A stretch of DNA of 64,000 bases, from positions 875,263-939,262 of the forward strand of contig CAWFCE010000002.1 of NCBI GenBank assembly GCA_963814275.1, read 5' to 3'. Under the pieces are notes generated by a model that saw nothing but the letters and a program-made list of their open reading frames with translations, was not told the DNA's origin and searched no databases. This DNA comes from Candidatus Parcubacteria bacterium (GTDB lineage Bacteria; Patescibacteriota; Patescibacteriia; Patescibacteriales; UBA12075). Below, piece after piece: positions 1 to 64,000 of this stretch (positions are counted from its first letter, which is position 1; each line of letters starts with the position of its first letter). The translations under genes were made by a program, and so were the position numbers.

Positions 1-1
1 C

Positions 2-3000
2 GAAAAATTAGAAAACCAAGCAGATATCGATATTGAAGAATTAAGAGAGGAGACGGCACAAGCCGGCCGTGACCTGATGGCTTTGGGTAAGATAAGAAAA
101 GCGGCGGGAGATGATTTTACCAAAGAACAAGAGAAAGAGTTTGAAGATATGCAAGAGAAACACAGGAATCTGAAAAAAAGACTGGCGGAGAAAACCGGGC
201 GGGAAAAGAAAAAGGAAAATACGGAGGAAGCGCCGGAAAGCCATGAGGCCGAGGCGGAAAGCACCGAGGAAAGTCAGGCCGGCCCTGTGGAAGGCGAAGG
301 GGTGGATCTGAGAAAAATGAACATCAATTCAGAAGGCGGAAATATATACTTAACCATCAATAATATCGTTAACAGCAGTGAAGTGAAAATCGCCCAAAAA
401 GCAACCAAGGCCCTAAAAGAAAATACGGAAAAAAAGGAAGAATCGTTACGGGAATTGCGCGAAGAACCGGACACTGAAACGGAAAAAGAGGTAAAGGCCG
501 TGGAAGACGAAAGTGAAAATGCCGAGACCAAGATCGAAAAAGTGAAAAAGGAGACGGAAATTGAATATGAGGAGTTGTTAAAAAGCTGGCATTACGGTTG
601 GGACGAAAATGCCGAGACGGAAACGAAGAAGCCGATTTCAGATAAAAAATTCGGGGAAAACGACGAGATTCCATTGGTCCCGAAAGGCAGCCCGGGCGGA
701 GCGCAGAAAAGCACTACAGATAAAAAAGAAAAAACGGATGATAAAATCCCGGACAAATCAGAGAGCGTGAAAAATACAGGCAGAGAAAAGGAGATAAGTT
801 ATTTGGAAAAAAGCATCAGGGATATTGAAGATGAATTAAAAGTCAAAGATAATCCTGTGGCGCGGGCACATTTGAGTGTACAGAGAAGAAGATTGGAAGA
901 ACTTCAAGGAAAGATTACGCAAGAACCCAAAGCCAAAAAAGGTATTGATGTTCTACCGGAGACGAAGAAAACCGCCAGGGAAACCCTTATGAATAAGGGG
1001 CTGTACATAGATGCGGAAGATATTAAATTTGACCTGGAATACAAGTTTGACGAAAAGACCGGAGAGCTAGTAATTTATTTAGAAGACAATAAGAACCTGA
1101 AAGATATAGATGATTTGCTCAAAGATAGTCATTTGGAGCAGGAGACAAAGGAAGCGTTGCTTATGAAAGTGACCGAATCAATGAACAATGCCCTGGACGC
1201 GGAAGCCACCAATGAATATAGCAAGTTTTTCAAACATCATAAGACAGTGTTGCTCGGGGGTGCGTTGGTAAGCGCCGTTGCCGGAGGTGTCTCTGCCGGC
1301 GCGCGTATGCTGGGAGGCGGTCTGGCGATGCAGGCGGGCAAGGTGGCGGGAGGGACGATCCTGGGCGGTTTCAGCGGCGCGGTAAGCGGTAAGGTGAGGG
1401 AGTGGCTGAACCCGACGATAAAAAGGATGCAGGAGAAGAACTCCCGGAAACTGAAAAAGATCAGACAGAAGATCGCCAAAAAGTTCCTGACCGAAGATAA
1501 TTTGAAGATAGCCTTCGCCCAGGTGGTAAGGGAGCAAGCCCTGGAAAAGATACGGGAAGGGGTAAAAAAGACCGAAAAAGGTCAGGATATCAAAAATAAT
1601 ATCAGGGATTATATAGATGCTAATCAAAGCATGTTCGGCGATGTGGACAACGGCGAACGGGATAAATTAGCCGGCATGCTGGCCCATATCGTGAGCATCG
1701 AGGATGAGAACAGCCGCTTACTGGCCGGAGAGATCGATAAAAGGCTGGGCAGGGACAAGGACGGCAAGCCCAGAAGCCAGGTCAAGCGCGGTACGGTCAT
1801 GGGTTCGATAGTCGGGACCGCGACCGGTGCTGCCCAGGCATTTCTGGATAATCCGTATATGCCCACTATCGCGAGCGGAGCGATTGGCGGCGTAATGATC
1901 GGCAATACCTATGACCAGGGCTGGAAGAAGTGGGACCGCCGCCGCTACGGCGAGCAAATGGCGGCCCAGGTCGAGGAGATCGCCGGCAAAGAGAAGAAAG
2001 AGCAGGAGGATATCAATATGCTCAAAAGCTATCTGGAAAGCGGTATTCTGGACGAGCATCCGACATCCCGGGAAAATGCCAAGAATATATTGATCGGGGA
2101 ATTTCTTCGCAACACGACCGAGGCCAATGAGGCAGGAGTAAAAGAAATAAACGATAAATGGAAAGAGAAATACCGCCACAAGAAATGGAAACGGATTGTT
2201 GCGTATTCTGGCGGTGTTATTACTGGTATAGGAAGCGGCATAGCCGGAAGGTTTGTGTTTGAAAATTTTAAGGGTTATTTTGGTTTTAAGAGTGATTCGG
2301 GCAAGTCCGGCAGTAATACTGTTGGTAAAATAGATCAGGATAAAATGGACCAGATGAACGCGATGTGGCCGAAAGACGAGAGATACGGGCAGGGTCATAT
2401 GCCGGAAGGAAAACAGGCGACGATGGATGCATCCATGAATCGTCATCATGAAACAGGTCCCAAGTATCCCAATAATGCGGAACCAATGGAAAAGGAAGGG
2501 GTAGCGGGACAGGGCAAAACCGTTACGCCGGAATATCCCCACAATGCCGAGCCGATGGAAAAAGAAGGTGTGGCAAGCCAACACGAAGCCCGCGCCCAGG
2601 GATATCCTTATAACGCCGAACCAATGGAAAAGGAAGGGGTAGCGGGACAGGGCAAAACCGTTACGCCGGAATATCCCCACAATGCCGAGCCGATGGAGAA
2701 AGAGGGCGTTGTAAGCGATGAAGCGGTCCGGCCGGAAGCCAAGCCGATCGAAATTAAGATTGAAGGGAAGGTCAATACATATTCCGAAGCGGCGTATGAG
2801 GCGGTCAAGAAGGCCGATGCCGGCACCCAGGACAATTATATCCGGCGCTGGCTGGGAGAAGGGACGAAAGTCAATGACGACAACCGGGCCGAACTGGTCC
2901 GCCAGGCCACGCGTAAATTGTCTATTGCCAATATCAAGATGGGGGACGGCAACGACGTCAAGAATCTGGTCTACAAGGGCAATGTCGGGCGGCTCTATCC

Positions 3001-3997
3001 GGACGGCCGCTTTGAGATGGATACCGGCGAGAGCCATTACGCCCCGAGCGCAGTGAGCGAAGAGCATCTGCGGACGAACGCGGCAAATATCAGGCACCAT
3101 CTTGAAGAAGGGCAGAAGGTTATCGACCAGCATCTGAATGCCGAGGCGAAAGCGGAAGCCGAGCTTTATCAGAAGGTTATCGACCATTCGCCGGTTACCG
3201 GCAAGCCGATGCTGACGCCGGAACAGATCGAGAGGGCCGGCCTGGATATGCACCATCCGGGCGACGTCAAGATGATAGAGCGGTGGAAAGGGTTGATTGA
3301 CCATGAATTTGCCGCCAAAGCCAAATTCGGCGATAGTTACCATATGTACCAGTATACACCGCGCGATATCAGGATATTGCACGAATTGTCCGCTCACCAT
3401 GATTACGACCTTAACTCCGAACAAGTGATCGACACATACAAGAGTATGCCCGAGGGGCTCAAAGGCAGAGTGCTGTTGGGCGGTATCATGGCCGATAAAT
3501 TCGACCAGGAGCCGCTTGGCTATATGAAGGTCTGGGCCAGCGGTTATGACAAATCCGATATCGCCACAGGTATGAAAATGATGTTGAATCTCGACTACAC
3601 ACCGGCCGAGGGCGATATCACGATAGACCAACGCGATATTATTACCCTGAAGAACGCCTTCGGCTATAAGGGTATCGGCGTGATGATTTCCCGCGATAAG
3701 ATCGGTATCGACGGCCCGCTCCGCAACAACTGGAATACTTCGGATTGGGGCGGCGACCTCAAACCGGCCGGCGACCTCAACAAAGGCACGCTTGAATCGG
3801 CCGGAATACGGGTCAAAGAAATAGGTGAATATCTCAGTATCAAGCCGCATACACCGGAAACGACTGCGTCAGTCGGTGAAAAGTTGGCAACCAGTCCAAC
3901 TGGACCGCAGATCGCTCAAAAGGGGCAGACTGTGGGCGGTAGTTTTGTCGACGAAGAGCCGAAAAGGATGGGCGGACAGTTTACCGAGGAAAAATAA
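2..3997 (+). CDS. giant hypothetical membrane/surface protein, 5'-partial
   Basis: ORF 77..3997, and the same frame has no stop back to nt 2, so the gene probably starts upstream of the window. Glu/Lys-rich N region. Three Gly-rich hydrophobic segments (GGALVSAVAGGVSAG, IVGTATGAAQ, GGVITGIGSGIAG). 4x YP(N/H/Y)NAEPMEKEGV repeats. No family recognised. Confidence 0.6.
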   Translation, partial: EKLENQADIDIEELREETAQAGRDLMALGKIRKAAGDDFTKEQEKEFEDMQEKHRNLKKRLAEKTGREKKKENTEEAPESHEAEAESTEESQAGPVEGEGVDLRKMNINSEGGNIYLTINNIVNSSEVKIAQKATKALKENTEKKEESLRELREEPDTETEKEVKAVEDESENAETKIEKVKKETEIEYEELLKSWHYGWDENAETETKKPISDKKFGENDEIPLVPKGSPGGAQKSTTDKKEKTDDKIPDKSESVKNTGREKEISYLEKSIRDIEDELKVKDNPVARAHLSVQRRRLEELQGKITQEPKAKKGIDVLPETKKTARETLMNKGLYIDAEDIKFDLEYKFDEKTGELVIYLEDNKNLKDIDDLLKDSHLEQETKEALLMKVTESMNNALDAEATNEYSKFFKHHKTVLLGGALVSAVAGGVSAGARMLGGGLAMQAGKVAGGTILGGFSGAVSGKVREWLNPTIKRMQEKNSRKLKKIRQKIAKKFLTEDNLKIAFAQVVREQALEKIREGVKKTEKGQDIKNNIRDYIDANQSMFGDVDNGERDKLAGMLAHIVSIEDENSRLLAGEIDKRLGRDKDGKPRSQVKRGTVMGSIVGTATGAAQAFLDNPYMPTIASGAIGGVMIGNTYDQGWKKWDRRRYGEQMAAQVEEIAGKEKKEQEDINMLKSYLESGILDEHPTSRENAKNILIGEFLRNTTEANEAGVKEINDKWKEKYRHKKWKRIVAYSGGVITGIGSGIAGRFVFENFKGYFGFKSDSGKSGSNTVGKIDQDKMDQMNAMWPKDERYGQGHMPEGKQATMDASMNRHHETGPKYPNNAEPMEKEGVAGQGKTVTPEYPHNAEPMEKEGVASQHEARAQGYPYNAEPMEKEGVAGQGKTVTPEYPHNAEPMEKEGVVSDEAVRPEAKPIEIKIEGKVNTYSEAAYEAVKKADAGTQDNYIRRWLGEGTKVNDDNRAELVRQATRKLSIANIKMGDGNDVKNLVYKGNVGRLYPDGRFEMDTGESHYAPSAVSEEHLRTNAANIRHHLEEGQKVIDQHLNAEAKAEAELYQKVIDHSPVTGKPMLTPEQIERAGLDMHHPGDVKMIERWKGLIDHEFAAKAKFGDSYHMYQYTPRDIRILHELSAHHDYDLNSEQVIDTYKSMPEGLKGRVLLGGIMADKFDQEPLGYMKVWASGYDKSDIATGMKMMLNLDYTPAEGDITIDQRDIITLKNAFGYKGIGVMISRDKIGIDGPLRNNWNTSDWGGDLKPAGDLNKGTLESAGIRVKEIGEYLSIKPHTPETTASVGEKLATSPTGPQIAQKGQTVGGSFVDEEPKRMGGQFTEEK
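2480..2697 (+). repeat. 138-bp in-frame tandem duplication inside the giant ORF
   Basis: An 80-nt stretch at 2480-2559 is identical to 2618-2697 (period 138 nt = 46 codons). It encodes EPMEKEGVAGQGKTVTPEYPHNAEPME twice. Confidence 0.85.
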
Positions 3998-4034
3998 AAC
4001 CCGGAGAAAGACCTGATGTCCTTTCCGGGTTTTG
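3997..4034. terminator. bidirectional hairpin between convergent genes
   Basis: aaaacccggagaaag / ctttccgggtttt stem with A-run 5' and T-run 3'. It lies between the + gene stop (3997) and the - gene stop (4059). Confidence 0.6.
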
Positions 4035-4058
4035 AACTCTCCCTTCTTTGGGGGAGTT

Positions 4059-4910
4059 TTATTTTTTTCCTCCTTTCTCTACTGCCTGGCGGGCCTGTTC
4101 TAAGGCGGCCAGATAATTTTCGTAAGGAACATTGACTAAAAATGTGTAGGCCGCGTTGGTGTTGGTGCCATAGCGGTCGGTCGCGCCTGCACCCGTATAG
4201 GTGACATCAACGCCATTGGCTTTGAATTCGTCACCCACAGCCTTACCCCTGCTTTCAGCGAGGGTTTTGTTGGTATACCCCGCTTTAGCGCCGGGCTTGG
4301 ACTGGCTTGAATGGCCGCTAACAACAATGCTGCTAATAATATTTTTGTTAGCTAAGTAGGACAAGACCGCAACCGTTTTTTTGCCATTGGACGAAAGATC
4401 GGCCTTGCCGGACTTGAACTCGATCGGCGGGCCGCTCTGGGTATGAAAGCTAGGGTCATTGTCCATACGGTCCTCGACCTGGCTTACCCGGTCCTTCACC
4501 TTACGGATTTCCGATTCTAGGCGGGCGTAACCGCCGCCCCCGTCTCCTCCGGTCCTTTTCTTCTGTAAAGCTTTAACCGTCGGATTTTGGGGCGGATTAC
4601 CTTTATCCGGCTGTTCTCCTGGACCGCGTTGCAGACCTGGTTGTTTGAGTTGAGCGACCGGGAAATCAGCAGCCGTTTTGATCGGCTGGTTGAACGCATT
4701 ATCCGCGTAGACCCGGGTATGGCCGAAAGCGCCGGGATTTTCCGCCGGTAAAACTTCCTCTGAAGTTTCACCACCACCCTGGACTTGATTTTCCTGGGCC
4801 GCCAACTGCGCCCTTAATTCAGTATTTTCTTGCTGAAGTTGCGAATTTGCAGCGCAACCGGCCAGGAATATCAGGATTAACCCAAACATACTTATATATT
4901 TTGTTTTCAT
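4059..4910 (-). CDS. OmpA-family (peptidoglycan-associated type) lipoprotein
   Basis: Start moved to MKTKYISMFGLILIFLAGCAAN (lipobox LAGC), preceded by GGAGGAG. C-terminus has the OmpA_C pattern IEFKSGKADL...VVSGHSS...NKTLAESRGKAVGDEF...GAG. ATGA overlap with the upstream gene stop. Confidence 0.65.
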   Translation of the reverse strand: MKTKYISMFGLILIFLAGCAANSQLQQENTELRAQLAAQENQVQGGGETSEEVLPAENPGAFGHTRVYADNAFNQPIKTAADFPVAQLKQPGLQRGPGEQPDKGNPPQNPTVKALQKKRTGGDGGGGYARLESEIRKVKDRVSQVEDRMDNDPSFHTQSGPPIEFKSGKADLSSNGKKTVAVLSYLANKNIISSIVVSGHSSQSKPGAKAGYTNKTLAESRGKAVGDEFKANGVDVTYTGAGATDRYGTNTNAAYTFLVNVPYENYLAALEQARQAVEKGGKK

Positions 4911-6235
4911 GATTTTTTCTCCTCCACTGAAATGCCCTCGATTACCGCGTAAGTCTGCGGAGCGGTTTCGAAGACGAAAAAGACGATTCGGCAATTTTGC
5001 CATTCGGGCGCGGCCTGGAAATTCTCCCCCGCCGACACCGGTACAAAAACATGGTTCACTTCATCAGCAGTCCAGCCGTATTGCTGGACCAGGCGCTTGC
5101 CCAACTCCAGGAAAATGGAGCCGGTGGCGCGATCATTGCCGAGTGGTAGGTTAGTTTTTATAGCGTCACCCTCTTCGCTGGCGGTGCCGACTATGTAGAT
5201 CCGTTTTCCGCTCCAGTCTCCATTTTTAGGGTTGAAGAAATAATTCCGTTGGTCATTGATTGTCCGGGCGAACATATCCAGCTTGCCGTATTGGTTAACT
5301 GCAGCGGGCAATCCATTAATCTGGTTCCACAACGTAGATTCGTTGTGATTAAAATAGAATACCGGCGAATTGGGGTTTTGGGCAGCCACCATCTTTTTGG
5401 CAGTCTCCACATTACTTGGCGTCATCGGTCCGGTTTCTGTTTTGGCTAACTCAGCAGTTGTTCGATACTTTTGCGGATCATCATCGAGACCCCAGGCCTC
5501 GATTACGGTTCCGGGGTAGAACCATCCGTCTCCGTAGGTCTTGCCCAATCCGCTTCCGAACCCCAACAGACGTCTGCCCAATTGCGCTGCCCCGCCGAGG
5601 CTGATATCCATGGCACCGGATGCGCCCAATGCCGTGGTGTCATATGTCCCGATTTCGGGAAAGTTGATCGTTACACGAAGAAATGTCGGATACAGCCCGA
5701 CTTTCCACGCCTCTTTGATCACTGTTGAAAGTGTCGCATCGGCAGGAAGTTTTTCTTTGCGCACAACCAGCTTCACCACACTAACCTTTTTGACATTGAC
5801 CAGATCCTTGGGTCCATAATCGACGACAAAGATTTGATCATTTTTGTCTGGCGAAGTGGCCTTAGGTTTAAAACCCGTTGCCCTGGCATAGTCTGGACTA
5901 GGTCCAGACATCAGATTGTCGATATACCAGATCGGCACTCCGACATTATACTCGGTTTCTTTAACCATATGATAACCAAGTTCTTTGTCGACTTGCCCTA
6001 ACTCTCGGTCGTACTTGAATACGCGGGGTGAGGCCGGTGGTACTCCGGCATAGGGGGCTTGATTGTATACAAAATTGTATTGCTGCCCCCCATTGTAGTA
6101 TTTGTTCCCGTTGTTTTGGGAACTCCAATTTACGTTTGAGTCAGCGTTGGCGGTAGATTGCTGTGCCAGCGCCAAAGTGTTTCCCACGGCCACCAGTAAG
6201 AACGAGATAGCCGCGATAAATATAATTTTTCGCAT
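4907..6235 (-). CDS. secreted hypothetical protein with OmpA-like C-terminal region
   Basis: Start at MRKIIFIAAISFLLVAVGNTLALAQQ (signal peptide), preceded by AAGGAG. The C-terminus RIYIVGTASEEGDAIKTNLPLGNDRA resembles the OmpA_C core. Translationally coupled (ATGA) to 4059..4910. Confidence 0.55.
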   Translation of the reverse strand: MRKIIFIAAISFLLVAVGNTLALAQQSTANADSNVNWSSQNNGNKYYNGGQQYNFVYNQAPYAGVPPASPRVFKYDRELGQVDKELGYHMVKETEYNVGVPIWYIDNLMSGPSPDYARATGFKPKATSPDKNDQIFVVDYGPKDLVNVKKVSVVKLVVRKEKLPADATLSTVIKEAWKVGLYPTFLRVTINFPEIGTYDTTALGASGAMDISLGGAAQLGRRLLGFGSGLGKTYGDGWFYPGTVIEAWGLDDDPQKYRTTAELAKTETGPMTPSNVETAKKMVAAQNPNSPVFYFNHNESTLWNQINGLPAAVNQYGKLDMFARTINDQRNYFFNPKNGDWSGKRIYIVGTASEEGDAIKTNLPLGNDRATGSIFLELGKRLVQQYGWTADEVNHVFVPVSAGENFQAAPEWQNCRIVFFVFETAPQTYAVIEGISVEEKKS

Positions 6236-6296
6236 GGTAATTCTCCTTCGTATGCCGCAGTGGCCATTATGATAAACCACTGCGGCGGATTTGCTA

Positions 6297-7154
6297 TCAG
6301 TTGTTGGGTTGAGCTGGCGGGTTGGGAATATTGGCTACTGAAGTGGTATTGACATGGGCGTTTCCAGCCTGTCCATCTGTGATCGGCTTCGAAGTAATAA
6401 CCGCATTAACAGTGGTAAAGCTGGATCCTGGAGAGCAGTTCTGTGCCCCGAAGGTACCGTTGCCGTTGCCCCAGGATGCCCCCAGGGATGTGCCGGCACC
6501 GGCGCCGCCTTCCGTGCTTAAATTAGTCTGTCCCTGTTCCGATAATCCGGCCACCTTGCCATTGGTTCCGGAGAAAGCATTGATACTTGCCTTGTCCGGT
6601 TCCACTTTTTCAATCACGGAAATATTGCCGCGGTTTTCAAGGGTGGCATTGTAGGTGGTTTTGTCGGTTTCGGCCTTCGAGGCGAATTGGTCGCTCGCCT
6701 CAAGGGTTGAGGTATTATACCCATAACCCCAGCCAGTCGGGCTTTCATAGTTGCCCCACAGGTTCTGCTGCTGGACAGAGTTCATCTTTCCAGACGCATC
6801 ACCATCGGGATGAAAAGCACTGAAGTTGAAAGTCAGCTTTTCCTTGTTATACCCGATGAAACCATTGGGCAGGGGAGTGGATTTCCCGACATCGGTCGCA
6901 TTGGCATTAAGATCGACTGCCGTCACTTTTGGTGCGGCCGCCTGAATCTCTCCGTAGCCGGTCTGGGCGCTTGATCCGCCCAGGCTGTCGTTGCCATGAT
7001 TGAAACCGTTGACTACATTCACTTTGCCATCAGCGGTGACATTGCTGCTGCCACAGGATGGACAGCCCAGAGTTATGCCTTCGGCCAGGGCACTTCTATA
7101 AAAAAACCCAAAACAAAAAATGATCACGCTTAATGTCAACAATCTTTTTTTCAT
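6297..7154 (-). CDS. secreted Gly/Asn/Thr-rich hypothetical protein
   Basis: MKKRLLTLSVIIFCFGFFYRSALA signal peptide, GAAGGAG RBS. First gene of a 3-gene minus-strand operon. Confidence 0.6.
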   Translation of the reverse strand: MKKRLLTLSVIIFCFGFFYRSALAEGITLGCPSCGSSNVTADGKVNVVNGFNHGNDSLGGSSAQTGYGEIQAAAPKVTAVDLNANATDVGKSTPLPNGFIGYNKEKLTFNFSAFHPDGDASGKMNSVQQQNLWGNYESPTGWGYGYNTSTLEASDQFASKAETDKTTYNATLENRGNISVIEKVEPDKASINAFSGTNGKVAGLSEQGQTNLSTEGGAGAGTSLGASWGNGNGTFGAQNCSPGSSFTTVNAVITSKPITDGQAGNAHVNTTSVANIPNPPAQPNN

Positions 7155-7424
7155 TTTCTTTCTCCTTCTTTGATAATGGTTTTGCGGAATTTATTTTCCG
7201 CGTTTTATTTGACATTCAATTTTCAATGTCCATACTATTGGCACATTGCCAATTGTAATTTGCTAGTTTAACATAATAGTTTATGTTTTGTCAAGCCTAT
7301 TTTCCAATAATTTATATTTTAGAAAAATTTACCTTGACAATTAAACTCAAATATGCTAAATTTTCATGTTATAGAAAATAGGATAACTATAAAACCGATA
7401 AATAAATTTTATCGGGGTTATTAT

Positions 7425-8387
7425 ATGGAAGGTGATAATCAAAGCCCAAACCAGAACGCAGTGCGGGAATACGGCAGTTTATTCGCGCGGAAAAAATCGA
7501 CGATTCTTTCGATCGTGATTTTATTTCTGATGGCCGCCGCGGTTGTTACCCTCTTGCAGCCTTTCGAATACGGAGCGGAAACCAAGCTTCTGGTGATCCA
7601 GAATTTTCCGCCCAATGAAGACCCCTATACCGCGGCCAAGTCGAACGAATATCTGAGCTCAGTCCTGGCCGAAGTGATCACCACCAATTCGTTTTTCACC
7701 GAAGTAATGAATGCCGGCTTCAACATCAACCGTAATTATTTTCCGACCGAGCCGAACAAGCTGCGCCGCGCCTGGAAGCAGGTGGTCCAGGCCAGCCCGG
7801 TATACGATACCGCGATCCTGAATATTTCCGTTTATCACCCGGACAAGAACCAGGCCAGCCAAATAATCCAGGCGGTCAACCAGGTGATGCAGGCCAAACA
7901 CAGCCAATACCACGGCATGGGAGACAACGTGACGATCAGGGTGATCGATCCGCCGGTCGTCAGCCAGCGCCCGGTCAAGCCGAATGTAGCAATGAACCTG
8001 GGCGCCGGATTTATCCTTGGTCTGGTGCTGGCCCTGAGCTTCGTCTATATCTTTCCCGAAGAACGGTACAATATCCGTTTATGGCCGCATCTGGGACGGA
8101 AACGCCACGAATTGGATGAGGAATTGCCGGAAGACGGCATGTATCCCCAGCCGAACGGATCGTATGCCGCGCCACTCAAAGCGCAGGAATTTACCAATTC
8201 CGACGAGCACATGAGCCGCCGCCAACAGGATTATTACCGCCGGATGGCGGCGGACACGAGGAACAACTCAGCACAGGTGATGGCTCAAGAACAAGAATTA
8301 AATCATATTTCGGCAACACCGCCCCAGGAAGATGATTTGGGCTATGACAGCATCATGAAGCGGGGGAGTATGACGAATTTAATGTAG
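7425..8387 (+). CDS. Wzz-like polysaccharide chain-length determinant (no kinase domain)
   Basis: Internal ATG chosen (MEGDNQ...). N-terminal TM followed by PFEYGAETKLLVIQ (Wzz N-motif). Second TM NLGAGFILGLVLALSFVYIF near the C-terminal third. Confidence 0.55.
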   Translation: MEGDNQSPNQNAVREYGSLFARKKSTILSIVILFLMAAAVVTLLQPFEYGAETKLLVIQNFPPNEDPYTAAKSNEYLSSVLAEVITTNSFFTEVMNAGFNINRNYFPTEPNKLRRAWKQVVQASPVYDTAILNISVYHPDKNQASQIIQAVNQVMQAKHSQYHGMGDNVTIRVIDPPVVSQRPVKPNVAMNLGAGFILGLVLALSFVYIFPEERYNIRLWPHLGRKRHELDEELPEDGMYPQPNGSYAAPLKAQEFTNSDEHMSRRQQDYYRRMAADTRNNSAQVMAQEQELNHISATPPQEDDLGYDSIMKRGSMTNLM

Positions 8388-8502
8388 ATAACAGATAGCA
8401 GACGACAGATAACAGGGCAATTAAACAAACTTATCATATATTAATTTAATTTAAATATATATTTAGTACAATTTTAATGATAAATAATTATATAATATTC
8501 CC

Positions 8503-8531
8503 TTGACATTAATAAAATTGTCTGGTAGATT
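8503..8531 (+). promoter_or_regulatory. sigma70-like promoter candidate
   Basis: TTGACA (8503-8508) - 17 nt - TAGATT (8526-8531). This would give a ~240-nt leader before the 8782 ATG. Confidence 0.4.
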
Positions 8532-8781
8532 GTAATGTTTTCGAGTGGGCAGAGGTTTGTAAGATTTTTCCAGACCCGTGTTCATTCGCAATTTAAATTC
8601 CAGGGGGTGGAACCCCAGCTACCACCTTCTGGGCAATATTGATTGCTCAAGCTAAAAAAGAAAGGAGGTGGTTGTTCACAAACAACATAATTAGCTTAGT
8701 AGCAGCTGGAAGAAGTTCCTCCGGCCGGGAGAATTTCTGAACCGAAACATACAACCCCAAAAAATCATTAGGAGGTGTACC

Positions 8782-9249
8782 ATGAAAAAGTCGTATTTTT
8801 TTGTTGTGTTGGCAATCGTTTGTCTGTTCGTCGTCGGACCGGCCTTGGCCGCATCCACCACTCTTGACGGGTCAGGTAAAATCGAGAAGAATGGCGTGAC
8901 ATATCTGGTGGTGCCGAAGGCGCTCGCGTCGGAGGTGGAGAAGGAATGTCAATACACTCCGCCGATGCCCCAAATCAGCGGGAATATTCCCTGGAAAGGA
9001 CCGAAAGACGCCGAGGATCTTGGTGATTACTGGGGAATCCCGGTGCCAGCGGAATTGGCCGATGCCTATAAATCAGCCGGAAAACAGTATAAATTTTCCG
9101 TTTATCTTGGCGGATCAAAAAACGGGCAGCAGCAGGCCGACAGTCAGTTTCACCTGCCGCAAAACAGCCCCAAATTCGCCGAGATGCTCAAGGCACGGCA
9201 GATCGAGGACAATAAAAAGGATGGCTGGTGGTACGTCATCGAACCATGA
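8782..9249 (+). CDS. small secreted hypothetical protein
   Basis: AGGAGGTG RBS and MKKSYFFVVLAIVCLFVVGPALAAS signal peptide. Confidence 0.65.
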   Translation: MKKSYFFVVLAIVCLFVVGPALAASTTLDGSGKIEKNGVTYLVVPKALASEVEKECQYTPPMPQISGNIPWKGPKDAEDLGDYWGIPVPAELADAYKSAGKQYKFSVYLGGSKNGQQQADSQFHLPQNSPKFAEMLKARQIEDNKKDGWWYVIEP

Positions 9250-9269
9250 TGATGGACCGCCGGGCCGCG

Positions 9270-9319
9270 AAGGTGTTCTCTTGCTTCTAACAAAGAAGCA
9301 GGGAACACCTTTTTTATTT
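9270..9319 (+). terminator. rho-independent terminator
   Basis: aaggtgttctcttgcttc / gaagcagggaacacctt stem followed by TTTTTTATTT. Confidence 0.7.
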
Positions 9320-9400
9320 GCCATAGCCTTCCACCGAGCTTTAGCTCGGGTTCGCGCGGCTTTAGCAGCGTATTTGCGGGGTCGGCGGCGCTTTGTATCA

Positions 9401-9697
9401 GGCTAAAGCCTGGCGAACCTTCGGCTAAAGCCAAGTGGAAGCCTGGCGAACCTTCGGCTAAAGCCAAGTGGAAGCCTGGCGAACCTTCGGCTAAAGCCAA
9501 GTGGAAGCCTGGCGAACCTTCGGCCCTGCCTGCCGGCAGGCAGGTAAAGCCAAGTGGAAGCCTGGCGAACCTTCGGCTAAAGCCAAGTGGAAGCCTGGCG
9601 GACCTTCGGCTAAAGCCAAGTGGAAGCCTGGCGGACCTTCGGCTAAAGCCAAGTGGAAGCCTGGCGAACCTTCGGCCCTGCCTGCCGGCAGGCAGGT
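9401..9697. repeat. 33-bp head-to-tail tandem array in two blocks, each closed by a 20-nt perfect palindrome
   Basis: Unit is ggctaaagccaagtggaagcctggcgaaccttc. Copies at 9423, 9456, 9489, 9575, 9608 and 9641, plus truncated copies at 9401 and 9546. CCTGCCTGCCGGCAGGCAGG at 9525-9544 and 9677-9696. Confidence 0.95.
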
Positions 9698-9810
9698 AGA
9701 GCAGGGTGGAAATTTGGCAGAAGCGGTGATTGACTAAATACGGATTTTATGGTAAAGTTGCTGGTTAACTAAAATTCATACACACACTTTTTCGTTTTAT
9801 TTATTGAGAT

Positions 9811-11208
9811 ATGGCTGAAATATTAGCGCAAAAAATTGAGAATCACCGGATTTTGCTCGTTGGTTTGCTGACTATGGCATTTGCCGCTATTTTATTGTCC
9901 TTGAGCCACTTATCCACAGATTGGCTGCTCGGGATACTGGCGGTCAGCTTGATTTGGGTATTAATACTCAAAATCGAGTGGGGAATTTACCTAATGGCAT
10001 TTTTCCTGCCTGTTATCCATTGGGACTTCTATATCGGGCCGTTGCAGATACCGCTGATCGATGCCTTGGGGATTTTGGTGCTTTCGGCTTTCTTCGCCCG
10101 GCATTTTCTGCTTATTTACCTGGGGGAGAAACAGCCGGAAAAGCTCAAATGGCCGGCTCTGGGCGCGTTTAGCGTTTTTTTCCTGGCTGCTCTTGTTTCC
10201 GCTTTCTTCAGCCCCACTATACTCAAAAGCGCGTGGTATAGTATTCGCTGGATTTTGCTCTTCTATATGGCTTATATTTTTTTACCGATCAACATTATCA
10301 AAGATAGAAAAACTTTACGTAGCGTGATCGCGTTAATTATCGCATCCGCGGTGATTACCGGCGTCCTGGGCTTGATGAGCATAGCGGGGCAGAATTGGCG
10401 CCAGGAATTCGTGCGCGTCAAGCCGATCGAGATTGCCGGTGTCTTTCCCCTGGGCGAGAACCAGAATCTGATCGTCGAGGTGATGCTGCCGGCAATATTA
10501 CTGGTTTTTGCGATGAAGGAATGGGCGAGAAGCGCCAGAAGCAAGAGGTTATTAAACCTTACTTTGATATTTCTGGTTTTGATATTGATCGGCACCTTCT
10601 CCCGCGGCGGCTGGCTGGCGCTGGTTGCCGCCGGTCTGGTATATGCCATTGCGATATACCGTAAACAGATCCAAAAATATGTTTTGCCTTTAATTTTGAT
10701 ATTGATCGCGTTGACCCCGGTATTTGTCTATATGTACCGGATCCAGACCGATTACGAAACCGGTGTCGGTTCCAACCAGAGCCGCATCCTTTCCAGCCGG
10801 ATTGCCTGGCAGGCCTTTCTGGATAAACCGTTTTTCGGCAACGGTAGCGGCGAGTATATCAATTTGGTCGGCCAGAATGTGCTTTTCCGGGCCAAATTCG
10901 GCGACCCGCTCGAATCGCACGGTATTTTCCAAAAAATATTGGCCGAAAACGGATTGGCCGGGTTGCTGGGATTTTCCCTGATGTTAATGGTGTTTGTCCG
11001 AACTTTTTATTGCGGATTGAAGAACAATAAAAACGAATTCAGGACATTGTTGCCGATAATTCTGGCCGGACTGGCTATATTCATATTTGAGATATTCAAT
11101 ACCTCTTATTACAAAGGCAAGCTTTGGCTGCCGATTGCTATCGGTTTGGTTTATGTTAATTTGCTGAAACAGACCGATAAGATTTATCCTGTCATTGCGA
11201 GCGACTGA
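9811..11208 (+). CDS. O-antigen ligase/polymerase family membrane protein
   Basis: About 10-12 TM segments, Wzy_C-like core IGTFSRGGWLALVAAGLVY, and a periplasmic-loop-like GNGSGEY. Confidence 0.7.
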   Translation: MAEILAQKIENHRILLVGLLTMAFAAILLSLSHLSTDWLLGILAVSLIWVLILKIEWGIYLMAFFLPVIHWDFYIGPLQIPLIDALGILVLSAFFARHFLLIYLGEKQPEKLKWPALGAFSVFFLAALVSAFFSPTILKSAWYSIRWILLFYMAYIFLPINIIKDRKTLRSVIALIIASAVITGVLGLMSIAGQNWRQEFVRVKPIEIAGVFPLGENQNLIVEVMLPAILLVFAMKEWARSARSKRLLNLTLIFLVLILIGTFSRGGWLALVAAGLVYAIAIYRKQIQKYVLPLILILIALTPVFVYMYRIQTDYETGVGSNQSRILSSRIAWQAFLDKPFFGNGSGEYINLVGQNVLFRAKFGDPLESHGIFQKILAENGLAGLLGFSLMLMVFVRTFYCGLKNNKNEFRTLLPIILAGLAIFIFEIFNTSYYKGKLWLPIAIGLVYVNLLKQTDKIYPVIASD

Positions 11209-11448
11209 AAAAATATTTATTTATTGCCTGATTTTGATAAAGTTTTATGAATTTGTTCCCCGCTTACAAGAAGTCGCGAAGCAATCCCGAGGCGCGAAGA
11301 AACAATCTTCTTTAACGATCCGTAATCGGTGGTTAGTGCGTTGTGGCACGGGATTGCTTCGCGACTTCTTCTTCGAGGATAATATTATTAAGGTCTATAT
11401 TCTAATTTAAAAATATAAAACGTATTCTTTGTCGCTCGCAATGACAGG
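11188..11448. repeat. 261-bp nested inverted-repeat (MITE-like) element
   Basis: Outer 18-nt perfect IR: cctgtcattgcgagcgac (11188-11205) / gtcgctcgcaatgacagg (11431-11448). Inner 23-nt IR: 11267-11289 / 11349-11371. The left arm supplies the last codons (PVIASD*) of the preceding gene. Confidence 0.8.
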
Positions 11449-11511
11449 TAAATCGGTAATGATTCAATGCTGAGATTCTTCCAATGACAATTACAAATTA
11501 ATTAGATATTC

Positions 11512-12609
11512 ATGACACCAAATAAAAAAACAAAAATAATTCACATCATTCCGACGCTCGGGCTGGGCGGGGCGGAGCGCTTGATCGTGGATCTGGCGGA
11601 CAGGCTTGACCGGGAGCGGTATGAGCTGGAAGTGATCGCTTTGAAGCGGCTCGGCTATTTCGGCCTGGATTTGAAGCGTCTGGAAGTTCCCTTCAGTTTC
11701 CTTGGACAGCGTCACGGGTTGAACATATTCAGCCTTATTAAACTTATACGCATGATCAAAGATAAACAGCCTGATATTGTCCACACCCATTTGTTCGGCG
11801 CCGATTTTTACGGCATAATTGCCGCCCGGCTGGCCGGAGTGCCGGTTGTCGTTTCGACCGAGCATAATCTTAATTATGCCGAAGGCATCCTGAAACGCTG
11901 GCTTAAGAAGCTGGTCTATAAACTGGCTGACAAAGTGATCGCCGTGTCGGGCGCGGTAAGCGGTTATTTGGAAAAACAGGGGATTGAAAAAGCTAAAATA
12001 GCGGTAATTCACAACGGCGTCAAATTGGAGCGTTTCCTGTATGACCGGCAGTTTAAGCCGGGCAGCAGTTTGCAGATCGGTTCGGTCGGACGCTTAAGCC
12101 CGCAAAAAGGCTATCTGGACCTGGTGAGAGCGATCGCCCTCATGGAAAACCGCGGTATAACTTGCCAGATCGCCGGGGAAGGGGAGCAGGAAGAAGCGCT
12201 TAAGAAGGAGATAGCGCGTTTGAATCTCCAGGACCGGGTTAAGCTGGTCGGTCCGGTAAAGGATGTGGCCGCGTTCATGAAAAGGCTCGATCTCTTCGTA
12301 TTGCCTTCCCATTGGGAAGGATTCGGACTAGTGGTGGTGGAAGCGGGATTGACCCAACTGCCGGTGATATCAACCGACGTTGATGGCATACGCGAAATAA
12401 TCACAGACCGGATTACCGGCCTGGTGGTGGCGCCGGGGCATCCGGAGATCCTGGCACAACAGATCAATTATCTGAGCCAGCATCTGGAAGAGCGGATAAA
12501 GCTCGGCCTTAACCTGCAGAAGCGGGTAATAGGAAATTTTTCGATTGAAAAAATGGTAAAAAGTTACGAGAAATTGTATAAAGATTTATTAATAGCAAAA
12601 ACTATATAA
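11512..12609 (+). CDS. glycosyltransferase family 4
   Basis: GLGGAERL N-motif and the GT4 C-motif PSHWEGFGLVVVEAGLTQLPVISTDVDGIREII. Confidence 0.85.
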   Translation: MTPNKKTKIIHIIPTLGLGGAERLIVDLADRLDRERYELEVIALKRLGYFGLDLKRLEVPFSFLGQRHGLNIFSLIKLIRMIKDKQPDIVHTHLFGADFYGIIAARLAGVPVVVSTEHNLNYAEGILKRWLKKLVYKLADKVIAVSGAVSGYLEKQGIEKAKIAVIHNGVKLERFLYDRQFKPGSSLQIGSVGRLSPQKGYLDLVRAIALMENRGITCQIAGEGEQEEALKKEIARLNLQDRVKLVGPVKDVAAFMKRLDLFVLPSHWEGFGLVVVEAGLTQLPVISTDVDGIREIITDRITGLVVAPGHPEILAQQINYLSQHLEERIKLGLNLQKRVIGNFSIEKMVKSYEKLYKDLLIAKTI

Positions 12610-12649
12610 ATAGAGAGAAAGCTGAGGCAAAATTTATCCAACAATTTTC

Positions 12650-12753
12650 AATAATCCAATAATCCAATTTTCAATCAATAACAAATAGCAAATATTTAAT
12701 TTTGTGAGCTTGGGTTTAAATATTTGAAATTGAAAATTAAATATTGATTGGAT
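12650..12753. repeat. dispersed AT-rich element, copy 1
   Basis: The 31-mer aataatccaataatccaattttcaatcaata (12650-12680) is identical to 56449-56479. The 24-mer ttgaaaattaaatattgattggat (12730-12753) is identical to 56608-56631. Confidence 0.8.
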
Positions 12754-12829
12754 AATTGGGTCACTGATAATTGAACATTAATTTTCAAAACATTAATAAT
12801 AGCTAATTATTGTATATATAAAAATATTT

Positions 12830-14131
12830 ATGAAAATTCTACTGATCAACAAATTCCATTATCACCGCGACGGGGCGACGAAAGTTTATTTTGAAACCGC
12901 CCGTCTGCTTAAAGAACAGGGGCATGAAGTGGCTTTTTTCAGCATGCACCACCCGGAAAATATCCCGACCGAGTGGAGCCGCTATTTCGTGGATCACATC
13001 GACTATAATGAGCCGCTCTCTTATCTTACGCGTATTAAAGCGACAGCTAATATCCTCTATAATTTTCAGGCCGCCCGGCGGCTTAAGCGTTTGATCGCCG
13101 AATTCCAGCCGGATGTGGCGCATTTACACGTTATATACCACCAGTTGTCGCCGTCGATCATCCATACGCTCGAACGCCACGGCATACCGATAGTGATGAC
13201 TCTGCATGATTTCAAACAGATCTCGCCCAATTACAGCTTGCTCAAGGATGGAAAAATATGGGAAAAAAGCCGCGGCCGGAAATATTACCACTGTCTCAAG
13301 GACCGCTGTGTCAAGGATTCATATGCCAAAAGCGCAGTCTGCGTAGCCGAGGCCTATTTGCATGATCTATTGCGTTCATATGACAAGGTCAATGCCTATC
13401 TGGCGCCAGGCGATTTTTATGTGCAGAAGTATTCCGAGCACGGTTTTCGGCGCCACATAAGTGTTGTACCGAATCCGGTAGCTATTCCGCCGCAGGCGGA
13501 AAATACGGCCAGAATCAGCTTGTCGGAGAAATATTCCCGGCCGTACGTATTTTACTACGGCCGCTTAAGCCAGGAGAAGGGGGTGGAAACGCTGGTAAAT
13601 GCCGCTTTGCTTATTCATAACGATGTCGAGATAGTCATCGCCGGAAAAGGCCCCCTGGAAAAGAAGCTGAAAAGGCAGATCGAAGCCATGGGCCTGGGCG
13701 ACAAGGTCCGTCTGGCCGGTTTCCTTACCTGGAATGAATTGCCGGAGATGATCAGCAAGGCCGCACTGGCGATCGTGCCTTCCGTATGCTACGAAAATTC
13801 ACCGATGAGCGCCCTTGAAGCGATGTCTTTGGGCACCGCGGTAGCCGGCTCCGATCTGGGCGGGCTCAAAGATTTGATCGTAAATAACGAAACCGGCTAC
13901 TTGTTTCCCGCCGGGGACCCGTTTGCCATGGCGGAAACCATCAATTACGCGATAGACCATCCCGATATTTCAGCGAAGCTGGCCGAAAGCGCATACCAAA
14001 AAATCGTTAAACGCCATCGGCCGGAGATTTATCTGGAAAATATTTTGAAGGTATACACGGAAGTTACCCAGAATCAGCCCGAAAATATTCGCCAGCACAG
14101 CCTGGCTGTCCCGATTCAGGCGGAGGGGTAG
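12830..14131 (+). CDS. glycosyltransferase family 4
   Basis: YENSPMSALEAMSLGTAVAGSDLGGLKDLIVNNETGYLF (the E-x7-E type GT4 motif). Confidence 0.85.
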   Translation: MKILLINKFHYHRDGATKVYFETARLLKEQGHEVAFFSMHHPENIPTEWSRYFVDHIDYNEPLSYLTRIKATANILYNFQAARRLKRLIAEFQPDVAHLHVIYHQLSPSIIHTLERHGIPIVMTLHDFKQISPNYSLLKDGKIWEKSRGRKYYHCLKDRCVKDSYAKSAVCVAEAYLHDLLRSYDKVNAYLAPGDFYVQKYSEHGFRRHISVVPNPVAIPPQAENTARISLSEKYSRPYVFYYGRLSQEKGVETLVNAALLIHNDVEIVIAGKGPLEKKLKRQIEAMGLGDKVRLAGFLTWNELPEMISKAALAIVPSVCYENSPMSALEAMSLGTAVAGSDLGGLKDLIVNNETGYLFPAGDPFAMAETINYAIDHPDISAKLAESAYQKIVKRHRPEIYLENILKVYTEVTQNQPENIRQHSLAVPIQAEG

Positions 14132-14442
14132 CGGAGAGATCGACTCGCTTCGCTCGCGAAATTTGCTTGTCCGCTGTGGGCGGACTTGCGAGATTTGTGC
14201 CTCCCCATCGCTACGGACTGAGGCTAAAATAATTATTAAGTATATAATTTCAATTGATCCCGCTCCGCGAAGCGGGATAAAATCTCACGCACAATGCCGG
14301 GCAATCTATGTCATTTTAACGCCTATTGTCATGTAAAATAGGCGTTTTTTGTATTAAAATTAATTTGACATAAGCGGTTGCAATTAATCGTTCTCTATGC
14401 TAGTTTAAACAGTACTTTTACACTATTTTTATCTGGATTAAT

Positions 14443-15732
14443 ATGAAAAAACGTTATTTTACGGTTTTTTCCATTTTGATGGTGTCGGCGGCCTTGGCCC
14501 TGATTCCGGGGGCGAAAAGCGAGGTTAAGCCATATTATTCGGGCGATGCGGTAAATTACGGCGGCCGGATAATAGTTTCCTCGACCAATACCGGCCGATT
14601 GGAGTTTTTCGAGCTGATTGCCGGCCGAATTGCCAAGGAAGCCGAAATCATTGCCGATGACAACGATTACCGTTTGTTCGATGATGTATTGTTGATGCCT
14701 GATTCGGGAAGGCTATATGCCTTTGCGGTCAATGGAAAATACATTTATAAATACGACGTTAGCGACTGGAATCGGATAAGCCTGGAGAAGAAGGCGATGC
14801 ATAACGACGGCGACCGTTTTTTCGGCATTGACAGGGGAGGTAACGGGCAGATAATCACCATTGGCGTGAGCGGGATAAAAGTATGGAATACCGACCTCGA
14901 AACCGTCAACCAATTCCGCGCTGACATCCCTTTTCCCAAGAGCGTTCGATTCGGAGAAAGCGGCAATTACATTTACGACGCGACCAAGGGGTCGATCAAG
15001 ATAATCGATGCTTTTTTCCGGAATATTGTCATGGAAGCGTCTTTGGACGTCAAAAACGGCCATAACCGTTATCCTTTCGTCGATGAAGAACAAGGCCTGG
15101 TATTCGTGGTTGACGACGACAAAGTGAAAAAATACGACTTCAACGGCTATCGGGGCAGTTTCGACCATATCGCGGATTTCGGCTACGACGCCGACGGCAT
15201 ACCAGGCAGGCCGTACTTTTATTTTTCCGACGGTATCGGTGTGGTCAAGGTCAGAAAGGATGATATGGCCGCGGTCGATTGGAGATTCACTACTCAGCTT
15301 GGAGTTGATTACGGCTGGGCAGTCGGTTTGCGCGCCGTATCTGCGGGCGATAGGGAAGTGGTCATAGTATTCAACGGCAGCAGCATCCTGGCCCTGGATG
15401 ACAATTTGGATTTGATCGATTTTTATGAAGCGGTCGATACGACGCTGCCGGCGCCGGCGCCGCTGGCACTTACGGTTTCCGAGCCGTACGTCTTCCCGCA
15501 GAACAGCATAAGGGTCGCGGGAAGCGGTTTCGGCTATAACGAAGCGATTACCCTGGAGCTATTAGGCGCTAAGTATTACGCAGAAGCTAATACTGGAGGC
15601 GATTTTACCAAAACGATCCCGATTCCCCGGGCGAAACCCGGAACCTACGATCTGAGAGCCACGGGGCAGGAATCGGGCCGAACATATTCTACTACCATTA
15701 AAATACTGGAAAGGCGTGATTTTATAAATTAA
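14443..15732 (+). CDS. secreted hypothetical protein
   Basis: MKKRYFTVFSILMVSAALALIPGAKS signal peptide and an Ig-like C-terminal segment. No family recognised. Confidence 0.6.
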   Translation: MKKRYFTVFSILMVSAALALIPGAKSEVKPYYSGDAVNYGGRIIVSSTNTGRLEFFELIAGRIAKEAEIIADDNDYRLFDDVLLMPDSGRLYAFAVNGKYIYKYDVSDWNRISLEKKAMHNDGDRFFGIDRGGNGQIITIGVSGIKVWNTDLETVNQFRADIPFPKSVRFGESGNYIYDATKGSIKIIDAFFRNIVMEASLDVKNGHNRYPFVDEEQGLVFVVDDDKVKKYDFNGYRGSFDHIADFGYDADGIPGRPYFYFSDGIGVVKVRKDDMAAVDWRFTTQLGVDYGWAVGLRAVSAGDREVVIVFNGSSILALDDNLDLIDFYEAVDTTLPAPAPLALTVSEPYVFPQNSIRVAGSGFGYNEAITLELLGAKYYAEANTGGDFTKTIPIPRAKPGTYDLRATGQESGRTYSTTIKILERRDFIN

Positions 15733-15848
15733 ATTGTGATATTTTAGCTTATTTTAAATAAAAAAATTACAACATCAAAGCATTGACAGCGGCTTTTCCC
15801 TATGCTAAAGTCATACGTTACCGTTTAATCGCTAATTTATCGAAATAT

Positions 15849-17030
15849 ATGCGAATTGCCATAATCGGCCAGAAGGGGATTCCGGTCATAATCGGCGGTG
15901 TCGAAAAGCATGTTGACGAACTTTCGACACATTTGGCCTCACGAGGCCATGATGTATTGGTATATGTCCGCAGCCACTACACCCCAAGCGAACTGAAGGA
16001 ATACCGCGGAGTCCAATTGATCCACTTACCCAGCATAAAAACCAAGCATCTGGATGCGATATCCCACACGCTTTTGGCGTGCCTTGATGTTGTCCGGCGC
16101 CGGGTGGATGTTATCCATTTCCATTCGATCGGGCCCTCCTCGCTTATCTGGCTGGTCAAAATATTGCAGCCGTTTACACCGGTGGTGGCGACTTTCCATT
16201 CCCAATGCTATCAGCACCAGAAATGGAGCTGGTTCGCCAAGTTTTCTCTTAAAACAGCGGAAAGGTTTTGCTGTTTTTTTGCCGATAAGGTCATTACCGT
16301 ATCGGAGGATTTGGCGCATTACGCGGCGATCAAATACGAGATCAAACCGGTATATATACCCAATGGCGTCCGAATGCCGGAATCACGCCCTGCCCGGATA
16401 ATTACCGAACGCTGGGGACTCAAACCGGGTTCGTATTTCCTGACCACCTCGCGCCTCATCCGGCACAAAGGCATTCATTATGCGATCAAGGCGTTCGACA
16501 AGATTGCAACCGATAAGAAATTGGTTATTGTCGGCGAAGGTTATTTTACCGACAATTATGTCGCTGAGCTCGAGAGATTGGCCGACGGAAATAAAAATAT
16601 TATTTTTACCGGTGTCCAGTCCGGCGCGACTCTGGAAGAATTGTACAGTAATGCTTATCTTTTGATCCAGCCGTCGGAGTCGGAAGGATTATCGATCTCC
16701 ATCCTGGACGCCATGTCATATTCTACGGCCGTATTGGTGAGCGATATTCCCGAAAACCTGGTCGCGGTCGCTGAGATCGGCTTTACTTTCAAAAATCGGG
16801 AAGTCGACGATCTGGCCAGGCAGCTGGCTTTTCTGGACGGCAATCCCGGCCTAGTGCGGGAGCGCGGACGTTTGAGCCGTGATCACGTGGCCCAGCATTA
16901 CAATTGGAGCAATCTGGTAGGCGATGTTACCGCCGTTTACGAAGATGCAAAATCCCTGTATGAACGCGATATTTACCAAAATGCTTTCAAACGCCTGGTT
17001 AACTGGGCGATATACCGGAACAAAGCATAA
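15849..17030 (+). CDS. glycosyltransferase family 4
   Basis: Start at MRIAIIGQKGIPVIIGGVEKHV (the track ORF begins at an upstream TTG). C-motif PSESEGLSISILDAMSYSTAVLVSDIPEN. Confidence 0.85.
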   Translation: MRIAIIGQKGIPVIIGGVEKHVDELSTHLASRGHDVLVYVRSHYTPSELKEYRGVQLIHLPSIKTKHLDAISHTLLACLDVVRRRVDVIHFHSIGPSSLIWLVKILQPFTPVVATFHSQCYQHQKWSWFAKFSLKTAERFCCFFADKVITVSEDLAHYAAIKYEIKPVYIPNGVRMPESRPARIITERWGLKPGSYFLTTSRLIRHKGIHYAIKAFDKIATDKKLVIVGEGYFTDNYVAELERLADGNKNIIFTGVQSGATLEELYSNAYLLIQPSESEGLSISILDAMSYSTAVLVSDIPENLVAVAEIGFTFKNREVDDLARQLAFLDGNPGLVRERGRLSRDHVAQHYNWSNLVGDVTAVYEDAKSLYERDIYQNAFKRLVNWAIYRNKA

Positions 17031-17269
17031 TATCATGGTAAGCTAGTATGCAGATCGGTTTATATTGCCGTATTTGCTGGCTGCGTTGTGTCCCCGGTTG
17101 CCGGTATTTGCCCCCGCATTGGCTGCTGTGGCAAGATTCATATTCTCATATTGCACAGTCTTTGATAAAGCCGGTAGAACCGGTTTATTCTTAAATATAA
17201 GAGGCTATATTGCCAATTGTTCAAATATACTTTATATCAAATTAAATTAATATTCACAGATCAATCGAT

Positions 17270-18847
17270 ATGAAAAGCAAGCATCTTATTTATGGCAGCC
17301 TTATGGTACTGCTATCCCTATGTGTGTTGGTTCCCGGCCCGGCTCGGGCGGCAGAATTTACTTATCTTAACAGCCAAACAGGGCTGGGCGTGATCAAAGT
17401 CGGACAATATACCTACAATACGGTCGGCCGGCAAACCGCTTTCGATACATCCCAGGCGGTTTTTGTCCTGACCAAACTGGCTAATATCTCCGGCGTGAAT
17501 ACATTCCAGGTCAGACAGGAAATATGGACGAATGGGACAAAATTGGCCAAAACCTTCTATTCGCCCTTATTTATGCCGCTGGGCTCTTATTGGGCGGAAA
17601 ATCAGACTTGGAACAACCTCGGAACTTTCTCATCCGGCAATCATCAGATCAGGATCGCAATCAGCCTGAACGGCGGCGATTATATCGAACAGCAAACAAT
17701 CGGGATTACCGTTACCGGCGTGGATAATAATTTTACTTTTATTACGACCGATGCCGGAACCGGGGTCCAGCTTGTCGGACCATATGAATACGCCATTGTA
17801 GACAAAGATACGGCGTTCAAAACTACTGATTCTGTCCATATTTTGACCAAGCTGGCCGATATCAGGAATATCGATACTTTCCGGCTGAAACACGAAGTGT
17901 TCCTGAGCGGGCAAAGCCTTTTCCGCAGTTTCCAGTCGTCCATATACCGGCCTGATGGCTCGCTGTGGGCAGTCAATACGCCTTGGAATATTATCGGACA
18001 GCTGCCGGCCGGAAACCATACGGTCAAGACCAGTATCAGCGTAAATGGTGGGGAATATCAGCTTTTGGATACGCTGGCCATAAGCATAACCGGTACGGAT
18101 GTGAATTATCAATTCGTTTCGACCGATGCCGGAACCGGCATCGCCGATATCGGTAATTACAGATACGAGATCGTCGGCGGCAAATCCGATTTTAGCGCCA
18201 TTGAAGACATCTTTGTCCTGACCAAGCTGGCCAACATCCAAAACGCCGTGACTTTTCAGGTAAAACATGAAGTATTATTGAACGGCGGCACCCCGTTCCG
18301 CATGTTCGTCAGCCCGGTATTCAAGCCGGATTACTCTTTTTGGTCGTATAACCATACCTGGAATGAGATCGGAAAATTACCGGCCGGGAATTATGAATTA
18401 CGCACCAGTATCAGTGTTAATGGGGGAGAATTCGTCGAAGCCGGCGTAAAGAATATTACCGTAACCGGCCAGGCTCAACCCGGATATGATTTCATTACCA
18501 CCGAAACCGGACTGGGCGTCAAGGATATCGGCGGCTATAAGCTGGACATCGTTTCCCCGAAAACGGATTTTACTCCGACTGAATTGATTTATGCCCTTAC
18601 TAAGCTAAGCAATATCCGCGATATAAGCACATTCAGGATCCGCCATGAAGTTACGGGCGAAAATATTGCCTCTACCCGCTCCCTGTACTCTCCGTTATTC
18701 CGCCCTGATGGCGGATTCTGGAGCGTAAACAATACCTGGAACCAGATCGGCAAATTGCCGGTGGGAAATTATAGCTTGAAAACGGCGATAAGCATTGATG
18801 GCGGGTCATATGAGGTTATTGACGAGAGATCGATTAGCGTGAATTGA
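17270..18847 (+). CDS. secreted protein made of four ~125-aa tandem domains
   Basis: Signal peptide, then 4x (F..T.G.G....G.Y.Y......F......VLTKLANI....TF..(K/R)HE......S(P/S)..(R/K)PDGS.W..N..WN.IG.LP.GN(H/Y)....ISVNGG.Y). Confidence 0.7.
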   Translation: MKSKHLIYGSLMVLLSLCVLVPGPARAAEFTYLNSQTGLGVIKVGQYTYNTVGRQTAFDTSQAVFVLTKLANISGVNTFQVRQEIWTNGTKLAKTFYSPLFMPLGSYWAENQTWNNLGTFSSGNHQIRIAISLNGGDYIEQQTIGITVTGVDNNFTFITTDAGTGVQLVGPYEYAIVDKDTAFKTTDSVHILTKLADIRNIDTFRLKHEVFLSGQSLFRSFQSSIYRPDGSLWAVNTPWNIIGQLPAGNHTVKTSISVNGGEYQLLDTLAISITGTDVNYQFVSTDAGTGIADIGNYRYEIVGGKSDFSAIEDIFVLTKLANIQNAVTFQVKHEVLLNGGTPFRMFVSPVFKPDYSFWSYNHTWNEIGKLPAGNYELRTSISVNGGEFVEAGVKNITVTGQAQPGYDFITTETGLGVKDIGGYKLDIVSPKTDFTPTELIYALTKLSNIRDISTFRIRHEVTGENIASTRSLYSPLFRPDGGFWSVNNTWNQIGKLPVGNYSLKTAISIDGGSYEVIDERSISVN

Positions 18848-18854
18848 TTTGTTT

Positions 18855-18940
18855 GAACACGGATAACACCAGGACATATGAACACTGAAACACTGGAGCA
18901 TATATTTTAATTACTCCAGTGTTCTCTTAATACCGTGTTC
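18855..18940. repeat. nested hairpin downstream of 17270..18847
   Basis: gaacacgg (18855-62) / ccgtgttc (18933-40) enclose aacactggag (18889-98) / ctccagtgtt (18914-23). No T-run follows. Confidence 0.6.
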
Positions 18941-19002
18941 CGGCGCGCTTGTGTTTCTTGTTCATCCATGCCCATGCTATAATATCCACATAGTATAATA
19001 GT

Positions 19003-19374
19003 ATGGAATTATATATTGATACAAGCAAATTCGATTCGATCAGGACCCAATTGAAGGAAAAGGGCAAAACGCTTTGTGAAATTACAAAAGACGCGAATCG
19101 CGCCCAAGCTGAAGAGTTACTGCCGGCAATCGAAAGATGCCTAAAGGAATCCGGCCGGGAGCTTCAGGGTATCGAAAAGGTAATCGTTACGAATGAAGGA
19201 GAAAGTTTTACCGCACTCCGCATCGGTATCGCGACAGCCAATGCGCTGGCGTACGCCCTGGGAATAAAAGCGGCGGATCAAAATGGCAATTTTATCGACC
19301 ATGGCAATTTTTCTTTAGCCGCACCGCATTATGATCGTGAACCTAATATTTCTAAAGAAAAGATTAAAATTTAA
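19003..19374 (+). CDS. tsaB: short TsaB (YeaZ)-like protein, N-terminal domain only
   Basis: LYIDTS start, then LLPAIERCLKESG...IEKVIV..EGESFTALRIGIATANALAYALGI, which matches the TsaB pattern (..GPGSFTGLRIG..). Only 123 aa. Confidence 0.55.
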   Translation: MELYIDTSKFDSIRTQLKEKGKTLCEITKDANRAQAEELLPAIERCLKESGRELQGIEKVIVTNEGESFTALRIGIATANALAYALGIKAADQNGNFIDHGNFSLAAPHYDREPNISKEKIKI

Positions 19375-19475
19375 ATAGTAATTAATTATCAGAGGATGTA
19401 TTATCGGTGATAAGCCGATGATATTTTTTATATTAATATTAGGCGTAACTTTACAATATAACTAATATTTTAAAC

Positions 19476-19516
19476 CCGGCTATTGTGGATGAATTGTTGA
19501 AAAGCCGGTTTTTTTG
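19476..19516 (+). terminator. terminator candidate after tsaB-like gene
   Basis: ccggct / agccgg stem with a long loop, followed by TTTTTTT. Confidence 0.45.
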
Positions 19517-19638
19517 TTGAAAAAAATCGGATTTTGTTTTGAAATTAATTTGTTATTTGGGTAATAATATGTGCATAGACGGGGGATGCTATTATATTTT
19601 ATTTAATACTAGTAATAATAAAATAGTAACAAGAATGA

Positions 19639-19667
19639 TTGACTTAGCCCAAAAAGTGGTATATAAT
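19639..19667 (+). promoter_or_regulatory. near-consensus sigma70 promoter with no ORF behind it
   Basis: TTGACT (19639-44) - 17 nt - TATAAT (19662-67). Confidence 0.5.
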
Positions 19668-20014
19668 TTAAATAGATTGGTGAAAAGTGGGGAATAGTGT
19701 ACAATTTTGAAAAATATATTTAACCTTAGCAAATTTGAATAAGTCCTCGCATTTAAAATAACAGTGCGGGGCAAAAATAAAAATTGTAAACAAAAACAAA
19801 TATAATGATTAGCCAAGATTCTACGCGCTAATCGAAAAACAAAAACTGCATGGGGATGCAAAACCCGCCAAAATAGCGGGAAAAAAAGTTTACAATTAAG
19901 GCGAAGAAGGGGTCTGATCTTAGGACAAAACCGGGATCAGCCTCCTTGTGAGTCTTAGTAAGTAGCCATGCTTGTCGTGTTCTTATAGGCTAAAAACCAA
20001 ACGAACGCCCCATG

Positions 20015-20050
20015 CGCAGATACTTTTGAAGTATCTGCGTTTGTGGTTTT
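20015..20050 (+). terminator. rho-independent terminator 58 nt upstream of mraZ
   Basis: 9-bp stem cgcagatac / gtatctgcg, 7-nt loop, then TTTGTGGTTTT. Confidence 0.65.
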
Positions 20051-20107
20051 ATATCGCGGTTTATCTATTGATGTTAATGAATATATATCGTGCTTTCATA
20101 ATACCTT

Positions 20108-20539
20108 ATGTTCATCGGTGAATATCAGCATACAATCGATACCAAGGGGAGGCTGGCCATACCGGCTAAATTCCGGACCCAGCTAAAAAAGGGAGCGGTT
20201 GTTACCCGTGGACTGGACAACTGTTTGTTTTTGTATCCGAAAGAATCGTGGGAAGCGATTGCGGAAAAGCTGGCGAAACTGCCGCTTAGCCAAGCCAAGG
20301 CGCGGGCTTTTTCCCGCCTGATGCTGGCCGGTGCGATGGAGGTCGACTTTGACAATCAGGGGCGGATAAATGTTCCGGAATATTTGCGTTCATTCGCCAA
20401 GCTCGACAAAAGGGCGGTGGTAGCCGGACTTTATGACCGGTTGGAAATATGGGATGAAACAGCCTGGGACAATGTCAAAAACGAGTCGGAAAAAAATACC
20501 AACCAAATAGCGGAAGCATTGAGCGAACTCGGAGTTTAA
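20108..20539 (+). CDS. mraZ: transcriptional regulator MraZ
   Basis: MFIGEYQHTIDTKGRLAIPAKFR and a second GR(I)NVP half-domain. 143 aa, and its position before rsmH fits. Confidence 0.95.
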   Translation: MFIGEYQHTIDTKGRLAIPAKFRTQLKKGAVVTRGLDNCLFLYPKESWEAIAEKLAKLPLSQAKARAFSRLMLAGAMEVDFDNQGRINVPEYLRSFAKLDKRAVVAGLYDRLEIWDETAWDNVKNESEKNTNQIAEALSELGV

Positions 20540-20990
20540 AAAGGTTTACGACTTACGAATTTGTACGAATAAACGAATATTGAATTATCTGAAAAAATCC
20601 GGATCATTCAATCCGTATATTCGTCCCGAGGACTCGGGATTCGTAATTCGTAGATATAAAATAAAAACAAAATGACAAAAAAAATCGTTTGTCAAAACAA
20701 AACGAAAAACAAAGGAAAAAATGTAAGGGTCAGGATCATCAAGGCACCATTGGTAAACACGGCGGACCTCAGGCTGGTGCTTATGGCTAGGGCGAAAGCG
20801 CTAGTTTTATAATTGCATAATAGTGAACAGATATTAAGGGCATGATCGAATTATCGGGATTATCAGCATATAATAAGTTTTTTACGGCTGATTTGACCCC
20901 GCAAAACTCGCTTTGCCCGTGAGCGGGGCTGGCGCGGATCTACATGCGGATAATACGTTGATATCTATGCTGGATATGTGTTGATTATTT

Positions 20991-21968
20991 TTGATGGATT
21001 TTAAATATATGGCCACTGTACATAAGCCAGCGATGCTGAAAGAGGTGATGGAGTACCTGGGAGTGAAGCCCGGGGGAATATATATCGACTGCACTTTGGG
21101 CGGAGGCGGGTATGCCCGGGCCATTGCCAGCACGGCCGGAGCGGAGGGTAAAGTAATAGCGATCGACCTGGACGAAAAAGCGATAGAGGCCGCCCGCCGC
21201 CGTTTTGCGGAAGAGGGTTTGAATAATATTATTTTGAATCATGATAACTTCAGCAATTTACAAGAGATATTCGAGTCTGCAGTCGCGTCCGATCGGTTGG
21301 ATCGGGTTGATGGCATTGTATTCGATCTGGGCTTATCATCAGATCAACTCGCGGACCGGGATCGGGGATTTTCTTTTCAATTGGATGCTCCGCTAGATAT
21401 GCGCTTCGCGCAGGCAGCGGGCAGCGGGCAGCGGACAACAGAATATATTATCAATAAATATTCGGAGAAAGAATTAATTAGGATCATCAGGGAATACGGG
21501 GAGGAGAAGTTTGCCGGTAGTATCGCCCGGGCCATAGCCGCCGCGAGAAAAAAAACGGATATAAAAACGACCGGCGAACTCCTTGAAATAATCAGACAGG
21601 CAGTGCCTGCCGGATACACGCGGGGACGGATACATTTTGCCACCCGAACTTTCCAGGCCCTGCGGATAGCGACCAATGACGAAATGGGAAATTTGGAATC
21701 AGCCTTGCCGCAGGCGGTCTCACTCCTGTGTCCGGGCGGGCGGCTGGCTGTGGTATCTTACCATAGCCTGGAAGACAGGATAGTTAAGCGTTATTTCCGC
21801 CAGGAAAGCCGCGCTTGCGTTTGCCCGCCGGAAACGCCGATCTGCAGCTGCGGGCATGAACCGAAATTGGACATTTTGACCAAACGGCCATTGAAGCCGG
21901 GAGCGGAAGAAATTAGCGTAAACCCGCGCGCGCGCAGCGCAAAATTGCGGGTAGTCGAAAAAAAATAA
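20991..21968 (+). CDS. rsmH: 16S rRNA (cytosine1402-N4)-methyltransferase RsmH
   Basis: HKPAMLKEVMEYL, IDCTLGGGGYA, DLGLSSDQL, SYHSLEDRIVK motifs. The start could be 20991, 20994 or 21009. Confidence 0.9.
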   Translation: MMDFKYMATVHKPAMLKEVMEYLGVKPGGIYIDCTLGGGGYARAIASTAGAEGKVIAIDLDEKAIEAARRRFAEEGLNNIILNHDNFSNLQEIFESAVASDRLDRVDGIVFDLGLSSDQLADRDRGFSFQLDAPLDMRFAQAAGSGQRTTEYIINKYSEKELIRIIREYGEEKFAGSIARAIAAARKKTDIKTTGELLEIIRQAVPAGYTRGRIHFATRTFQALRIATNDEMGNLESALPQAVSLLCPGGRLAVVSYHSLEDRIVKRYFRQESRACVCPPETPICSCGHEPKLDILTKRPLKPGAEEISVNPRARSAKLRVVEKK

Positions 21969-21979
21969 AAACAAAAACA

Positions 21980-22354
21980 ATGCGGAAGGTAAAAAGATCA
22001 CACCATGACACAAAGCCCAATTTGTCTCATGCCGCTGCGCGGCGGAACAAATTTTGGCTGCGGTTGAATATGGGCATCGTCGTTTTGGCGGTAATTGCCG
22101 GCGTGGGTTTTATCGCCTGTATGAACGATATCGCGATAAAAAGTTTCGTTACCTCCGATCTCAAAAAGCGGGTGGCCGAACTGGAAAAAGATAACGAAAA
22201 TCTCGAGCTGGAAGCGGTCAAACTATCGTCAATAGAATCACTGGACCAGCGGGCGCAAGACCTGAAAATGGTCCGCGTAGACTCGATCGATTATATCTCC
22301 GCCTCCTCACTGGCAGTAGCCCGCGCAGGGGGTAAGGCAGAATCTACTCGTTGA
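21980..22354 (+). CDS. FtsL-like single-TM coiled-coil division protein
   Basis: 124 aa. One TM (LNMGIVVLAVIAGVGFIA) followed by a coiled coil (KKRVAELEKDNENLELE). Sits between rsmH and ftsI. Confidence 0.5.
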   Translation: MRKVKRSHHDTKPNLSHAAARRNKFWLRLNMGIVVLAVIAGVGFIACMNDIAIKSFVTSDLKKRVAELEKDNENLELEAVKLSSIESLDQRAQDLKMVRVDSIDYISASSLAVARAGGKAESTR

Positions 22355-22396
22355 TAAATATTTGTTATTTCAATTTTAATATTCCGAATAAATATC

Positions 22397-22452
22397 CAGA
22401 TAACAGATAACAGATAGCAGACGACAGGCCTGTTATCTTCTATCTGCTATCT
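22397..22452. repeat. stop-proximal hairpin carrying the gataacagatagcag motif
   Basis: cagataacagataacagatagcagacgacagg, then the imperfect complement cctgttatcttctatctgctatct. The 22-mer gataacagatagcagacgacag is shared with 8387-8408. Confidence 0.6.
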
Positions 22453-22526
22453 AAAACCAGAGAAATATATTATTATCAATCCATATCCCGCATACATGCC
22501 AATTAAATAAATTTATTTTATAAATC

Positions 22527-24449
22527 ATGTCTCCCCATCGCCGCCAACACAACAAGAAGGAATACGGTAATCGTCTGATCATTCTCATGACGATTATTTT
22601 ATTATTGGGGCTCATTGTCGTGTACCGCCTCGTGCGGCTGGAAATTATCGATTACGATTATTATATTGCCCTGGCTTCGGACCAGCACCAGGTGTTCAAC
22701 CAGTTAATGCCGGAACGGGGGCGTATCTACTTCCAGGACAAGGATGCGGGGAATAAAAGCGGCTTATACCCGATAGCGACGAATAAGGATTTTGGCCTGG
22801 TTTATGCGGTTCCCAGCCTGGTTAGCGATCCGGCGGGAGAGGCGGAAAAGCTTTTTGAACTTTTTGACCGGGAGCAGGTCGCGAAAGATGTCGACAAAGC
22901 ATTGGAAACAGACGAGCAGTTCGCGCCCTTGAAGGAGCCCGACGCCATGGTCGCAAAAGACCGGGAAGCACTGGAAAAATTCCGGGACATCAAGCGCGAG
23001 CTGGACGTCAAGGAGAAAGGCGATGCCATAATTGCGGCATATGTAGAGAAATTGAGCAAACACAATGATCCCTATGAACCGATAAAAAAGAAAGTAGATG
23101 AAGATTATCTTGCCCGCCTGGATCAGCTGGAGTTGGCGGGAATCGAATATGTCAAAGAAAAACATCGCTATTATCCCGAAGGGGAGGTCGGGGCGCAAAT
23201 GATCGGTTTTGTCGGCTATGACGGCGATACAGAAGTCGGGCGTTATGGCCTGGAAGGATTTTTCGATGAAGAGCTTAGAGGGGTGCGCGGAACACTGAGA
23301 GCAGAGCGCTCCGCCAGGGGCGGCACGATAATTATCAATGACCAGGAGTTCAATAGTCCGAAAAATGGCAGCGACCTGGTATTGACCATCGATCGGGTGA
23401 TCCAATTCGAGGTTTGTGATCAGCTGAAAAAAGGAGTAGAACAGTATGCCGCGGATAGCGGCACTATCATCGTCATGGAGCCTTTCACCGGGGCGATCCT
23501 GGCGATGTGTTCGTTTCCCGAATACGACCCTAACCGCTATAGCGAAGTTGAGGACATAAACGACTACAACAACCCGGCCATATTCAGGGCCTTCGAACCG
23601 GGATCGATATTCAAGGTAATTACGCTATCCGCCGGCCTGGATCAGGGAAAGATCACCCCCAAAACCACCTACGAAGATAAAGGCTGGGTGATGGTGGAGG
23701 GCTGGCCGAAACCGATAAAAAATTCCGACTATGAAACCCACGGCGGACATGGGGTGGTGGATATGGTAACGGTTCTGGAAGCGTCGCTTAATACCGGTTC
23801 CATATTCGTGGAACAGAAGACCGGGGCAACGGAATTCGCCGATTACGTGAAAAAATTCGGTTTCGGCGAAAAGACCGGCATCGAACTGGAAACCGAAGGA
23901 TTGACCAATATCCAGAGCCTGAACCGAAAAACGATCAGGCCGGTAGAAGCGGCAACCGCTTCGTTCGGGCAGGGAATTACGGCGACGCCGATACAGCTCA
24001 TTGCGGCATTTTCGGCCGTAGCGAACGGCGGGATTTTGATGAAGCCGTATTTGGTGGATGAAATAATCGCCGCCGACGGCAGCAGCCAAAAAACCCAGCC
24101 AGTCCAGATCCGCCGCGTGATCGAAGATAAGACCGCTTACATGATGGCCGGAATGATGGTAAACGTGGTTGACCTGGGGCATGCGAAATATGCCGCTGTT
24201 CCGGGGTATTACGTGGCGGGGAAAACCGGTACCGCCCAGGTGGCGGACAAGGAACGCGGCGGCTATTACGCCGACCAGACGATCCAGTCGTTTATCGGCT
24301 TTGCCCCGGTAGAAGAGCCGAAATTCGTGATCCTGGTCAAGCTGGAAAATCCGAAGAATGTCGAATTCGCCGCCAATTCCGCCGCTCCGCTCTTCGGTAA
24401 ATTGGCCTCTTTTATACTGAATTATTATCAGGTGCCGAAGGAACGATGA
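22527..24449 (+). CDS. ftsI: class B penicillin-binding protein (FtsI/PBP2-type transpeptidase)
   Basis: N-terminal TM, then SIFK (SxxK), SLN (SxN) and KTGTA (KTG) motifs in order. dcw context. Confidence 0.9.
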   Translation: MSPHRRQHNKKEYGNRLIILMTIILLLGLIVVYRLVRLEIIDYDYYIALASDQHQVFNQLMPERGRIYFQDKDAGNKSGLYPIATNKDFGLVYAVPSLVSDPAGEAEKLFELFDREQVAKDVDKALETDEQFAPLKEPDAMVAKDREALEKFRDIKRELDVKEKGDAIIAAYVEKLSKHNDPYEPIKKKVDEDYLARLDQLELAGIEYVKEKHRYYPEGEVGAQMIGFVGYDGDTEVGRYGLEGFFDEELRGVRGTLRAERSARGGTIIINDQEFNSPKNGSDLVLTIDRVIQFEVCDQLKKGVEQYAADSGTIIVMEPFTGAILAMCSFPEYDPNRYSEVEDINDYNNPAIFRAFEPGSIFKVITLSAGLDQGKITPKTTYEDKGWVMVEGWPKPIKNSDYETHGGHGVVDMVTVLEASLNTGSIFVEQKTGATEFADYVKKFGFGEKTGIELETEGLTNIQSLNRKTIRPVEAATASFGQGITATPIQLIAAFSAVANGGILMKPYLVDEIIAADGSSQKTQPVQIRRVIEDKTAYMMAGMMVNVVDLGHAKYAAVPGYYVAGKTGTAQVADKERGGYYADQTIQSFIGFAPVEEPKFVILVKLENPKNVEFAANSAAPLFGKLASFILNYYQVPKER

Positions 24450-24707
24450 TTCAATTATATTCAAGATTATGCCTATTTCATGAATGCAAGATAATCAATA
24501 TACTGCGTTTAGATAGATGTTTTTAGAAAGCAGATAACAGATAGCAGTTGGCGCAATCATGCTTTATGTTAGAATCTGCAATTGCTTTGTGTTATTTATA
24601 GAAATAAGGTATCATATTTTAAACAAATAATATTATTAAAGATATATTAGTTGTTGTTTGGCAAAAAATAATTCTTATATTCGCGCTAATTCTAAATTCG
24701 CAAGGTT

Positions 24708-26000
24708 ATGATGAAGCTTATCCAGCTAAAACTCAAATGGTTTGCCAAATTGATCCTGGCCAGGTACAAGCCGGAGATTATCGGAATTACCGGCAGTGTC
24801 GGCAAAACCGGCACTAAGGAAGCGGTGTATGCTGTCTTAAAAGACAAATACAAAGTGCGGCGGAGCGTCAAAAATTACAATAATGAATTGGGTTTGCCTC
24901 TGACTATTATCGATGCCGAGGCGCAAGGCCGGAATATGTTCGGTTGGGCCGGAGTTTTTTTGAAAGCGGCTTATGTCCTGTTTTCCAACAGAAAATTTCC
25001 CAAGATATTGATACTGGAAATGGGCGTGGACAAACCGGGTGACATGGATTATTTGACCGATATCGCCAGACCGGAAATAGCCGTGATGACCATGGTCGGC
25101 ACGGTACATGCGGAGTCTTTTCCCAATCGCGATTCGATCAGGAAAGAAAAGGCCAAGCTGCTTCAGGCGGTTCCGGAGGACGGCTGGGCGATAGTGAACT
25201 ACGATAATGAACCATGCCGCCTGAGCGTGAAAGGACTCAAAGCGAAAGTGATCACTTACGGATTGGACGAGGGGGCGATGCTCCGGGCGGATAAGATCGA
25301 TTATAATTTTCTTTCCGCCAAAACTGCGGATGATTTGAGAGGGCTTCGTTTTCGTCTGCATTTCCGCGGCCAGGAACAAACAGTCGCCTTGCCCCGGGTC
25401 CTGGGAACAGCCGCGGTATATTCCGCGCTGGCCGCGGCTGCGGTCGGTATTGCCAAGGGCATCACACTTCAGGATATTGCCCTGTCACTCGAAGCCTATA
25501 GTCCGCCCAAAGGCCGTATGTGCCTGATATCCGGAGTCAAAAAAACCACCTTGATCGATGATGCCTATAATGCCGAGCCGGAGTCGACCAGAATGGCGCT
25601 GGGGGTATTAAGGCAAATTCCCGTCGCCCCGGAAGCGAAGAAGTACGCGGTGCTGGGCGATATGCTCGAATTGGGTGAATATTCGGCCGGGTTGCACCGG
25701 GATATCGGCAAATACGCCGTCAAATGCGGTATCGATTACCTTGTTCTGGTCGGTGAACGGAGCCTGGATATCGCCCACGGCGCCCGTGAGGCCGGTATGG
25801 CGGAGGACAGGATATATCATTTTCCTTTTTCGCCCGAGGCCGGCCGTTTTCTGCAGGAGAGGATCAGGGAGGACGATCTACTCCTCATAAAGGGCTCACA
25901 GGGAATGCGGATGGAAAAGATCGTGAAAGAGCTTATGGCCGATCCGCTGCGCGCGGAAGAATTATTGGTGCGTCAAGACAGGCAATGGACGGGGAAATAG
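24708..26000 (+). CDS. murF: UDP-MurNAc-tripeptide--D-Ala-D-Ala ligase (MurF), lacking the usual N-terminal domain
   Basis: The P-loop ITGSVGKTGTKE is already at aa 27-38. Also DDAYNAEPESTRMAL and VLGDMLELG, which are MurF-type motifs. Confidence 0.8.
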   Translation: MMKLIQLKLKWFAKLILARYKPEIIGITGSVGKTGTKEAVYAVLKDKYKVRRSVKNYNNELGLPLTIIDAEAQGRNMFGWAGVFLKAAYVLFSNRKFPKILILEMGVDKPGDMDYLTDIARPEIAVMTMVGTVHAESFPNRDSIRKEKAKLLQAVPEDGWAIVNYDNEPCRLSVKGLKAKVITYGLDEGAMLRADKIDYNFLSAKTADDLRGLRFRLHFRGQEQTVALPRVLGTAAVYSALAAAAVGIAKGITLQDIALSLEAYSPPKGRMCLISGVKKTTLIDDAYNAEPESTRMALGVLRQIPVAPEAKKYAVLGDMLELGEYSAGLHRDIGKYAVKCGIDYLVLVGERSLDIAHGAREAGMAEDRIYHFPFSPEAGRFLQERIREDDLLLIKGSQGMRMEKIVKELMADPLRAEELLVRQDRQWTGK

Positions 26001-26071
26001 CCTTTTACACATAGCCCGTATCCCGTAACACATAGCAGCCATTGACCCAGTGACTTAATAAATTTGAAACA

Positions 26072-26099
26072 TTGACAAATCGCTATTTTCTGCTAATAT
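26072..26099 (+). promoter_or_regulatory. sigma70-like promoter of the cysK leader
   Basis: TTGACA (26072-77) - 16 nt - TAATAT (26094-99). The predicted TSS is about 26106, only 2-3 nt before the leader ATG. Confidence 0.55.
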
Positions 26100-26108
26100 A
26101 AAATCATT

Positions 26109-26159
26109 ATGAGTATAGTAGTAAAAAATGAAGTTTGTTGTGCCTGCTCCCTCGGATAA
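26109..26159 (+). CDS. candidate 16-codon Cys-rich leader peptide (MSIVVKNEVCCACSLG)
   Basis: ATG 26109, TAA 26157-59. Cys codons at positions 10, 11 and 13. Lies between the promoter and an intrinsic terminator upstream of cysK. No SD, consistent with a near-leaderless start. Confidence 0.45.
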   Translation: MSIVVKNEVCCACSLG

Positions 26160-26197
26160 CCGGGAGTCGGTTTTTGCCTGAATTTTTTTCGACTTAC

Positions 26198-26220
26198 GCT
26201 CCCGGCACGGGAGCCTTTTT
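26198..26220 (+). terminator. intrinsic terminator inside the cysK 5' leader (attenuator)
   Basis: gctcccg-gca-cgggagc 7-bp stem followed by CTTTTTAATTTT. Located downstream of the promoter and 117 nt upstream of the cysK ATG. Confidence 0.7.
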
Positions 26221-26336
26221 AATTTTCAATTTTAGATTTTCGGTTTGAATTATTGAGATATTAATATTTTTTTTCAAGAATGAAGTTCGAATGTCCGGTA
26301 TTTATTCGGTACATTCGTGGATTCGGATTATATTTT

Positions 26337-27233
26337 ATGATCTATCGAAATATCATCCAAACCATCGGCGATACGCCGTTGGTCAGGATAAACAAATTAA
26401 ATCCCAAACCGGGGCAAGTGGAGATCTATGCCAAGCTGGAAGGAAGCAATCCGGGCGGCAGCGTCAAGGACCGGATCGCCCTTAAGATGGTCGAGCAGGC
26501 GGTAGCGGAAGGCAAACTGACCAAGGACAAAACGATCATTGAGGCCACATCGGGCAATACCGGCATCGCCCTGGCGATGATCGGGGCGATCAAGGAATAC
26601 CGGGTGGAAATAGTGATGAGTGACGCGGTATCGGTCGAACGGCGTAAGATGATCGCCGCTTATGGCGCCAAAGTCACGCTGACCCCCGGCAAAGACGGGA
26701 CGGACGGGGCAATTCTCCATGTTCGGGAATTGCTTAAAAAATTTCCTGAAAAATATTTCAATCCGAACCAATTTTCCAACGAATACAACAAGATCGCCCA
26801 TTACGAGACAACGGCCCAGGAAATTTGGAAACAAACCAATGGGGAACTTGATTATTTCGTGGCCGCGATCGGCACTTCCGGCACCCTGATGGGAGTCGGC
26901 ACATTCCTGAAGCGCTACAAACCGGGGGTGAAGGTAGTATCGGCCGAACCCGTTGCCGGCCACTATATCCAGGGGCTTAAGTCCATGGATGAGGCGATCG
27001 TTCCGGAAATATATGACCGCAAACAGCTTGATGACATTATCAAGATCGAAACGGCAGAAGCCTGGGTCATGGCCCGGCGGATTATCCGCGAAGAGGGCAT
27101 TTTCGTCGGCATGTCGAGCGGCGCGGCCATGCTGGCCGCCACAAAAATAGCGGATAAGATAGACTCAGGAAAGATCGTGACGATCTTTCCGGACCGGGGA
27201 GAGAAGTATCTAAGCACGAAATTATTCGAGTGA
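26337..27233 (+). CDS. cysK: cysteine synthase A (O-acetylserine sulfhydrylase)
   Basis: TIGDTPLVRINKL, the PLP-lysine motif GGSVKDRIAL, TSGNTGIALA and GTSGTLMG. ATG 26337 is preferred over the track start 26280, which adds an atypical 19-aa extension. Confidence 0.9.
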   Translation: MIYRNIIQTIGDTPLVRINKLNPKPGQVEIYAKLEGSNPGGSVKDRIALKMVEQAVAEGKLTKDKTIIEATSGNTGIALAMIGAIKEYRVEIVMSDAVSVERRKMIAAYGAKVTLTPGKDGTDGAILHVRELLKKFPEKYFNPNQFSNEYNKIAHYETTAQEIWKQTNGELDYFVAAIGTSGTLMGVGTFLKRYKPGVKVVSAEPVAGHYIQGLKSMDEAIVPEIYDRKQLDDIIKIETAEAWVMARRIIREEGIFVGMSSGAAMLAATKIADKIDSGKIVTIFPDRGEKYLSTKLFE

Positions 27234-27475
27234 TCAATTTAATTTTGGATCAGCGCTTATTGCTTCAAAATTAGCCCAGTAACAAAGATTACCGGGCTTT
27301 ATTTATTAATTATAAATATAAATTATAATAAAAAATATACTTATATTAGTTAAAGATATATTAAGATATTTGACTATATAACTTTGTTGTGGTATTATAT
27401 TTTAATTAAAAATTTTGTTTATTCAAATAACAGGACAAACAAGCAAACATAAACAATCAACATTGGGAGGGAAAA

Positions 27476-28099
27476 ATGAAAACAGCCAAAAAAGTTGTCG
27501 ATTTTCCGGTTAAATTCGAGACGGGCGGAGAAAATTCAAAAAAGTCCAGCGACGAAGCTCTACAAATTTATGGGTTGTTGGCCGCTCTACACAGTATGCT
27601 CCAGGAACTAATGGCGGACTCGTCCAACGGATCGAATGCCACTTTATTGATGAGAAAATTTGAGGAAAAGTCCGGCGGGATACCCAAGAAGCTAGAGCCA
27701 ATCGTTGTTAGCATCCTGTCATTGTTCAAAGCTAATTGCCAGGTAGCGGAAAGTGCCTTAGTTGAAAAAAACGAGAGGGATTCTTTGCGTAATGAAAACA
27801 ACAATCTGAAAGACTGCCTTGTTGCCCAAGGCAGTAATTTGCAAAAACAGGGCAGGGAAAACGCCTCATTGAGACACAAATTAAAAAGGAACCAGGAAAA
27901 AATCAATGATCTTAGAATCGATTTCGTGTCCGCTATAATGCTGGCCTCTAATATGGCCGCAAAAAATAACGTTCCCCCGTGCCCCAAAAGAGAAATCGAC
28001 AGCAATGGGATCAATTGGTTATTTAGCGATTACTGGAAGGTAGCCTTTTTTAATAAATTCGATGGTTTCAAACGCGGTCGAGAAATAGAGGGATTTTAG
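27476..28099 (+). CDS. hypothetical coiled-coil protein
   Basis: GGGAGGG RBS. AT-richer than its neighbours. No family recognised. Confidence 0.6.
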   Translation: MKTAKKVVDFPVKFETGGENSKKSSDEALQIYGLLAALHSMLQELMADSSNGSNATLLMRKFEEKSGGIPKKLEPIVVSILSLFKANCQVAESALVEKNERDSLRNENNNLKDCLVAQGSNLQKQGRENASLRHKLKRNQEKINDLRIDFVSAIMLASNMAAKNNVPPCPKREIDSNGINWLFSDYWKVAFFNKFDGFKRGREIEGF

Positions 28100-28110
28100 C
28101 GTATTTCCTA

Positions 28111-28146
28111 TTAAGAGGCGATAACGTTCGCCTCTTAATTTTTTTT
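28111..28146 (+). terminator. rho-independent terminator
   Basis: ttaagaggcga-taac-gttcgcctcttaa followed by T8. Confidence 0.8.
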
Positions 28147-28214
28147 GATTAAAATACTTGCCATAATCACTATTTCCTATTAAACTTATAATTGTCTAGT
28201 TAAAGCCAAAAAAT

Positions 28215-29615
28215 ATGCCGAAAATTCTATTGTTTAATACCCTGACCCGCCGCAAAGAAGAGTTCAGGCCGACCATTGATAAACAGGCCGGGCTCTACAC
28301 CTGCGGGCCGACCGTCTATAACTATGCCCATATCGGCAATCTGCGCACCTATATCTTCGAGGACATCCTGGTGCGGGTTTTGGCTTACAACGGTTACCGG
28401 GTGGAGCGGGTGATGAACATTACCGACGTGGGGCATCTGACCGGCGACCGTGATATGGGCGAGGATAAATTGGAGAAAGAGGCGCAGGCGGAACATAAAA
28501 GCGCATGGGATATCGCTGCTTTTTATACCGACGCCTTCAAGCGCGATATGGAACGGCTGAACCTGAAAATGCCGAATCGCTGGTGCCGTGCCACCGACGA
28601 GATCGAAGCCCAGATCGATCTGATCAAAACACTGGAGACAAAGGGCTATACCTATAAGACGAGCGACGGAATATATTTCGATACGGCCAAGTTCAAAGAT
28701 TACAACAAATTATCCCATCAGAACATCGAGGCCCTGAGGGAAGGGGCGCGGGTCGAGAAGAATGACGAAAAGCGCAATCCGACCGATTTCGCACTTTGGA
28801 AGTTTTCCCCCCAGGGCGGGAAAAGGCAGATGGAATGGGAAAGCCCCTGGGGCACCGGTTTCCCCGGCTGGCATATCGAATGTTCCGCCATGAGCATGAA
28901 ATATCTGGACGGCAGGCAGGATATCCACTGCGGCGGGGCCGATCATATCGATGTCCACCATACCAATGAGATCGCCCAGAGCGAAGCGGCGACGGGAAAG
29001 AAATTTTTCAACATCTGGATGCATGGGGCATTCCTCAATATTGCCGGGGGCAAAAAGATGGCCAAGAGCGAGGGCAATTTCCTGACGCTGGAGAACGCTT
29101 TCGTCAGGAAGGGGATCGATCCGCTGGTGTACCGCTATGCCGCGCTTCACACCCATTACCGCAAGCCGATGGAGTATTCGGAAGAAGTAATGGCGAATGC
29201 GGCCCGGGGGTATGAACACCTGAAGAACCAGGTGCGGGAACTCGGGCAAATGCCGAATGACGAATTGCGAATGACGAATAATGAGTTCAAGGAAAAATTT
29301 TTAGGGGCGGTCAATGACGATTTGAATATGCCGCAGGCGATGGCTGTGGTGCAGGAGATGCTGAAATCGGATTTGCCGAATGGTGATAAAATGTCGTTAA
29401 TCCGCGATTTTGACAAAGTATTAGGCCTGAATCTTGGGGCCGTAGGGGCAATTCAGGAATTGCCCCCGGCCTTAGCCGATCTGGCAAAACAGCGGGAACA
29501 GGCCCGGCTGGACAAGGATTTCGGCGAATCGGACCGTTTGCGCGGAGAGATCCAAAAATTGGGTTATGAGGTGGAAGATACGGCTGATGGGACGCGCGTT
29601 TTTAAAATACAATAA
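28215..29615 (+). CDS. cysS: cysteine--tRNA ligase
   Basis: Class I signatures AHIGNLRT (HIGH) and KMAKSEGN (KMSKS), plus the CysRS motif GFPGWHIECSAM. Confidence 0.95.
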   Translation: MPKILLFNTLTRRKEEFRPTIDKQAGLYTCGPTVYNYAHIGNLRTYIFEDILVRVLAYNGYRVERVMNITDVGHLTGDRDMGEDKLEKEAQAEHKSAWDIAAFYTDAFKRDMERLNLKMPNRWCRATDEIEAQIDLIKTLETKGYTYKTSDGIYFDTAKFKDYNKLSHQNIEALREGARVEKNDEKRNPTDFALWKFSPQGGKRQMEWESPWGTGFPGWHIECSAMSMKYLDGRQDIHCGGADHIDVHHTNEIAQSEAATGKKFFNIWMHGAFLNIAGGKKMAKSEGNFLTLENAFVRKGIDPLVYRYAALHTHYRKPMEYSEEVMANAARGYEHLKNQVRELGQMPNDELRMTNNEFKEKFLGAVNDDLNMPQAMAVVQEMLKSDLPNGDKMSLIRDFDKVLGLNLGAVGAIQELPPALADLAKQREQARLDKDFGESDRLRGEIQKLGYEVEDTADGTRVFKIQ

Positions 29616-29650
29616 TTTCAAATAATAACAATCCAACAAGGGAGGGTGTT

Positions 29651-29818
29651 ATGGCAAGTATTAATAAACAGACGCTTCTCAGTGCTTTTGCGCCACCGTT
29701 ATACGCAGTGGCCATGACATTTCTAGTAGTTGTAGCATTATTGGGGTTGGCCAGTCTGATATTTGACTACGAAACAATTTCGAATGTGCTGCGATTACTG
29801 ATAAAAACAATAAGATGA
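29651..29818 (+). CDS. 55-aa single-TM small protein (below the ORF-track cutoff)
   Basis: GGGAGGGTG RBS 4 nt upstream of the ATG. MASINKQTLLSAFAPPLYAVAMTFLVVVALLGLASLIF... Confidence 0.55.
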   Translation: MASINKQTLLSAFAPPLYAVAMTFLVVVALLGLASLIFDYETISNVLRLLIKTIR

Positions 29819-29865
29819 TAACCGATTGAAGCGGTAGGTAGATGAATACCGCGAAGGAGGATCCT

Positions 29866-30006
29866 ATGCCTACGCCCACCGTTTTTGATTATTTTTTGGA
29901 AATGCTGAAAAAGGGCAGTTCCGGTATTATAGCGATATTAATACTCGGTCTTGTCCTGGTATTGTTCTTCGCTTATCTGGAAAGGCGGCAGAGGAAAAAT
30001 GGTTAG
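29866..30006 (+). CDS. 46-aa single-TM small protein (below the ORF-track cutoff)
   Basis: GAAGGAGG RBS. MPTPTVFDYFLEMLKKGSSGIIAILILGLVLVLFFAYLERRQRKNG. Confidence 0.55.
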   Translation: MPTPTVFDYFLEMLKKGSSGIIAILILGLVLVLFFAYLERRQRKNG

Positions 30007-30022
30007 ATTCGAATGTTTACAA

Positions 30023-30067
30023 ACGGCTTCTTCCCGACAAGTGTTTTGGAAGAAGCCGTCTTTATTT
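30023..30067 (+). terminator. rho-independent terminator
   Basis: acggcttcttcc / ggaagaagccgt 12-bp stem followed by CTTTATTT. Confidence 0.8.
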
Positions 30068-30111
30068 AGCGATATAATGAAATATCTATTATAATCGGAT
30101 CATAAGTTACA

Positions 30112-31161
30112 ATGAAGGATTTTTGGCAAAAACTGAATAAGCCGTTCTACGCACTCGCACCCTTAGCCGGAATTACCGATTCGGCGTTTCGGCAAATGTG
30201 CAAAAAATTCGGCGCTGACGTAGTCTATTCGGAAATGGTCAGCGCGACTGCGCTTTTTTATAATGATAAAAAGACGCGGGAATTAATGAAATTCAATGAG
30301 ATCGAACGACCGTACATAATTCAGCTTTTCGGAGCGGAACCCAAACATTTCGCAGTGGCCGCCAAGTTCATTACCGAAAAGGTCAAACCGGACGGGATCG
30401 ATATCAATTTCGGCTGTCCGGTCAGGAAAGTGGTCAAGCAGGGGGCGGGGATCGCCCTGTTTGCCGATTTGAAGCGTTCACGCGAGGTGATTAAAGCGGT
30501 AATCGGCTCGACCGATCTGCCGGTATCGATCAAAACCAGGTCTGCGGTCAAAATGCCTTTCGTGGATAAATCCGACGTAGGGGCATTGCGCGCAATGCCC
30601 GCGGACGCGGAAGCTGAACAGGATGGTAATAACAGTATGAAGCCTTTAAGAAAGTTTAATCAAAGCTTCGATATATTGCATTTCCTTGACCACATGACCG
30701 GCCTCGACATCAAAGCCCTAATGATCCATGGCCGGAGCGGCGGCCAGGGTTTTGCCGGACCGGTGGACCACGGCCTCATTAAACAGGCCAGGAACCATTT
30801 CGGCGGTATAATCATCGCGAACGGCGGCGTCAAAGATCGCGAGAGCGCGATAGAGTTGCTGGATAATACCGCCGCTGACGGGGCAGGGATCGGCCAGGGA
30901 GCGCTGGGCCGGCCCTGGGTATTCAAGGCGGTAAGAACCGGCCAAAGTACGGATAGATCGGTCCGGCCGATAGTCAAAATTGCCCTTGAGCACGCGGAAT
31001 TGGCCTGGAAATTGAAAGGCAGGCAGGGAGTGGTCGAAATGCGCAAGCATTTATGCTGGTATGTTTCCGGTTTGCCCGGCGCCGGTAAATTGCGCGGCCG
31101 GCTGGTGAAAATTGGATCAATAGCGGAGATTCGGGATATTTTTCGGGAAATACCGGACTAA
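30112..31161 (+). CDS. dus: tRNA-dihydrouridine synthase
   Basis: LAPLAGITDSAFRQMC, VYSEMVSA, DINFGCPVRKV (catalytic Cys) and IANGGV. Contains a ~40-aa insertion (AMPADAEAEQDGNNSMK...). Confidence 0.9.
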   Translation: MKDFWQKLNKPFYALAPLAGITDSAFRQMCKKFGADVVYSEMVSATALFYNDKKTRELMKFNEIERPYIIQLFGAEPKHFAVAAKFITEKVKPDGIDINFGCPVRKVVKQGAGIALFADLKRSREVIKAVIGSTDLPVSIKTRSAVKMPFVDKSDVGALRAMPADAEAEQDGNNSMKPLRKFNQSFDILHFLDHMTGLDIKALMIHGRSGGQGFAGPVDHGLIKQARNHFGGIIIANGGVKDRESAIELLDNTAADGAGIGQGALGRPWVFKAVRTGQSTDRSVRPIVKIALEHAELAWKLKGRQGVVEMRKHLCWYVSGLPGAGKLRGRLVKIGSIAEIRDIFREIPD

Positions 31162-31323
31162 AAGGTGCTTTCCGGTTTTATTTTTTTGTTTTTTTGTGGT
31201 ATAATAAATGTTAGCAGTTAACTGATAACAGTTAACGGATAGCAGGCTAATAAAGATAATAAATTTACGTAATATATTTACATTTTTGCGGTAAATTTTG
31301 TATTTTTTGTTTGATTATAATTT

Positions 31324-31845
31324 ATGCCGGATGATATCAATAAAAAACCGAAGTTGATTGAAACGATCGATTTGAAGAAAGAGACTTTGTCGACGCCGGA
31401 AAAAGACCCGTTTTCCGGTAATGCTCCGGAAAAAGACCCGCGGTTCGAACAAAATCGGGAAAAATCAATTAATATCGACAAGAAATTACCGGAGCTGATG
31501 GCGGAAAAGGAAGGCGGGAACGGCCAGGAGCAAAAAGCTTTTACCCCCGCTGATCACAGGTCTGTCGTGCGTCAAAAACAGATCGAATCGGTATTGGCGG
31601 AAGGCCTTGATTCTTATTATCTTGATATGCCGCCGGCCAAGCAGACGGAATTCAGGCAGGCGGGGGAAAATACCGCCCGGGAAATAAACGGCTTGATCGA
31701 AAAAGGAAAAATAACGCTGAAAAATATTGTCGATTTGATACGCGGGTGGCTCATGCTCATCCCCGGAGTCAACCGATTTTTCCTCGAGCAGGAGGCTAAG
31801 ATCAAAGCGGATGAGATACTGAAGATTATAAATAACAAAGAGTAG
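31324..31845 (+). CDS. hypothetical protein
   Basis: ORF with a coherent composition. No family recognised. Confidence 0.55.
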   Translation: MPDDINKKPKLIETIDLKKETLSTPEKDPFSGNAPEKDPRFEQNREKSINIDKKLPELMAEKEGGNGQEQKAFTPADHRSVVRQKQIESVLAEGLDSYYLDMPPAKQTEFRQAGENTAREINGLIEKGKITLKNIVDLIRGWLMLIPGVNRFFLEQEAKIKADEILKIINNKE

Positions 31846-32051
31846 ACGGGCAGAGAATTTTTGGATAAGATTTTTTAAAGCCAACGGGTAATAAGCGATA
31901 GAACATCAGTAATAAGTCCGAAATTCAACGGTAATCCAAAACAAGAGGCTTATTACTGATTACCGAAGTCTTGTTACTCAATAATGGCGTAAACAATCGG
32001 GTATAATAATACATATCATTATAGTTTGAACCTGTAATCTATTGTTTTAAT

Positions 32052-34097
32052 ATGGAAAATAAAAATCAAACTAATCCGAATGAAAGTGATGGCGAGGTGA
32101 CCATCAATCTCAAAGAATCCAGTGTTGCCGAATTTACCAAGCGGCCGGTGCCGAATGACAAAGAAGTCAGGGAATTCGAGGATTATGTCGAAAAAATAGA
32201 AGGTCAGGACGGCGAATATATCGATACGGACGACAATGAATCGGGGGAGGAGATCGACGAAAGCCTGAACGAGATATACCAGGATGATAACGGCCGTATG
32301 GTTGATGTTAAAAAAATGGACATTAGGAAGAGACGGGGGTTTTTCTTCTGGTTTTTCGCGGTGCTTATCTTCGCGGCGGTTGTCGGCGGCGGGAGCTATT
32401 TCGGCTACAATCATTATTTCCTGAATAGCGGGACGGACGCGACCGCTATCGATTTCGGCATAAGCGGCGATACGGAGGTGACGGCGGGTGAAGAATTCTT
32501 CTATAATCTGACCTATAAGAATCCGGCTAACGTGGTTATTACGAATGCCCGGATCGAAGTGACTTATCCGGCCAATTTCATTTTTCTGGACAGCTATCCG
32601 GCCAGCCCGGCTGATGACCACCGGTCCTGGGAGATCATGTCGATCCCGGCGCAATCGTCCGGCAGTATCAGGATCAAGGGCATGATGATCGGAGGAGAGG
32701 ATGAAAATGGGGTGATCTTGGCCAGCATCACCTACGTGCCGGCTAATTTTTCGTCGGAATTCAAGAAAGAAAGCTCCTTCACCACCGCCATCAGGGATAT
32801 TGGGCTTGATATCAATATCGATTACGTGCCGACTGCTTTGATCGGTGACATAACCGAAGCGGAGATCCGTATTAATGCCAAAAACGATAATTACATAAAT
32901 GCCTTCCGGATCACGCTGGAACCGCAGGAAAACATCAAGGTTGAGAATTACGCGGGCGAGGAAGGCGACGATACGCTGGCTGACTTTACCATGCCCCGAC
33001 CGGGGGTATGGCAGGTGAATGGCGTCGGTTCGGAAGAGAAGAAAATACCGATCCGTTTCACCATTACCGAAAAAGTGAGCGACCGCCAGGACCTGGTGTT
33101 GGATTTTTCCAAGCCGGTGGACGAGACCACCTACCGCCCCTTCCATCAGGAAACGATGTCGTTCGAAGTACTCAAGAGTGATTTGAACCTGGCGCTCATC
33201 GTGAACGGTTCCCGCGAGGATCAGGGCGTGAACTTCGGCGATACCCTTAATTATTCGATAGTCTATAATAACAAAGGCGAAACGGATATGAATGACGTGA
33301 TTATCATGGCTGTGTTGGAAAGCGATTTTCTCGACTGGACGACACTGACCGATAACAATCACGGCCGGGAAAAGGGCAATACGATCACCTGGAGCAAAGA
33401 GGAGATTCCCGCCTTGGCCACGATCAAGAAACACGATGAAGGAACTATCGATTTTTCCATCAAAATGATGGATGCGGGAAAGATCGATCCCACATCTATC
33501 TATCAGGTGAAGAGTTTCGCCCAGTATAGCGTGGGGCAGGATACGAATGACGGAGCCACTACCGCCACCGGCACACAGGAGCAGGACAACCGGAGCAACA
33601 CCATTACCAACAAGATCAACAGCGATTTGAAATTGACCGAAACGGTCCGTTATTTCAGCGAAGATAATATTCCGGTGGGCACCGGCCCGCATCCGCCCAA
33701 AGTCGGCGAGACTACCAGCTACAAAGTTTATTGGGATGTCAAAAATAACCTGCATGAATTGAATAACGCGACAGTATCCGTAATTTTGCCCGATTACGTG
33801 AAATGGGACGGCAAAGACCGGGCTACAGTGGGCAGCGTAAGCTATAACGACAGCCTGAACGCCGTGGTCTGGGATATCGGCCGCCTGCCGGTAACGGTCT
33901 TTTCCGCCAACGCCGAATTCAGCATCAAGGTGACACCCGGCGAAGATGATAAGAACAAGATCATGGTGCTTCTGCCCGGTTCGACCATCAAAGCCACCGA
34001 CATTGAGACAGGCGACGAGATCAAAAAATCGACCAAAGCCCAGACGACCAAATTGGCAGGGGATACGATCGCGGGTGGAGATGGTATAGTGGAGTAA
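32052..34097 (+). CDS. membrane-anchored hypothetical protein with beta-rich extracellular region
   Basis: Acidic N-terminus, one TM (FFFWFFAVLIFAAVVGGGSYFGY), then ~570 aa of DUF11/CARDB-like character. The 710-aa antisense ORF is judged a shadow. Confidence 0.7.
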   Translation: MENKNQTNPNESDGEVTINLKESSVAEFTKRPVPNDKEVREFEDYVEKIEGQDGEYIDTDDNESGEEIDESLNEIYQDDNGRMVDVKKMDIRKRRGFFFWFFAVLIFAAVVGGGSYFGYNHYFLNSGTDATAIDFGISGDTEVTAGEEFFYNLTYKNPANVVITNARIEVTYPANFIFLDSYPASPADDHRSWEIMSIPAQSSGSIRIKGMMIGGEDENGVILASITYVPANFSSEFKKESSFTTAIRDIGLDINIDYVPTALIGDITEAEIRINAKNDNYINAFRITLEPQENIKVENYAGEEGDDTLADFTMPRPGVWQVNGVGSEEKKIPIRFTITEKVSDRQDLVLDFSKPVDETTYRPFHQETMSFEVLKSDLNLALIVNGSREDQGVNFGDTLNYSIVYNNKGETDMNDVIIMAVLESDFLDWTTLTDNNHGREKGNTITWSKEEIPALATIKKHDEGTIDFSIKMMDAGKIDPTSIYQVKSFAQYSVGQDTNDGATTATGTQEQDNRSNTITNKINSDLKLTETVRYFSEDNIPVGTGPHPPKVGETTSYKVYWDVKNNLHELNNATVSVILPDYVKWDGKDRATVGSVSYNDSLNAVVWDIGRLPVTVFSANAEFSIKVTPGEDDKNKIMVLLPGSTIKATDIETGDEIKKSTKAQTTKLAGDTIAGGDGIVE

Positions 34098-34225
34098 GAC
34101 ACAAGGACACAAGATACAATAACCAAACAAATCCCAATTACCAAGGCTCAAATTATTATAGAAAAAATTGGTGCTTGGGATTTGCGGTATTGTTTGTGTC
34201 CTTGTTTATTGTATCTTGTGTCTTT
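34097..34225. repeat. long imperfect hairpin between 32052..34097 and tgt
   Basis: Arm aagacacaaggacacaagatacaataaccaaacaaatcccaa (34097-34137) against ttgggatttgcggtattgtttgtgtccttgtttattgtatcttgtgtcttt (34176-34225). The caaacaaatcccaa motif also occurs at 58930. Confidence 0.75.
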
Positions 34226-34230
34226 ATATT

Positions 34231-35358
34231 ATGTTTAAGCTGATAAAAAAATCAAAAATAAGCCATGCAAGATCGGGAATATTAAAAACTTCCCATGGCA
34301 AGCTTAGTACTCCATTCTTCATGCCGGTCGCCACTCAGGGTGTCCTCAAGCAGGTTTCGACCGAGGAGATAAGGAAGCTTGGCGCGCAAATAATCCTTTC
34401 CAACACCTACCACCTGATGCTCAGGCCGGGCAGCGCGCAGATCAGGAAATACGGCGGCCTGCACTCTTTCATGGACTGGGACTCCGCGATATTGACCGAC
34501 AGCGGCGGGTTCCAGATCTTTTCTCTGGCCGGCACCAGGAGCCGGAGCGGCCGGCCGCTGGTCAAGCTGGACAAAGACGGCGCGCGGTTCAAGTCATATA
34601 TTGACGGGAGTGAGCATTATCTGACCCCGGAGAGGTCCATAAAGATCCAGGCCGAGCTGGGCGTGGATATCGCCGTTTGCCTGGATGAATGCGCGGCTTT
34701 GCCGGCCACCAGGCAGAAGATCGAACAGGCGATGGAGCTGACCACCCGCTGGGCCAGGAAGTCCAAGGCCTATCATCGCCGGCTGAAAGCCAAAAAACCG
34801 CTTTTGTTCGCGGTTGTACAGGGCGGCCTGGACAAGGAATTGCGCCTGAAGAGCGCCGGCGAGCTCATGGATATCGGCTTTGACGGCTATAATATCGGCG
34901 GCCTGTCAGTGGGGGAGAGCGCGCGGGAAATGTATGGGGTTTTGGATTATCTCACGCCGGCGTTGCCCGAGGACAAGCCGCGCTATCTGATGGGCGTCGG
35001 GTATCCGGAGAATATCATCGAAGCGGTGAGGCGGGGAGTCGATATGTTCGACTGTGTCATCCCGACCAGGGAAGGCAGGCATGGACGCTTGTTTCAAATG
35101 GCGAATGGCGAATGGCGAATGGCGAATTTTAAGTATAAAACTGTCCATATAACGAGCGCTAAATATTCGAAGAATTTAAAAGCAATAAATCCGCACAGCA
35201 AAATAAAAGAATTGCGGCGGTATTCGCTGGCTTATTTGCATTATTTATTCAAAATAAAAGAGCCGCTGGGCCAGCGCCTGGCGACCCTCAATAACCTGGA
35301 GTTCTATCTTGACCTGATGGAAAAAATAAGGCAAAGTATCAAAAAAGCTCAATTTTGA
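34231..35358 (+). CDS. tgt: queuine tRNA-ribosyltransferase
   Basis: ARSGILKTSHGKLSTPFFMPVAT, LTDSGGFQ, GGLSVGE, DMFDCVIPTR. ATG 34231 chosen because the track start 34168 lies inside the upstream hairpin arm. Confidence 0.9.
   Translation: MFKLIKKSKISHARSGILKTSHGKLSTPFFMPVATQGVLKQVSTEEIRKLGAQIILSNTYHLMLRPGSAQIRKYGGLHSFMDWDSAILTDSGGFQIFSLAGTRSRSGRPLVKLDKDGARFKSYIDGSEHYLTPERSIKIQAELGVDIAVCLDECAALPATRQKIEQAMELTTRWARKSKAYHRRLKAKKPLLFAVVQGGLDKELRLKSAGELMDIGFDGYNIGGLSVGESAREMYGVLDYLTPALPEDKPRYLMGVGYPENIIEAVRRGVDMFDCVIPTREGRHGRLFQMANGEWRMANFKYKTVHITSAKYSKNLKAINPHSKIKELRRYSLAYLHYLFKIKEPLGQRLATLNNLEFYLDLMEKIRQSIKKAQF
35097..35127 (+). repeat. heptanucleotide tandem repeat (aatggcg)x4.4 inside tgt
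   Basis: aatggcg at 35097, 35104, 35111 and 35118, plus a partial copy. Encodes MANGEWRMAN, an insertion relative to the usual TGT loop. Confidence 0.9.
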
Positions 35359-35418
35359 TATATTTTTTACTTTTGTTCATTTTATTGATTCATTCATTCA
35401 AGCGAAGGAGGATCGAAA

Positions 35419-36081
35419 ATGGCAGGAAAAAGAAAAATAGTAGATGAGGATCTGGATTGGCTGCATAAGAAGTTCCAAAAGAAAGTTATCGAGCCCAGTT
35501 TTGTAAATCCGGAAATGCAAAAACCGTTCTTGCTCAGGAATCATTGGCCGGTTATGGCAAAATACAAGGAAGAAAGAATTGTTGATGCGTTTGACTGGGG
35601 AGTGGCCCAAAAGCTTGCTGACATCGACTGGCTGCATTTGTTGCTGGACTGGAACAAGAACCAATACTTCGGCAGATTAACGGCTGAAGGCAAAGCCGAG
35701 CTGAGTGCATTCCTGGGGTGGGATTTGACCACGATTGATGAATTGAGGTTGTTGCGGAAATATGAAGGAGGGGCGTTATGCGATGAAGCGGATGCCCCCG
35801 ATCTGGAGGTCCTGGTTAATAAAAACATGCTGCGATTGTACTACAAACACAAGGATTACCAGATGAGGGCAATACCGACACCGGAGGGGGAGGAGAGAAA
35901 AGATTATCTGGAAATGTATGAAAGCATTTCGCCGGAACTGGGCCAGGTGCATGTATTTGAGGGCATTTTACTATCCCTGCATGGTGAGGGAAGGATAAGT
36001 TCGCATAATTTCAGGAAAGACCCGCTAGTCCGGGATGTAAAATTGTTGCCTCATGTCAAGAGACCGAGAAGTAAATGCTAA
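35419..36081 (+). CDS. hypothetical protein
   Basis: AAGGAGG RBS. 220 aa. No family recognised. Confidence 0.6.
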   Translation: MAGKRKIVDEDLDWLHKKFQKKVIEPSFVNPEMQKPFLLRNHWPVMAKYKEERIVDAFDWGVAQKLADIDWLHLLLDWNKNQYFGRLTAEGKAELSAFLGWDLTTIDELRLLRKYEGGALCDEADAPDLEVLVNKNMLRLYYKHKDYQMRAIPTPEGEERKDYLEMYESISPELGQVHVFEGILLSLHGEGRISSHNFRKDPLVRDVKLLPHVKRPRSKC

Positions 36082-36106
36082 AGGAGGTTAATAAAAAGTA
36101 TCAATT

Positions 36107-36140
36107 AAAAGGCGGATGGATATTACATTCGCCTTTTATA
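36107..36140 (+). terminator. terminator candidate
   Basis: aaaggcg / cgccttt stem followed by TTTTATA. Confidence 0.6.
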
Positions 36141-36143
36141 ATA

Positions 36144-36183
36144 CAAAAAAACCTCCCCATCCGCGCAACGCGAAAGGGGAGGG
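36144..36183 (-). terminator. rho-independent terminator of the hydrolase gene
   Basis: On the minus strand: cctcccc...ggggagg stem with an inner cgcg/cgcg, followed by T7. Confidence 0.7.
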
Positions 36184-36190
36184 AAGAGGC

Positions 36191-37093
36191 TTAAAGGTTC
36201 AAATTACTTCGTAGCCAATTGAATATTTGGGAAAGATAGTGTTCCCCACAAGGTCCGTAGAAAGGGTAATGGTATACAGGTTCTGAAACAAAATCAGAAC
36301 CAGAAATGGAGGCAGCCAGTTTTTTAAGCTGGCCGATTGGAATGATACGGTCTTTTTTGCCTCCGATTATCAAGACTCGGCACTTTATTTTGTCCGCCGG
36401 CAGGCGGGGTGGATGGAATGCCAGACTAAGAAACCGAAGGCCAGAGTCATGGACCAAGCACTGGTATGCCATTTTCATATGGCTTAACTTCATTCTGGGG
36501 TCAAACACACCCCAGCAGGTGGCCCAAAAAGATCTTTTTACAGCCACCTCCCATGCTTGGCGTTGCCAGATTTTACGGCTTTTTAGCTGGGTTAATATAC
36601 CGCAGAAAGTGATTAAGGCATTAAGATTGATTTTTTTCAGACTTTTCGGCAGAGCCGAATTCATGGCCACCACGCCGTCGATGCCCCGGACAAATGCCGA
36701 CACGATCAGGGCGATTAATCCCCCGAGAGAATGCCCGATCAAAATCACTTTAGTGCCTTTGGGCAGGGAGGAGATGATCTTTCTGATCCTTTTGATGCAA
36801 TATATAATATCAAGCCAGATCGGTCGTTTGCCTAGCTTTGCATCAGGAATTTGGTCGAACGTTTTGTCGCGCAACGGATAGTTTACCGGATAAATTTTTG
36901 CCTGGCATCTATTTCCCCAAAGAGTAAAATTCAAATAGTAAAACAGACTTGCCTGGTTTAACACCCCGGAGAGAAGAATAAAGGCTACCGGCTGGTTAAA
37001 GGGTTTCGTTATGGCCTCATTCGGCAAAGCATTGTCCGCTACCCCTTGCTTGGCGACGAAAAAAACACGCAACAAACTACTCATCCATTTCAT
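36191..37093 (-). CDS. alpha/beta-fold hydrolase
   Basis: Nucleophile elbow LIGHSLGGLIA. GGAG RBS. Confidence 0.8.
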   Translation of the reverse strand: MKWMSSLLRVFFVAKQGVADNALPNEAITKPFNQPVAFILLSGVLNQASLFYYLNFTLWGNRCQAKIYPVNYPLRDKTFDQIPDAKLGKRPIWLDIIYCIKRIRKIISSLPKGTKVILIGHSLGGLIALIVSAFVRGIDGVVAMNSALPKSLKKINLNALITFCGILTQLKSRKIWQRQAWEVAVKRSFWATCWGVFDPRMKLSHMKMAYQCLVHDSGLRFLSLAFHPPRLPADKIKCRVLIIGGKKDRIIPIGQLKKLAASISGSDFVSEPVYHYPFYGPCGEHYLSQIFNWLRSNLNL

Positions 37094-37356
37094 AATAAAT
37101 CTCCCTATATTTTGGTTTAAAAATTTTTGGTTTTAAAATAACAAAATTATCGTATATTTATTATTAACATAAATTATCAATTTTGTCAAAGGCGGTAGTG
37201 AGTTTATAATGAGATTAAATTAATTATTTATTGCTAGTATTAAATTAAAATTAGCTTAAATCGATTGACTTTTTTGTTGTAATATGTTAAGTTAAAGGCA
37301 GATTTAAGATAATATAATCAGGATATATATCCTGCTATTTTAGATTTTATTCATTT

Positions 37357-37884
37357 CGGGGTAAGCGGATAGCTGATCGATTATCGCTTGCGATAATCGG
37401 TAGGAAAGTCCGGACTCCCGCCAATGCCGCTTACGCGGACTTGGCGTCGCGGCAGTGGGTAACGCCCACCCAGGGCAACCTGAGGGAAAGTGCCACAGAG
37501 ACTATACTATTTCCCGTAGCCCATAACCCGTAACACATAGCACGGTCACGGCCAGAAGAAGCTTTTGGCAATTAGTTATTCGTGAAGTCTATTATTGGCT
37601 ATGATATGTCATCGATCCGGAGTTATGTGTTTCAAGTTATGGGCTACGAGAAAGAAAGGTGAAAAGTCGGTTGATGCTTTTTGTTCTCGAGATAAAAGGC
37701 TACAACCTTCGCCTCCCGGTGACGGGATGTGCGCGGTAAACCCTGCCTGGAGCAAGAACAAATTCATTGCTTCGCAATGAAGAAAAGTAGTTCGCAAGAG
37801 CCCGGTGGCGACATCGGGCCCAGATAAATAGCTATCCATTCGGCCTCGCCGAAGGACAGAATCCGGCTTACAGCTTACCCCGGA
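37357..37884 (+). ncRNA. rnpB: RNase P RNA, bacterial type A, with greatly enlarged P12
   Basis: P1 cggggtaagc (37357-66) pairs with gcttaccccg (37873-82). Universal blocks GGAAAGTCCGGACTC, GTGGGTAACGCCCACC, AGTGCCACAGAGA, GGTAAACCCTGCCTGGAGCAAG and ACAGAATCCGGCTTACAG appear in canonical order. About 528 nt. Confidence 0.85.
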
Positions 37885-37966
37885 ATGAATAGAATTTAAT
37901 GTATATTAATGGTTTATTACTTTTGGTCAGAAGTTAATTTGAATATTATTTTTCCCGCCGAATTGT

Positions 37967-38042
37967 CGCCGATAAGTACGCTGATATGCCGCTGATTCGG
38001 ATATAAATATTAATCGGCGAAAAATCAGCGTACTTATCAGCG
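37967..38042. repeat. 19-nt inverted repeat hairpin
   Basis: cgccgataagtacgctgat (37967-85) / atcagcgtacttatcagcg (38024-42), one mismatch. Confidence 0.7.
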
Positions 38043-38127
38043 CCATGTCAGCGGTGAAAAGTTTAAAAACCGGATAATCGGAAATCCAAGATTAATTCAA
38101 TAAAAATAGTTAAATCATAAATATAGT

Positions 38128-39564
38128 ATGAAGCGTTCGGAGCTTTATTTTTCATTCATCCTGGTGCCTCTCGATTTCCTGATGATCACCCTGGCGGGCA
38201 TATCGGCTTACTACATCCGGTATGCTGATTTTTTTGTGGCATTACGCCCGGTGGTATTCGATATGCCGTTCGGCTGGTATCTGCGGATCGTCCTGGCGGT
38301 GGCCGTACTTTGGCTTGTGATCTTCGCTTTGAGCGGTTTGTATACCATCCGTACCGCCCGGCGCCTGGTCAAGGAGATCTACCGTGTCATCCTGGCCTGC
38401 TCCACCGGCTTCATGCTTATCGTTATCGTCATATTCATCAGGCGGGAATTGTTCGATTCCCGTTTTATAGTACTGGCCGGCCTGATCCTGGCCGTTGTTT
38501 ATATATCGTTGGCCCGCATTGTTATCCGTTTTATCCAGCGCGCATTTTACCGCAGCGGCGTCGGGGTGCATAAGGTCGTATTGGTCGGCAACAGCAAAAC
38601 CACCGACAGCCTGCTGACGGAATTTTCCGCTTCGCCCCGGTCGGGATATGAGGTGGTAAAGCGGCTCAGGGATTTCAGTATGGAGACCCGGGAAGAACTT
38701 TTGGATTTCCTTAAGGCAAAGGAGGTAGACGAGATCATCCAAAGTGATCCGAATATCAGCAAAACGGAAACGCTCAGGATGTATGATTTTGCGGACGAAC
38801 ATCATCTGGTGTTCAAATATGCCGCCGATCTTTTGGGCACCAAGGTACTAAAGACCGAGGTCCAGGAGATTGCCGGCATACCGGTCGTCGAGGTGAAAAA
38901 AACCCCCTTGGACGGCTGGGGGCGCATCACCAAGCGTATATTCGATATTATCGTTTCTTCACTGCTCATTATCATACTTTCGCCGGTCTGGATATTGACC
39001 GCGATCGCGATCAAGCTTGATTCGCGCGGCAGCGTGTTCTATCTGGATTATCGCACCGGCCAATACGGCAAACGTTTCCTTTTTTACAAATTCCGTTCCA
39101 TGGTGGCCCATTTATGCGATGGCGAGGGTCCGAGCGCGACCCAGGAGGGGAATAAGGTCCTTATGGAATTGGCAGCCAAGAAAGACAAGAACACCCGCTT
39201 GAGCGACCCGTTGCACAAGATCAAGGATGATCCGCGCATTACCCGGGTGGGCCGGTTCATCCGGCGCTGGTCGATCGATGAACTGCCCCAGCTTATCAAT
39301 GTATTCAAAGGCGATATCAGCCTGGTCGGTCCGCGGCCCCATATGACGCTGGAGACCGCCAAATACGAAAGCCACCACAAAAAAGTCCTGACGATCAAGC
39401 CCGGCATATCCGGCCTGGCGCAAATTTCCGGACGGAGCGACCTGAGTTTCGAGGAAGAGGTCAAGCTTGATACCTATTATATCGAAAACTGGTCATTGGC
39501 CCTTGACCTTGCTATACTGGTAAGAACCCCGATCGCGGTCTTTAGGGGGAGAAAAGTGGAATAA
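38128..39564 (+). CDS. undecaprenyl-phosphate sugar phosphotransferase (WbaP/EpsB-type priming enzyme)
   Basis: Four N-terminal TMs. C-terminal bacterial sugar transferase domain KRIFDIIVSSLLIIILSPVW...DELPQLINVFKGDISLVGPRP. Confidence 0.9.
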   Translation: MKRSELYFSFILVPLDFLMITLAGISAYYIRYADFFVALRPVVFDMPFGWYLRIVLAVAVLWLVIFALSGLYTIRTARRLVKEIYRVILACSTGFMLIVIVIFIRRELFDSRFIVLAGLILAVVYISLARIVIRFIQRAFYRSGVGVHKVVLVGNSKTTDSLLTEFSASPRSGYEVVKRLRDFSMETREELLDFLKAKEVDEIIQSDPNISKTETLRMYDFADEHHLVFKYAADLLGTKVLKTEVQEIAGIPVVEVKKTPLDGWGRITKRIFDIIVSSLLIIILSPVWILTAIAIKLDSRGSVFYLDYRTGQYGKRFLFYKFRSMVAHLCDGEGPSATQEGNKVLMELAAKKDKNTRLSDPLHKIKDDPRITRVGRFIRRWSIDELPQLINVFKGDISLVGPRPHMTLETAKYESHHKKVLTIKPGISGLAQISGRSDLSFEEEVKLDTYYIENWSLALDLAILVRTPIAVFRGRKVE

Positions 39565-39576
39565 TTTTTAGTATTT

Positions 39577-39643
39577 AGTATTAAGTATTAAGTATAGCCT
39601 GCGATAATGGATACTTAATACAGAATACTTAATACTTAATACT
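39577..39643. repeat. perfect 19-nt inverted repeat hairpin
   Basis: agtattaagtattaagtat (39577-95) / atacttaatacttaatact (39625-43). Confidence 0.8.
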
Positions 39644-39652
39644 CATCATCAA

Positions 39653-40765
39653 ATGAGAGTTGCTTTGGTACACGACCATCTCGCCCAGGATGGGGGAGCG
39701 GAAAAAGTGCTGCGCATATTGGCGGAGCTTTTTCCTGATGCCCCGATCTATACCTTGCTGTACGAGAAAAAGCAGGTCGATAAATATTTCCGGGACAGGC
39801 GCATCGAGACCTCCATTATCCAGAAACTGCCCGGCGGCGTCAGCCACTACCAGTGGTATATGCCCTTCATGCCGATGGCAGTCGAGTTTTTTGATTTTTC
39901 GAGTTATGACCTGGTGGTATCCGACGCCAGCGCGTTCGCCAAGGGCGTGATCACGCCCACCGATTGCCTGCATATCTGCTATTGCCATACTCCGACCCGC
40001 TATGTCTGGGATTATACCCATCAGTATATCAATGAGCTCAAGTACAATAAATATTTCAAGAAGATCATCTCCCTGGTCCTGAATTATATCCGGATCTGGG
40101 ACCGGGCAGCGGCGGACCGGGTCGATGTGTTCATCGCCAATTCAAAAACCGTCCAGAAACGGATCGGCAAATATTACCGCCGCGATTCCGCGCTGCTCTA
40201 TCCGCCGGTGGCAATAGGCAATTTTTCCGTAGCTGACCGGATTGACGATTATTTCCTGATTGGCGGGCGCTTGGCGCCTTATAAGCGGGTCGATATAGTA
40301 ATTGAAGCCTTCAAGGAACTGGGCTGGAAGCTCAAGATATTCGGGGACGGGGTCGATTTGCCCCGCCTCAAAAAGATCGCCGGCGGGAGCGCCAATATCG
40401 AGTTTTTGGGCCGATTGAGTGATGAGGAGATCGCCGGCCTTTATCGCCATTGCCAGGCTTTTATCAATCCCCAGGAAGAGGATTTCGGCATTACCGTGAT
40501 CGAAGCGATGGCGTCCGGCCGTCCCGTTATCGCTTACGCGGAAGGCGGCGCGACCGAGACGGTGATCGAGGGCGTAACCGGGGCGTTTTTCCATGAGCAG
40601 ACGGCGCAAGCCCTTTTGCGCACGATCAAGAGTTTCGACGCCAGGCGCTACAGTCCGCAAAGGATCAGAAGCCATGCGGAGAAGTTTTCCAATGAAAGGT
40701 TCGCGCGCGACATTAAGCATTTTATCGAGGAGGAATATAATAAGTACGCGAATAGGGCAGTATGA
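39653..40765 (+). CDS. glycosyltransferase family 4
   Basis: PQEEDFGITVIEAMASGRPVIAYAEGGATETVIEGVTGAFF. Confidence 0.85.
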   Translation: MRVALVHDHLAQDGGAEKVLRILAELFPDAPIYTLLYEKKQVDKYFRDRRIETSIIQKLPGGVSHYQWYMPFMPMAVEFFDFSSYDLVVSDASAFAKGVITPTDCLHICYCHTPTRYVWDYTHQYINELKYNKYFKKIISLVLNYIRIWDRAAADRVDVFIANSKTVQKRIGKYYRRDSALLYPPVAIGNFSVADRIDDYFLIGGRLAPYKRVDIVIEAFKELGWKLKIFGDGVDLPRLKKIAGGSANIEFLGRLSDEEIAGLYRHCQAFINPQEEDFGITVIEAMASGRPVIAYAEGGATETVIEGVTGAFFHEQTAQALLRTIKSFDARRYSPQRIRSHAEKFSNERFARDIKHFIEEEYNKYANRAV

Positions 40766-41904
40766 GGATCGGCATCGATATCAGGACATTGATGGACGCG
40801 CAATACAGCGGCGTGTCCGAATATACATTCAAGCTTATCAAGGCGTTATTCAGGCTGGACCGCGTTAATGAGTATGTCTTGTTCTACAATTCCGGTCGCG
40901 ATCTGGCCGACAAAATGCCGGAATTCGACCAGCCGAACGTAACGACCGTCGCCCGCCATTATCCCAATAAAATATTCAACTATTTCCTGCAGAGGGCCTT
41001 AAAACGGCCCCGGATCGACCGCCTGCTCGGTGTCGATCTTTTTTTTATGCCGCATCTGAATTTCATTGCCCTTTCTCCGGGGGCGCAGAGCGTCCTGACC
41101 GTCCACGACTTGTCTTTTTTGCGCTTTCCGGCCTATTTTTCCCTACGGAAAAACATCTGGCATGCGGCTTTGGGCGCGCGTTCGCTCATCGGGCGATTCG
41201 AGCGGATCGTGGCGGTGAGCGAAAGCACCAAAGATGACATCGTTTCGCTTACCGGCGTCGATGCGGGGAAAATTACCGTCATTAGTTCGGGCGTATCGGA
41301 GGACTATAAGCCGTATGACCGGCCGCATCCGCTGCTCAAGGAAGTAAAAGAACGGTACAAACTGCCGGAAAAATTCATTCTCAGCCTGAGCACGCTGGAA
41401 CCGCGTAAAAATATCGAGAGCCTTGTCACGGCCTTTGACCGCGCGGCGGAAGCTTCACCGGCCCTCGCGGGCTGCCATCTTGTCATAGCCGGCGGGCGCG
41501 GCTGGAAATATGCGCCGATCGAACGCGCCGTAAATACCGCCCGCAACCGCGGGCGGATCAGGGTCATCGGTTATGTCGCTGAGCGGGACAAACCCGCTTT
41601 GTACAATCTGGCCAGCGTATTCGTATATCCTTCGTATTATGAGGGATTCGGTTTTCCGCCGCTCGAAGCCATGGCGTGCGGCATTCCCGCGGTGGTTTCG
41701 AATTCATCCAGTCTGCCGGAAGTAGCCGGTTCGGCCAGCTTGATGGTTGACGCCTTCAACAGCGGAGAAATCGCCCAGGCGATCGAAGCCATACTTGCCG
41801 ATGCCGGTCTGGCCGGACGCTTGCGGGCTGCCGGTCTGAAAGCAGCGGCCGGGTTCAGCTGGCAGAAGACGGCGCGGGCCTATCTTGACTTGTTTATGAA
41901 TTAG
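40762..41904 (+). CDS. glycosyltransferase family 4
   Basis: PSYYEGFGFPPLEAMACGIPAVVSNSSSLPEVAG. ATGA overlap with the upstream gene. Confidence 0.85.
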   Translation: MRIGIDIRTLMDAQYSGVSEYTFKLIKALFRLDRVNEYVLFYNSGRDLADKMPEFDQPNVTTVARHYPNKIFNYFLQRALKRPRIDRLLGVDLFFMPHLNFIALSPGAQSVLTVHDLSFLRFPAYFSLRKNIWHAALGARSLIGRFERIVAVSESTKDDIVSLTGVDAGKITVISSGVSEDYKPYDRPHPLLKEVKERYKLPEKFILSLSTLEPRKNIESLVTAFDRAAEASPALAGCHLVIAGGRGWKYAPIERAVNTARNRGRIRVIGYVAERDKPALYNLASVFVYPSYYEGFGFPPLEAMACGIPAVVSNSSSLPEVAGSASLMVDAFNSGEIAQAIEAILADAGLAGRLRAAGLKAAAGFSWQKTARAYLDLFMN

Positions 41905-42129
41905 ACTTTTTATGCGGTTTTTGATACTATTATATTATATTTTTTTATCCTGTGGATACGAATTAATTGACTTTGGCGAATTATTTAGTTCTAATAAAAT
42001 TTTAAATATTTAAAATCAATTAATTTAGCTGACAGTATACAACAAACAACAGCCAACTATTGATTTTGTATGTTATTTCCTTTGTTTAGTGTGCATTGTT
42101 TGCTAAAAATCTTAATTTAATAAAACATT

Positions 42130-44595
42130 ATGCCAGAATCAAAACCAACTGCCAAAAACAACGGTTTGGCGAGCAACGTGGTAAAAAAATCCACGGGAGG
42201 ATTGGATATTATCATTGCCGGCGCTATCATGCTGGTATTTTTCCTGTGTCCGATATTCTTTACCGGCCTGGTGGCGCAGGGGATCGGTTTCGAGAAAATG
42301 ATCCTATTTTATTTCCTGGTCCTTCTGGGCGTGGTTGCCTGGGTGACCAAGGGAGTTATCCAGGGCGAGCTGAGCCTGAAGCGGACGCCCCTGGATATAC
42401 CGATCTTGGCGACACTGGTAATTTTCGCCGTTTCCACTATCCTGTCGGTAAGCGCCAAGGACTCGCTTATCGGAGCCTACGGCAGTTCGGCCAAGAGTTT
42501 TGCCGCCTTGTTCGTGTTCGCCCTCTTCTATTATCTGGTGGTGAACAATCTGAACGCCAAACGCATCAGGAATATATTCTGGTCTTTCGCCGCAGGCGGC
42601 GGATTGGTCATACTATTGTCTTTTCTCCAGCTGATGCAGTGGAACCCCCTGCCTTTTGACCTGTTGAATTCGCGGAGCTTCAATCCGATCGGATCGCTAT
42701 CCGGTCTGACTATGTTCATAATCGCTATTTTGCCGCTTTTGGTCGTGGGCGCGACCCAGATGGGCGAGATCTTACCCCAGTCGAAAAAGGTTACCGTAAT
42801 TGTCATGAAGTCTGTTTTGGGGCTGGTGATCGCCGTCGGTCTGGCGGTACTGATGCTTCTGAACGGCTTCACTTTCTGGCCGGTTGGTATTGTCGGCATC
42901 GTTATCGTGCTGATGTTTTTCCTGGCCAAGATCATCAAAGTATCCAGTAATAACCTGATCATACCTTTGGGGGTGTTCCTGGCCCTGATCATTCTTCTGG
43001 TATTGGGAAATTTCAACATCATCGACCTGAAGTTGCCGGCCGAAGTATCGCTTTCGCGCCAGGCATCATGGGATATCGCCAAATCGGCTATCAGGGAGAA
43101 TCCGCTTTTCGGTTCCGGCCCCTCGACCTTTTATTATGATTTTTCGAAATTCAAGTCAGCCAATTTCAATAATTCAGTCCTCTGGAATGTCCGTTTCGAC
43201 AGCGCCTCCGGCTCGATCTACGAGCTTCTGGCTACGACCGGGGTGCTGGGCGTAGTTGCGGCGCTGGTCGTCGGCCTGATTGTCTTGTCGGTATCGTTCC
43301 TGACGCTGATCAAGGGCAGTGATAAGCGGATCAATTCTATCCTTCTGGGGCTGTTTGCCAGCCTTATTTCCGTTTTGCTGTTTTCCGTGTTATTTGCCTT
43401 CAACAATACCATGATCCTGATGACCATACTGATCGCGGTATTTTCGGTCTCTTCCAGCCTGGTGATGTATCCGGAGCGTTTCAGCGACCTGAAGCTTTCG
43501 TTCCGGGCCTCGCCGAAGTATGCCCTGGCCCTGTCCGCCATATTCCTGTGCGTGAGCGCGGGAGTGGTGGTGCTCTTCACGATGGGCCTGAAGCTCTATC
43601 TGGCCGATATCTACGCCCGCCAGGCCCTGGCAGCGGGCAGCCAGGAGGCGAGGATCGCGAAATACCAGCAGGCGGTGCAGCTGGCGCCTTACCAGGATGC
43701 CTATTACATCAGCCTGGCCAACAATTATATGGCCATGGCCAACCAGGCCGCTTTGGCCGGCAAGAGCCAGACGGATGTGGGCACGAACCTGAGCCAGGCG
43801 ATCGAAGGCGGCAAGAAGGCGGTCGAGATCGCCCCGAACAAAGCCGCCAACGATGAATCGCTGGCCCTGATCTACGAAAACGCGTCTTTCTATACCCGGG
43901 GAGCGCTGGAATGGGCGGAACAGCTCTACAACCAGGTACGGGAGCTGGACCCGAAGAATCCGACTCCGGACCTGCGCATTGCCCTGGTCAATATGGCCCG
44001 CTCGAACGCCGAGACCGATCCGGAAGAGAAGAAGTACTATATCAATGAAGCGGTCAAGAAATACGACGACGCGATCGCCAAAAAAGGCGATCTGGCCGCG
44101 GCCTATTACGGCAAGGCGATCGCCCAGGAGAAACTGGGCAATCTGGATGACGCGATCGAACAATTGAAGCGCGCCAGCCTGGTCGCCAGCAACAACCTCG
44201 ATTACCGCTTCGAACTGGGCCGCATGTATTTCAACCGCGGCGTGACCCAGCCCCAGATCGAACAGGACGCGTTCCAGGAGATCTCGGAGCAGGATCTGAC
44301 CCCGGAGATGAGCCCGGCGTCCTCGACCAAGCCGACCAATCTGAGCGTCAATCCGCAGCAGCCGACCGGCAGCGTGGTCAGCACCAATGACGACCTTAAG
44401 GCGGCGGAACAGCTTTTCCTCTCGATCGTGGCGGCCAACCCGAACCACGCCAATGCCCTCTATTCGCTGGCCGTCCTCTATCAGAAGACCGGCGAGACGG
44501 AGAATGCCAAGGCGGCGGTCAATAAGCTGTTGACGGTGATCAAGGATGAAAAGACGCAGAATGCGGTCCGCGACCAGTTCAAGGATATTCTCTAA
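42130..44595 (+). CDS. polytopic membrane protein (O-antigen ligase/polymerase-like) fused to C-terminal TPR repeats
   Basis: About 12 TMs over aa 1-480, with NPLFGSGPSTFYYDF. C-terminus has TPR-like units (AAYYGKAIAQEKLGNLDDAIEQLKRA; ANALYSLAVLYQKTGETENAKAAVNKLL). Confidence 0.6.
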   Translation: MPESKPTAKNNGLASNVVKKSTGGLDIIIAGAIMLVFFLCPIFFTGLVAQGIGFEKMILFYFLVLLGVVAWVTKGVIQGELSLKRTPLDIPILATLVIFAVSTILSVSAKDSLIGAYGSSAKSFAALFVFALFYYLVVNNLNAKRIRNIFWSFAAGGGLVILLSFLQLMQWNPLPFDLLNSRSFNPIGSLSGLTMFIIAILPLLVVGATQMGEILPQSKKVTVIVMKSVLGLVIAVGLAVLMLLNGFTFWPVGIVGIVIVLMFFLAKIIKVSSNNLIIPLGVFLALIILLVLGNFNIIDLKLPAEVSLSRQASWDIAKSAIRENPLFGSGPSTFYYDFSKFKSANFNNSVLWNVRFDSASGSIYELLATTGVLGVVAALVVGLIVLSVSFLTLIKGSDKRINSILLGLFASLISVLLFSVLFAFNNTMILMTILIAVFSVSSSLVMYPERFSDLKLSFRASPKYALALSAIFLCVSAGVVVLFTMGLKLYLADIYARQALAAGSQEARIAKYQQAVQLAPYQDAYYISLANNYMAMANQAALAGKSQTDVGTNLSQAIEGGKKAVEIAPNKAANDESLALIYENASFYTRGALEWAEQLYNQVRELDPKNPTPDLRIALVNMARSNAETDPEEKKYYINEAVKKYDDAIAKKGDLAAAYYGKAIAQEKLGNLDDAIEQLKRASLVASNNLDYRFELGRMYFNRGVTQPQIEQDAFQEISEQDLTPEMSPASSTKPTNLSVNPQQPTGSVVSTNDDLKAAEQLFLSIVAANPNHANALYSLAVLYQKTGETENAKAAVNKLLTVIKDEKTQNAVRDQFKDIL

Positions 44596-44620
44596 ATCAG
44601 ACCACAATCTAAAATATAAA

Positions 44621-44654
44621 CTCCTCTTTCCGCACGGAAAGGGGAGTTTTTTTT
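44621..44654 (+). terminator. rho-independent terminator
   Basis: ctcctctttccg-ca-cggaaaggggag followed by T8. Confidence 0.85.
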
Positions 44655-44866
44655 GCTCAGATAACCAGTAAAAAGACAAATTTGCTCTTTAAAACTGCAC
44701 GGAAAAGTGCAAATCCGGTACATTAATTGTTGATAAAATGTACATAATATGGTGTTTTTAGTGGATTACCATCAAAAGATTAAAATAATTTAATCTCTTT
44801 TTACGCTATTTTTATACTATTAATTTAATTAGCCAATATTAAATAAAATAAACTTGATTTATTCGA

Positions 44867-44895
44867 TTGACAGGAGGTGTTTATATTGCTAAAGT
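44867..44895 (+). promoter_or_regulatory. promoter candidate of an ORF-less unit
   Basis: TTGACA (44867-72) - 17 nt - TAAAGT (44890-95). Confidence 0.35.
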
Positions 44896-45032
44896 TATTA
44901 AATAATTTGGAGGCAGGTTAAGGAGGGGTGAAGAGGTTATTACAATTCTTTTATTTCAATCCATGCCGAATAAACGCATTGCATCCCTTCCCCCGACAAT
45001 TTATTCTAATATAAGCGTTTATATAAATGGTT

Positions 45033-45061
45033 AAACCGGCGTTTTTGACGCTGGTTTTTTT
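45033..45061 (+). terminator. rho-independent terminator closing the ORF-less unit
   Basis: aaaccggcg-tttttga-cgctggttt stem running into T7. Confidence 0.6.
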
Positions 45062-45224
45062 GTTATAAGCGAATTCCCGATAATTAAGATTAAGAAAATT
45101 TAATATAATAACTGTTTATTAACTCAGGCGTTGCCCCTGTCCGGTAACTGGCCCTTAGTAGGGAAGGGTAAAGGTCGGCTCCCTGTTGGCCAATTACCAC
45201 GGCGTAACGCTAAAAGAAAACATT

Positions 45225-46405
45225 ATGAAAAAGAAAGTCTTATTAACCCTCGTCGCCGTGGCCGCAGTCGCTATCGGCGTCGTCGGAATGAGCGCCTTCG
45301 AAGCGCATGTCATCAACGTGACAGCAAAGATCGAAAACGCCCTCAGCGTCACCCCTGACGAAATTGAGTTTGGTACCGTATTCCCACAAGAGCAGCTAGA
45401 TCGCGAAGTTCTCGATTGCGATGAGTGAGTCTTTTGTTGAGGAAGGAAGAACTGACGATATTGACTACGTAATAAAGCAAAAGCCGAAATGTGCGCTATT
45501 CGAGGATAACGTCATTACTGTCTACGGCCGTGTAGTTGAAGATGAGCAAGGAGTATTTAGTTGTGCGGACGAAGGTTACACTATGCTCCCCGCTTCTTTG
45601 CCCCTACCTTTCCAAACATGATGCCGATCCAGATGATCAGAATGATGGTTCTCTTGATGCGTTTCACGGACCAACTTCCGTGGGCGAAAATGGTTGGACC
45701 AACGAAACTACCAATTTTTATGCAGTTCCTGGTCGTTTAGCAAAATCACAAAACGACACGACTGACCTTTGGAATATTGACTTAAAAGTTCCTTGTTTCG
45801 ACGGTATGTGCGATCAGGGTTGGGCGGATTATGTAAGGGGCATAAATCCTGACGCTGACCCAGCCTCCTATGTACAGCCAACAGATATGGAACATCAAGT
45901 TTTTGGTTGCGATCTTTGGATAGAAGTAACCGATGTTAGTCGTTTTGAATTACCAGATACTCAAGTTGAAACAGCTTCGATAGCATTAGAGAATAAAGAT
46001 GAAAATGATAGCTGGATGGTTGCGCAAGACGATTATAGAGCAACTTTAGTTTATACACCAGTTAATAATGTGTTTGATTACACATTGACTGGCAAGGTAA
46101 TGCAACCAAACGAAGAATACTGCTTCATTTATTATGCAGATGGTTGGCCGGGTAATCACCCTGGTTATCTTTTTGGTACTCAGATGTCTGATAGTCTTGG
46201 CAATATAAACATGTCTGGTAGTCCTGATCCTGGATTGGATTTACCGGATCCCGCTGACACCAATTTTGCAAGCGGAGGAGCCAAAATATGGTTAGTACCG
46301 TGTTCTGATTACAACCAGGGGTCGTATTCCATGATAGACTGGAATCCAACTCAGTATTTGTACGAGTACAATACAATCTCTTTTGATGATACTGATGTAA
46401 ATTAA
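45225..46405 (+). pseudogene. SipW-locus paralog A (shared N-domain); two +1 frame breaks
   Basis: Three overlapping ORFs (45186.., 45421.., 45536..) align colinearly with intact paralog B. MKKKVLLTLVAVAAVAIGVVGMSAFEAHVINVTAKIEN... / ...IDYVIKQKPKC... / ...LLCPYLSKHDADPDD...DLWNIDLKVPCFDGMCDQGW...GCDLWIEV. Breaks near 45408 and in the C4 run at 45588-91. Confidence 0.65.
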
Positions 46406-46631
46406 TCCTTCCTGCATTCCTCCTCCGGTGGTTATAACCGGAGGAGGGGAGATGAACGATTAATTTGAGGCTGTCATTCTGGAGACCGCAGGCCGGTAGA
46501 ATCCCGGGCCATTGGCTACAGTTCGGGGGTAACCGATAAATTTTATCACACGCGTCGGGATCCTGTCGCCGCTTTGGCCCTGGGGACCGCATATAATAAT
46601 ATTTAAACAATGATAAATAGTAATTGCCTTT

Positions 46632-49135
46632 ATGAAGAAAAAAATCTTACTAAGCCTTAGCGCCTTCCTGGCCGTCATCATCGGCGTAGTCGGAATGAGC
46701 GCTTATGAGGCGCATGTGATCAACGTGACCGCCACGATCGAAAGCGCGATGGTCGTCGATACCACGGCGATCGATTTCGGCACCGTCTTTCCCCAGGAAG
46801 CGATCGACGAAACTTTCGATGTCACCCTGAGCCAGTCATTCCAGAATCAGGACCGGGTCGGTGATGTGTCGTATGTCGTGCGGCAAAAGCCGAAATGCTG
46901 GAGCGAAAGCACACAGCAATACGGCCTGGTAAGCGAGGATGAGGACGGCGTATATTATTGTGCCGATGGCGGCGATTACGAAATCCTGCCCATCCTGTGC
47001 CCGTATTTGTCCAAACACGAAATTACCGCTGACGGTGACGAAGAGAATGACAGTGCCGGCATCGCGGCCTTCCATGGCCCGATCACGCCCTGGAGCCTGC
47101 AGGATACGATCGATACGCAAGTGGCCGGTTATCTCTACAATCCGGACGATATATCCGATACCTGGCAGATCGATTTCCGCGCGCCCTGCTTCGAGGGTTA
47201 TTGCGCCCAAGACTGGGAAGAGTTCGTCCGCGAAAACAACCCGGAAGCTGACCCGGCCGGCTATATCCTGCCGCTTGACCAGCAAGACGCGCTGATGGGC
47301 TGCGATCTCTGGGTAGAAGTCGACTACATCGGCGCGGATGGCGAAGAGGGCACAAAGAACAGCGAAGATACGGTCTGTCAGGATGACGATGCGGATAGTT
47401 ATTCTATCCAGGGCGGGGACTGCGGTCTGATCGACTGTGACGACACGAACGCCGGTATCAATCCGGGCGAAGAGGAAATTTGCGGCAACGGCATTGACGA
47501 TAATTGCGACGGTCAGGCGGACGAGGATTGTAAGGTAGTGTGCGAACCGGAGTGCAGCGGGAAAATATGCGGTGATGACGGCTGTGGCGGCATCTGCGGC
47601 ACCTGCTTCACCGGCGAATATTGCGATGACAGTTTCACTTGCGCAAACGCCGATGTCGATGAGGACAATTACGAGGCGCTGATTGCGGGCGGTGATGATT
47701 GCAATGACAGCAATGCTGACATAAATCCCGGTATGGACGAAGTATGCGACGATCAGATCGACAACGACTGCGACGGTGATGTTGACTGCGCTGACAGCGA
47801 ATGCTCAAGCGAGCCGGCATGTGTATATAATACAGTTATGCTTCTTGAAGACAAAGATGCAAATTGGGACCCGATAATAAACGGTCGTTATGGCAACTTA
47901 TATTATAATAATGCTGGTCCAACTTTCGATTGGTATTTAGATATTAAAGGTATGAATGCAAACTCGCTATACAAATTAGTCTATGCTCCAGATCCTTGGC
48001 CGCAAGGATTGCCTGTTAATGGCCCATATACCGTAAAAACATCTATTACTTCATTTACAACCGATAATAATGGCGATTATTCGAATTCCGGTATCACTGA
48101 CTTGGGTTATGACATTCCGCATCCAGATGATGCTTTATATCCTGATTGGTCTAAAATTTGGGAATACCCGCGGGACTCCATGATGATTATAAAGCTACAG
48201 GTTTTGACCGAATATCAATGTTATTTGAAACTGAAATGGTAAATTATGACTATACTGGAAATAACGCTCCTATTTGTACAGACGTTGATTCTGATGGATA
48301 CGGCAGTGGGACGGATCGAGAAGATTGCACTTATACTGAGGAAGATTGTGATGATAGTGACAATAGTATCAATCCTAGCGCGAGCGAGGTTTGTGATGAT
48401 GGAATTGATAACGATTGCAACGGCGATGCGGATTGCGCTGACAGCGCCTGTGTAGCTGAGCCAGCTTGTGCGGTGACCATAACATTTAACGACCTGGGAG
48501 CTGTAACACAATACGGTTACACCCATAATTATGGTGGTGCGGCAGCTAGTTTTACTTACAACACGCCTTCCGACGACAAGATCTCCGGTACATTTACTGC
48601 AACCGGTTTGAAACCTTATGAGACTTATCAATTGAAATTTGAAGGCAAGCCAGTGTGCGCCGGCGGTTCGGACGACCTAGGTAACGAATATATCGGATAT
48701 TTGGGACGCTGGTGGAATAATACAGTGCCAACAGGTAATGTTGATGATTCTTATTACGAGAACAATTCGGTATACCATAGTGGAACTAAATGCATAGTCG
48801 GATATTTAGTATGGGGATATGTCACAGCTGACGCAAGTGGTAATGTAACAAAAGCAGTTTCTGCCGATTCCAGCTACCATGTACTTTGGTGCTCCGGTGG
48901 TACTTGCGGATCAAGCAATAATTTACAGCTGAACGCGGCAGACGGGAGTATATATCCATATTGCTATGCCGCAGATGTGAACGGGCAAATCGAAAGAGGA
49001 ACGTGCGGCAGCTTGTCTTTCTCCCCCGGCGTTTATGATCTTAAAATGATATTGAACGAAGAATCATTCCATCAAAACACATACGGTGTATGGACAGCAG
49101 TTATGGATTCGGATATCAACTTTAGCATCTACTAA
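46632..49135 (+). CDS. SipW-locus paralog B: shared N-domain + MopE-like Cys-rich metal-binding-type repeats; one -1 frame break at ~48160
   Basis: MKKKILLSLSAFLAVIIGVVGMSAYEAHVINVTATIES. Repeats of the type DCDDTNAGINPGEEEICGNGIDDNCDGQADEDC. ORFs 46632..48242 and 48158..49135 rejoin (..SKIW|GIPAG..) with homology to A (..AKIWLVP..) across the break. Confidence 0.65.
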
Positions 49136-49184
49136 AATATAGATTATAATATAGATTAAAAATTTTGCAGGAGGAGCAATCAAT

Positions 49185-51116
49185 ATGAAAAAGAAAATTT
49201 TAGTGACAGGAGGGGCGGTAATTGCAGTGGTAATCGGGGTTATCGGAATGAGCGCTTTCGAGGCCCATGTCATCAATGTAACCGCCCATATCGAGAACGG
49301 GCTTAACGTATCCAGCAGCGAACTAGAATTCGGGACGGTCATTCCCCAGGAGTATTTGGAACGGAATTTTTCCGTCGGCTGAGCGCGTCATTTTTGGCCG
49401 AATCGAGGCTCCAGTATATCGATTACGATATAATCCAATTGCCGAAACCGGTCTGGCCCGAACCGGAGGGATGCGGCCAAAATTTCGAAGAAGTCGATGC
49501 GGCCAGGGCGTATTGCCATGACAATCCGACTGATTACGATTGTACTACCGCGACCTTTGCCAATTTCTGTCGAAAGACGATGCCGATCCGGAAGACGGAA
49601 ACGATACGGAACATCCTAGTTACTTCCAGGGTGACCACTGTAGCTTATCTGTAGTCCAGGCAGGCGGCGAGCGGCCAAAGCGACGGACGAAAGCGATGAC
49701 TGGATAATCGATCTCAAAGTACCGCCCGTGGCAGGATATGTCGGATTGGAATGGCCCAGCGGCTGCCCTACTGTGGCGGCTCAGGCGGATTACGGCTGCG
49801 ATATCTACGTCCAGGTCACAGGCGTGAATGGCGAAGACGGTCCGGTTTGCGAGCCGGACTGTGCCGATAAGCAATGCGGCGGCGATGGCTGCGGCGGTAA
49901 CTGTGGAATCTGCGGTACGGAAGAGAGTTGTATTGGCGGCGCTTGCGTAGCCGAAGCGGCGGACGCGGATATTGACGGGGATCCGGATAGTACCGATTGC
50001 GCGCCCAATGATGGCAGTATTTATCATGGTGCCGCCGAGGTTTGCGATGGAATTGATAATGACTGCGACGAACAGGTAGATGAAGACCTGGAATCAAACA
50101 ATACCATTCTGTCTGTCGGCATTTGCGCCCAGGCATACGAAGTATGTCTGGGAGTGGCCGGTTGGGTGATGAATTATCCTGTTACATATGAATTTGTCGA
50201 AATATCGTGTGATGGATTGGATAATGACTGTGATGGATTAACTGACGAAAACTGTATTGATTGTAATGCATTGAATTGCGATGATGGTAATACCTGTACG
50301 ACCGACTCCTGTGACATAAATATCGGCTGCCTGCATAACCCAAATAGCGAGCCATGTAGTGATGGAGTATATTGCAACGGCCCTGATGTATGTTCGGGCG
50401 GAACCTGCAGTATACATGGTGGCAATCCCTGCGCCGGGCAAAATGTCGGCCCGGATTGCAGTGATTCCTGTAATGAATCAAGCGATGATTGCACAGCCAG
50501 TGACGCAGACGGAACAAGCTGTACAGGAGGACTTTGCCAATCGGGCGATTGTGAATTGTCGTGCGTACCGGCTACGGAAATTTGCGATAATAAAGATAAC
50601 GACTGCGACGGACAAATCGATGAAGGACTGGACCAACCCTCCGTTTGCGGCATTGGCGCCTGTCAAAGGAATGGCACTAATATGTGCATGAACGGACAGT
50701 ATATCAATACCTGCTTTCCGGGTTTGCCGATAACCGAAATATGCGGAAATACAATCGATGACGATTGCGACGGTGTAGCTGATGAAGATTGCGATGATTC
50801 ATGCACTACGGCCGACGATTGCGATGATTCAAACTCGTGCACTTCTGATCAATGCACAGCAAATCATGAATGTTTAAATCTGGACCGGGGGGTATTGGAG
50901 TGCATACAGTTAGGTGGTTCTGGAAGCTGTACAGGAGGTGTGGTTACTTGCAGCGGTGGGTCGCCTGTCTTATGTCCCAATGGCTGTAATGATAATAATT
51001 CTTCAACCTATGATTATTGCGATAACGCCGGGCAATGTCTGCACTATACTTACCCCGGTGCAGGATTTCATATATGTTTTCCCTCCTGGGGAGGCGGACA
51101 AGTCTGTTTTCCATAG
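49185..51116 (+). pseudogene. SipW-locus paralog C: shared N-domain + long Cys-rich region; three -1 frame breaks
   Basis: MKKKILVTGGAVIAVVIGVIGMSAFEAHVINVTAHIEN. The pieces in frames 3, 2, 1 and 3 align to A/B (..NFSVG|LSASF.., ..CTTA|DLCQFLSKDDADPEDGND.., ..SPGRRRAAKATDESDDWIIDLKVP..GCDIYVQV). The C-terminal 460 aa are rich in CDG.DNDCD and EGF-like Cys spacing. Confidence 0.6.
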
Positions 51117-51155
51117 TAAGGATAAGTTTAACGAATTATTTAACTATTAAATATT

Positions 51156-51643
51156 ATGACTGAAGAAAATAAAAACCAGGGAGGGGAGCTTCATGGCGAG
51201 GTGCCGGCAAAGGGCATTATCGAGAAAAAAAAGCATAAATCAATCGGCAAAAAGATCGTTTGGGTAATAATCAGTCTGATCGCGCTGGTTCTGATCGTGC
51301 AGGTTGCTGTAGCCGACCGCTATAGCGCCCAGGTACTGGTGATAGAAGGCGAGAAGAAGGTTGGGGTCAATCCCACGACCGAGAAGCTTGATTTCGGGGA
51401 TTTGTCGGCTGATACCTCCGCTACCCGTTTCGTCACCCTCACCGCCGGCGGATCGGATACTTCATCCATGTGATGAAATTCGGCTCGATCGCCGAACTGG
51501 TCAAAGTGAACGAAAATAATTTCACTTTACGCAAAGGTGACGAGAAAAAGCTTGAATTCTCGCTCTATATGCCGCCGTCAGCGCCAGTGGGGGAGAAATA
51601 TACGGGGCAGGTGTGGATATTCAAGTTACCGAAGATTTGGTAA
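51156..51643 (+). CDS. small TM-anchored beta-sandwich-like protein; one -1 frame break at ~51458
   Basis: N-terminal TM IVWVIISLIALVLIVQVAVADRYSAQVLVIEG. The first ORF stops at 51473, but frame 2 continues YFIHVMKFGSIAELVKVNENNFTLRKGDEKKLEFSLYMPPSAPVGEKYTGQVWIF to 51643. Confidence 0.5.
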
Positions 51644-51687
51644 GCAATTATTCCGCATTATCATTTATTCGCCAGAGAAACAAATAG

Positions 51688-52152
51688 ATGGGGCCAAACA
51701 TTAAAAAAATATTTAAAAAGATAATTGAATGGGCTGCGTATGCGGCGATATTCATAATAATCGTCTGGGGAACACCGCAGGTTTTGTCGTATTTTTTACA
51801 AACCGAGTATCCGATCGCTTCGATCACATCCGGTTCGATGTGGCCGGTTTTGAAAGTCGGTGACCTGGTTCTGATCCACGGTATAAACGGCAAAGAGGAT
51901 CTGAAAATCGGCGATATTATCGTTTACCGCAACCAAGCCGCCAGCCTGGGTCCGGAAAACAGTTTCATTATCCATCGCATCGTCAAGCTCGGCGATACGA
52001 TCGTAATTACCAAAGGCGACGCCAACAACATCGAAGACCCGCCAGTGGCTTATGACCAAGTAATCGGTAAGGCGGTGATGCTGGGCGACAAACCCTTGCG
52101 CGTTCCCTGGCTGGGTAATTTATCAATAATGTTCAATAAGAGTAAAAGTTAG
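51688..52152 (+). CDS. sipW: signal peptidase I, archaeal/ER (SipW) type
   Basis: One TM, catalytic Ser box ITSGSMWPVLKVGDLVLI, His box IIHRIVKL, and TKGDANNIEDP. 154 aa. Confidence 0.85.
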   Translation: MGPNIKKIFKKIIEWAAYAAIFIIIVWGTPQVLSYFLQTEYPIASITSGSMWPVLKVGDLVLIHGINGKEDLKIGDIIVYRNQAASLGPENSFIIHRIVKLGDTIVITKGDANNIEDPPVAYDQVIGKAVMLGDKPLRVPWLGNLSIMFNKSKS

Positions 52153-52328
52153 TTGTATTCAATCCCGTCATCCTGGAGCCCCGAAGGGGCGATAGGATCC
52201 CAGGGTGCTATAAATAATACAGCGGTCATTCATGATTATTGCAAGATGGCGCGAGGTCCTATCGGCCTGCAGCCTCCCGGATGGCAGTAACTAACAAAAA
52301 AATTAGAAGCAATACACCAAGATAAAAT

Positions 52329-54760
52329 ATGGACAACAGTCGCAGACAAAGAAAATATGTGATCGACCTAAGGCCGCGGCCTTTTGTATTGCGGCGCTGG
52401 CTGAAATGCTTGGTACCGTTAAGGGCCAATGAATATCTGCCTCGTTTGTCCCGCAAGAGTCTGGCTATAATTATGCTGATAGCCCTGGTCACAGGACAGA
52501 CAGTGTCGATGGATGCCTTCGAATCGCATATCATCAACGTGATCGCGCGGGTGAGGAACGATGGACTCAATATAAATATCGCCGGCGGCCAATTTTGCTC
52601 TGGCGATGTAGAGATGATAGAGTTGACCACGCCGTCCCCGAATAACACGATCATCTATACCCTGGACGGGAGCGAACCGGTTTGCGGTGTAAACGGGCTT
52701 GATTACGGCGGCATCTTCGCCCTCAGCCAAAATACGACGATAACCGCGCGCGTTTGCGACGATGGCCATACCAGCCAGCCGATATCCTGGGATTTCGAAT
52801 TTTCTCCGGAATTTTGCGGCGGCTGCGAGTCCGATCCGGGCGATTTCTGTTCGGAATCGATGGGCGGATGGGGACAGGTTTGCCATGGCAATAATCCCGG
52901 CTGTCTCCGGGATAACAATTGGGACGCGGTGATAGGCGGCAGTCTGGTCGTAGGCACCGGACACACCATTATCCTGACCGGACCGGATGCTGTGGAAAAT
53001 TACTTCCGGCCGGCGGCACGCCCGCTTCATTGCCCCAAAGCTATATAGACCCGGACGATACCGGGGCCGGGATATTGGGCGGGCAGGTGGTGGCGCTCAA
53101 ATTGAACGTATTGTATTCCGCCGCCGGCATCGGGATCAATTCTTCCGGCAATACCGCGCCCCTAGGATCACTAAAGATAAAATCCGGTTTGTTCAAAGGG
53201 ATATCGGTATCTCAATTTCTTGATTTGGCTGAACAGGTTCTCGGTGGCGTTAGCGGCGGCTTGGCGGCATATGACGCCACTATAAGCGATCTAAGCGATA
53301 TGGCGGCGAAGATCAATGAAAATTTCGACGATTGCGATACCGATGAAGGTTATCTGGTGGTACCGGAGTGCTATACCGAAGTGTGCGGTAATGAAAATAT
53401 CGATCCGGGAGAGGAATGCGATGACGGTAATCTGACCAACGGAGACGGCTGTAGCGCCGATTGCCGCCGGGAAGAGTGCGTTCCGGGCGAAGAAATTTGC
53501 GACGATATCGATAATGATTGTGACGGTATTATCGATAACGTTTTCGAAGCCGCCAGTATATACGGGACACCGGCACAGGCCCGGTTGCATAATGGGACGC
53601 TGGTTACCGATAAAGTGGCGCTAAGTGATAATAAATACGCCCAGCAGGACGTGAACGGGACTAAATATATTTATCTGGAATGGCAATTCGACGGATTACT
53701 GGCCGATGACCTGATCACTACGAGCACGCTGAAACTCGAGCACAAGGAAAGCGACGTGGATATTACGGTAGAATGGTGGAACGGCGTGAAATACACCGAA
53801 GTTTGCGATCCGGTGGAATTCGGCAGTGATACGGTATCAACCTGCGACCTGGCGCCATACATAGACAATCCGGACAAAGCCAAAAACGTTAAAATCCGCC
53901 TTCGGCTCGAACAAGACGGCCATTGCAATGAAAAATTGGATTGGGCGTATCTGGAAATTAGTTACCACTCACCGGCAGATTGCGCATCGGTCTGCGGGAA
54001 TGCCCGGCTGGATGCGGGGGAAGAATGCGACGATGGTAATATTACCGCAGGTGACGGTTGCGACGACAGCTGCTTGACAGAAGGACCGGATCATTGCCTC
54101 AAGATCAACGAAGTATATTACCGGCCCGATTGCGCCCATGGCGGCGATGATAAAGAATGGGTCGAATTGTATAATGATTGCGGCTATACGGTCGATCTCG
54201 ATGGCTGGAAACTGAAAGACAATAAAAAGCAGGAAAAGATCGATGGGCAATACAACCTTCCGGCAGGGGGATTCGCGGTAATCGCGGCCTCTAAATCAGT
54301 TTGGGGCTATTGGCCGGGTATTCCGGAGGAGGCATTGAAAATCAGCCAGGGAAAAAGCCGCTTATTCGATAATCTGGACGATAGCGACCATTTATTCCTC
54401 TATGACGCCCAGGGAGAGCTGATGGACGGAGTCAGCTGGGGCAGGGATAAGTCAGCCTTCGACCCGGCAGTGGATGGAGTCAAAGAAGGGCATTCGATTT
54501 CACGCAAAAACAAAGGCGTCGACACCGATACGGCGGCTGACTGGATGGATACAGACAAAAAATCAACGCCTCCCGGCCCGAATCCGGGGACAAACCCGCA
54601 TAATGACGATGGCAGCCTGATACTGCCGGAAGATCCCGGCAATGAAGTATCCGGCGATAAGGACGACGCCGATGACGAGAACAAAAGCTGGATCAACGAC
54701 CATTCCCGCGGCTGGCCGGATGGAGGACAGGATGAGCATTCGTCGCAAAGGTATCAATAA
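52329..54760 (+). CDS. SipW-locus protein D: chitobiase-C-like domain, two Myxococcus-type Cys-rich repeats, lamin-tail domain; one -1 frame break at ~53003
   Basis: [80 protein letters not shown] and [30 protein letters not shown] motif KINEVYY...[20 protein letters not shown]. Start uncertain: ATG 52329, or TTG 52446, which gives a cleaner signal peptide. Confidence 0.55.
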
Positions 54761-54763
54761 TGT

Positions 54764-56380
54764 ATGATCAAGATATTCGAAAAAAATAAATATCGCATCG
54801 GCCTGGCCATGGTCATGGCTGTTTTGGCTTTGGCCGCCGTACGGATGCAGGCCAATTTGATGCGGGTCAGTGCGCAAAATCTTCCCGTAGTAGTCAACAC
54901 CAACGAGCTGTCTTTCGGTACGGTATTTCCCGGAGAAATACTGGAAAAATCCTTTGCTATCAATTATTCGGCCGAAGCCGGCGATGTACATTATCGGATA
55001 GTACAAAAGCGCAAGCCACTGCCGGAAAACCATCCGGAATATCCTGATGGCGGCGATCCGGACATGCCCGGCTATTACCGGAATCTTTGTCCGTCACTGG
55101 CCAAATTGAGCCTGGAGAATGAGGGCGATACCGAATCTGCGGCGGCATTGGATGAAGAGGATATAAGCGATACCTGGGTTCTCCGATTTAGTGTACCGGC
55201 GATATTCGGCCAGGTGGCCCAAGACCACGAGGGCGGAATCGTCGATGCCAGCGGCGAATACGGTTGTGACATCTCAATAGACGTGGACGAAGATGAGCCG
55301 GTTTGCATACTTGGCGAACTTTGGCGGATCGGGGATAGCGAGGCGAGTCAGCTTGATAACCCGGTAGATGAATTGAACTGGCCGGGAGCTTTCGGCATAT
55401 TCCCTTCTTTTGCCGATCCTTATATAATCGATAGCAATGTTTATGCCGATTTTCCCTATAATTCCAACTATTCAAGCGGGTACGCTGCCGATTTCGATAT
55501 TAACTTTTATTTCAACAGCCCGGTAACGGCGCAAGCCGAACTGGTGCTGTCCTGGGGACCCGGGCACAGTGGTAGTGAACGAAAAGAAATATTATTGGAT
55601 AATGTTTCGGTCGGAACCAGTCCAATCCGGAACGGTTCGTTTGTAACGGGCTGGTGGGAAGAAATGGAGCGTTTCAGCGATAGTTTTACATTCGAATTAA
55701 ATCCCGGTAGCCATACTTTGAATCTAAAACAGCTAACCGGGGACGGGACGATTTGGGATTATGCCGTAATGAATATAATCAGCTGCGAGAATAATGATAT
55801 TGTGGAAACGTTCTCGATCAGCGGCGCCGGGGGAGGCGGTAATCGATTGTTCGCAGCTGATCCGAATAACGGCATGACTACCGGCGGCATTGTGGTTGAG
55901 GGAGAAATGGGTGCACCTGAATTGTCGGTGGAAAAACAGGTATTGGCAGATTTCGCGAACCCCGGGGACATTGCCGTTCCTTATCGCGTTACCGTAACAA
56001 ATAACGGCAATATTTCGGCTTTCAATATAGTATTGACCGATAATCTGCCCCAATGGTTCATATTCAGCGATAATGGCGTGACGAAAAAAACCTGGCTACC
56101 ATTCGAACTCGCTCCGGGAGCATCGAAAAATTTCGATTATACCGTGGATATTTCTCCGTCAGCCGCGGCAGGAAATTATGCCAACACTGTGATAGCCGTG
56201 GCTGATAATAACGACCCCGTACAGGCAACAGCCGTCTTAAACATAAAAACCGTATCGGTGCTGGGTGCTTTACTTGACGCAACCGGCTTCAGTGTCAGGG
56301 AGTTCGCGCTATTGATCGCCATGATCGTCATTCTGCTGGGGTTGTCATGGCATATCAGGAAGAATAATAAAGCGATTTAG
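54764..56380 (+). CDS. SipW-locus paralog E: shared N-domain + DUF11 repeat + LDATG sorting signal
   Basis: ELSFGTVFPGEILEKSF...VHYRIVQKRKP...LCPSLAKLS...DISDTWVLRFSVP...YGCDISIDV. DUF11-like VEKQVLADFANPGDIAVPYRVTVTNNGNISAFNIVLTDNLP. C-terminus is LLDATGFS + TM + HIRKNNKAI. Confidence 0.75.
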   Translation: MIKIFEKNKYRIGLAMVMAVLALAAVRMQANLMRVSAQNLPVVVNTNELSFGTVFPGEILEKSFAINYSAEAGDVHYRIVQKRKPLPENHPEYPDGGDPDMPGYYRNLCPSLAKLSLENEGDTESAAALDEEDISDTWVLRFSVPAIFGQVAQDHEGGIVDASGEYGCDISIDVDEDEPVCILGELWRIGDSEASQLDNPVDELNWPGAFGIFPSFADPYIIDSNVYADFPYNSNYSSGYAADFDINFYFNSPVTAQAELVLSWGPGHSGSERKEILLDNVSVGTSPIRNGSFVTGWWEEMERFSDSFTFELNPGSHTLNLKQLTGDGTIWDYAVMNIISCENNDIVETFSISGAGGGGNRLFAADPNNGMTTGGIVVEGEMGAPELSVEKQVLADFANPGDIAVPYRVTVTNNGNISAFNIVLTDNLPQWFIFSDNGVTKKTWLPFELAPGASKNFDYTVDISPSAAAGNYANTVIAVADNNDPVQATAVLNIKTVSVLGALLDATGFSVREFALLIAMIVILLGLSWHIRKNNKAI

Positions 56381-56448
56381 TCATTAATTTTTAATAATCC
56401 TGTATAATAATCCAGTTTTCAATAATCCAATAATATTTTTAAATTTTA

Positions 56449-56631
56449 AATAATCCAATAATCCAATTTTCAATCAATATTTAATATTCAATATCAAATA
56501 TATAAATATAAATTTTTTCCATTGTGATTGAGGTTAATATTAGTAAGTTATATTATACACCAGACACACTATATTATATTTTATACTATCACTTGTAACT
56601 ACACCGTTTGAAAATTAAATATTGATTGGAT
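56449..56631. repeat. dispersed AT-rich element, copy 2
   Basis: Ends identical to 12650-12680 and 12730-12753. The internal segment is 79 nt longer than in copy 1. Confidence 0.8.
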
Positions 56632-56700
56632 TATTGAATTATTGAAAATTGATATAAGAAAAGGATTTAATCAAAAATCTTTTTTTGCTTTCAGAGAATA

Positions 56701-56726
56701 ACCCCGAGGCATCACGGGGTTTTTTA
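56701..56726 (+). terminator. rho-independent terminator
   Basis: accccg-aggcatca-cggggt followed by TTTTT. Confidence 0.7.
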
Positions 56727-56862
56727 ATTTCTATTTAATTTATAAATAATATTAAGTTAACCTTGTTATATTATAGTGATATTAACAAAGAATAAGATTC
56801 AAATAAATATCGCAAAGCCTTAATATAAACTGAATCCCTAAAACAAATAAAAACACTAACAT

Positions 56863-57939
56863 ATGAACGAAGAGGGGAAACGTTCGAAAAACTGGATCGG
56901 ATTAGGCGAAGAAAACAAAAAGCTGTCAATATCTCTGCTGATCCCATGCCACAATGAAGAGCGGACAATCAAAAAGACCATCGAATCCTGCCTGGACCAA
57001 ACCCGTCCGGCAGACCAGGTTATAGTCGTAAATGACGGCAGTACTGACCGGAGCCTTGAGATAATCGAAAGCTTCGGCGAGCGCGTCATTTCGATAAATA
57101 TCGTCAAATGCACCGGCAACAAGAGCTATGCCCAGGAATACGGGCTGATGTTCGTGACCGGTGATGTTTTTATCGCGACCGATGCCGATACGCTGATGGA
57201 CCGGAAGTTCATCGAGCGGATCGAGGCTGATTTCCAGGACGAAAAAGTCAGCGCGGTCTGTGGCTACGTGAAAAGCCTGGAATACAACTGGCTGACTGCC
57301 TGCCGGCAGATCGATTACTCCATATCGCAGGGCATCCACAAGCTGGCCCAGGGTATCATGGGCTTCGTCGTAGTGATCCCGGGGTGTGCCGCCGCCTTCC
57401 GCACCGATGTTTTCCGGGGCTATGTCACCTTTGATCACGATACTTTGACCGAGGACCTGGACTTCACTTACAAATTGCACGAACAGGGGTTCCGGGTCGC
57501 TTTTGACAATAAGGCTGTCGTCTACACCCAGGACCCGGCCGAACTCAAGTCCTATGTCAATCAGGTAAAACGCTGGTACCGGGGAAATTGGCAGAATTTG
57601 CGCAAACATTACAGAATATTCGGCCGTGCGATCCCGGCCATGGAACTGTCGCTGGCATTCATTGAGGGGCTGATATTTCCAGCCAGCCTGCTTATTATGC
57701 TGTCTATTAGCGTCATCTACTTCCTGCGCATCGTGGAATTCTATCTGGTCGCGGCATATGTCGTCGGACTGTATGCGGCCATTGTCAGCCGGCGCTGGCG
57801 CCTGATGCTTTATCCGCCATTTTACGTGGCCATGATGTTCGTCAATTCCTGGGTGTTTATATCCGAATTTATCAAAGAATATACGAACAAGAACAGGAAA
57901 TTAATCTGGTTCTCGCCGGCTAGAAGGGAGATCGTATGA
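56863..57939 (+). CDS. processive family-2 glycosyltransferase (PgaC/IcaA/chitin-synthase-like)
   Basis: LLIPCHNEE...VVNDGSTD, DADT, TEDLDFTYKL, and Q-x-x-RW as QVKRWYRGNWQ, followed by C-terminal TMs. Confidence 0.85.
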   Translation: MNEEGKRSKNWIGLGEENKKLSISLLIPCHNEERTIKKTIESCLDQTRPADQVIVVNDGSTDRSLEIIESFGERVISINIVKCTGNKSYAQEYGLMFVTGDVFIATDADTLMDRKFIERIEADFQDEKVSAVCGYVKSLEYNWLTACRQIDYSISQGIHKLAQGIMGFVVVIPGCAAAFRTDVFRGYVTFDHDTLTEDLDFTYKLHEQGFRVAFDNKAVVYTQDPAELKSYVNQVKRWYRGNWQNLRKHYRIFGRAIPAMELSLAFIEGLIFPASLLIMLSISVIYFLRIVEFYLVAAYVVGLYAAIVSRRWRLMLYPPFYVAMMFVNSWVFISEFIKEYTNKNRKLIWFSPARREIV

Positions 57940-58871
57940 TGCCGAGCGGCGGGTTCTATCTGATCGTCCATTTGGTTGTCCTGTTGATAAACCGTGTTTT
58001 TCGTTTCGTCAAAAAAGCGGTGATCCCTTCAGCCATAATGACCGCGGTTTTTGCATTGGCGGCTTACGGCGTCTACGCGACCGTCGGCGGGGCCCTGGAC
58101 AGCGAAAACAACCTGGAACTGTACCAGAATCTGACCTTCCGCTGCCTGCCGCCCAACCCGGAAATAAAGCCGAAGAAGATCATTATCCGGATCGACGATA
58201 TTCAGGCCTATTGGCTCAGGGATGTCCAGATCAAAATGCTTGATGAACTGTATAACCGGAATATTCCCGCGCTATTGGGCGTGATCCCCCTGAACCTGAA
58301 GGACGATACCAAGCTGACCGGCTACCTGCGCAAGCATTATTGCAGTTTTGAGATCGCCATGCGCGGCTACGACCAGGGCAAGGATGTCGGCTATAACGTG
58401 CCGGAATTCGCCAATCTGCCGGAAGCGGATGCCTATGACCGGATCATGCAGGCGATGCCGGTGCTGGCAGGGATCAACCGGGGGCCGCTGACCACCTTCA
58501 TTCCGCCGCGCGGCGTCTATTCGACCGGCACGGTCTCAGCCCTGATCAAGGCCGGATTCAAGGAAATTTCGGCCAGCGGCGACGGCCTCTTTGACGCGAC
58601 CGCCAATACATATGACTTCAGCACCCGCCAGGCAGTGCCGCTGGATGATGTCATCAAGGAGTGCCAGACGGCCCTGGACAAGAAAGATGTCTGTACGATA
58701 GTGATCTATCCGCAAAGTATATCGACCAACGACAAGCTGGATCCGGAGAAGTACCGGTATTTCACCGATCTGCTGGACCGGGCGAGCTCTTTGGACGCGC
58801 AGATCAGCATACCCAAAGATATGATCTTCTGGTATCAGCTGCAGCCACCGCAAAATTCAAATAGTTCTTGA
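57936..58871 (+). CDS. membrane-anchored polysaccharide-deacetylase-like protein (divergent)
   Basis: ATGA overlap with the GT2 gene. N-terminal TMs. KIIIRIDDIQAYW...NIPALLGVIP resembles DUF2334/divergent NodB-like families. Weak call. Confidence 0.45.
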   Translation: MMPSGGFYLIVHLVVLLINRVFRFVKKAVIPSAIMTAVFALAAYGVYATVGGALDSENNLELYQNLTFRCLPPNPEIKPKKIIIRIDDIQAYWLRDVQIKMLDELYNRNIPALLGVIPLNLKDDTKLTGYLRKHYCSFEIAMRGYDQGKDVGYNVPEFANLPEADAYDRIMQAMPVLAGINRGPLTTFIPPRGVYSTGTVSALIKAGFKEISASGDGLFDATANTYDFSTRQAVPLDDVIKECQTALDKKDVCTIVIYPQSISTNDKLDPEKYRYFTDLLDRASSLDAQISIPKDMIFWYQLQPPQNSNSS

Positions 58872-58907
58872 GTATTTGAAATATTAATATAATTAAAGTC
58901 AGAAGCA

Positions 58908-59041
58908 CTAATTTCTAATTTCAAAATACTAAACAAATCCCAAATTCAAATTGATAAATTCCAAACTCCTAATTTTTAAAGTCGTTCTTTATGTTAAAGG
59001 TTTCGAACAAATTTGTTTAGTATTTTGAAATTAGAAATTAG
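58908..59041. repeat. perfect 31-nt inverted repeat with 72-nt loop
   Basis: ctaatttctaatttcaaaatactaaacaaat (58908-38) / atttgtttagtattttgaaattagaaattag (59011-41). Confidence 0.9.
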
Positions 59042-59059
59042 AATTTATTATTAATTATA

Positions 59060-60808
59060 ATGCCTATGAAACAGAATAATCTGAAAATCCGGTTGGTTTA
59101 CGGGTTTCTGATCTTTGCCACCGTGGCCGCGGTATCCTCTTGGACGCCGCCGGCGGCGGAAGCGGCAAGCGCTAATCTCATAACCAACCCATCATTCGAA
59201 GATGCGGGGACAGGTGGTCTGCCCTTGGGCTGGAAACAAAGTTCCTGGGGGTCGATCCAGTCAAACTTCGTATATCCGGTAACGGGCCATAGCGGCGCGA
59301 AAGCGGCGGCAGTCAGCGTAACCCAGCGGACGAACGGCGATGCCAAGTGGTATTTCGACGACGTACCGGTAACAGCCGGGGAAACCTATGATTTTTCCGA
59401 CTATTACAAGTCTACGGCGGCAAGCGAAGTGGATCTTCGCTACACATATGCCGACGGCCATGTTACGTACCATTGGCTGGCCGCATTGGCGGCCGCGCCG
59501 GACTGGACGGTATTCGAGAATACGATCGAAGTGCCGGCTGATGCCGTGTCGGTCACGGTATTCCACCTGATCTACAGTGTGGGCACGCTGACAGTCGATG
59601 ACTACAGCCTCGCTCCCTTGACAGTTGACAGCGGGACCACCTTCGATACCGGTATGATATCATTGACTTTCGATGACGGCTGGTACAACCAATACGAGAA
59701 TGCCTTGCCGATACTGGACAATGCCGGCATCAAAGGCACTTTCTTCATCGTCACCGATGACGCCAAGTCCGAAGCCGGCGCCACGGCAGATACCACCGTT
59801 CCGGATCCGGCCAATCTGATCGCCAATCCGAGCTTTACGGACAGCCAGGCAGGCCAGCCGACCGGCTGGAACGGCGATTATTGGGGAAATATCGCCGCCA
59901 GTTTCGACTACCCTGTTCCCGGTCCGTCTGATGCCCAGGCGGCCAAAGTCACGGTCACCAGCCGCACGGACGGCGATGCCAAATGGTATTTCAATGAAGT
60001 ACCGGTCGTACCGGGCGATACCTACCAATTCTCCGACCAGTATAAGTCCACAGTCGGCAGTGAAGTGGATATCGAGTATCTGATGGCGGACGGGACATAC
60101 CAGTATGATTGGCTGGCTGATCTGCCAGCCGCCTCGTCCTGGACCGATTACAGCACATCGTTCACGGTTCCGGCCAACGTGGCCGGTGTCAGCATTTTCC
60201 ATTTGCTGTATAAGCCGGGAGAACTGACAGTCGACAACTATGTCCTGAGCGGCGAAGTCGGCGCACCATTGCCGGCGGAAGAGCGCCTGTTCATGAACCC
60301 GGCGGAACTCCAGGCCATGAGCGAAGCAGGCCAGGATATCGGCGACCATACGCTTACCCACGCCCATCTGACGCAGATCAGCCCGGCGGAAGCGCAATCG
60401 GAGATTGCGGGCGCCAAGCAGGATCTGTACAGCTTCGGCATCGATACCGTCAAGTCCTTCGCCTATCCTTACGGCGAATATGACGGTACTACCGAGAGCC
60501 TGGTCCAGGCGGCCGGATTCACCGGCGCGCGCAGTGTTGACCGCGGCTACAATACCAAGGCAACCAACCGCTACGCGCTGAAGATCCAGCAGATAGACCC
60601 GACCACGACGATAGCCCAGGTACAGCAATGGATCAATAAGGCGAAAGCTGACAAGACCTGGCTGATCCTGATGTTCCATGATGTGATGCCGACAGGAGGG
60701 GATGAACTGAGCACCACACCGCAATTCCTGCAGGGGATAGTGGATTATGTGCAATCAAGCGGGATCAAGCCGATAACCATGGCCCAGGGCCTGGATATGA
60801 TGCCCTAA
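59060..60808 (+). CDS. secreted polysaccharide deacetylase (NodB domain) with two CBM4/9-like modules
   Basis: Signal peptide. Twice N(L)I(T/A)NPSF(E/T)D...GW...DAKWYF..VPV..G.TY.FSD.YKS. NodB motifs LTFDDGW, DHTLTH, YPYGEYD and LILMFHDV. Confidence 0.8.
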   Translation: MPMKQNNLKIRLVYGFLIFATVAAVSSWTPPAAEAASANLITNPSFEDAGTGGLPLGWKQSSWGSIQSNFVYPVTGHSGAKAAAVSVTQRTNGDAKWYFDDVPVTAGETYDFSDYYKSTAASEVDLRYTYADGHVTYHWLAALAAAPDWTVFENTIEVPADAVSVTVFHLIYSVGTLTVDDYSLAPLTVDSGTTFDTGMISLTFDDGWYNQYENALPILDNAGIKGTFFIVTDDAKSEAGATADTTVPDPANLIANPSFTDSQAGQPTGWNGDYWGNIAASFDYPVPGPSDAQAAKVTVTSRTDGDAKWYFNEVPVVPGDTYQFSDQYKSTVGSEVDIEYLMADGTYQYDWLADLPAASSWTDYSTSFTVPANVAGVSIFHLLYKPGELTVDNYVLSGEVGAPLPAEERLFMNPAELQAMSEAGQDIGDHTLTHAHLTQISPAEAQSEIAGAKQDLYSFGIDTVKSFAYPYGEYDGTTESLVQAAGFTGARSVDRGYNTKATNRYALKIQQIDPTTTIAQVQQWINKAKADKTWLILMFHDVMPTGGDELSTTPQFLQGIVDYVQSSGIKPITMAQGLDMMP

Positions 60809-60941
60809 AGCCGTAATTGTTATCCCTAACTGTTCCATATCCGAAACCGGTATATGTATTCAGATACCGCGTAATTGAGTTAAGTCCCCGGTAGACCGTC
60901 GATTTATCCGGGGTTGACCAGAATTCCAGGCCTTGGCCTTA

Positions 60942-60965
60942 AAAACCAGGGCCTGGTTTTTGTTA
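60942..60965 (+). terminator. rho-independent terminator
   Basis: aaaaccagg-g-cctggtttt followed by TG TT. Confidence 0.7.
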
Positions 60966-61212
60966 AAATAATTTTTATGCGGCTTGCCCGGCCTGTGTAT
61001 AAGCATTCCCGGTCATTCAATCCGTATGACAGAATGGTAAATTCGTGTCATAGCTACGAATAAATATTTATCGTAAAAATTCGAGCCAGAAGTTGATTTT
61101 TTGCCTTGACTATAGGGACCGTATTTGTTAAAGTGAAATTCCATATAGAAAGGTGTTAAAAATTATTTAGAATCATATAAATTTTATTAAAATTTAATCA
61201 GAACGAAACTCT

Positions 61213-63999
61213 ATGACAAATACCCTATGGCGAAGGAGGGGTGTTTACAAAACTTTGCATGTCTTGAGCATGCTCTTACTTATTTTCAACATGTCTGCAT
61301 TAGGCGTGTTTTTTGTGGCTGAAAGCGCCAACGCTACAGACACGGTAAAGAAGGAAAATCCCATTACTGTCAAAGCTTATAAAGTGGTTTGCGACAGTGA
61401 GGAGGATTTGCCGAATTGGATGGGGGCGGCGGGATTGCCGTCCGAAACCTATTTTACCGACTATTCCGAACGGATCAGCCCCAGCGCTATTGAAGATTTT
61501 CTGGCGGACCGGCAAGGCCGCTGCCATCTGGAAAGCGGCTGGAAGTTCCAATGGAGTAATACCGGCGAACCGAACCCTGGCGATAACATGGGAGAATATA
61601 TATCAGATAAGTGGACAACGGTCGGTCCGACCGGCGCTGATGGCGCGGTCAGTTTTGTGGTTGATTCCAGAAACCAAGTAAGAGTGCGCGAAGTCTGGCA
61701 AGAAGGATATCAGGAATTTGCCGGGATATCCGCGAGCGGGAATGTGAGTGCCGAGATGGCGTGCGGCAGCGATGTGCATTATTATGATAATTTCGATTAT
61801 GTTGACACGAAATCTGGAGTAGATGATTATTACTGCGTCGCTTTCAATGTCATGGAAAAAAAGCCCAGTTCAACCGCGACCGTAAACGTACAGAAGCTTA
61901 TTAGCGGGACCAGCCAAGACGGTTGGGAATTCGAAGTTAACGGTCAGGATATCGCGACCGCTACCGCTTCCTCGGTGGTCGGTGGTTTTGCCCCTATTAC
62001 AGTATCATTTGACTGTGACAATGCATCCCTTAATGTACTTGAACATCAACAAGCGGACTACTCCCTGGCTACCGCCACTTGCTACAAAACCGATGACGGG
62101 ACCTATGTCGTAGGCAGCAGCGATACCGGCAAAAACGGCGTGTTCAATATCACGGTGAAAGACGGTGACCAGGTGAATTGCATATTCGAAAATGAAACAG
62201 TCAAAAAAGAAACGAAAGGCTCGATCAATGTCTGCAAATACCAGGACGTCGAACTGATCGGGCAAAAAGACGCCAGCGACCAACCCCTGGGCGGTTGGGC
62301 GGTAAGGGCGGTGCTAAACGACAATACGGTCAAGCACGGAACAACCACTCTGGATAACGGCGGTTGCTATACGTTTGAAGATCTTGACCTCGGCACTTGG
62401 GCAGTTCTCGAGGATTACCCCGACAATACCTGGGGCCAAACCTATCCGGCGGCACAATTAAGCATTGATCCCAATGAGCAATATAAGCATGTAGTGGTAT
62501 TGTCCGAAAGCACAACCAGCGCGGAAGTATACTTCCTTAATAAAAAGACAGAAACGCCCCAGACCGGCGCGGTCAAAGTATGCAAATATTATGACGCGGA
62601 CGGAGTGTATGCGGCTGAAAATACCGACGAAAGCGCGGCCACCGATCCCTGGACATTCACGATAACGGACGGAAGCGGCGCCACTACGTCCCTGGTATCG
62701 TCTGCTGAGAATAACTGTGTTATATTCGATAATCTGGCATACGGTAATTATCAGATTGAAGAAGCGGCACAGGCGGGCTGGACCCGGATCTTCCCGGCCG
62801 CTCCGCTTAGCGTTACGGTAGATTCGACCAGCACCGATGAATATAAATTCGTAAATTATAAACAGCCGATAACCGGTACCGGCTCTATCCAGGGCTGCAA
62901 ATGGAACGATGAGAACGGCAACGGCATCTGGGAAGGCCCCAATAACCCGATCGGCAATTACGCCACCTCCAGCTACGAAACGGAAAAACTGGCCGGCTGG
63001 CAGATCGTATTGGAAGGCCCGGTGAAGGCCACCACTACAACCGGGGAGAATGGCTGCTATTTATTCAATAACCTGCCGGACGGAGCATATACGGTGAGTG
63101 AATCCGGAAAAATCGGCTGGGAACAGACCTATCCGAATGCTTCGACATCAGGCGCGGTATTGAGCGATAGCCAATATACCTACAGCATCAATGTTTCCAC
63201 TTCCGCGCCGTACATGTACAATGATTTCGGCAACCATCTGCTGCCCGGCCCTATTTGCGGCAACGATATCAAAGAAACAGGGGAGCAGTGCGATGACGGC
63301 AATCTGGCCAATGGCGATGGCTGCAGCGCGCAATGCACGATAGAAGCCAAACAGCCGGAATGCGGCAACAATATCATCGAATCCGGCGAACAGTGCGACG
63401 GCACGGATACTCCGGCCGGGCGCACCTGCCTGAGTAATTGCACCCTGGCCTCGCAGGGCGGCGGCGGCCTCCTGATACCGACGAACCGCGGCGGCGGCAC
63501 CAGCGGCCAGACCAGCGGCGAACCGCCAGTCGTGGCAGGCGAGGAAGGCGCACCGGCCCTGACGATCGATAAGAGTGTTAACCAGACATTCGCCAATCCG
63601 GGGGATAAGGGTGTCGAATATACCATAGTAGTGGCCAACAACGGCAATCTGACCGCGTTCACGGTGGTTTTGGCCGACAATCTGCCCGATGTCCTGACCT
63701 ACAGCGACGACGGCAGCATTGAACGTTCCTGGCAATTGGGCGATATCGCCCCGGGCACGAGCCAGACCATTACCGTGAAGGTCAATGTCAGCAAGGATGC
63801 CCAGCCGGGCAAAGTCGCCAATCTGGCTACCGCCAGCGCCGCCAACAACGGCGAGGTGAGCGATTCGGCCGAACTTGAAATACGCGAGATCACGGTATTG
63901 GCCGAAACCGGTTTCAGCCTGGGTGAATTCATCGTCCTCCTGTTCACGGCCGCCTGCGCGGCCGGGACAGCCTTCGTCCTCAAGCGGCAAACCGCGTAA
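61213..63999 (+). CDS. cell-wall-anchored adhesin: SdrD/Cna-B-like repeats, two Myxococcus-type Cys-rich repeats, DUF11, LAETG sorting signal
   Basis: Signal peptide. Repeats GSINVCKYQD..GGW.V.., GAVKVCKYYD.., GSIQGCKWNDENGNGIWEG..LAGWQIVLEG...ENGCYLFNNLPDGAYTVSE. CGNDIKETGEQCDDGNLANGDGCSAQC. DUF11 block. C-terminus is VLAETGFS + TM + KRQTA. Confidence 0.8.
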   Translation: MTNTLWRRRGVYKTLHVLSMLLLIFNMSALGVFFVAESANATDTVKKENPITVKAYKVVCDSEEDLPNWMGAAGLPSETYFTDYSERISPSAIEDFLADRQGRCHLESGWKFQWSNTGEPNPGDNMGEYISDKWTTVGPTGADGAVSFVVDSRNQVRVREVWQEGYQEFAGISASGNVSAEMACGSDVHYYDNFDYVDTKSGVDDYYCVAFNVMEKKPSSTATVNVQKLISGTSQDGWEFEVNGQDIATATASSVVGGFAPITVSFDCDNASLNVLEHQQADYSLATATCYKTDDGTYVVGSSDTGKNGVFNITVKDGDQVNCIFENETVKKETKGSINVCKYQDVELIGQKDASDQPLGGWAVRAVLNDNTVKHGTTTLDNGGCYTFEDLDLGTWAVLEDYPDNTWGQTYPAAQLSIDPNEQYKHVVVLSESTTSAEVYFLNKKTETPQTGAVKVCKYYDADGVYAAENTDESAATDPWTFTITDGSGATTSLVSSAENNCVIFDNLAYGNYQIEEAAQAGWTRIFPAAPLSVTVDSTSTDEYKFVNYKQPITGTGSIQGCKWNDENGNGIWEGPNNPIGNYATSSYETEKLAGWQIVLEGPVKATTTTGENGCYLFNNLPDGAYTVSESGKIGWEQTYPNASTSGAVLSDSQYTYSINVSTSAPYMYNDFGNHLLPGPICGNDIKETGEQCDDGNLANGDGCSAQCTIEAKQPECGNNIIESGEQCDGTDTPAGRTCLSNCTLASQGGGGLLIPTNRGGGTSGQTSGEPPVVAGEEGAPALTIDKSVNQTFANPGDKGVEYTIVVANNGNLTAFTVVLADNLPDVLTYSDDGSIERSWQLGDIAPGTSQTITVKVNVSKDAQPGKVANLATASAANNGEVSDSAELEIREITVLAETGFSLGEFIVLLFTAACAAGTAFVLKRQTA

Positions 64000-64000
64000 T

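Follow-up and report, generated by a model that had tools for sequence, protein, structure and literature searches.

How is a cysteine synthase gene controlled in a member of the Patescibacteria (CPR), bacteria that cannot be grown alone, are usually assumed to scavenge their amino acids and, to our knowledge, have had hardly any gene regulation worked out? The question is raised by a 64,000 nt stretch of Candidatus Parcubacteria bacterium (GCA_963814275.1 CAWFCE010000002.1:875263-939262, one strand), hereafter the window, in which a promoter, a short cysteine-rich ORF and an intrinsic terminator precede cysK. Leader-peptide attenuators of amino-acid operons are classical in Proteobacteria and Actinobacteria (trpL, hisL, leuL, thrL, pheL and ilv), and for cysteine genes the regulators established in other phyla are T-boxes, S-box elements and CymR/CysB. 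An initial annotation proposed that the region upstream of cysK is a leader-peptide attenuator with cysteine as the sensed amino acid. The analysis reported here indicates that the element probably controls cysK by ribosome-mediated transcription attenuation, with charged tRNA-Cys as the signal that is sensed.

Results

The cysK locus and its leader

The gene order in the window is PBP2/FtsI, MurF, the leader, a cysteine synthase of the cysK/cysM family, a 207-aa ORF with no family match, CysS and DusB. The predicted target of regulation (26337..27233, + strand) encodes a PLP-dependent enzyme that scores 374.9 bits against NCBIfam TIGR01136, above the cutoff, and also matches Pfam PALP; its start at 26337 agrees with the MIY... 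N-terminus of its relatives. With cysS close to cysK, the genes behind the leader make or charge the amino acid that would be sensed. The nearest CysK sequences belong to Candidatus Falkowbacteria and other Patescibacteria, and the closest, at 82% identity, comes from a syntenic locus (L161) recovered by protein search; scans of genomes and metagenomes never returned a CysK above 78% identity. RNase P is the sole Rfam match at gathering level in the whole window.

The leader opens with a sigma-70-type promoter, P1 (26072..26099, + strand), in which the promoter scan found 10 of 12 matches: a -35 TTGACA (26072-77), a 16 nt spacer and a -10 TAATAT (26094-99) extended by a TG just 5' of it. P1 lies upstream of the terminator and is the best promoter match on its strand within 5 kb. 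A gap of 9 nt separates the -10 hexamer from the ATG of a mini-ORF (26109..26159, + strand; ATG at 26109, TAA at 26157-59) whose 16 codons encode MSIVVKNEVCCACSLG and which is supported both by reading of the sequence and by homologous mini-ORFs in relatives. No Shine-Dalgarno-like sequence lies upstream of this ATG, and the mini-ORF is predicted to be near-leaderless, with a 5' UTR of about 0-3 nt. The predicted sensor codons TGT TGT GCC TGC (26136..26147, + strand) specify Cys10, Cys11, Ala12 and Cys13, with TGT TGT at 26136-41 and TGC at 26145-47, and thus place 3 Cys in 4 codons in a window whose long ORFs contain 1.3% Cys. The promoter, the ORF and the positions of its three Cys codons are all as initially annotated.

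Two further features were seen between the terminator and cysK, namely a weaker promoter-like site at 26253-81 (9 of 12 matches) and a palindrome at 26288-317, and from their sequence these could provide an attenuator-independent bypass for cysK expression. Repeats of 'ATTCGG' in the same interval were considered and dropped for lack of enrichment (63 observed vs 68 expected).

A permissive Rfam scan of 25950-26400 (cmscan, E<=10) gave no T-box (RF00230) or riboswitch and just four chance-level matches to unrelated families, bearing out the earlier remark that no T-box is visible. A riboregulator with a ligand, a tRNA or a protein as its effector (a T-box, a riboswitch or the target of an RNA-binding protein), with the ORF incidental, would follow the precedent of T-box, S-box or CymR/CysB control in other phyla, but there is no relevant Rfam match, the leader is only ~110 nt long, and nothing in it is conserved except a set of alternative helices and Cys codons that share a reading frame with an ATG. 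This is the most improbable of the explanations weighed here.

Four segments can form alternative hairpins

Segment 1 (seg1; GCTCCCTCGG, 26146-55, with the core CTCCCTCGG at 26147-55) consists of the last leader codons, so that the Cys codons lie just 5' of it and overlap it. It pairs with seg2 (CCGGGAGT, 26160..26167, + strand; core CCGGGAG at 26160-66), which begins at the first base past the stop codon and, by inverted repeats and duplex tests, has either seg1 or seg3 as its partner. The resulting 1:2 hairpin (26142..26171, + strand), a predicted anti-antiterminator, forms part of the minimum-free-energy (MFE) fold of the free leader, and its duplex is better than that of shuffled sequences (p = 0.007), in line with the pairing first proposed. 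It is followed by UUUU (26171-76) and was flagged as terminator-like in scans; by analogy with trp, the hairpin and its U-run could be a pause site that synchronises ribosome and polymerase.

Seg3 (GCTCCCGG, 26198..26205, + strand; core CTCCCGG at 26199-205), identified by inverted repeats and RNAalifold, serves as both the 3' arm of the antiterminator and the 5' arm of the terminator, the latter being completed by seg4 (CGGGAG(C), 26208-14). The 2:3 and 3:4 pairings had been described as perfect 7-bp alternatives, and the repeat finder returned both as perfect 7-nt inverted repeats that are mutually exclusive. The 2:3 helix reaches 8 bp with one G-U pair, is the MFE helix once seg4 is unavailable and, as a duplex in the window, also exceeds shuffles (p = 0.014). 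Of the coordinates initially given for the four segments, those of seg2, seg3 and seg4 stand, and that of seg1 (26047-55) was a typographical error for 26147-55.

The terminator scan placed an intrinsic terminator at 26198..26226 (+ strand), comprising a hairpin at 26198-26214 (GCTCCCG and CGGGAGC around the loop GCA; 7-bp stem, 3-nt loop, -11.5 kcal/mol) and a U-tract, CTTTTTAATTTT, at 26215-26. It ends a free leader that folds as 1:2 plus 3:4 (-34.5 kcal/mol, z = -2.2), and folding of the free, untranslated leader gives a terminator probability of 0.98. The locus therefore contains each element of a leader-peptide attenuator: an ORF with clustered codons, a terminator, an antiterminator exclusive of it, a 1:2 hairpin overlapping the end of the ORF and a cysteine gene downstream.

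Cys-run mini-ORFs recur upstream of cysK

The comparison set comprised 173 fetched loci around CysK relatives, with 136 distinct cysK upstream regions, and a mini-ORF was counted when an ATG ORF of 8-45 codons held >=3 Cys within 5 residues. In the window itself three ORFs fit this description in 128 kb (both strands), the leader mini-ORF included. Such an ORF was present in 22 of the 136 upstream regions vs 1.1 expected from the remainder of the same loci (Poisson P = 4e-21), and in 18 of the 43 loci whose CysK is >=70% identical. Among runs of all 20 amino acids only Cys was strongly enriched upstream of cysK (19.7-fold); enrichment of Asp was weak (7.1-fold, 4 hits, P = 3e-3) and that of most others was 0-3.2-fold. 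The single locus is moderately significant, and it is the recurrence upstream of the cysK of relatives that makes the case.

Many CPR cysK loci share the same order of promoter, ATG 6-12 nt past the -10, mini-ORF with a CC or CCC run, and terminator. The interval from the end of the -10 hexamer to the mini-ORF ATG is 6-12 nt in 16 of 19 bacterial-type leaders (9 nt in the window and 6-7 nt in most relatives), and none of the 19 has an SD-like sequence before that ATG. The window resembles the leaders grouped as Family A, with peptides of the pattern ..CCCxLG before the stop codon. Mini-ORFs homologous to that of the window, ending like ..CCCxLG-stop or ..CCNCS-stop, encode MKTLFQNLACSCCCLWCRRV in the syntenic L161, MENIIIAKFNCCNCS in L173, MKIIYIRKSSCCCALG in L003, MNKRQITNIICCCTLG in L006, MKKQSNYNMECCCTPG in L164 and MFKKYIEIRNCCCALWCTRE in L170; L070 and L082 also belong to Family A. 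Family B peptides (MNKQINQI..SCCCACCSSCKKEVNLLGP..KKEVNLLGP) cannot be aligned with Family A, nor can further leader types represented by L009, L014/L088, L087 and L151. Nearly all leaders in these groups of unrelated sequence retain the promoter, the near-leaderless ORF, the Cys run, the antiterminator and the terminator. A comparison of relatives' leaders had been suggested at the outset, with loss of the mini-ORF from a retained hairpin as the outcome that would count against attenuation; where the terminator/antiterminator architecture is kept, the mini-ORF and its Cys run are kept as well.

The spacing of these parts is also conserved. In the window and in L173, L003, L006, L164 and L082, the final Cys codon is found 1-3 codons ahead of the stop, and seg2 begins 0-4 nt past that stop. 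Given this geometry, a ribosome at the stop codon would cover seg2, and one at the last Cys codon would cover seg1 and leave seg2 free.

Cys-rich small proteins exist, and the mini-ORF might instead encode a functional micropeptide, metal- or redox-binding or a precursor, with the hairpin an ordinary or partial terminator; the Family B peptides, which are longer (28-38 aa) and have a KKEVNLLGP-like stretch in common, could be read in this way. However, outside the Cys run neither sequence, N-terminal sequences included, nor length (15-38 aa) is conserved across leader peptides, whereas the C-terminal codons that are conserved fall on the stretches of RNA complementary to the terminator arm. 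A stand-alone gene needs no antiterminator positioned relative to its stop codon, and the association is specific to cysK, all of which makes a micropeptide highly improbable.

The hairpin might also act on translation, as in mycobacteria, where leaderless-looking polyCys mini-ORFs likewise precede cysteine genes (bioRxiv 10.1101/834739): a stalled ribosome would then open a structure hiding the cysK ribosome-binding site, with no role for termination. Two relatives lend themselves to this reading, since in L164 only 12 nt separate the hairpin from the cysK ATG, and in L044 the hairpin adjoins an AAGGAG sequence and has no U-tract. Against it, 18 of the 21 leaders examined have a U-run behind the hairpin, and in the window a canonical GC-rich stem and U-tract lie 122 nt upstream of the ATG of a cysK with no recognisable SD sequence to sequester. 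Purely translational control of this kind is thus very unlikely, and transcription attenuation remains the preferred reading. L164 is informative in another respect. There the U-tract ends 12 nt before cysK, with cysS 5 nt past cysK; therefore all cysK transcription passes the terminator and, on this arrangement, the predicted leader promoter must be the promoter of the operon. The gene pair cysK-cysS directly follows the leader in L164, L170 and L173.

The element is not universal. Five close relatives (L001, L002, L004, L005 and L010) have no Cys leader upstream of cysK, and the leader is therefore dispensable. Poly-Cys mini-ORFs were also seen upstream of cysK in two loci, L031 and L044, on contigs labelled archaeal, where the neighbouring genes are uninformative as to archaeal or bacterial origin.

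The predicted antiterminator pairing is shared among leaders

The terminator 5' arm of each leader was paired against the stretch past its Cys run and compared with 1000 shuffles. Of the 18 leaders, 15 have a 2:3 duplex better than shuffles at p<=0.03 (Fisher P over all 18, 1e-21), and the 1:2 duplex gave a Fisher P of 3e-7 over leaders. In a MAFFT alignment of nine Family A leaders, 88.9% of cells in the 2:3 helix are paired; sliding the partner lowers this to 32-57%. At one pair of the helix 4 leaders have A-U and 3 have G-C, and RNAalifold, given no hint, returned the 2:3 helix as the only consensus structure. The 3:4 helix falls out of register in both MAFFT and covariance-model alignments (61% paired). 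Covariation within Family A did not significantly exceed that of shuffles (63 of 500), since the family shows little sequence variation in these segments; neither 1:2 plus 3:4 nor 2:3 reached significance, and the per-leader duplex tests were used in place of covariation statistics. At the level of sequence, the recurrence of the same topology in groups of unrelated sequence is a stronger argument than covariation.

When 1.05 Mb of sequence was scanned with R1, a covariance model built on Family A, the matches were its own training leaders, two other cysK leaders (L087, E = 2e-4, and L151, weakly) and, falsely, one plain terminator; there were no additional copies.

Energetics of the window leader

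Folding was repeated with a ribosome mask reaching 15 nt upstream and 12 nt downstream of the first base in the A-site codon. A ribosome stalled at the first Cys codons brings the probability of the terminator to ~0 in 12 of 18 leaders, and in these it is 0.63-0.99 once the ribosome sits at the stop codon. The window leader did not switch at equilibrium, its terminator probability being about 0.97 in every masked state, and neither did L007 or L011. The two folds that the initial annotation opposed, 1:2 with 3:4 and 2:3, were thus both found for the window, and an equilibrium switch between them was not.

For the window, state energies and the refolding barrier were compared in place of equilibrium masked folding. 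The antiterminator state (8-bp 2:3 helix, seg4 unavailable) was calculated at -17.1 kcal/mol and the terminator state with a ribosome stalled at Cys13 at -18.2 kcal/mol, 1.1 lower. A ribosome stalled at Cys10 leaves an inner CUCGG/CCGGG 1:2 hairpin in place, and the terminator then wins by 5.8 kcal/mol. A stalled ribosome had been envisaged to cover seg1 from any of the Cys codons; this holds fully at the last of them, codon 13, and fails at Cys10. Since the terminator in the window has a small stability advantage over the antiterminator, any switch here must be kinetic. An estimated ~14 kcal/mol barrier to refolding from antiterminator to terminator, together with near-isoenergetic states, suits such a switch in the model: the antiterminator would form first because seg3 is transcribed before seg4, and the barrier would probably hold it while polymerase crosses the U-tract.

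These energies bear on whether the locus functions at all. The hairpin might simply end the murF operon, with cysK served by the promoter-like site at 26253-81 and the Cys ORF a relic or a product of chance. The interval from the murF stop (26000) to P1 has no terminator, that of the leader being the first one 3' of murF; the 9-of-12 promoter-like site is suitably placed, the window terminator wins at equilibrium and some relatives lack the leader. Yet P1, the best promoter match on this strand in 5 kb, stands upstream of the terminator, all parts are intact with a geometry matching that of L003, L006, L164 and L173, and the enrichment upstream of cysK excludes chance. A non-functional locus is accordingly about as unlikely as control at translation alone, and a working attenuator is the better account.

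Discussion

From the computed anatomy, conservation, enrichment, alternative pairings, conserved geometry and energetics of the leader, a course of events in the cell can be inferred, from the transcription start and translation of the mini-ORF, through stalling on cysteine limitation, to termination or read-through. Transcription would start at P1, a few bases 5' of the mini-ORF ATG, giving leaderless or nearly leaderless translation. When Cys-tRNA is ample, the ribosome would reach the stop codon at 26157-59, where its footprint would cover seg2, and after its release the 1:2 hairpin would re-form; either way seg3 and seg4 would pair and polymerase would terminate at 26215-26. When Cys-tRNA is scarce, the ribosome would stall at codons 10-13, most effectively at codon 13, covering seg1 and leaving seg2 free. 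Seg2 would pair with seg3 once seg3 is transcribed, and the kinetically trapped antiterminator would allow read-through into cysK. Untranslated transcripts, including those reading through from murF, would adopt the default 1:2 plus 3:4 fold and terminate.

Beyond this locus, leaderless poly-Cys mini-ORFs coupled to intrinsic terminators could constitute a widespread and as yet undescribed class of elements that regulate cysK or cysK-cysS in cis throughout the Patescibacteria, a generalisation offered tentatively and at somewhat short of an even chance. The class may take in Parcubacteria/Paceibacterota, Moranbacteria and Falkowbacteria-like lineages, and its leaders comprise four or five forms, at least, that are unrelated in sequence, which may reflect either repeated origin or divergence beyond recognition. 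Should the archaeal label of L031 and L044 be correct, the principle would extend to DPANN-type archaea.

A conserved attenuator ahead of cysK would imply that the cysteine synthase supplies cysteine for translation, and that CPR bacteria couple transcription to translation and translate leaderless mRNA efficiently. If the class is real, then such coupling, efficient leaderless initiation and autonomous cysteine homeostasis would be features of uncultivated bacteria with reduced genomes. At ~150 nt, the element is compact and suited to heterologous or cell-free tests.

Full-text literature on leader peptides, attenuation, uORFs and cysteine synthase in Patescibacteria/CPR yielded no such CPR element. 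The general mechanism is textbook; what is new here is the lineage, cysK as the target and the predicted leaderless start of the ORF. In common with the classical attenuators, the window leader has a short ORF with cognate codons, a 1:2/2:3/3:4 topology and a terminator before a biosynthetic gene, and the position of the ribosome would select the fold. It differs from them in having cysteine as the sensed amino acid and a CPR host, in showing no sequence homology, and in an ORF that has no Shine-Dalgarno sequence, starts 6-12 nt past the -10 and is predicted to be leaderless.

The initial annotation held that a Cys leader-peptide attenuator is at most rarely described. The known set is indeed small, but such attenuation is not unprecedented, with demonstrated cases in mycobacteria and predicted ones in Actinobacteria and Rhodobacterales. 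Canestrari et al. (2020) reported that leaderless polycysteine mini-ORFs attenuate mycobacterial cysteine operons (bioRxiv 10.1101/834739; Mol Microbiol 114:93), and in the one case analysed, Ms5788A, attenuation is translational, with stalling unmasking a downstream ribosome-binding site (bioRxiv 10.1101/834739). Among cysteine-responsive leader peptides, only this mycobacterial translational type has been shown experimentally. The window leader shares with the mycobacterial sORFs at least 2 consecutive Cys codons and a cysteine-metabolism gene downstream, and from the spacing of its promoter and ATG its ORF may be leaderless like theirs; unlike Ms5788A, it carries a U-tract behind a terminator hairpin that lies 122 nt from the gene, and belongs to another phylum with unrelated sequence.

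Seliverstov et al. (2005) predicted Cys-run leader peptides ahead of the cys/cbs operons of Mycobacterium, Propionibacterium acnes and Bifidobacterium longum, with no recognisable terminator hairpins, and proposed a Rho-dependent mechanism (PMC1262725). Those leaders likewise have a Cys-codon run near the stop of a mini-ORF upstream of cysteine genes, whereas a full set of terminator and antiterminator is present here. The motif uORFC-8-2 was described by Brewer et al. (2021) upstream of cysS in Rhodobacterales as a predicted attenuator with tandem Cys codons and an intrinsic terminator (PMC8632094). That motif and the window leader are both predicted to be ribosome-mediated attenuators, and each has a uORF containing tandem Cys codons, a pair of stems and a U-run at the end. 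However, the gene here is cysK rather than cysS and the host a CPR bacterium rather than an alphaproteobacterium; the sequence families differ, uORFC-8-2 having been compared by its description, and its Cys codons, at positions 14-15 of the uORF, are part of the first stem, whereas those of the window lie just 5' of and overlapping seg1. The element thus stands outside both the mycobacterial translational class and uORFC-8-2, and would add a terminator-based Cys case to the small set of cysteine-responsive leader peptides.

Leader, promoters and start of cysK

The annotated start of cysK is probably wrong, because all CysK relatives begin at MIY..., which is equivalent to position 26337 in the window. 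In the public record the gene product is P0001, a 317-aa protein that begins with the ATG at 26280, which by comparison with the relatives is probably 19 codons too early (26280-26336, + strand). Candidate control elements are also located 3' of the leader terminator. A promoter-like site (TTGAGA-17-AAGAAT, 26253-81, + strand, 9/12 matches) has surroundings with 74% identity over 27 nt to the region of the leader promoter, P1. Beyond this site, 20 nt 5' of the cysK ATG, lies the palindrome CGAATGT-N16-ACATTCG (26288-26317, + strand). The stretch 26244-26317 (+ strand) may thus hold an additional promoter with an operator, allowing expression that bypasses the attenuator.

Within the leader itself, the hairpin formed by the last leader codons and the segment just after the mini-ORF stop (the 1:2 hairpin) was itself scored as terminator-like (26142-26176, + strand); UUUU(U)G lies directly 3' of the hairpin. 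It could act as a pause hairpin that synchronises the polymerase with the ribosome, or it could terminate transcripts early when they are not translated.

Leader regions in relatives

In L161 (2551-2580, 2718-2750, 3845-3876 and 3940-3985), the closest relative with conserved synteny, an inserted clpP separates murF from the leader. Short tandem repeats of GGATCG, GATATGCGATGTGC and TTTCAACC occur in the intergenic regions of L161, together with a perfect 15-bp palindrome 3' of the leader terminator. The L161 cysS is called as three separate ORFs, reflecting either frameshifts or assembly errors.

No Cys mini-ORF is present between murF and cysK in the relative L005; in its place, at about 1430-1720, are four direct repeats of AATCCGCG and then a terminator. 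The regions upstream of cysK in L004, L171 and L172 were grouped with this observation. The L004 promoter is TTGACT-17-TAAAAT and the cysK ATG lies 6 nt past the -10 hexamer, therefore cysK itself looks leaderless there. On contigs labelled archaeal, poly-Cys mini-ORFs (MPKKKAKRTAKRKKASSCCCCE, MQQYNRNQKKYVIFLVKAGCCC) are found 5' of cysK at 3473-3594 in L044 (identical in L142) and 3846-4000 in L031. The L044 and L031 leaders are without a U-tract terminator, and an AAGGAG sequence in L044 is adjoined by a hairpin. Examination of neighbouring genes was indecisive on the origin of the L044 and L031 contigs.

Downstream features

A covariance-model match to bacterial RNase P class A RNA (37357-37886, + strand, 194.7 bits) spans 530 nt in the window versus 367 model positions, implying an insertion of ~160 nt. 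A terminator-like hairpin, CCCAGTAA..TTACCGGG plus CTTTATTTATT, is located 3' of cysK (27275-27310, + strand). The unassigned 207-aa ORF beyond it (27476-28099, + strand) is preceded, within 27370-27475, by a separate promoter-like site and by GGGAGGG, a strong Shine-Dalgarno sequence, unlike the leader ORF, cysK and cysS of the window, from which a Shine-Dalgarno sequence is absent. In the relatives cysS is immediately 3' of cysK; in the window the 207-aa ORF lies between them.

Follow-up and report, generated by a model that had tools for sequence, protein, structure and literature searches.

Single-base frame breaks in a parcubacterial SipW locus as probable errors of a local consensus

Eight single-base indels that break the reading frames of surface-protein genes in a Candidatus Parcubacteria bacterium are probably errors of the deposited consensus rather than genuine damage to the genes. 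The window, which is the whole stretch of DNA analysed, comprises 64,000 nt (GCA_963814275.1, contig CAWFCE010000002.1, 875,263-939,262 of the forward strand) and belongs to a 1,274,625-bp single contig (1.27 Mb) of an uncultured Patescibacteria (CPR) bacterium. It contains exactly eight frame-breaking single-base indels, all of them in paralogous genes that surround the gene of a SipW-type signal peptidase. The cell itself probably makes intact proteins from this locus, namely the peptidase and the cognate secreted subunits A-E. In the deposited 1.27-Mb genome, fragments of 67, 287, 536, 299, 462, 105, 239, and 486 aa are annotated; most likely, five intact surface proteins exist in their place. 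Pseudogene, phase-variation, or surface-protein-repertoire analyses of this CPR genome would be misled.

The SipW locus and its frame breaks

The genes of the locus lie on the plus strand in the order A, B, C, F, SipW, D, and E. Gene A (45225-46405) combines a SipW-type signal peptide, a conserved N-domain of ~240 aa, and a C-terminal domain. It is in three pieces in the window, and its reconstruction of 392 aa (393 codons with the stop) is colinear in the alignment with full-length homologs of 371-415 aa. Gene B (46632-49135), in two pieces, shares this N-domain and adds MopE-type Cys-rich repeats and a C-terminal domain; it is reconstructed as 834 aa (835 codons with the stop). Gene C (49185-51116) carries the N-domain of A and B plus Cys-rich repeats and is split into four pieces. 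Gene F (51156-51643), in two pieces, encodes a small membrane-anchored protein, and is followed by the SipW-type (archaeal-type) signal peptidase I (51688-52152; 154 aa), which matches TIGR02228. Gene D (52329-54760), also in two pieces, contains a SipW-type signal, an Fn3-associated domain, Cys-rich repeats, and a lamin-tail domain. Gene E (54764-56380; 538 aa) is intact; its copy of the N-domain is divergent and is combined with a DUF11 domain and a membrane anchor at the C terminus. According to the ORF layout and tblastn, colinear homology between the paralogs runs on across the frame changes in A, B, and C.

The breaks are placed by base-level comparison with two near-identical contigs, an ENA contig (L001) and a Logan contig (L002), and by alignment of gene A to full-length homologs. 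The refined positions lie 0-22 nt from those of the initial annotation. In gene A, an extra C at 45411 (GTT[C]TCG) is absent from L001 and from homolog P0009; without it, gene A reads REVSIAMSESF, matching both. The second break in gene A is a C4 run at 45588-45591, for which the family-consistent state is C3 (MLPLLCPYLSKH). L001 has C5 here, so both assemblies are out of frame with different run lengths. In gene B, a T is missing at 48162-48163 (GGG^AAT). This break had been interpreted as a G3 run that should be G4; the intact state in L001 is instead GGGTAAT, reading KIWVIPAGL, to be compared with KIWLVP in gene A. The first break in gene C is a single T at 49379-49380 where L001 has TT, and L002 starts at 49381, the first base past this site. 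At 49542-49544, a C is missing and an A/G substitution is present at 49544; the window has TTGTACTAC, and both L001 and L002 have TTGCTGCTAC, reading DYDCCYRDLCQFLSK. The third break in gene C is a missing T at 49672-49673 (GAGC^GGCC), for which L001 and L002 have GAGCTGGCC, reading GELAKATDESDDW. Gene F has T2 at 51460-51462 where L001 and L002 have T3, and gene D has a single C at 53002-53003 where both contigs have CC and are in frame. Inspection by eye finds no methylation-type or other common motif around the indels.

The clustering of indels in the SipW locus is genuine. Outside the locus, 28,713 nt of the window are covered by the Logan contigs of one sequencing run, and the two sequences differ there by 5 mismatches and 0 indels. 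L002, which comes from the same run, shows four indels relative to the window over 3,622 nt (49381 to 53002), as compared with none in 25.2 kb of other Logan-covered window sequence; the chance of all four landing in those 3,622 nt is ~1.6e-4. Adjacent same-strand ORF pairs outside the locus within the window contain no split-gene candidate. One suspected split gene on the minus strand (4059-5003 and 4907-6280) is rejected, as the downstream ORF is equipped with a separate RBS, ATG, and lipoprotein signal. The initial annotation was therefore correct that the eight breaks are confined to the SipW locus, as the sibling comparison also shows, and right to reject uniform sequencing error, given that the breaks cluster and the rest of the window is clean.

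Sibling assemblies and the origin of the breaks

L001 and L002 represent the same population as the window, with an identical SipW protein and ~99.8-99.9% identity to the window, and the two agree over 6,977 nt. SipW is identical and intact in all three assemblies. L001 is in frame at 45411 and at each of the six deletions. L002 was assembled by k-mers from raw reads and is intact at all four break sites that it covers. Gene C is intact in L001 (644 aa), and both contigs have genes F (162 aa) and D (810 aa) unbroken; gene E is without differences between the assemblies. Other data showing the genes intact had been named beforehand as the outcome that would overturn the breaks, and this is what is found at the level of assemblies, not at the level of reads.

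Between 44495 and 53002, 15 indel events but just four substitutions separate the window from L001. All 15 indels fall within 44983-53002, and none falls from 53003 to 56478. Of the four substitutions, three lie next to an indel, and the only isolated one, at 44902, is intergenic. The differences that are frame-neutral in the window are at 44983, 45214, 45246, 45687, 47558, 49088, and 48948-51, the last being an in-frame 3-nt variant. Private insertions at 45246, 45687, and 47558 break the frames of L001 in genes A and B, and at these sites the window has the family consensus. Hence, the errors appear private to each assembly and none is common to both. The types differ as well: the window has mostly deletions, and L001 has insertions.

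This indel-only, locus-limited, assembly-private pattern agrees with a low-quality long-read consensus at a locus that varies among strains. The window contig probably derives from long reads, to judge from its length as a 1,274,625-bp single contig, the Flye-style name of its sibling ('contig_78913'), and the ends of the Logan contigs. These ends lie inside A8, T8, and T5 runs and right after the T/TT site at 49380, which is nanopore-like. Strain heterogeneity is indicated by the divergent tip of L001, whose first 41 nt differ from the window at six positions, four of them synonymous, and by the in-frame variant at 48948-51. The surface-fibre locus may therefore sit at a boundary of strain variation, where low effective read depth, or the splitting of reads between two near-identical contigs, would make polishing fail locally. 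The result would be a draft-quality consensus at 44.9-53.0 kb (~8 kb), with about one single-base indel per kb, in a window that is otherwise clean. Indels outside repeats are typical of read error, not of replication slippage. Mis-polishing induced by repeats is rejected, as the paralogs are at most 77% similar in DNA, over only ~120 nt of signal-peptide sequence.

Nanopore errors are predominantly indels, which produce pseudo-frameshifts in MAGs, more so at low coverage (PMC8103633), and Kastor is a tool for correcting such long-read indel errors (PMC12007338). The present case resembles these artefacts in that single-base indels occur without substitutions, genes are cut into adjacent ORFs, and the ORFs are restored in other assemblies; the known effect is also stronger at low coverage. 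It differs in that such artefacts are usually genome-wide, whereas here they would occupy ~8 kb of an otherwise clean 64-kb window, and in that most of the sites are not long homopolymers; the sequencing technology, too, is deduced here.

Three observations weigh against a consensus artefact. The segment 53003-56353 is also common to L001 yet shows no differences, and a simple duplicated-contig model therefore fails on the exact extent of the error zone. In addition, if L001 is a short-read de Bruijn assembly, of which its divergent 41-nt tip could be read as a sign, its own frame-breaking insertions become harder to dismiss as errors. The third is the difference in error type between the two assemblies, mostly deletions in one and insertions in the other.

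One alternative is that the alleles are real, the window strain and the L001 strain having each inactivated several fibre genes by independent frameshifts, either under relaxed selection or under selection for surface-antigen loss. Inactivation commonly targets surface-protein loci. In accordance, more than one strain exists, as seen from the mostly synonymous differences in the 41-nt flank of L001 and the codon-level variant at 48948-51, and lesions occur in both assemblies at this locus and nowhere else that could be checked. We nevertheless consider real private alleles unlikely. If about one indel per ten substitutions is assumed, the 5 substitutions in 28.7 kb predict ~0.15 indels in 8.5 kb, as against the 15 seen. 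Neither nonsense nor isolated missense changes occur in the 8 kb that would hold inactivated genes, and several of the events are not of the slippage type. The intact state of L002 at all four sites also argues against this reading, as do 164 homologous copies elsewhere in which no frameshift is detected.

Gene decay in particular is poorly supported. Decay would leave substitutions at the neutral rate beside the lesions, but the isolated substitution at 44902 stands against 15 indels; it would also leave lesions common by descent, but the window and L001 have no identical lesion, and even the shared C run is C4 in one and C5 in the other. The genes are otherwise perfectly preserved. Real indels arising from a locus-targeted, indel-biased mutation process, or from very strong diversifying selection for subunit loss, in coexisting CPR strains are improbable. 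Among the three alternatives that the initial annotation listed, choosing none, we thus favour a consensus artefact at a strain-variable metagenome locus, while decay and homopolymer switching fit poorly.

The main value of the locus is as a caution for genome interpretation: consensus errors can be tightly local, at a strain-variable locus, in an otherwise clean long-read MAG. Since errors can be limited to one locus, it is unsafe to argue from intact housekeeping genes that breaks elsewhere are biological.

Homologous loci and mechanisms of frame change

The comparison with related loci suggested earlier covers 77 loci (747 kb) with 164 single-frame domain copies, and no frameshift is detected among them by a same-diagonal criterion that recovers seven of the eight window breaks but only one of L001's own. 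A SipW homolog is present in 42 of the 77 loci. Other searches bear on the window's own alleles. Among the cluster members, there is no third variant of A, B, or F, and one cluster is contaminated with unrelated 53-aa peptides. The broken-allele products C1 (65 aa), B1 (536 aa), and D1 (239 aa) have no exact record elsewhere, but this absence carries no information, as the source contig is not returned either. A full-text search of papers for the run and assembly accessions gives no match. The search for homologs of gene A gives no third-assembly ruling on that gene, because the near-identical sibling proteins are not among its matches. The best match to SipW among GTDB species representatives, which were scanned for orthologous loci, is just 43% identical, so that none of them is a close relative.

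Phase-variable homopolymer tracts constitute contingency loci in surface genes of Neisseria, Haemophilus, and Campylobacter, and the known tracts are ~7 nt or longer. The present locus is similar in that the frame changes affect surface-protein genes and one C run varies between assemblies. Phase variation, by which the fibre genes would be switched on and off reversibly through slipped-strand mispairing at short homopolymers, could explain the three lengths of the run at 45588-91 (C3 as deduced from the family, and C4 and C5 in the window and L001, respectively), and several other sites are runs of 2-4 nt. However, the tracts at the eight sites are 1-5 nt in length instead of at least 7, and the three hits in gene C and two in gene A are unlike a reversible switch at one site. 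Three or four events lie outside any repeat: lone Ts lost after GGG and after GAGC, a C inserted between Ts, and one complex event. Furthermore, this family shows no frame variation in other assemblies, including the 164 homologous copies. We therefore regard on/off switching, which had been raised for these genes before, as very improbable.

Programmed ribosomal frameshifting or transcriptional slippage would rebuild full-length proteins from the sequence as written. Beyond the frame changes themselves, nothing speaks for it. The eight sites have no common motif, and shifts in both directions (+1 and -1) would be needed. L001 and L002 have the same genes in frame, and the 164 homologous copies are without a detected frame change. 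Because the sibling sequences are in frame, this mechanism is effectively refuted, and we give it almost no weight.

A putative SipW-type fibre system

The underlying locus is of modest interest in its own right: a SipW-type peptidase is accompanied by five paralogous subunits, which have in common a conserved N-domain that Pfam does not cover. The peptidase matches TIGR02228 with 87.1 bits (cutoff 51.85), but reaches no more than 45 bits with the Bacillus SipW equivalog NF046067 (cutoff 190). Genes A, B, C, and D have in common the motif [SD]A[FY]E[AS]H[VI]INV right after the hydrophobic segment, and the motif is invariant in homologs. These neighbouring secreted proteins share a cognate signal-peptide and predicted cleavage region.

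Subunits A-E look like fibre or adhesin subunits of the TasA/CanA type. In a Pfam-A scan at E<=1, the N-domain does not hit the TasA/camelysin family (PF12389), and it has no sequence match in the PDB. Its predicted fold is β-rich, and its best structural matches, which are weak, are to donor-strand fibres (CanA, TasA, and type-1 pilins), with E=0.012 for CanA, E=0.025 for the TasA fibre, and TM scores of 0.33-0.37.

The arrangement is reminiscent of tapA-sipW-tasA of Bacillus subtilis, which produces a biofilm fibre (PMC9245690, PMC10151520). In both, secreted proteins with a characteristic signal-peptide and cleavage region in common are encoded together with their own dedicated signal peptidase of the archaeal type. 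In contrast, the substrates at the present locus are five paralogs that differ in their adhesin-like C-terminal domains (MopE repeats, LTD, and DUF11, and vWA in homologs). The host, too, is a CPR bacterium, the N-domain is without a TasA/camelysin match, and SipW is below the cutoff of the Bacillus equivalog. The N-domain is widespread in Patescibacteria, with 1,609 homologs found.

The SipW gene cluster and its frame breaks

The gene cluster occupies 45.2–56.4 kb of the window on the + strand. It comprises the paralogs A (45225–46405), B (46632–49135), and C (49185–51116), the small membrane protein F (51156–51643), a signal peptidase of 154 aa (51688–52152), and genes D (52329–54760) and E (54764–56380). 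The peptidase matches TIGR02228, the archaeal-type signal peptidase I model, with 87.1 bits (cutoff, 51.85); its match to the Bacillus SipW equivalog model is weaker and under that model's own cutoff. A common motif, [SD]A[FY]E[AS]H[VI]INV, immediately follows a hydrophobic segment in the proteins A to D. A, B, and C have a ~240-aa N-terminal domain (N-domain) in common, of which E carries a more distant copy, and the C-terminal regions of the paralogs contain MopE-type Cys-rich repeats, a lamin-tail domain, or DUF11.

In tblastn comparisons between the paralogs, homology runs on across frame changes. The alignment of B with A passes through frames 3, 1, and 2 in turn, B tail and C behave similarly, and the junctions are visible in three-frame views. 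The source, one 1,274,625-bp contig deposited in NCBI and ENA, has the resulting gene fragments annotated as separate proteins. A look-up of contigs encoding exactly the same SipW protein yields two siblings from the same population: ENA ERZ25039495 contig_78913 (L001; 11.9 kb, 99.79% identity to window 44454–56353) and a contig of the Logan assembly of run ERR11571143 (L002; 7.1 kb, 99.93% identity to 49381–56478). L001/L002 encode C (644 aa), F (162 aa), and D (810 aa) each in one ORF.

We place the breaks with a base-by-base difference list and an alignment of the reconstructed A with full-length homologs. A has an extra C at 45411 and a C4 run at 45588–91, where C3 is consistent with the family and L001 has C5. 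Single bases are missing after 48162 in B, after 49379, 49542, and 49672 in C, after 51460 in F, and after 53002 in D. The initial annotation counted exactly these eight, with coordinates 0–22 nt off at most, but its proposal that the G3 run of B should be G4 is slightly off, as the intact sequence continues from GGG with a T and reads KIWVIPAGL.

Differences between the assemblies

The breaks were also said to cluster in this locus, and the run behind L002 bears this out. Outside 44.5–53.0 kb, five further Logan contigs of ERR11571143, together with the L002 tail, align to 28,713 nt of the window with 5 mismatches and no indels, whereas L002 has 4 indels in the 3,622 nt of 49381–53002; the chance of all four landing there is about 1.6e-4. 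Genes elsewhere in the window, such as CysS, TGT, Mur ligase, and PBP, give full-length domain matches.

Over 44495–53002, 15 indel events and 4 substitutions separate the window from L001, and three of the substitutions adjoin an indel. With a genome-wide divergence of about 1.7e-4 per site (5 in 28.7 kb) and an assumed ratio of about 1 indel to 10 substitutions, 8.5 kb should hold ~0.15 indels. No nonsense and no isolated missense changes occur in the broken genes. Such near-pure indel differences point away from biology.

In the family alignment, L001 has private frame-breaking insertions of its own: an extra C at 45246, which wrecks the signal peptide of A; the C5 run at 45588; an extra C at 45687; and an extra G at 47558, which truncates B. 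The window has the family-consistent state at the private insertion sites. A of L001 is an open 382-aa ORF solely through two mutually compensating shifts, between which 100 nt are out of frame and read RFFAPTFPNMM... in place of the conserved LLCPYLSKHDADP. Lesions private to each assembly likewise point away from biology. Real private alleles, with independent inactivation in two strains, are unlikely and would require a locus-targeted, indel-only mutational process.

Three to four of the eight window events lack slippage character (a single T is missing after GGG and another after GAGC, a C has been inserted between Ts, and one event is complex), which again points away from biology. Phase variation fits the C run at 45588–91 and no other site; with tracts of just 1–5 nt, several hits in one gene, and some events outside repeats, it is very improbable. 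Programmed frameshifting is excluded by the sibling sequences and homologs, which are in frame, and repeat-induced mis-polishing is unlikely given that DNA identity between the paralogs does not exceed 77% and extends over about 120 nt.

A comparison with related loci, suggested by the initial annotation, covers 77 metagenomic loci (747 kb) with 164 single-frame N-domain copies and a SipW homolog in 42 loci. A same-diagonal/different-frame tblastn detector, which recovers seven of the eight window breaks but just one of L001's own, finds no frameshift in them. The gene family elsewhere is not prone to frameshift, and this points away from biology as well.

Separately, a T/TT difference at window 49088 (L001 4645), 45 nt 5' of the B stop, gives two C-termini, ...GVWTAVMDSDINFSIY in the window and ...GVMDSSYGFGYQL in L001.

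Probable origin of the frame breaks

Biologically, the frame breaks are probably not a real feature. Two things suggest that the source was assembled from long reads: it is a CPR genome contained in one contig, and its sibling bears the name 'contig_78913'. Logan contigs of ERR11571143 end inside homopolymers, A8 (20677), T8 (28139), and T5 (43140), and the first base of L002, 49381, directly follows the T/TT site of the break after 49379. Because the k=31 graph breaks at 8-nt homopolymers, the reads appear to carry homopolymer-length noise, pointing to nanopore-type data. In such data, indels are the main error and cause pseudo-frameshifts in MAGs, an effect that grows when coverage is low (PMC8103633).

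Over its first 41 nt, L001 departs from window 44454–44494, the 3' end of a Wzy_C/TPR gene (42130–44595), at 6 positions, all G/C and 4 synonymous. This tip looks like a diverged second-strain allele rather than noise, and places a boundary of strain variation immediately upstream of the error zone. At 48948–51, in the C-terminal domain of B, an in-frame 3-nt indel and two substitutions give DGSIYPY in the window and DGTVSYPY in L001 (SI versus TVS); in contrast to the single-base indels, this variant probably represents a true strain polymorphism. The population therefore comprises more than one strain.

The surface-protein locus would thus sit at a strain-variable boundary, where effective depth may be low or reads divided between two near-identical contigs, which could leave both consensus sequences at draft quality. 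This reading is the most economical, its final step being inferred, but it does not account for 53003–56353, also common to L001, which is error-free. Among the three explanations in the initial annotation, the consensus artefact is favoured over decay of redundant paralogs and on/off switching.

Protein family and other features of the window

Searching with the reconstructed A retrieves 1,609 homologs. Those that are named come from Patescibacteria, Parcubacteria, or Wildermuthbacteria MAGs, and many fuse the same ~240-aa N-domain to vWA or LTD domains. The N-domain has no match at E ≤ 1 in Pfam-A, TasA/camelysin family included, and none among PDB sequences. Its AlphaFold model (pLDDT 89.5) gives weak fold matches, the best being to donor-strand fibres (CanA cannulae, E = 0.012–0.019; TasA fibre, E = 0.025; type-1 pilins). 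The tapA-sipW-tasA-type system combines a dedicated peptidase with cognate secreted subunits (PMC9245690). With a dedicated peptidase and putative cognate secreted subunits, the window locus may by analogy work like such a system, although no sequence match places the N-domain in the TasA family. The 90%-identity protein cluster with the A fragments also holds unrelated 40–53-aa peptides (MVQYNSVNVKLL...), present on up to 84 ENA contigs, apparently a database clustering artefact and not biology. The DUF11 C-terminal region of E shares 40% identity with the C-terminal end of a large SpaA/SdrD-B/DUF11 surface protein (61213–63999), which extends past the window end and is also matched by the Cys-rich repeat of D.

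An apparent 1-kb ORF-free gap is occupied by a bacterial class A RNase P RNA (37357–37886, +; 194.7 bits), which is 530 nt long where the model has 367 positions and thus contains large insertions. ARAGORN finds no tRNA gene in the whole 64-kb window. The overlapping ORF pair 4059–5003/4907–6280 (−), a suspected split gene, represents two genuine genes. The 1,306-aa ORF at 77–3997 has no Pfam match and contains a 114-nt direct repeat (2465–2578 and 2603–2716; 92% identity). A dispersed intergenic repeat of about 45–65 nt (82–87% identity) lies at 12715–12779, 56442–56506 (inverted), and 56608–56652, and its copies coincide with other Logan contig ends, those of contigs L004, L002, and L005. 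An imperfect palindrome of ~130 nt (34096–34225; 70% self-complementary) bridges the gap between the divergent genes 32019–34151 (−) and 34168–35358 (+, tRNA-guanine transglycosylase). Upstream of the Wzy_C gene 9811–11208, an intergenic or small-ORF region contains a tandem direct repeat with a ~153-nt unit (9406–9711; 96% identity).
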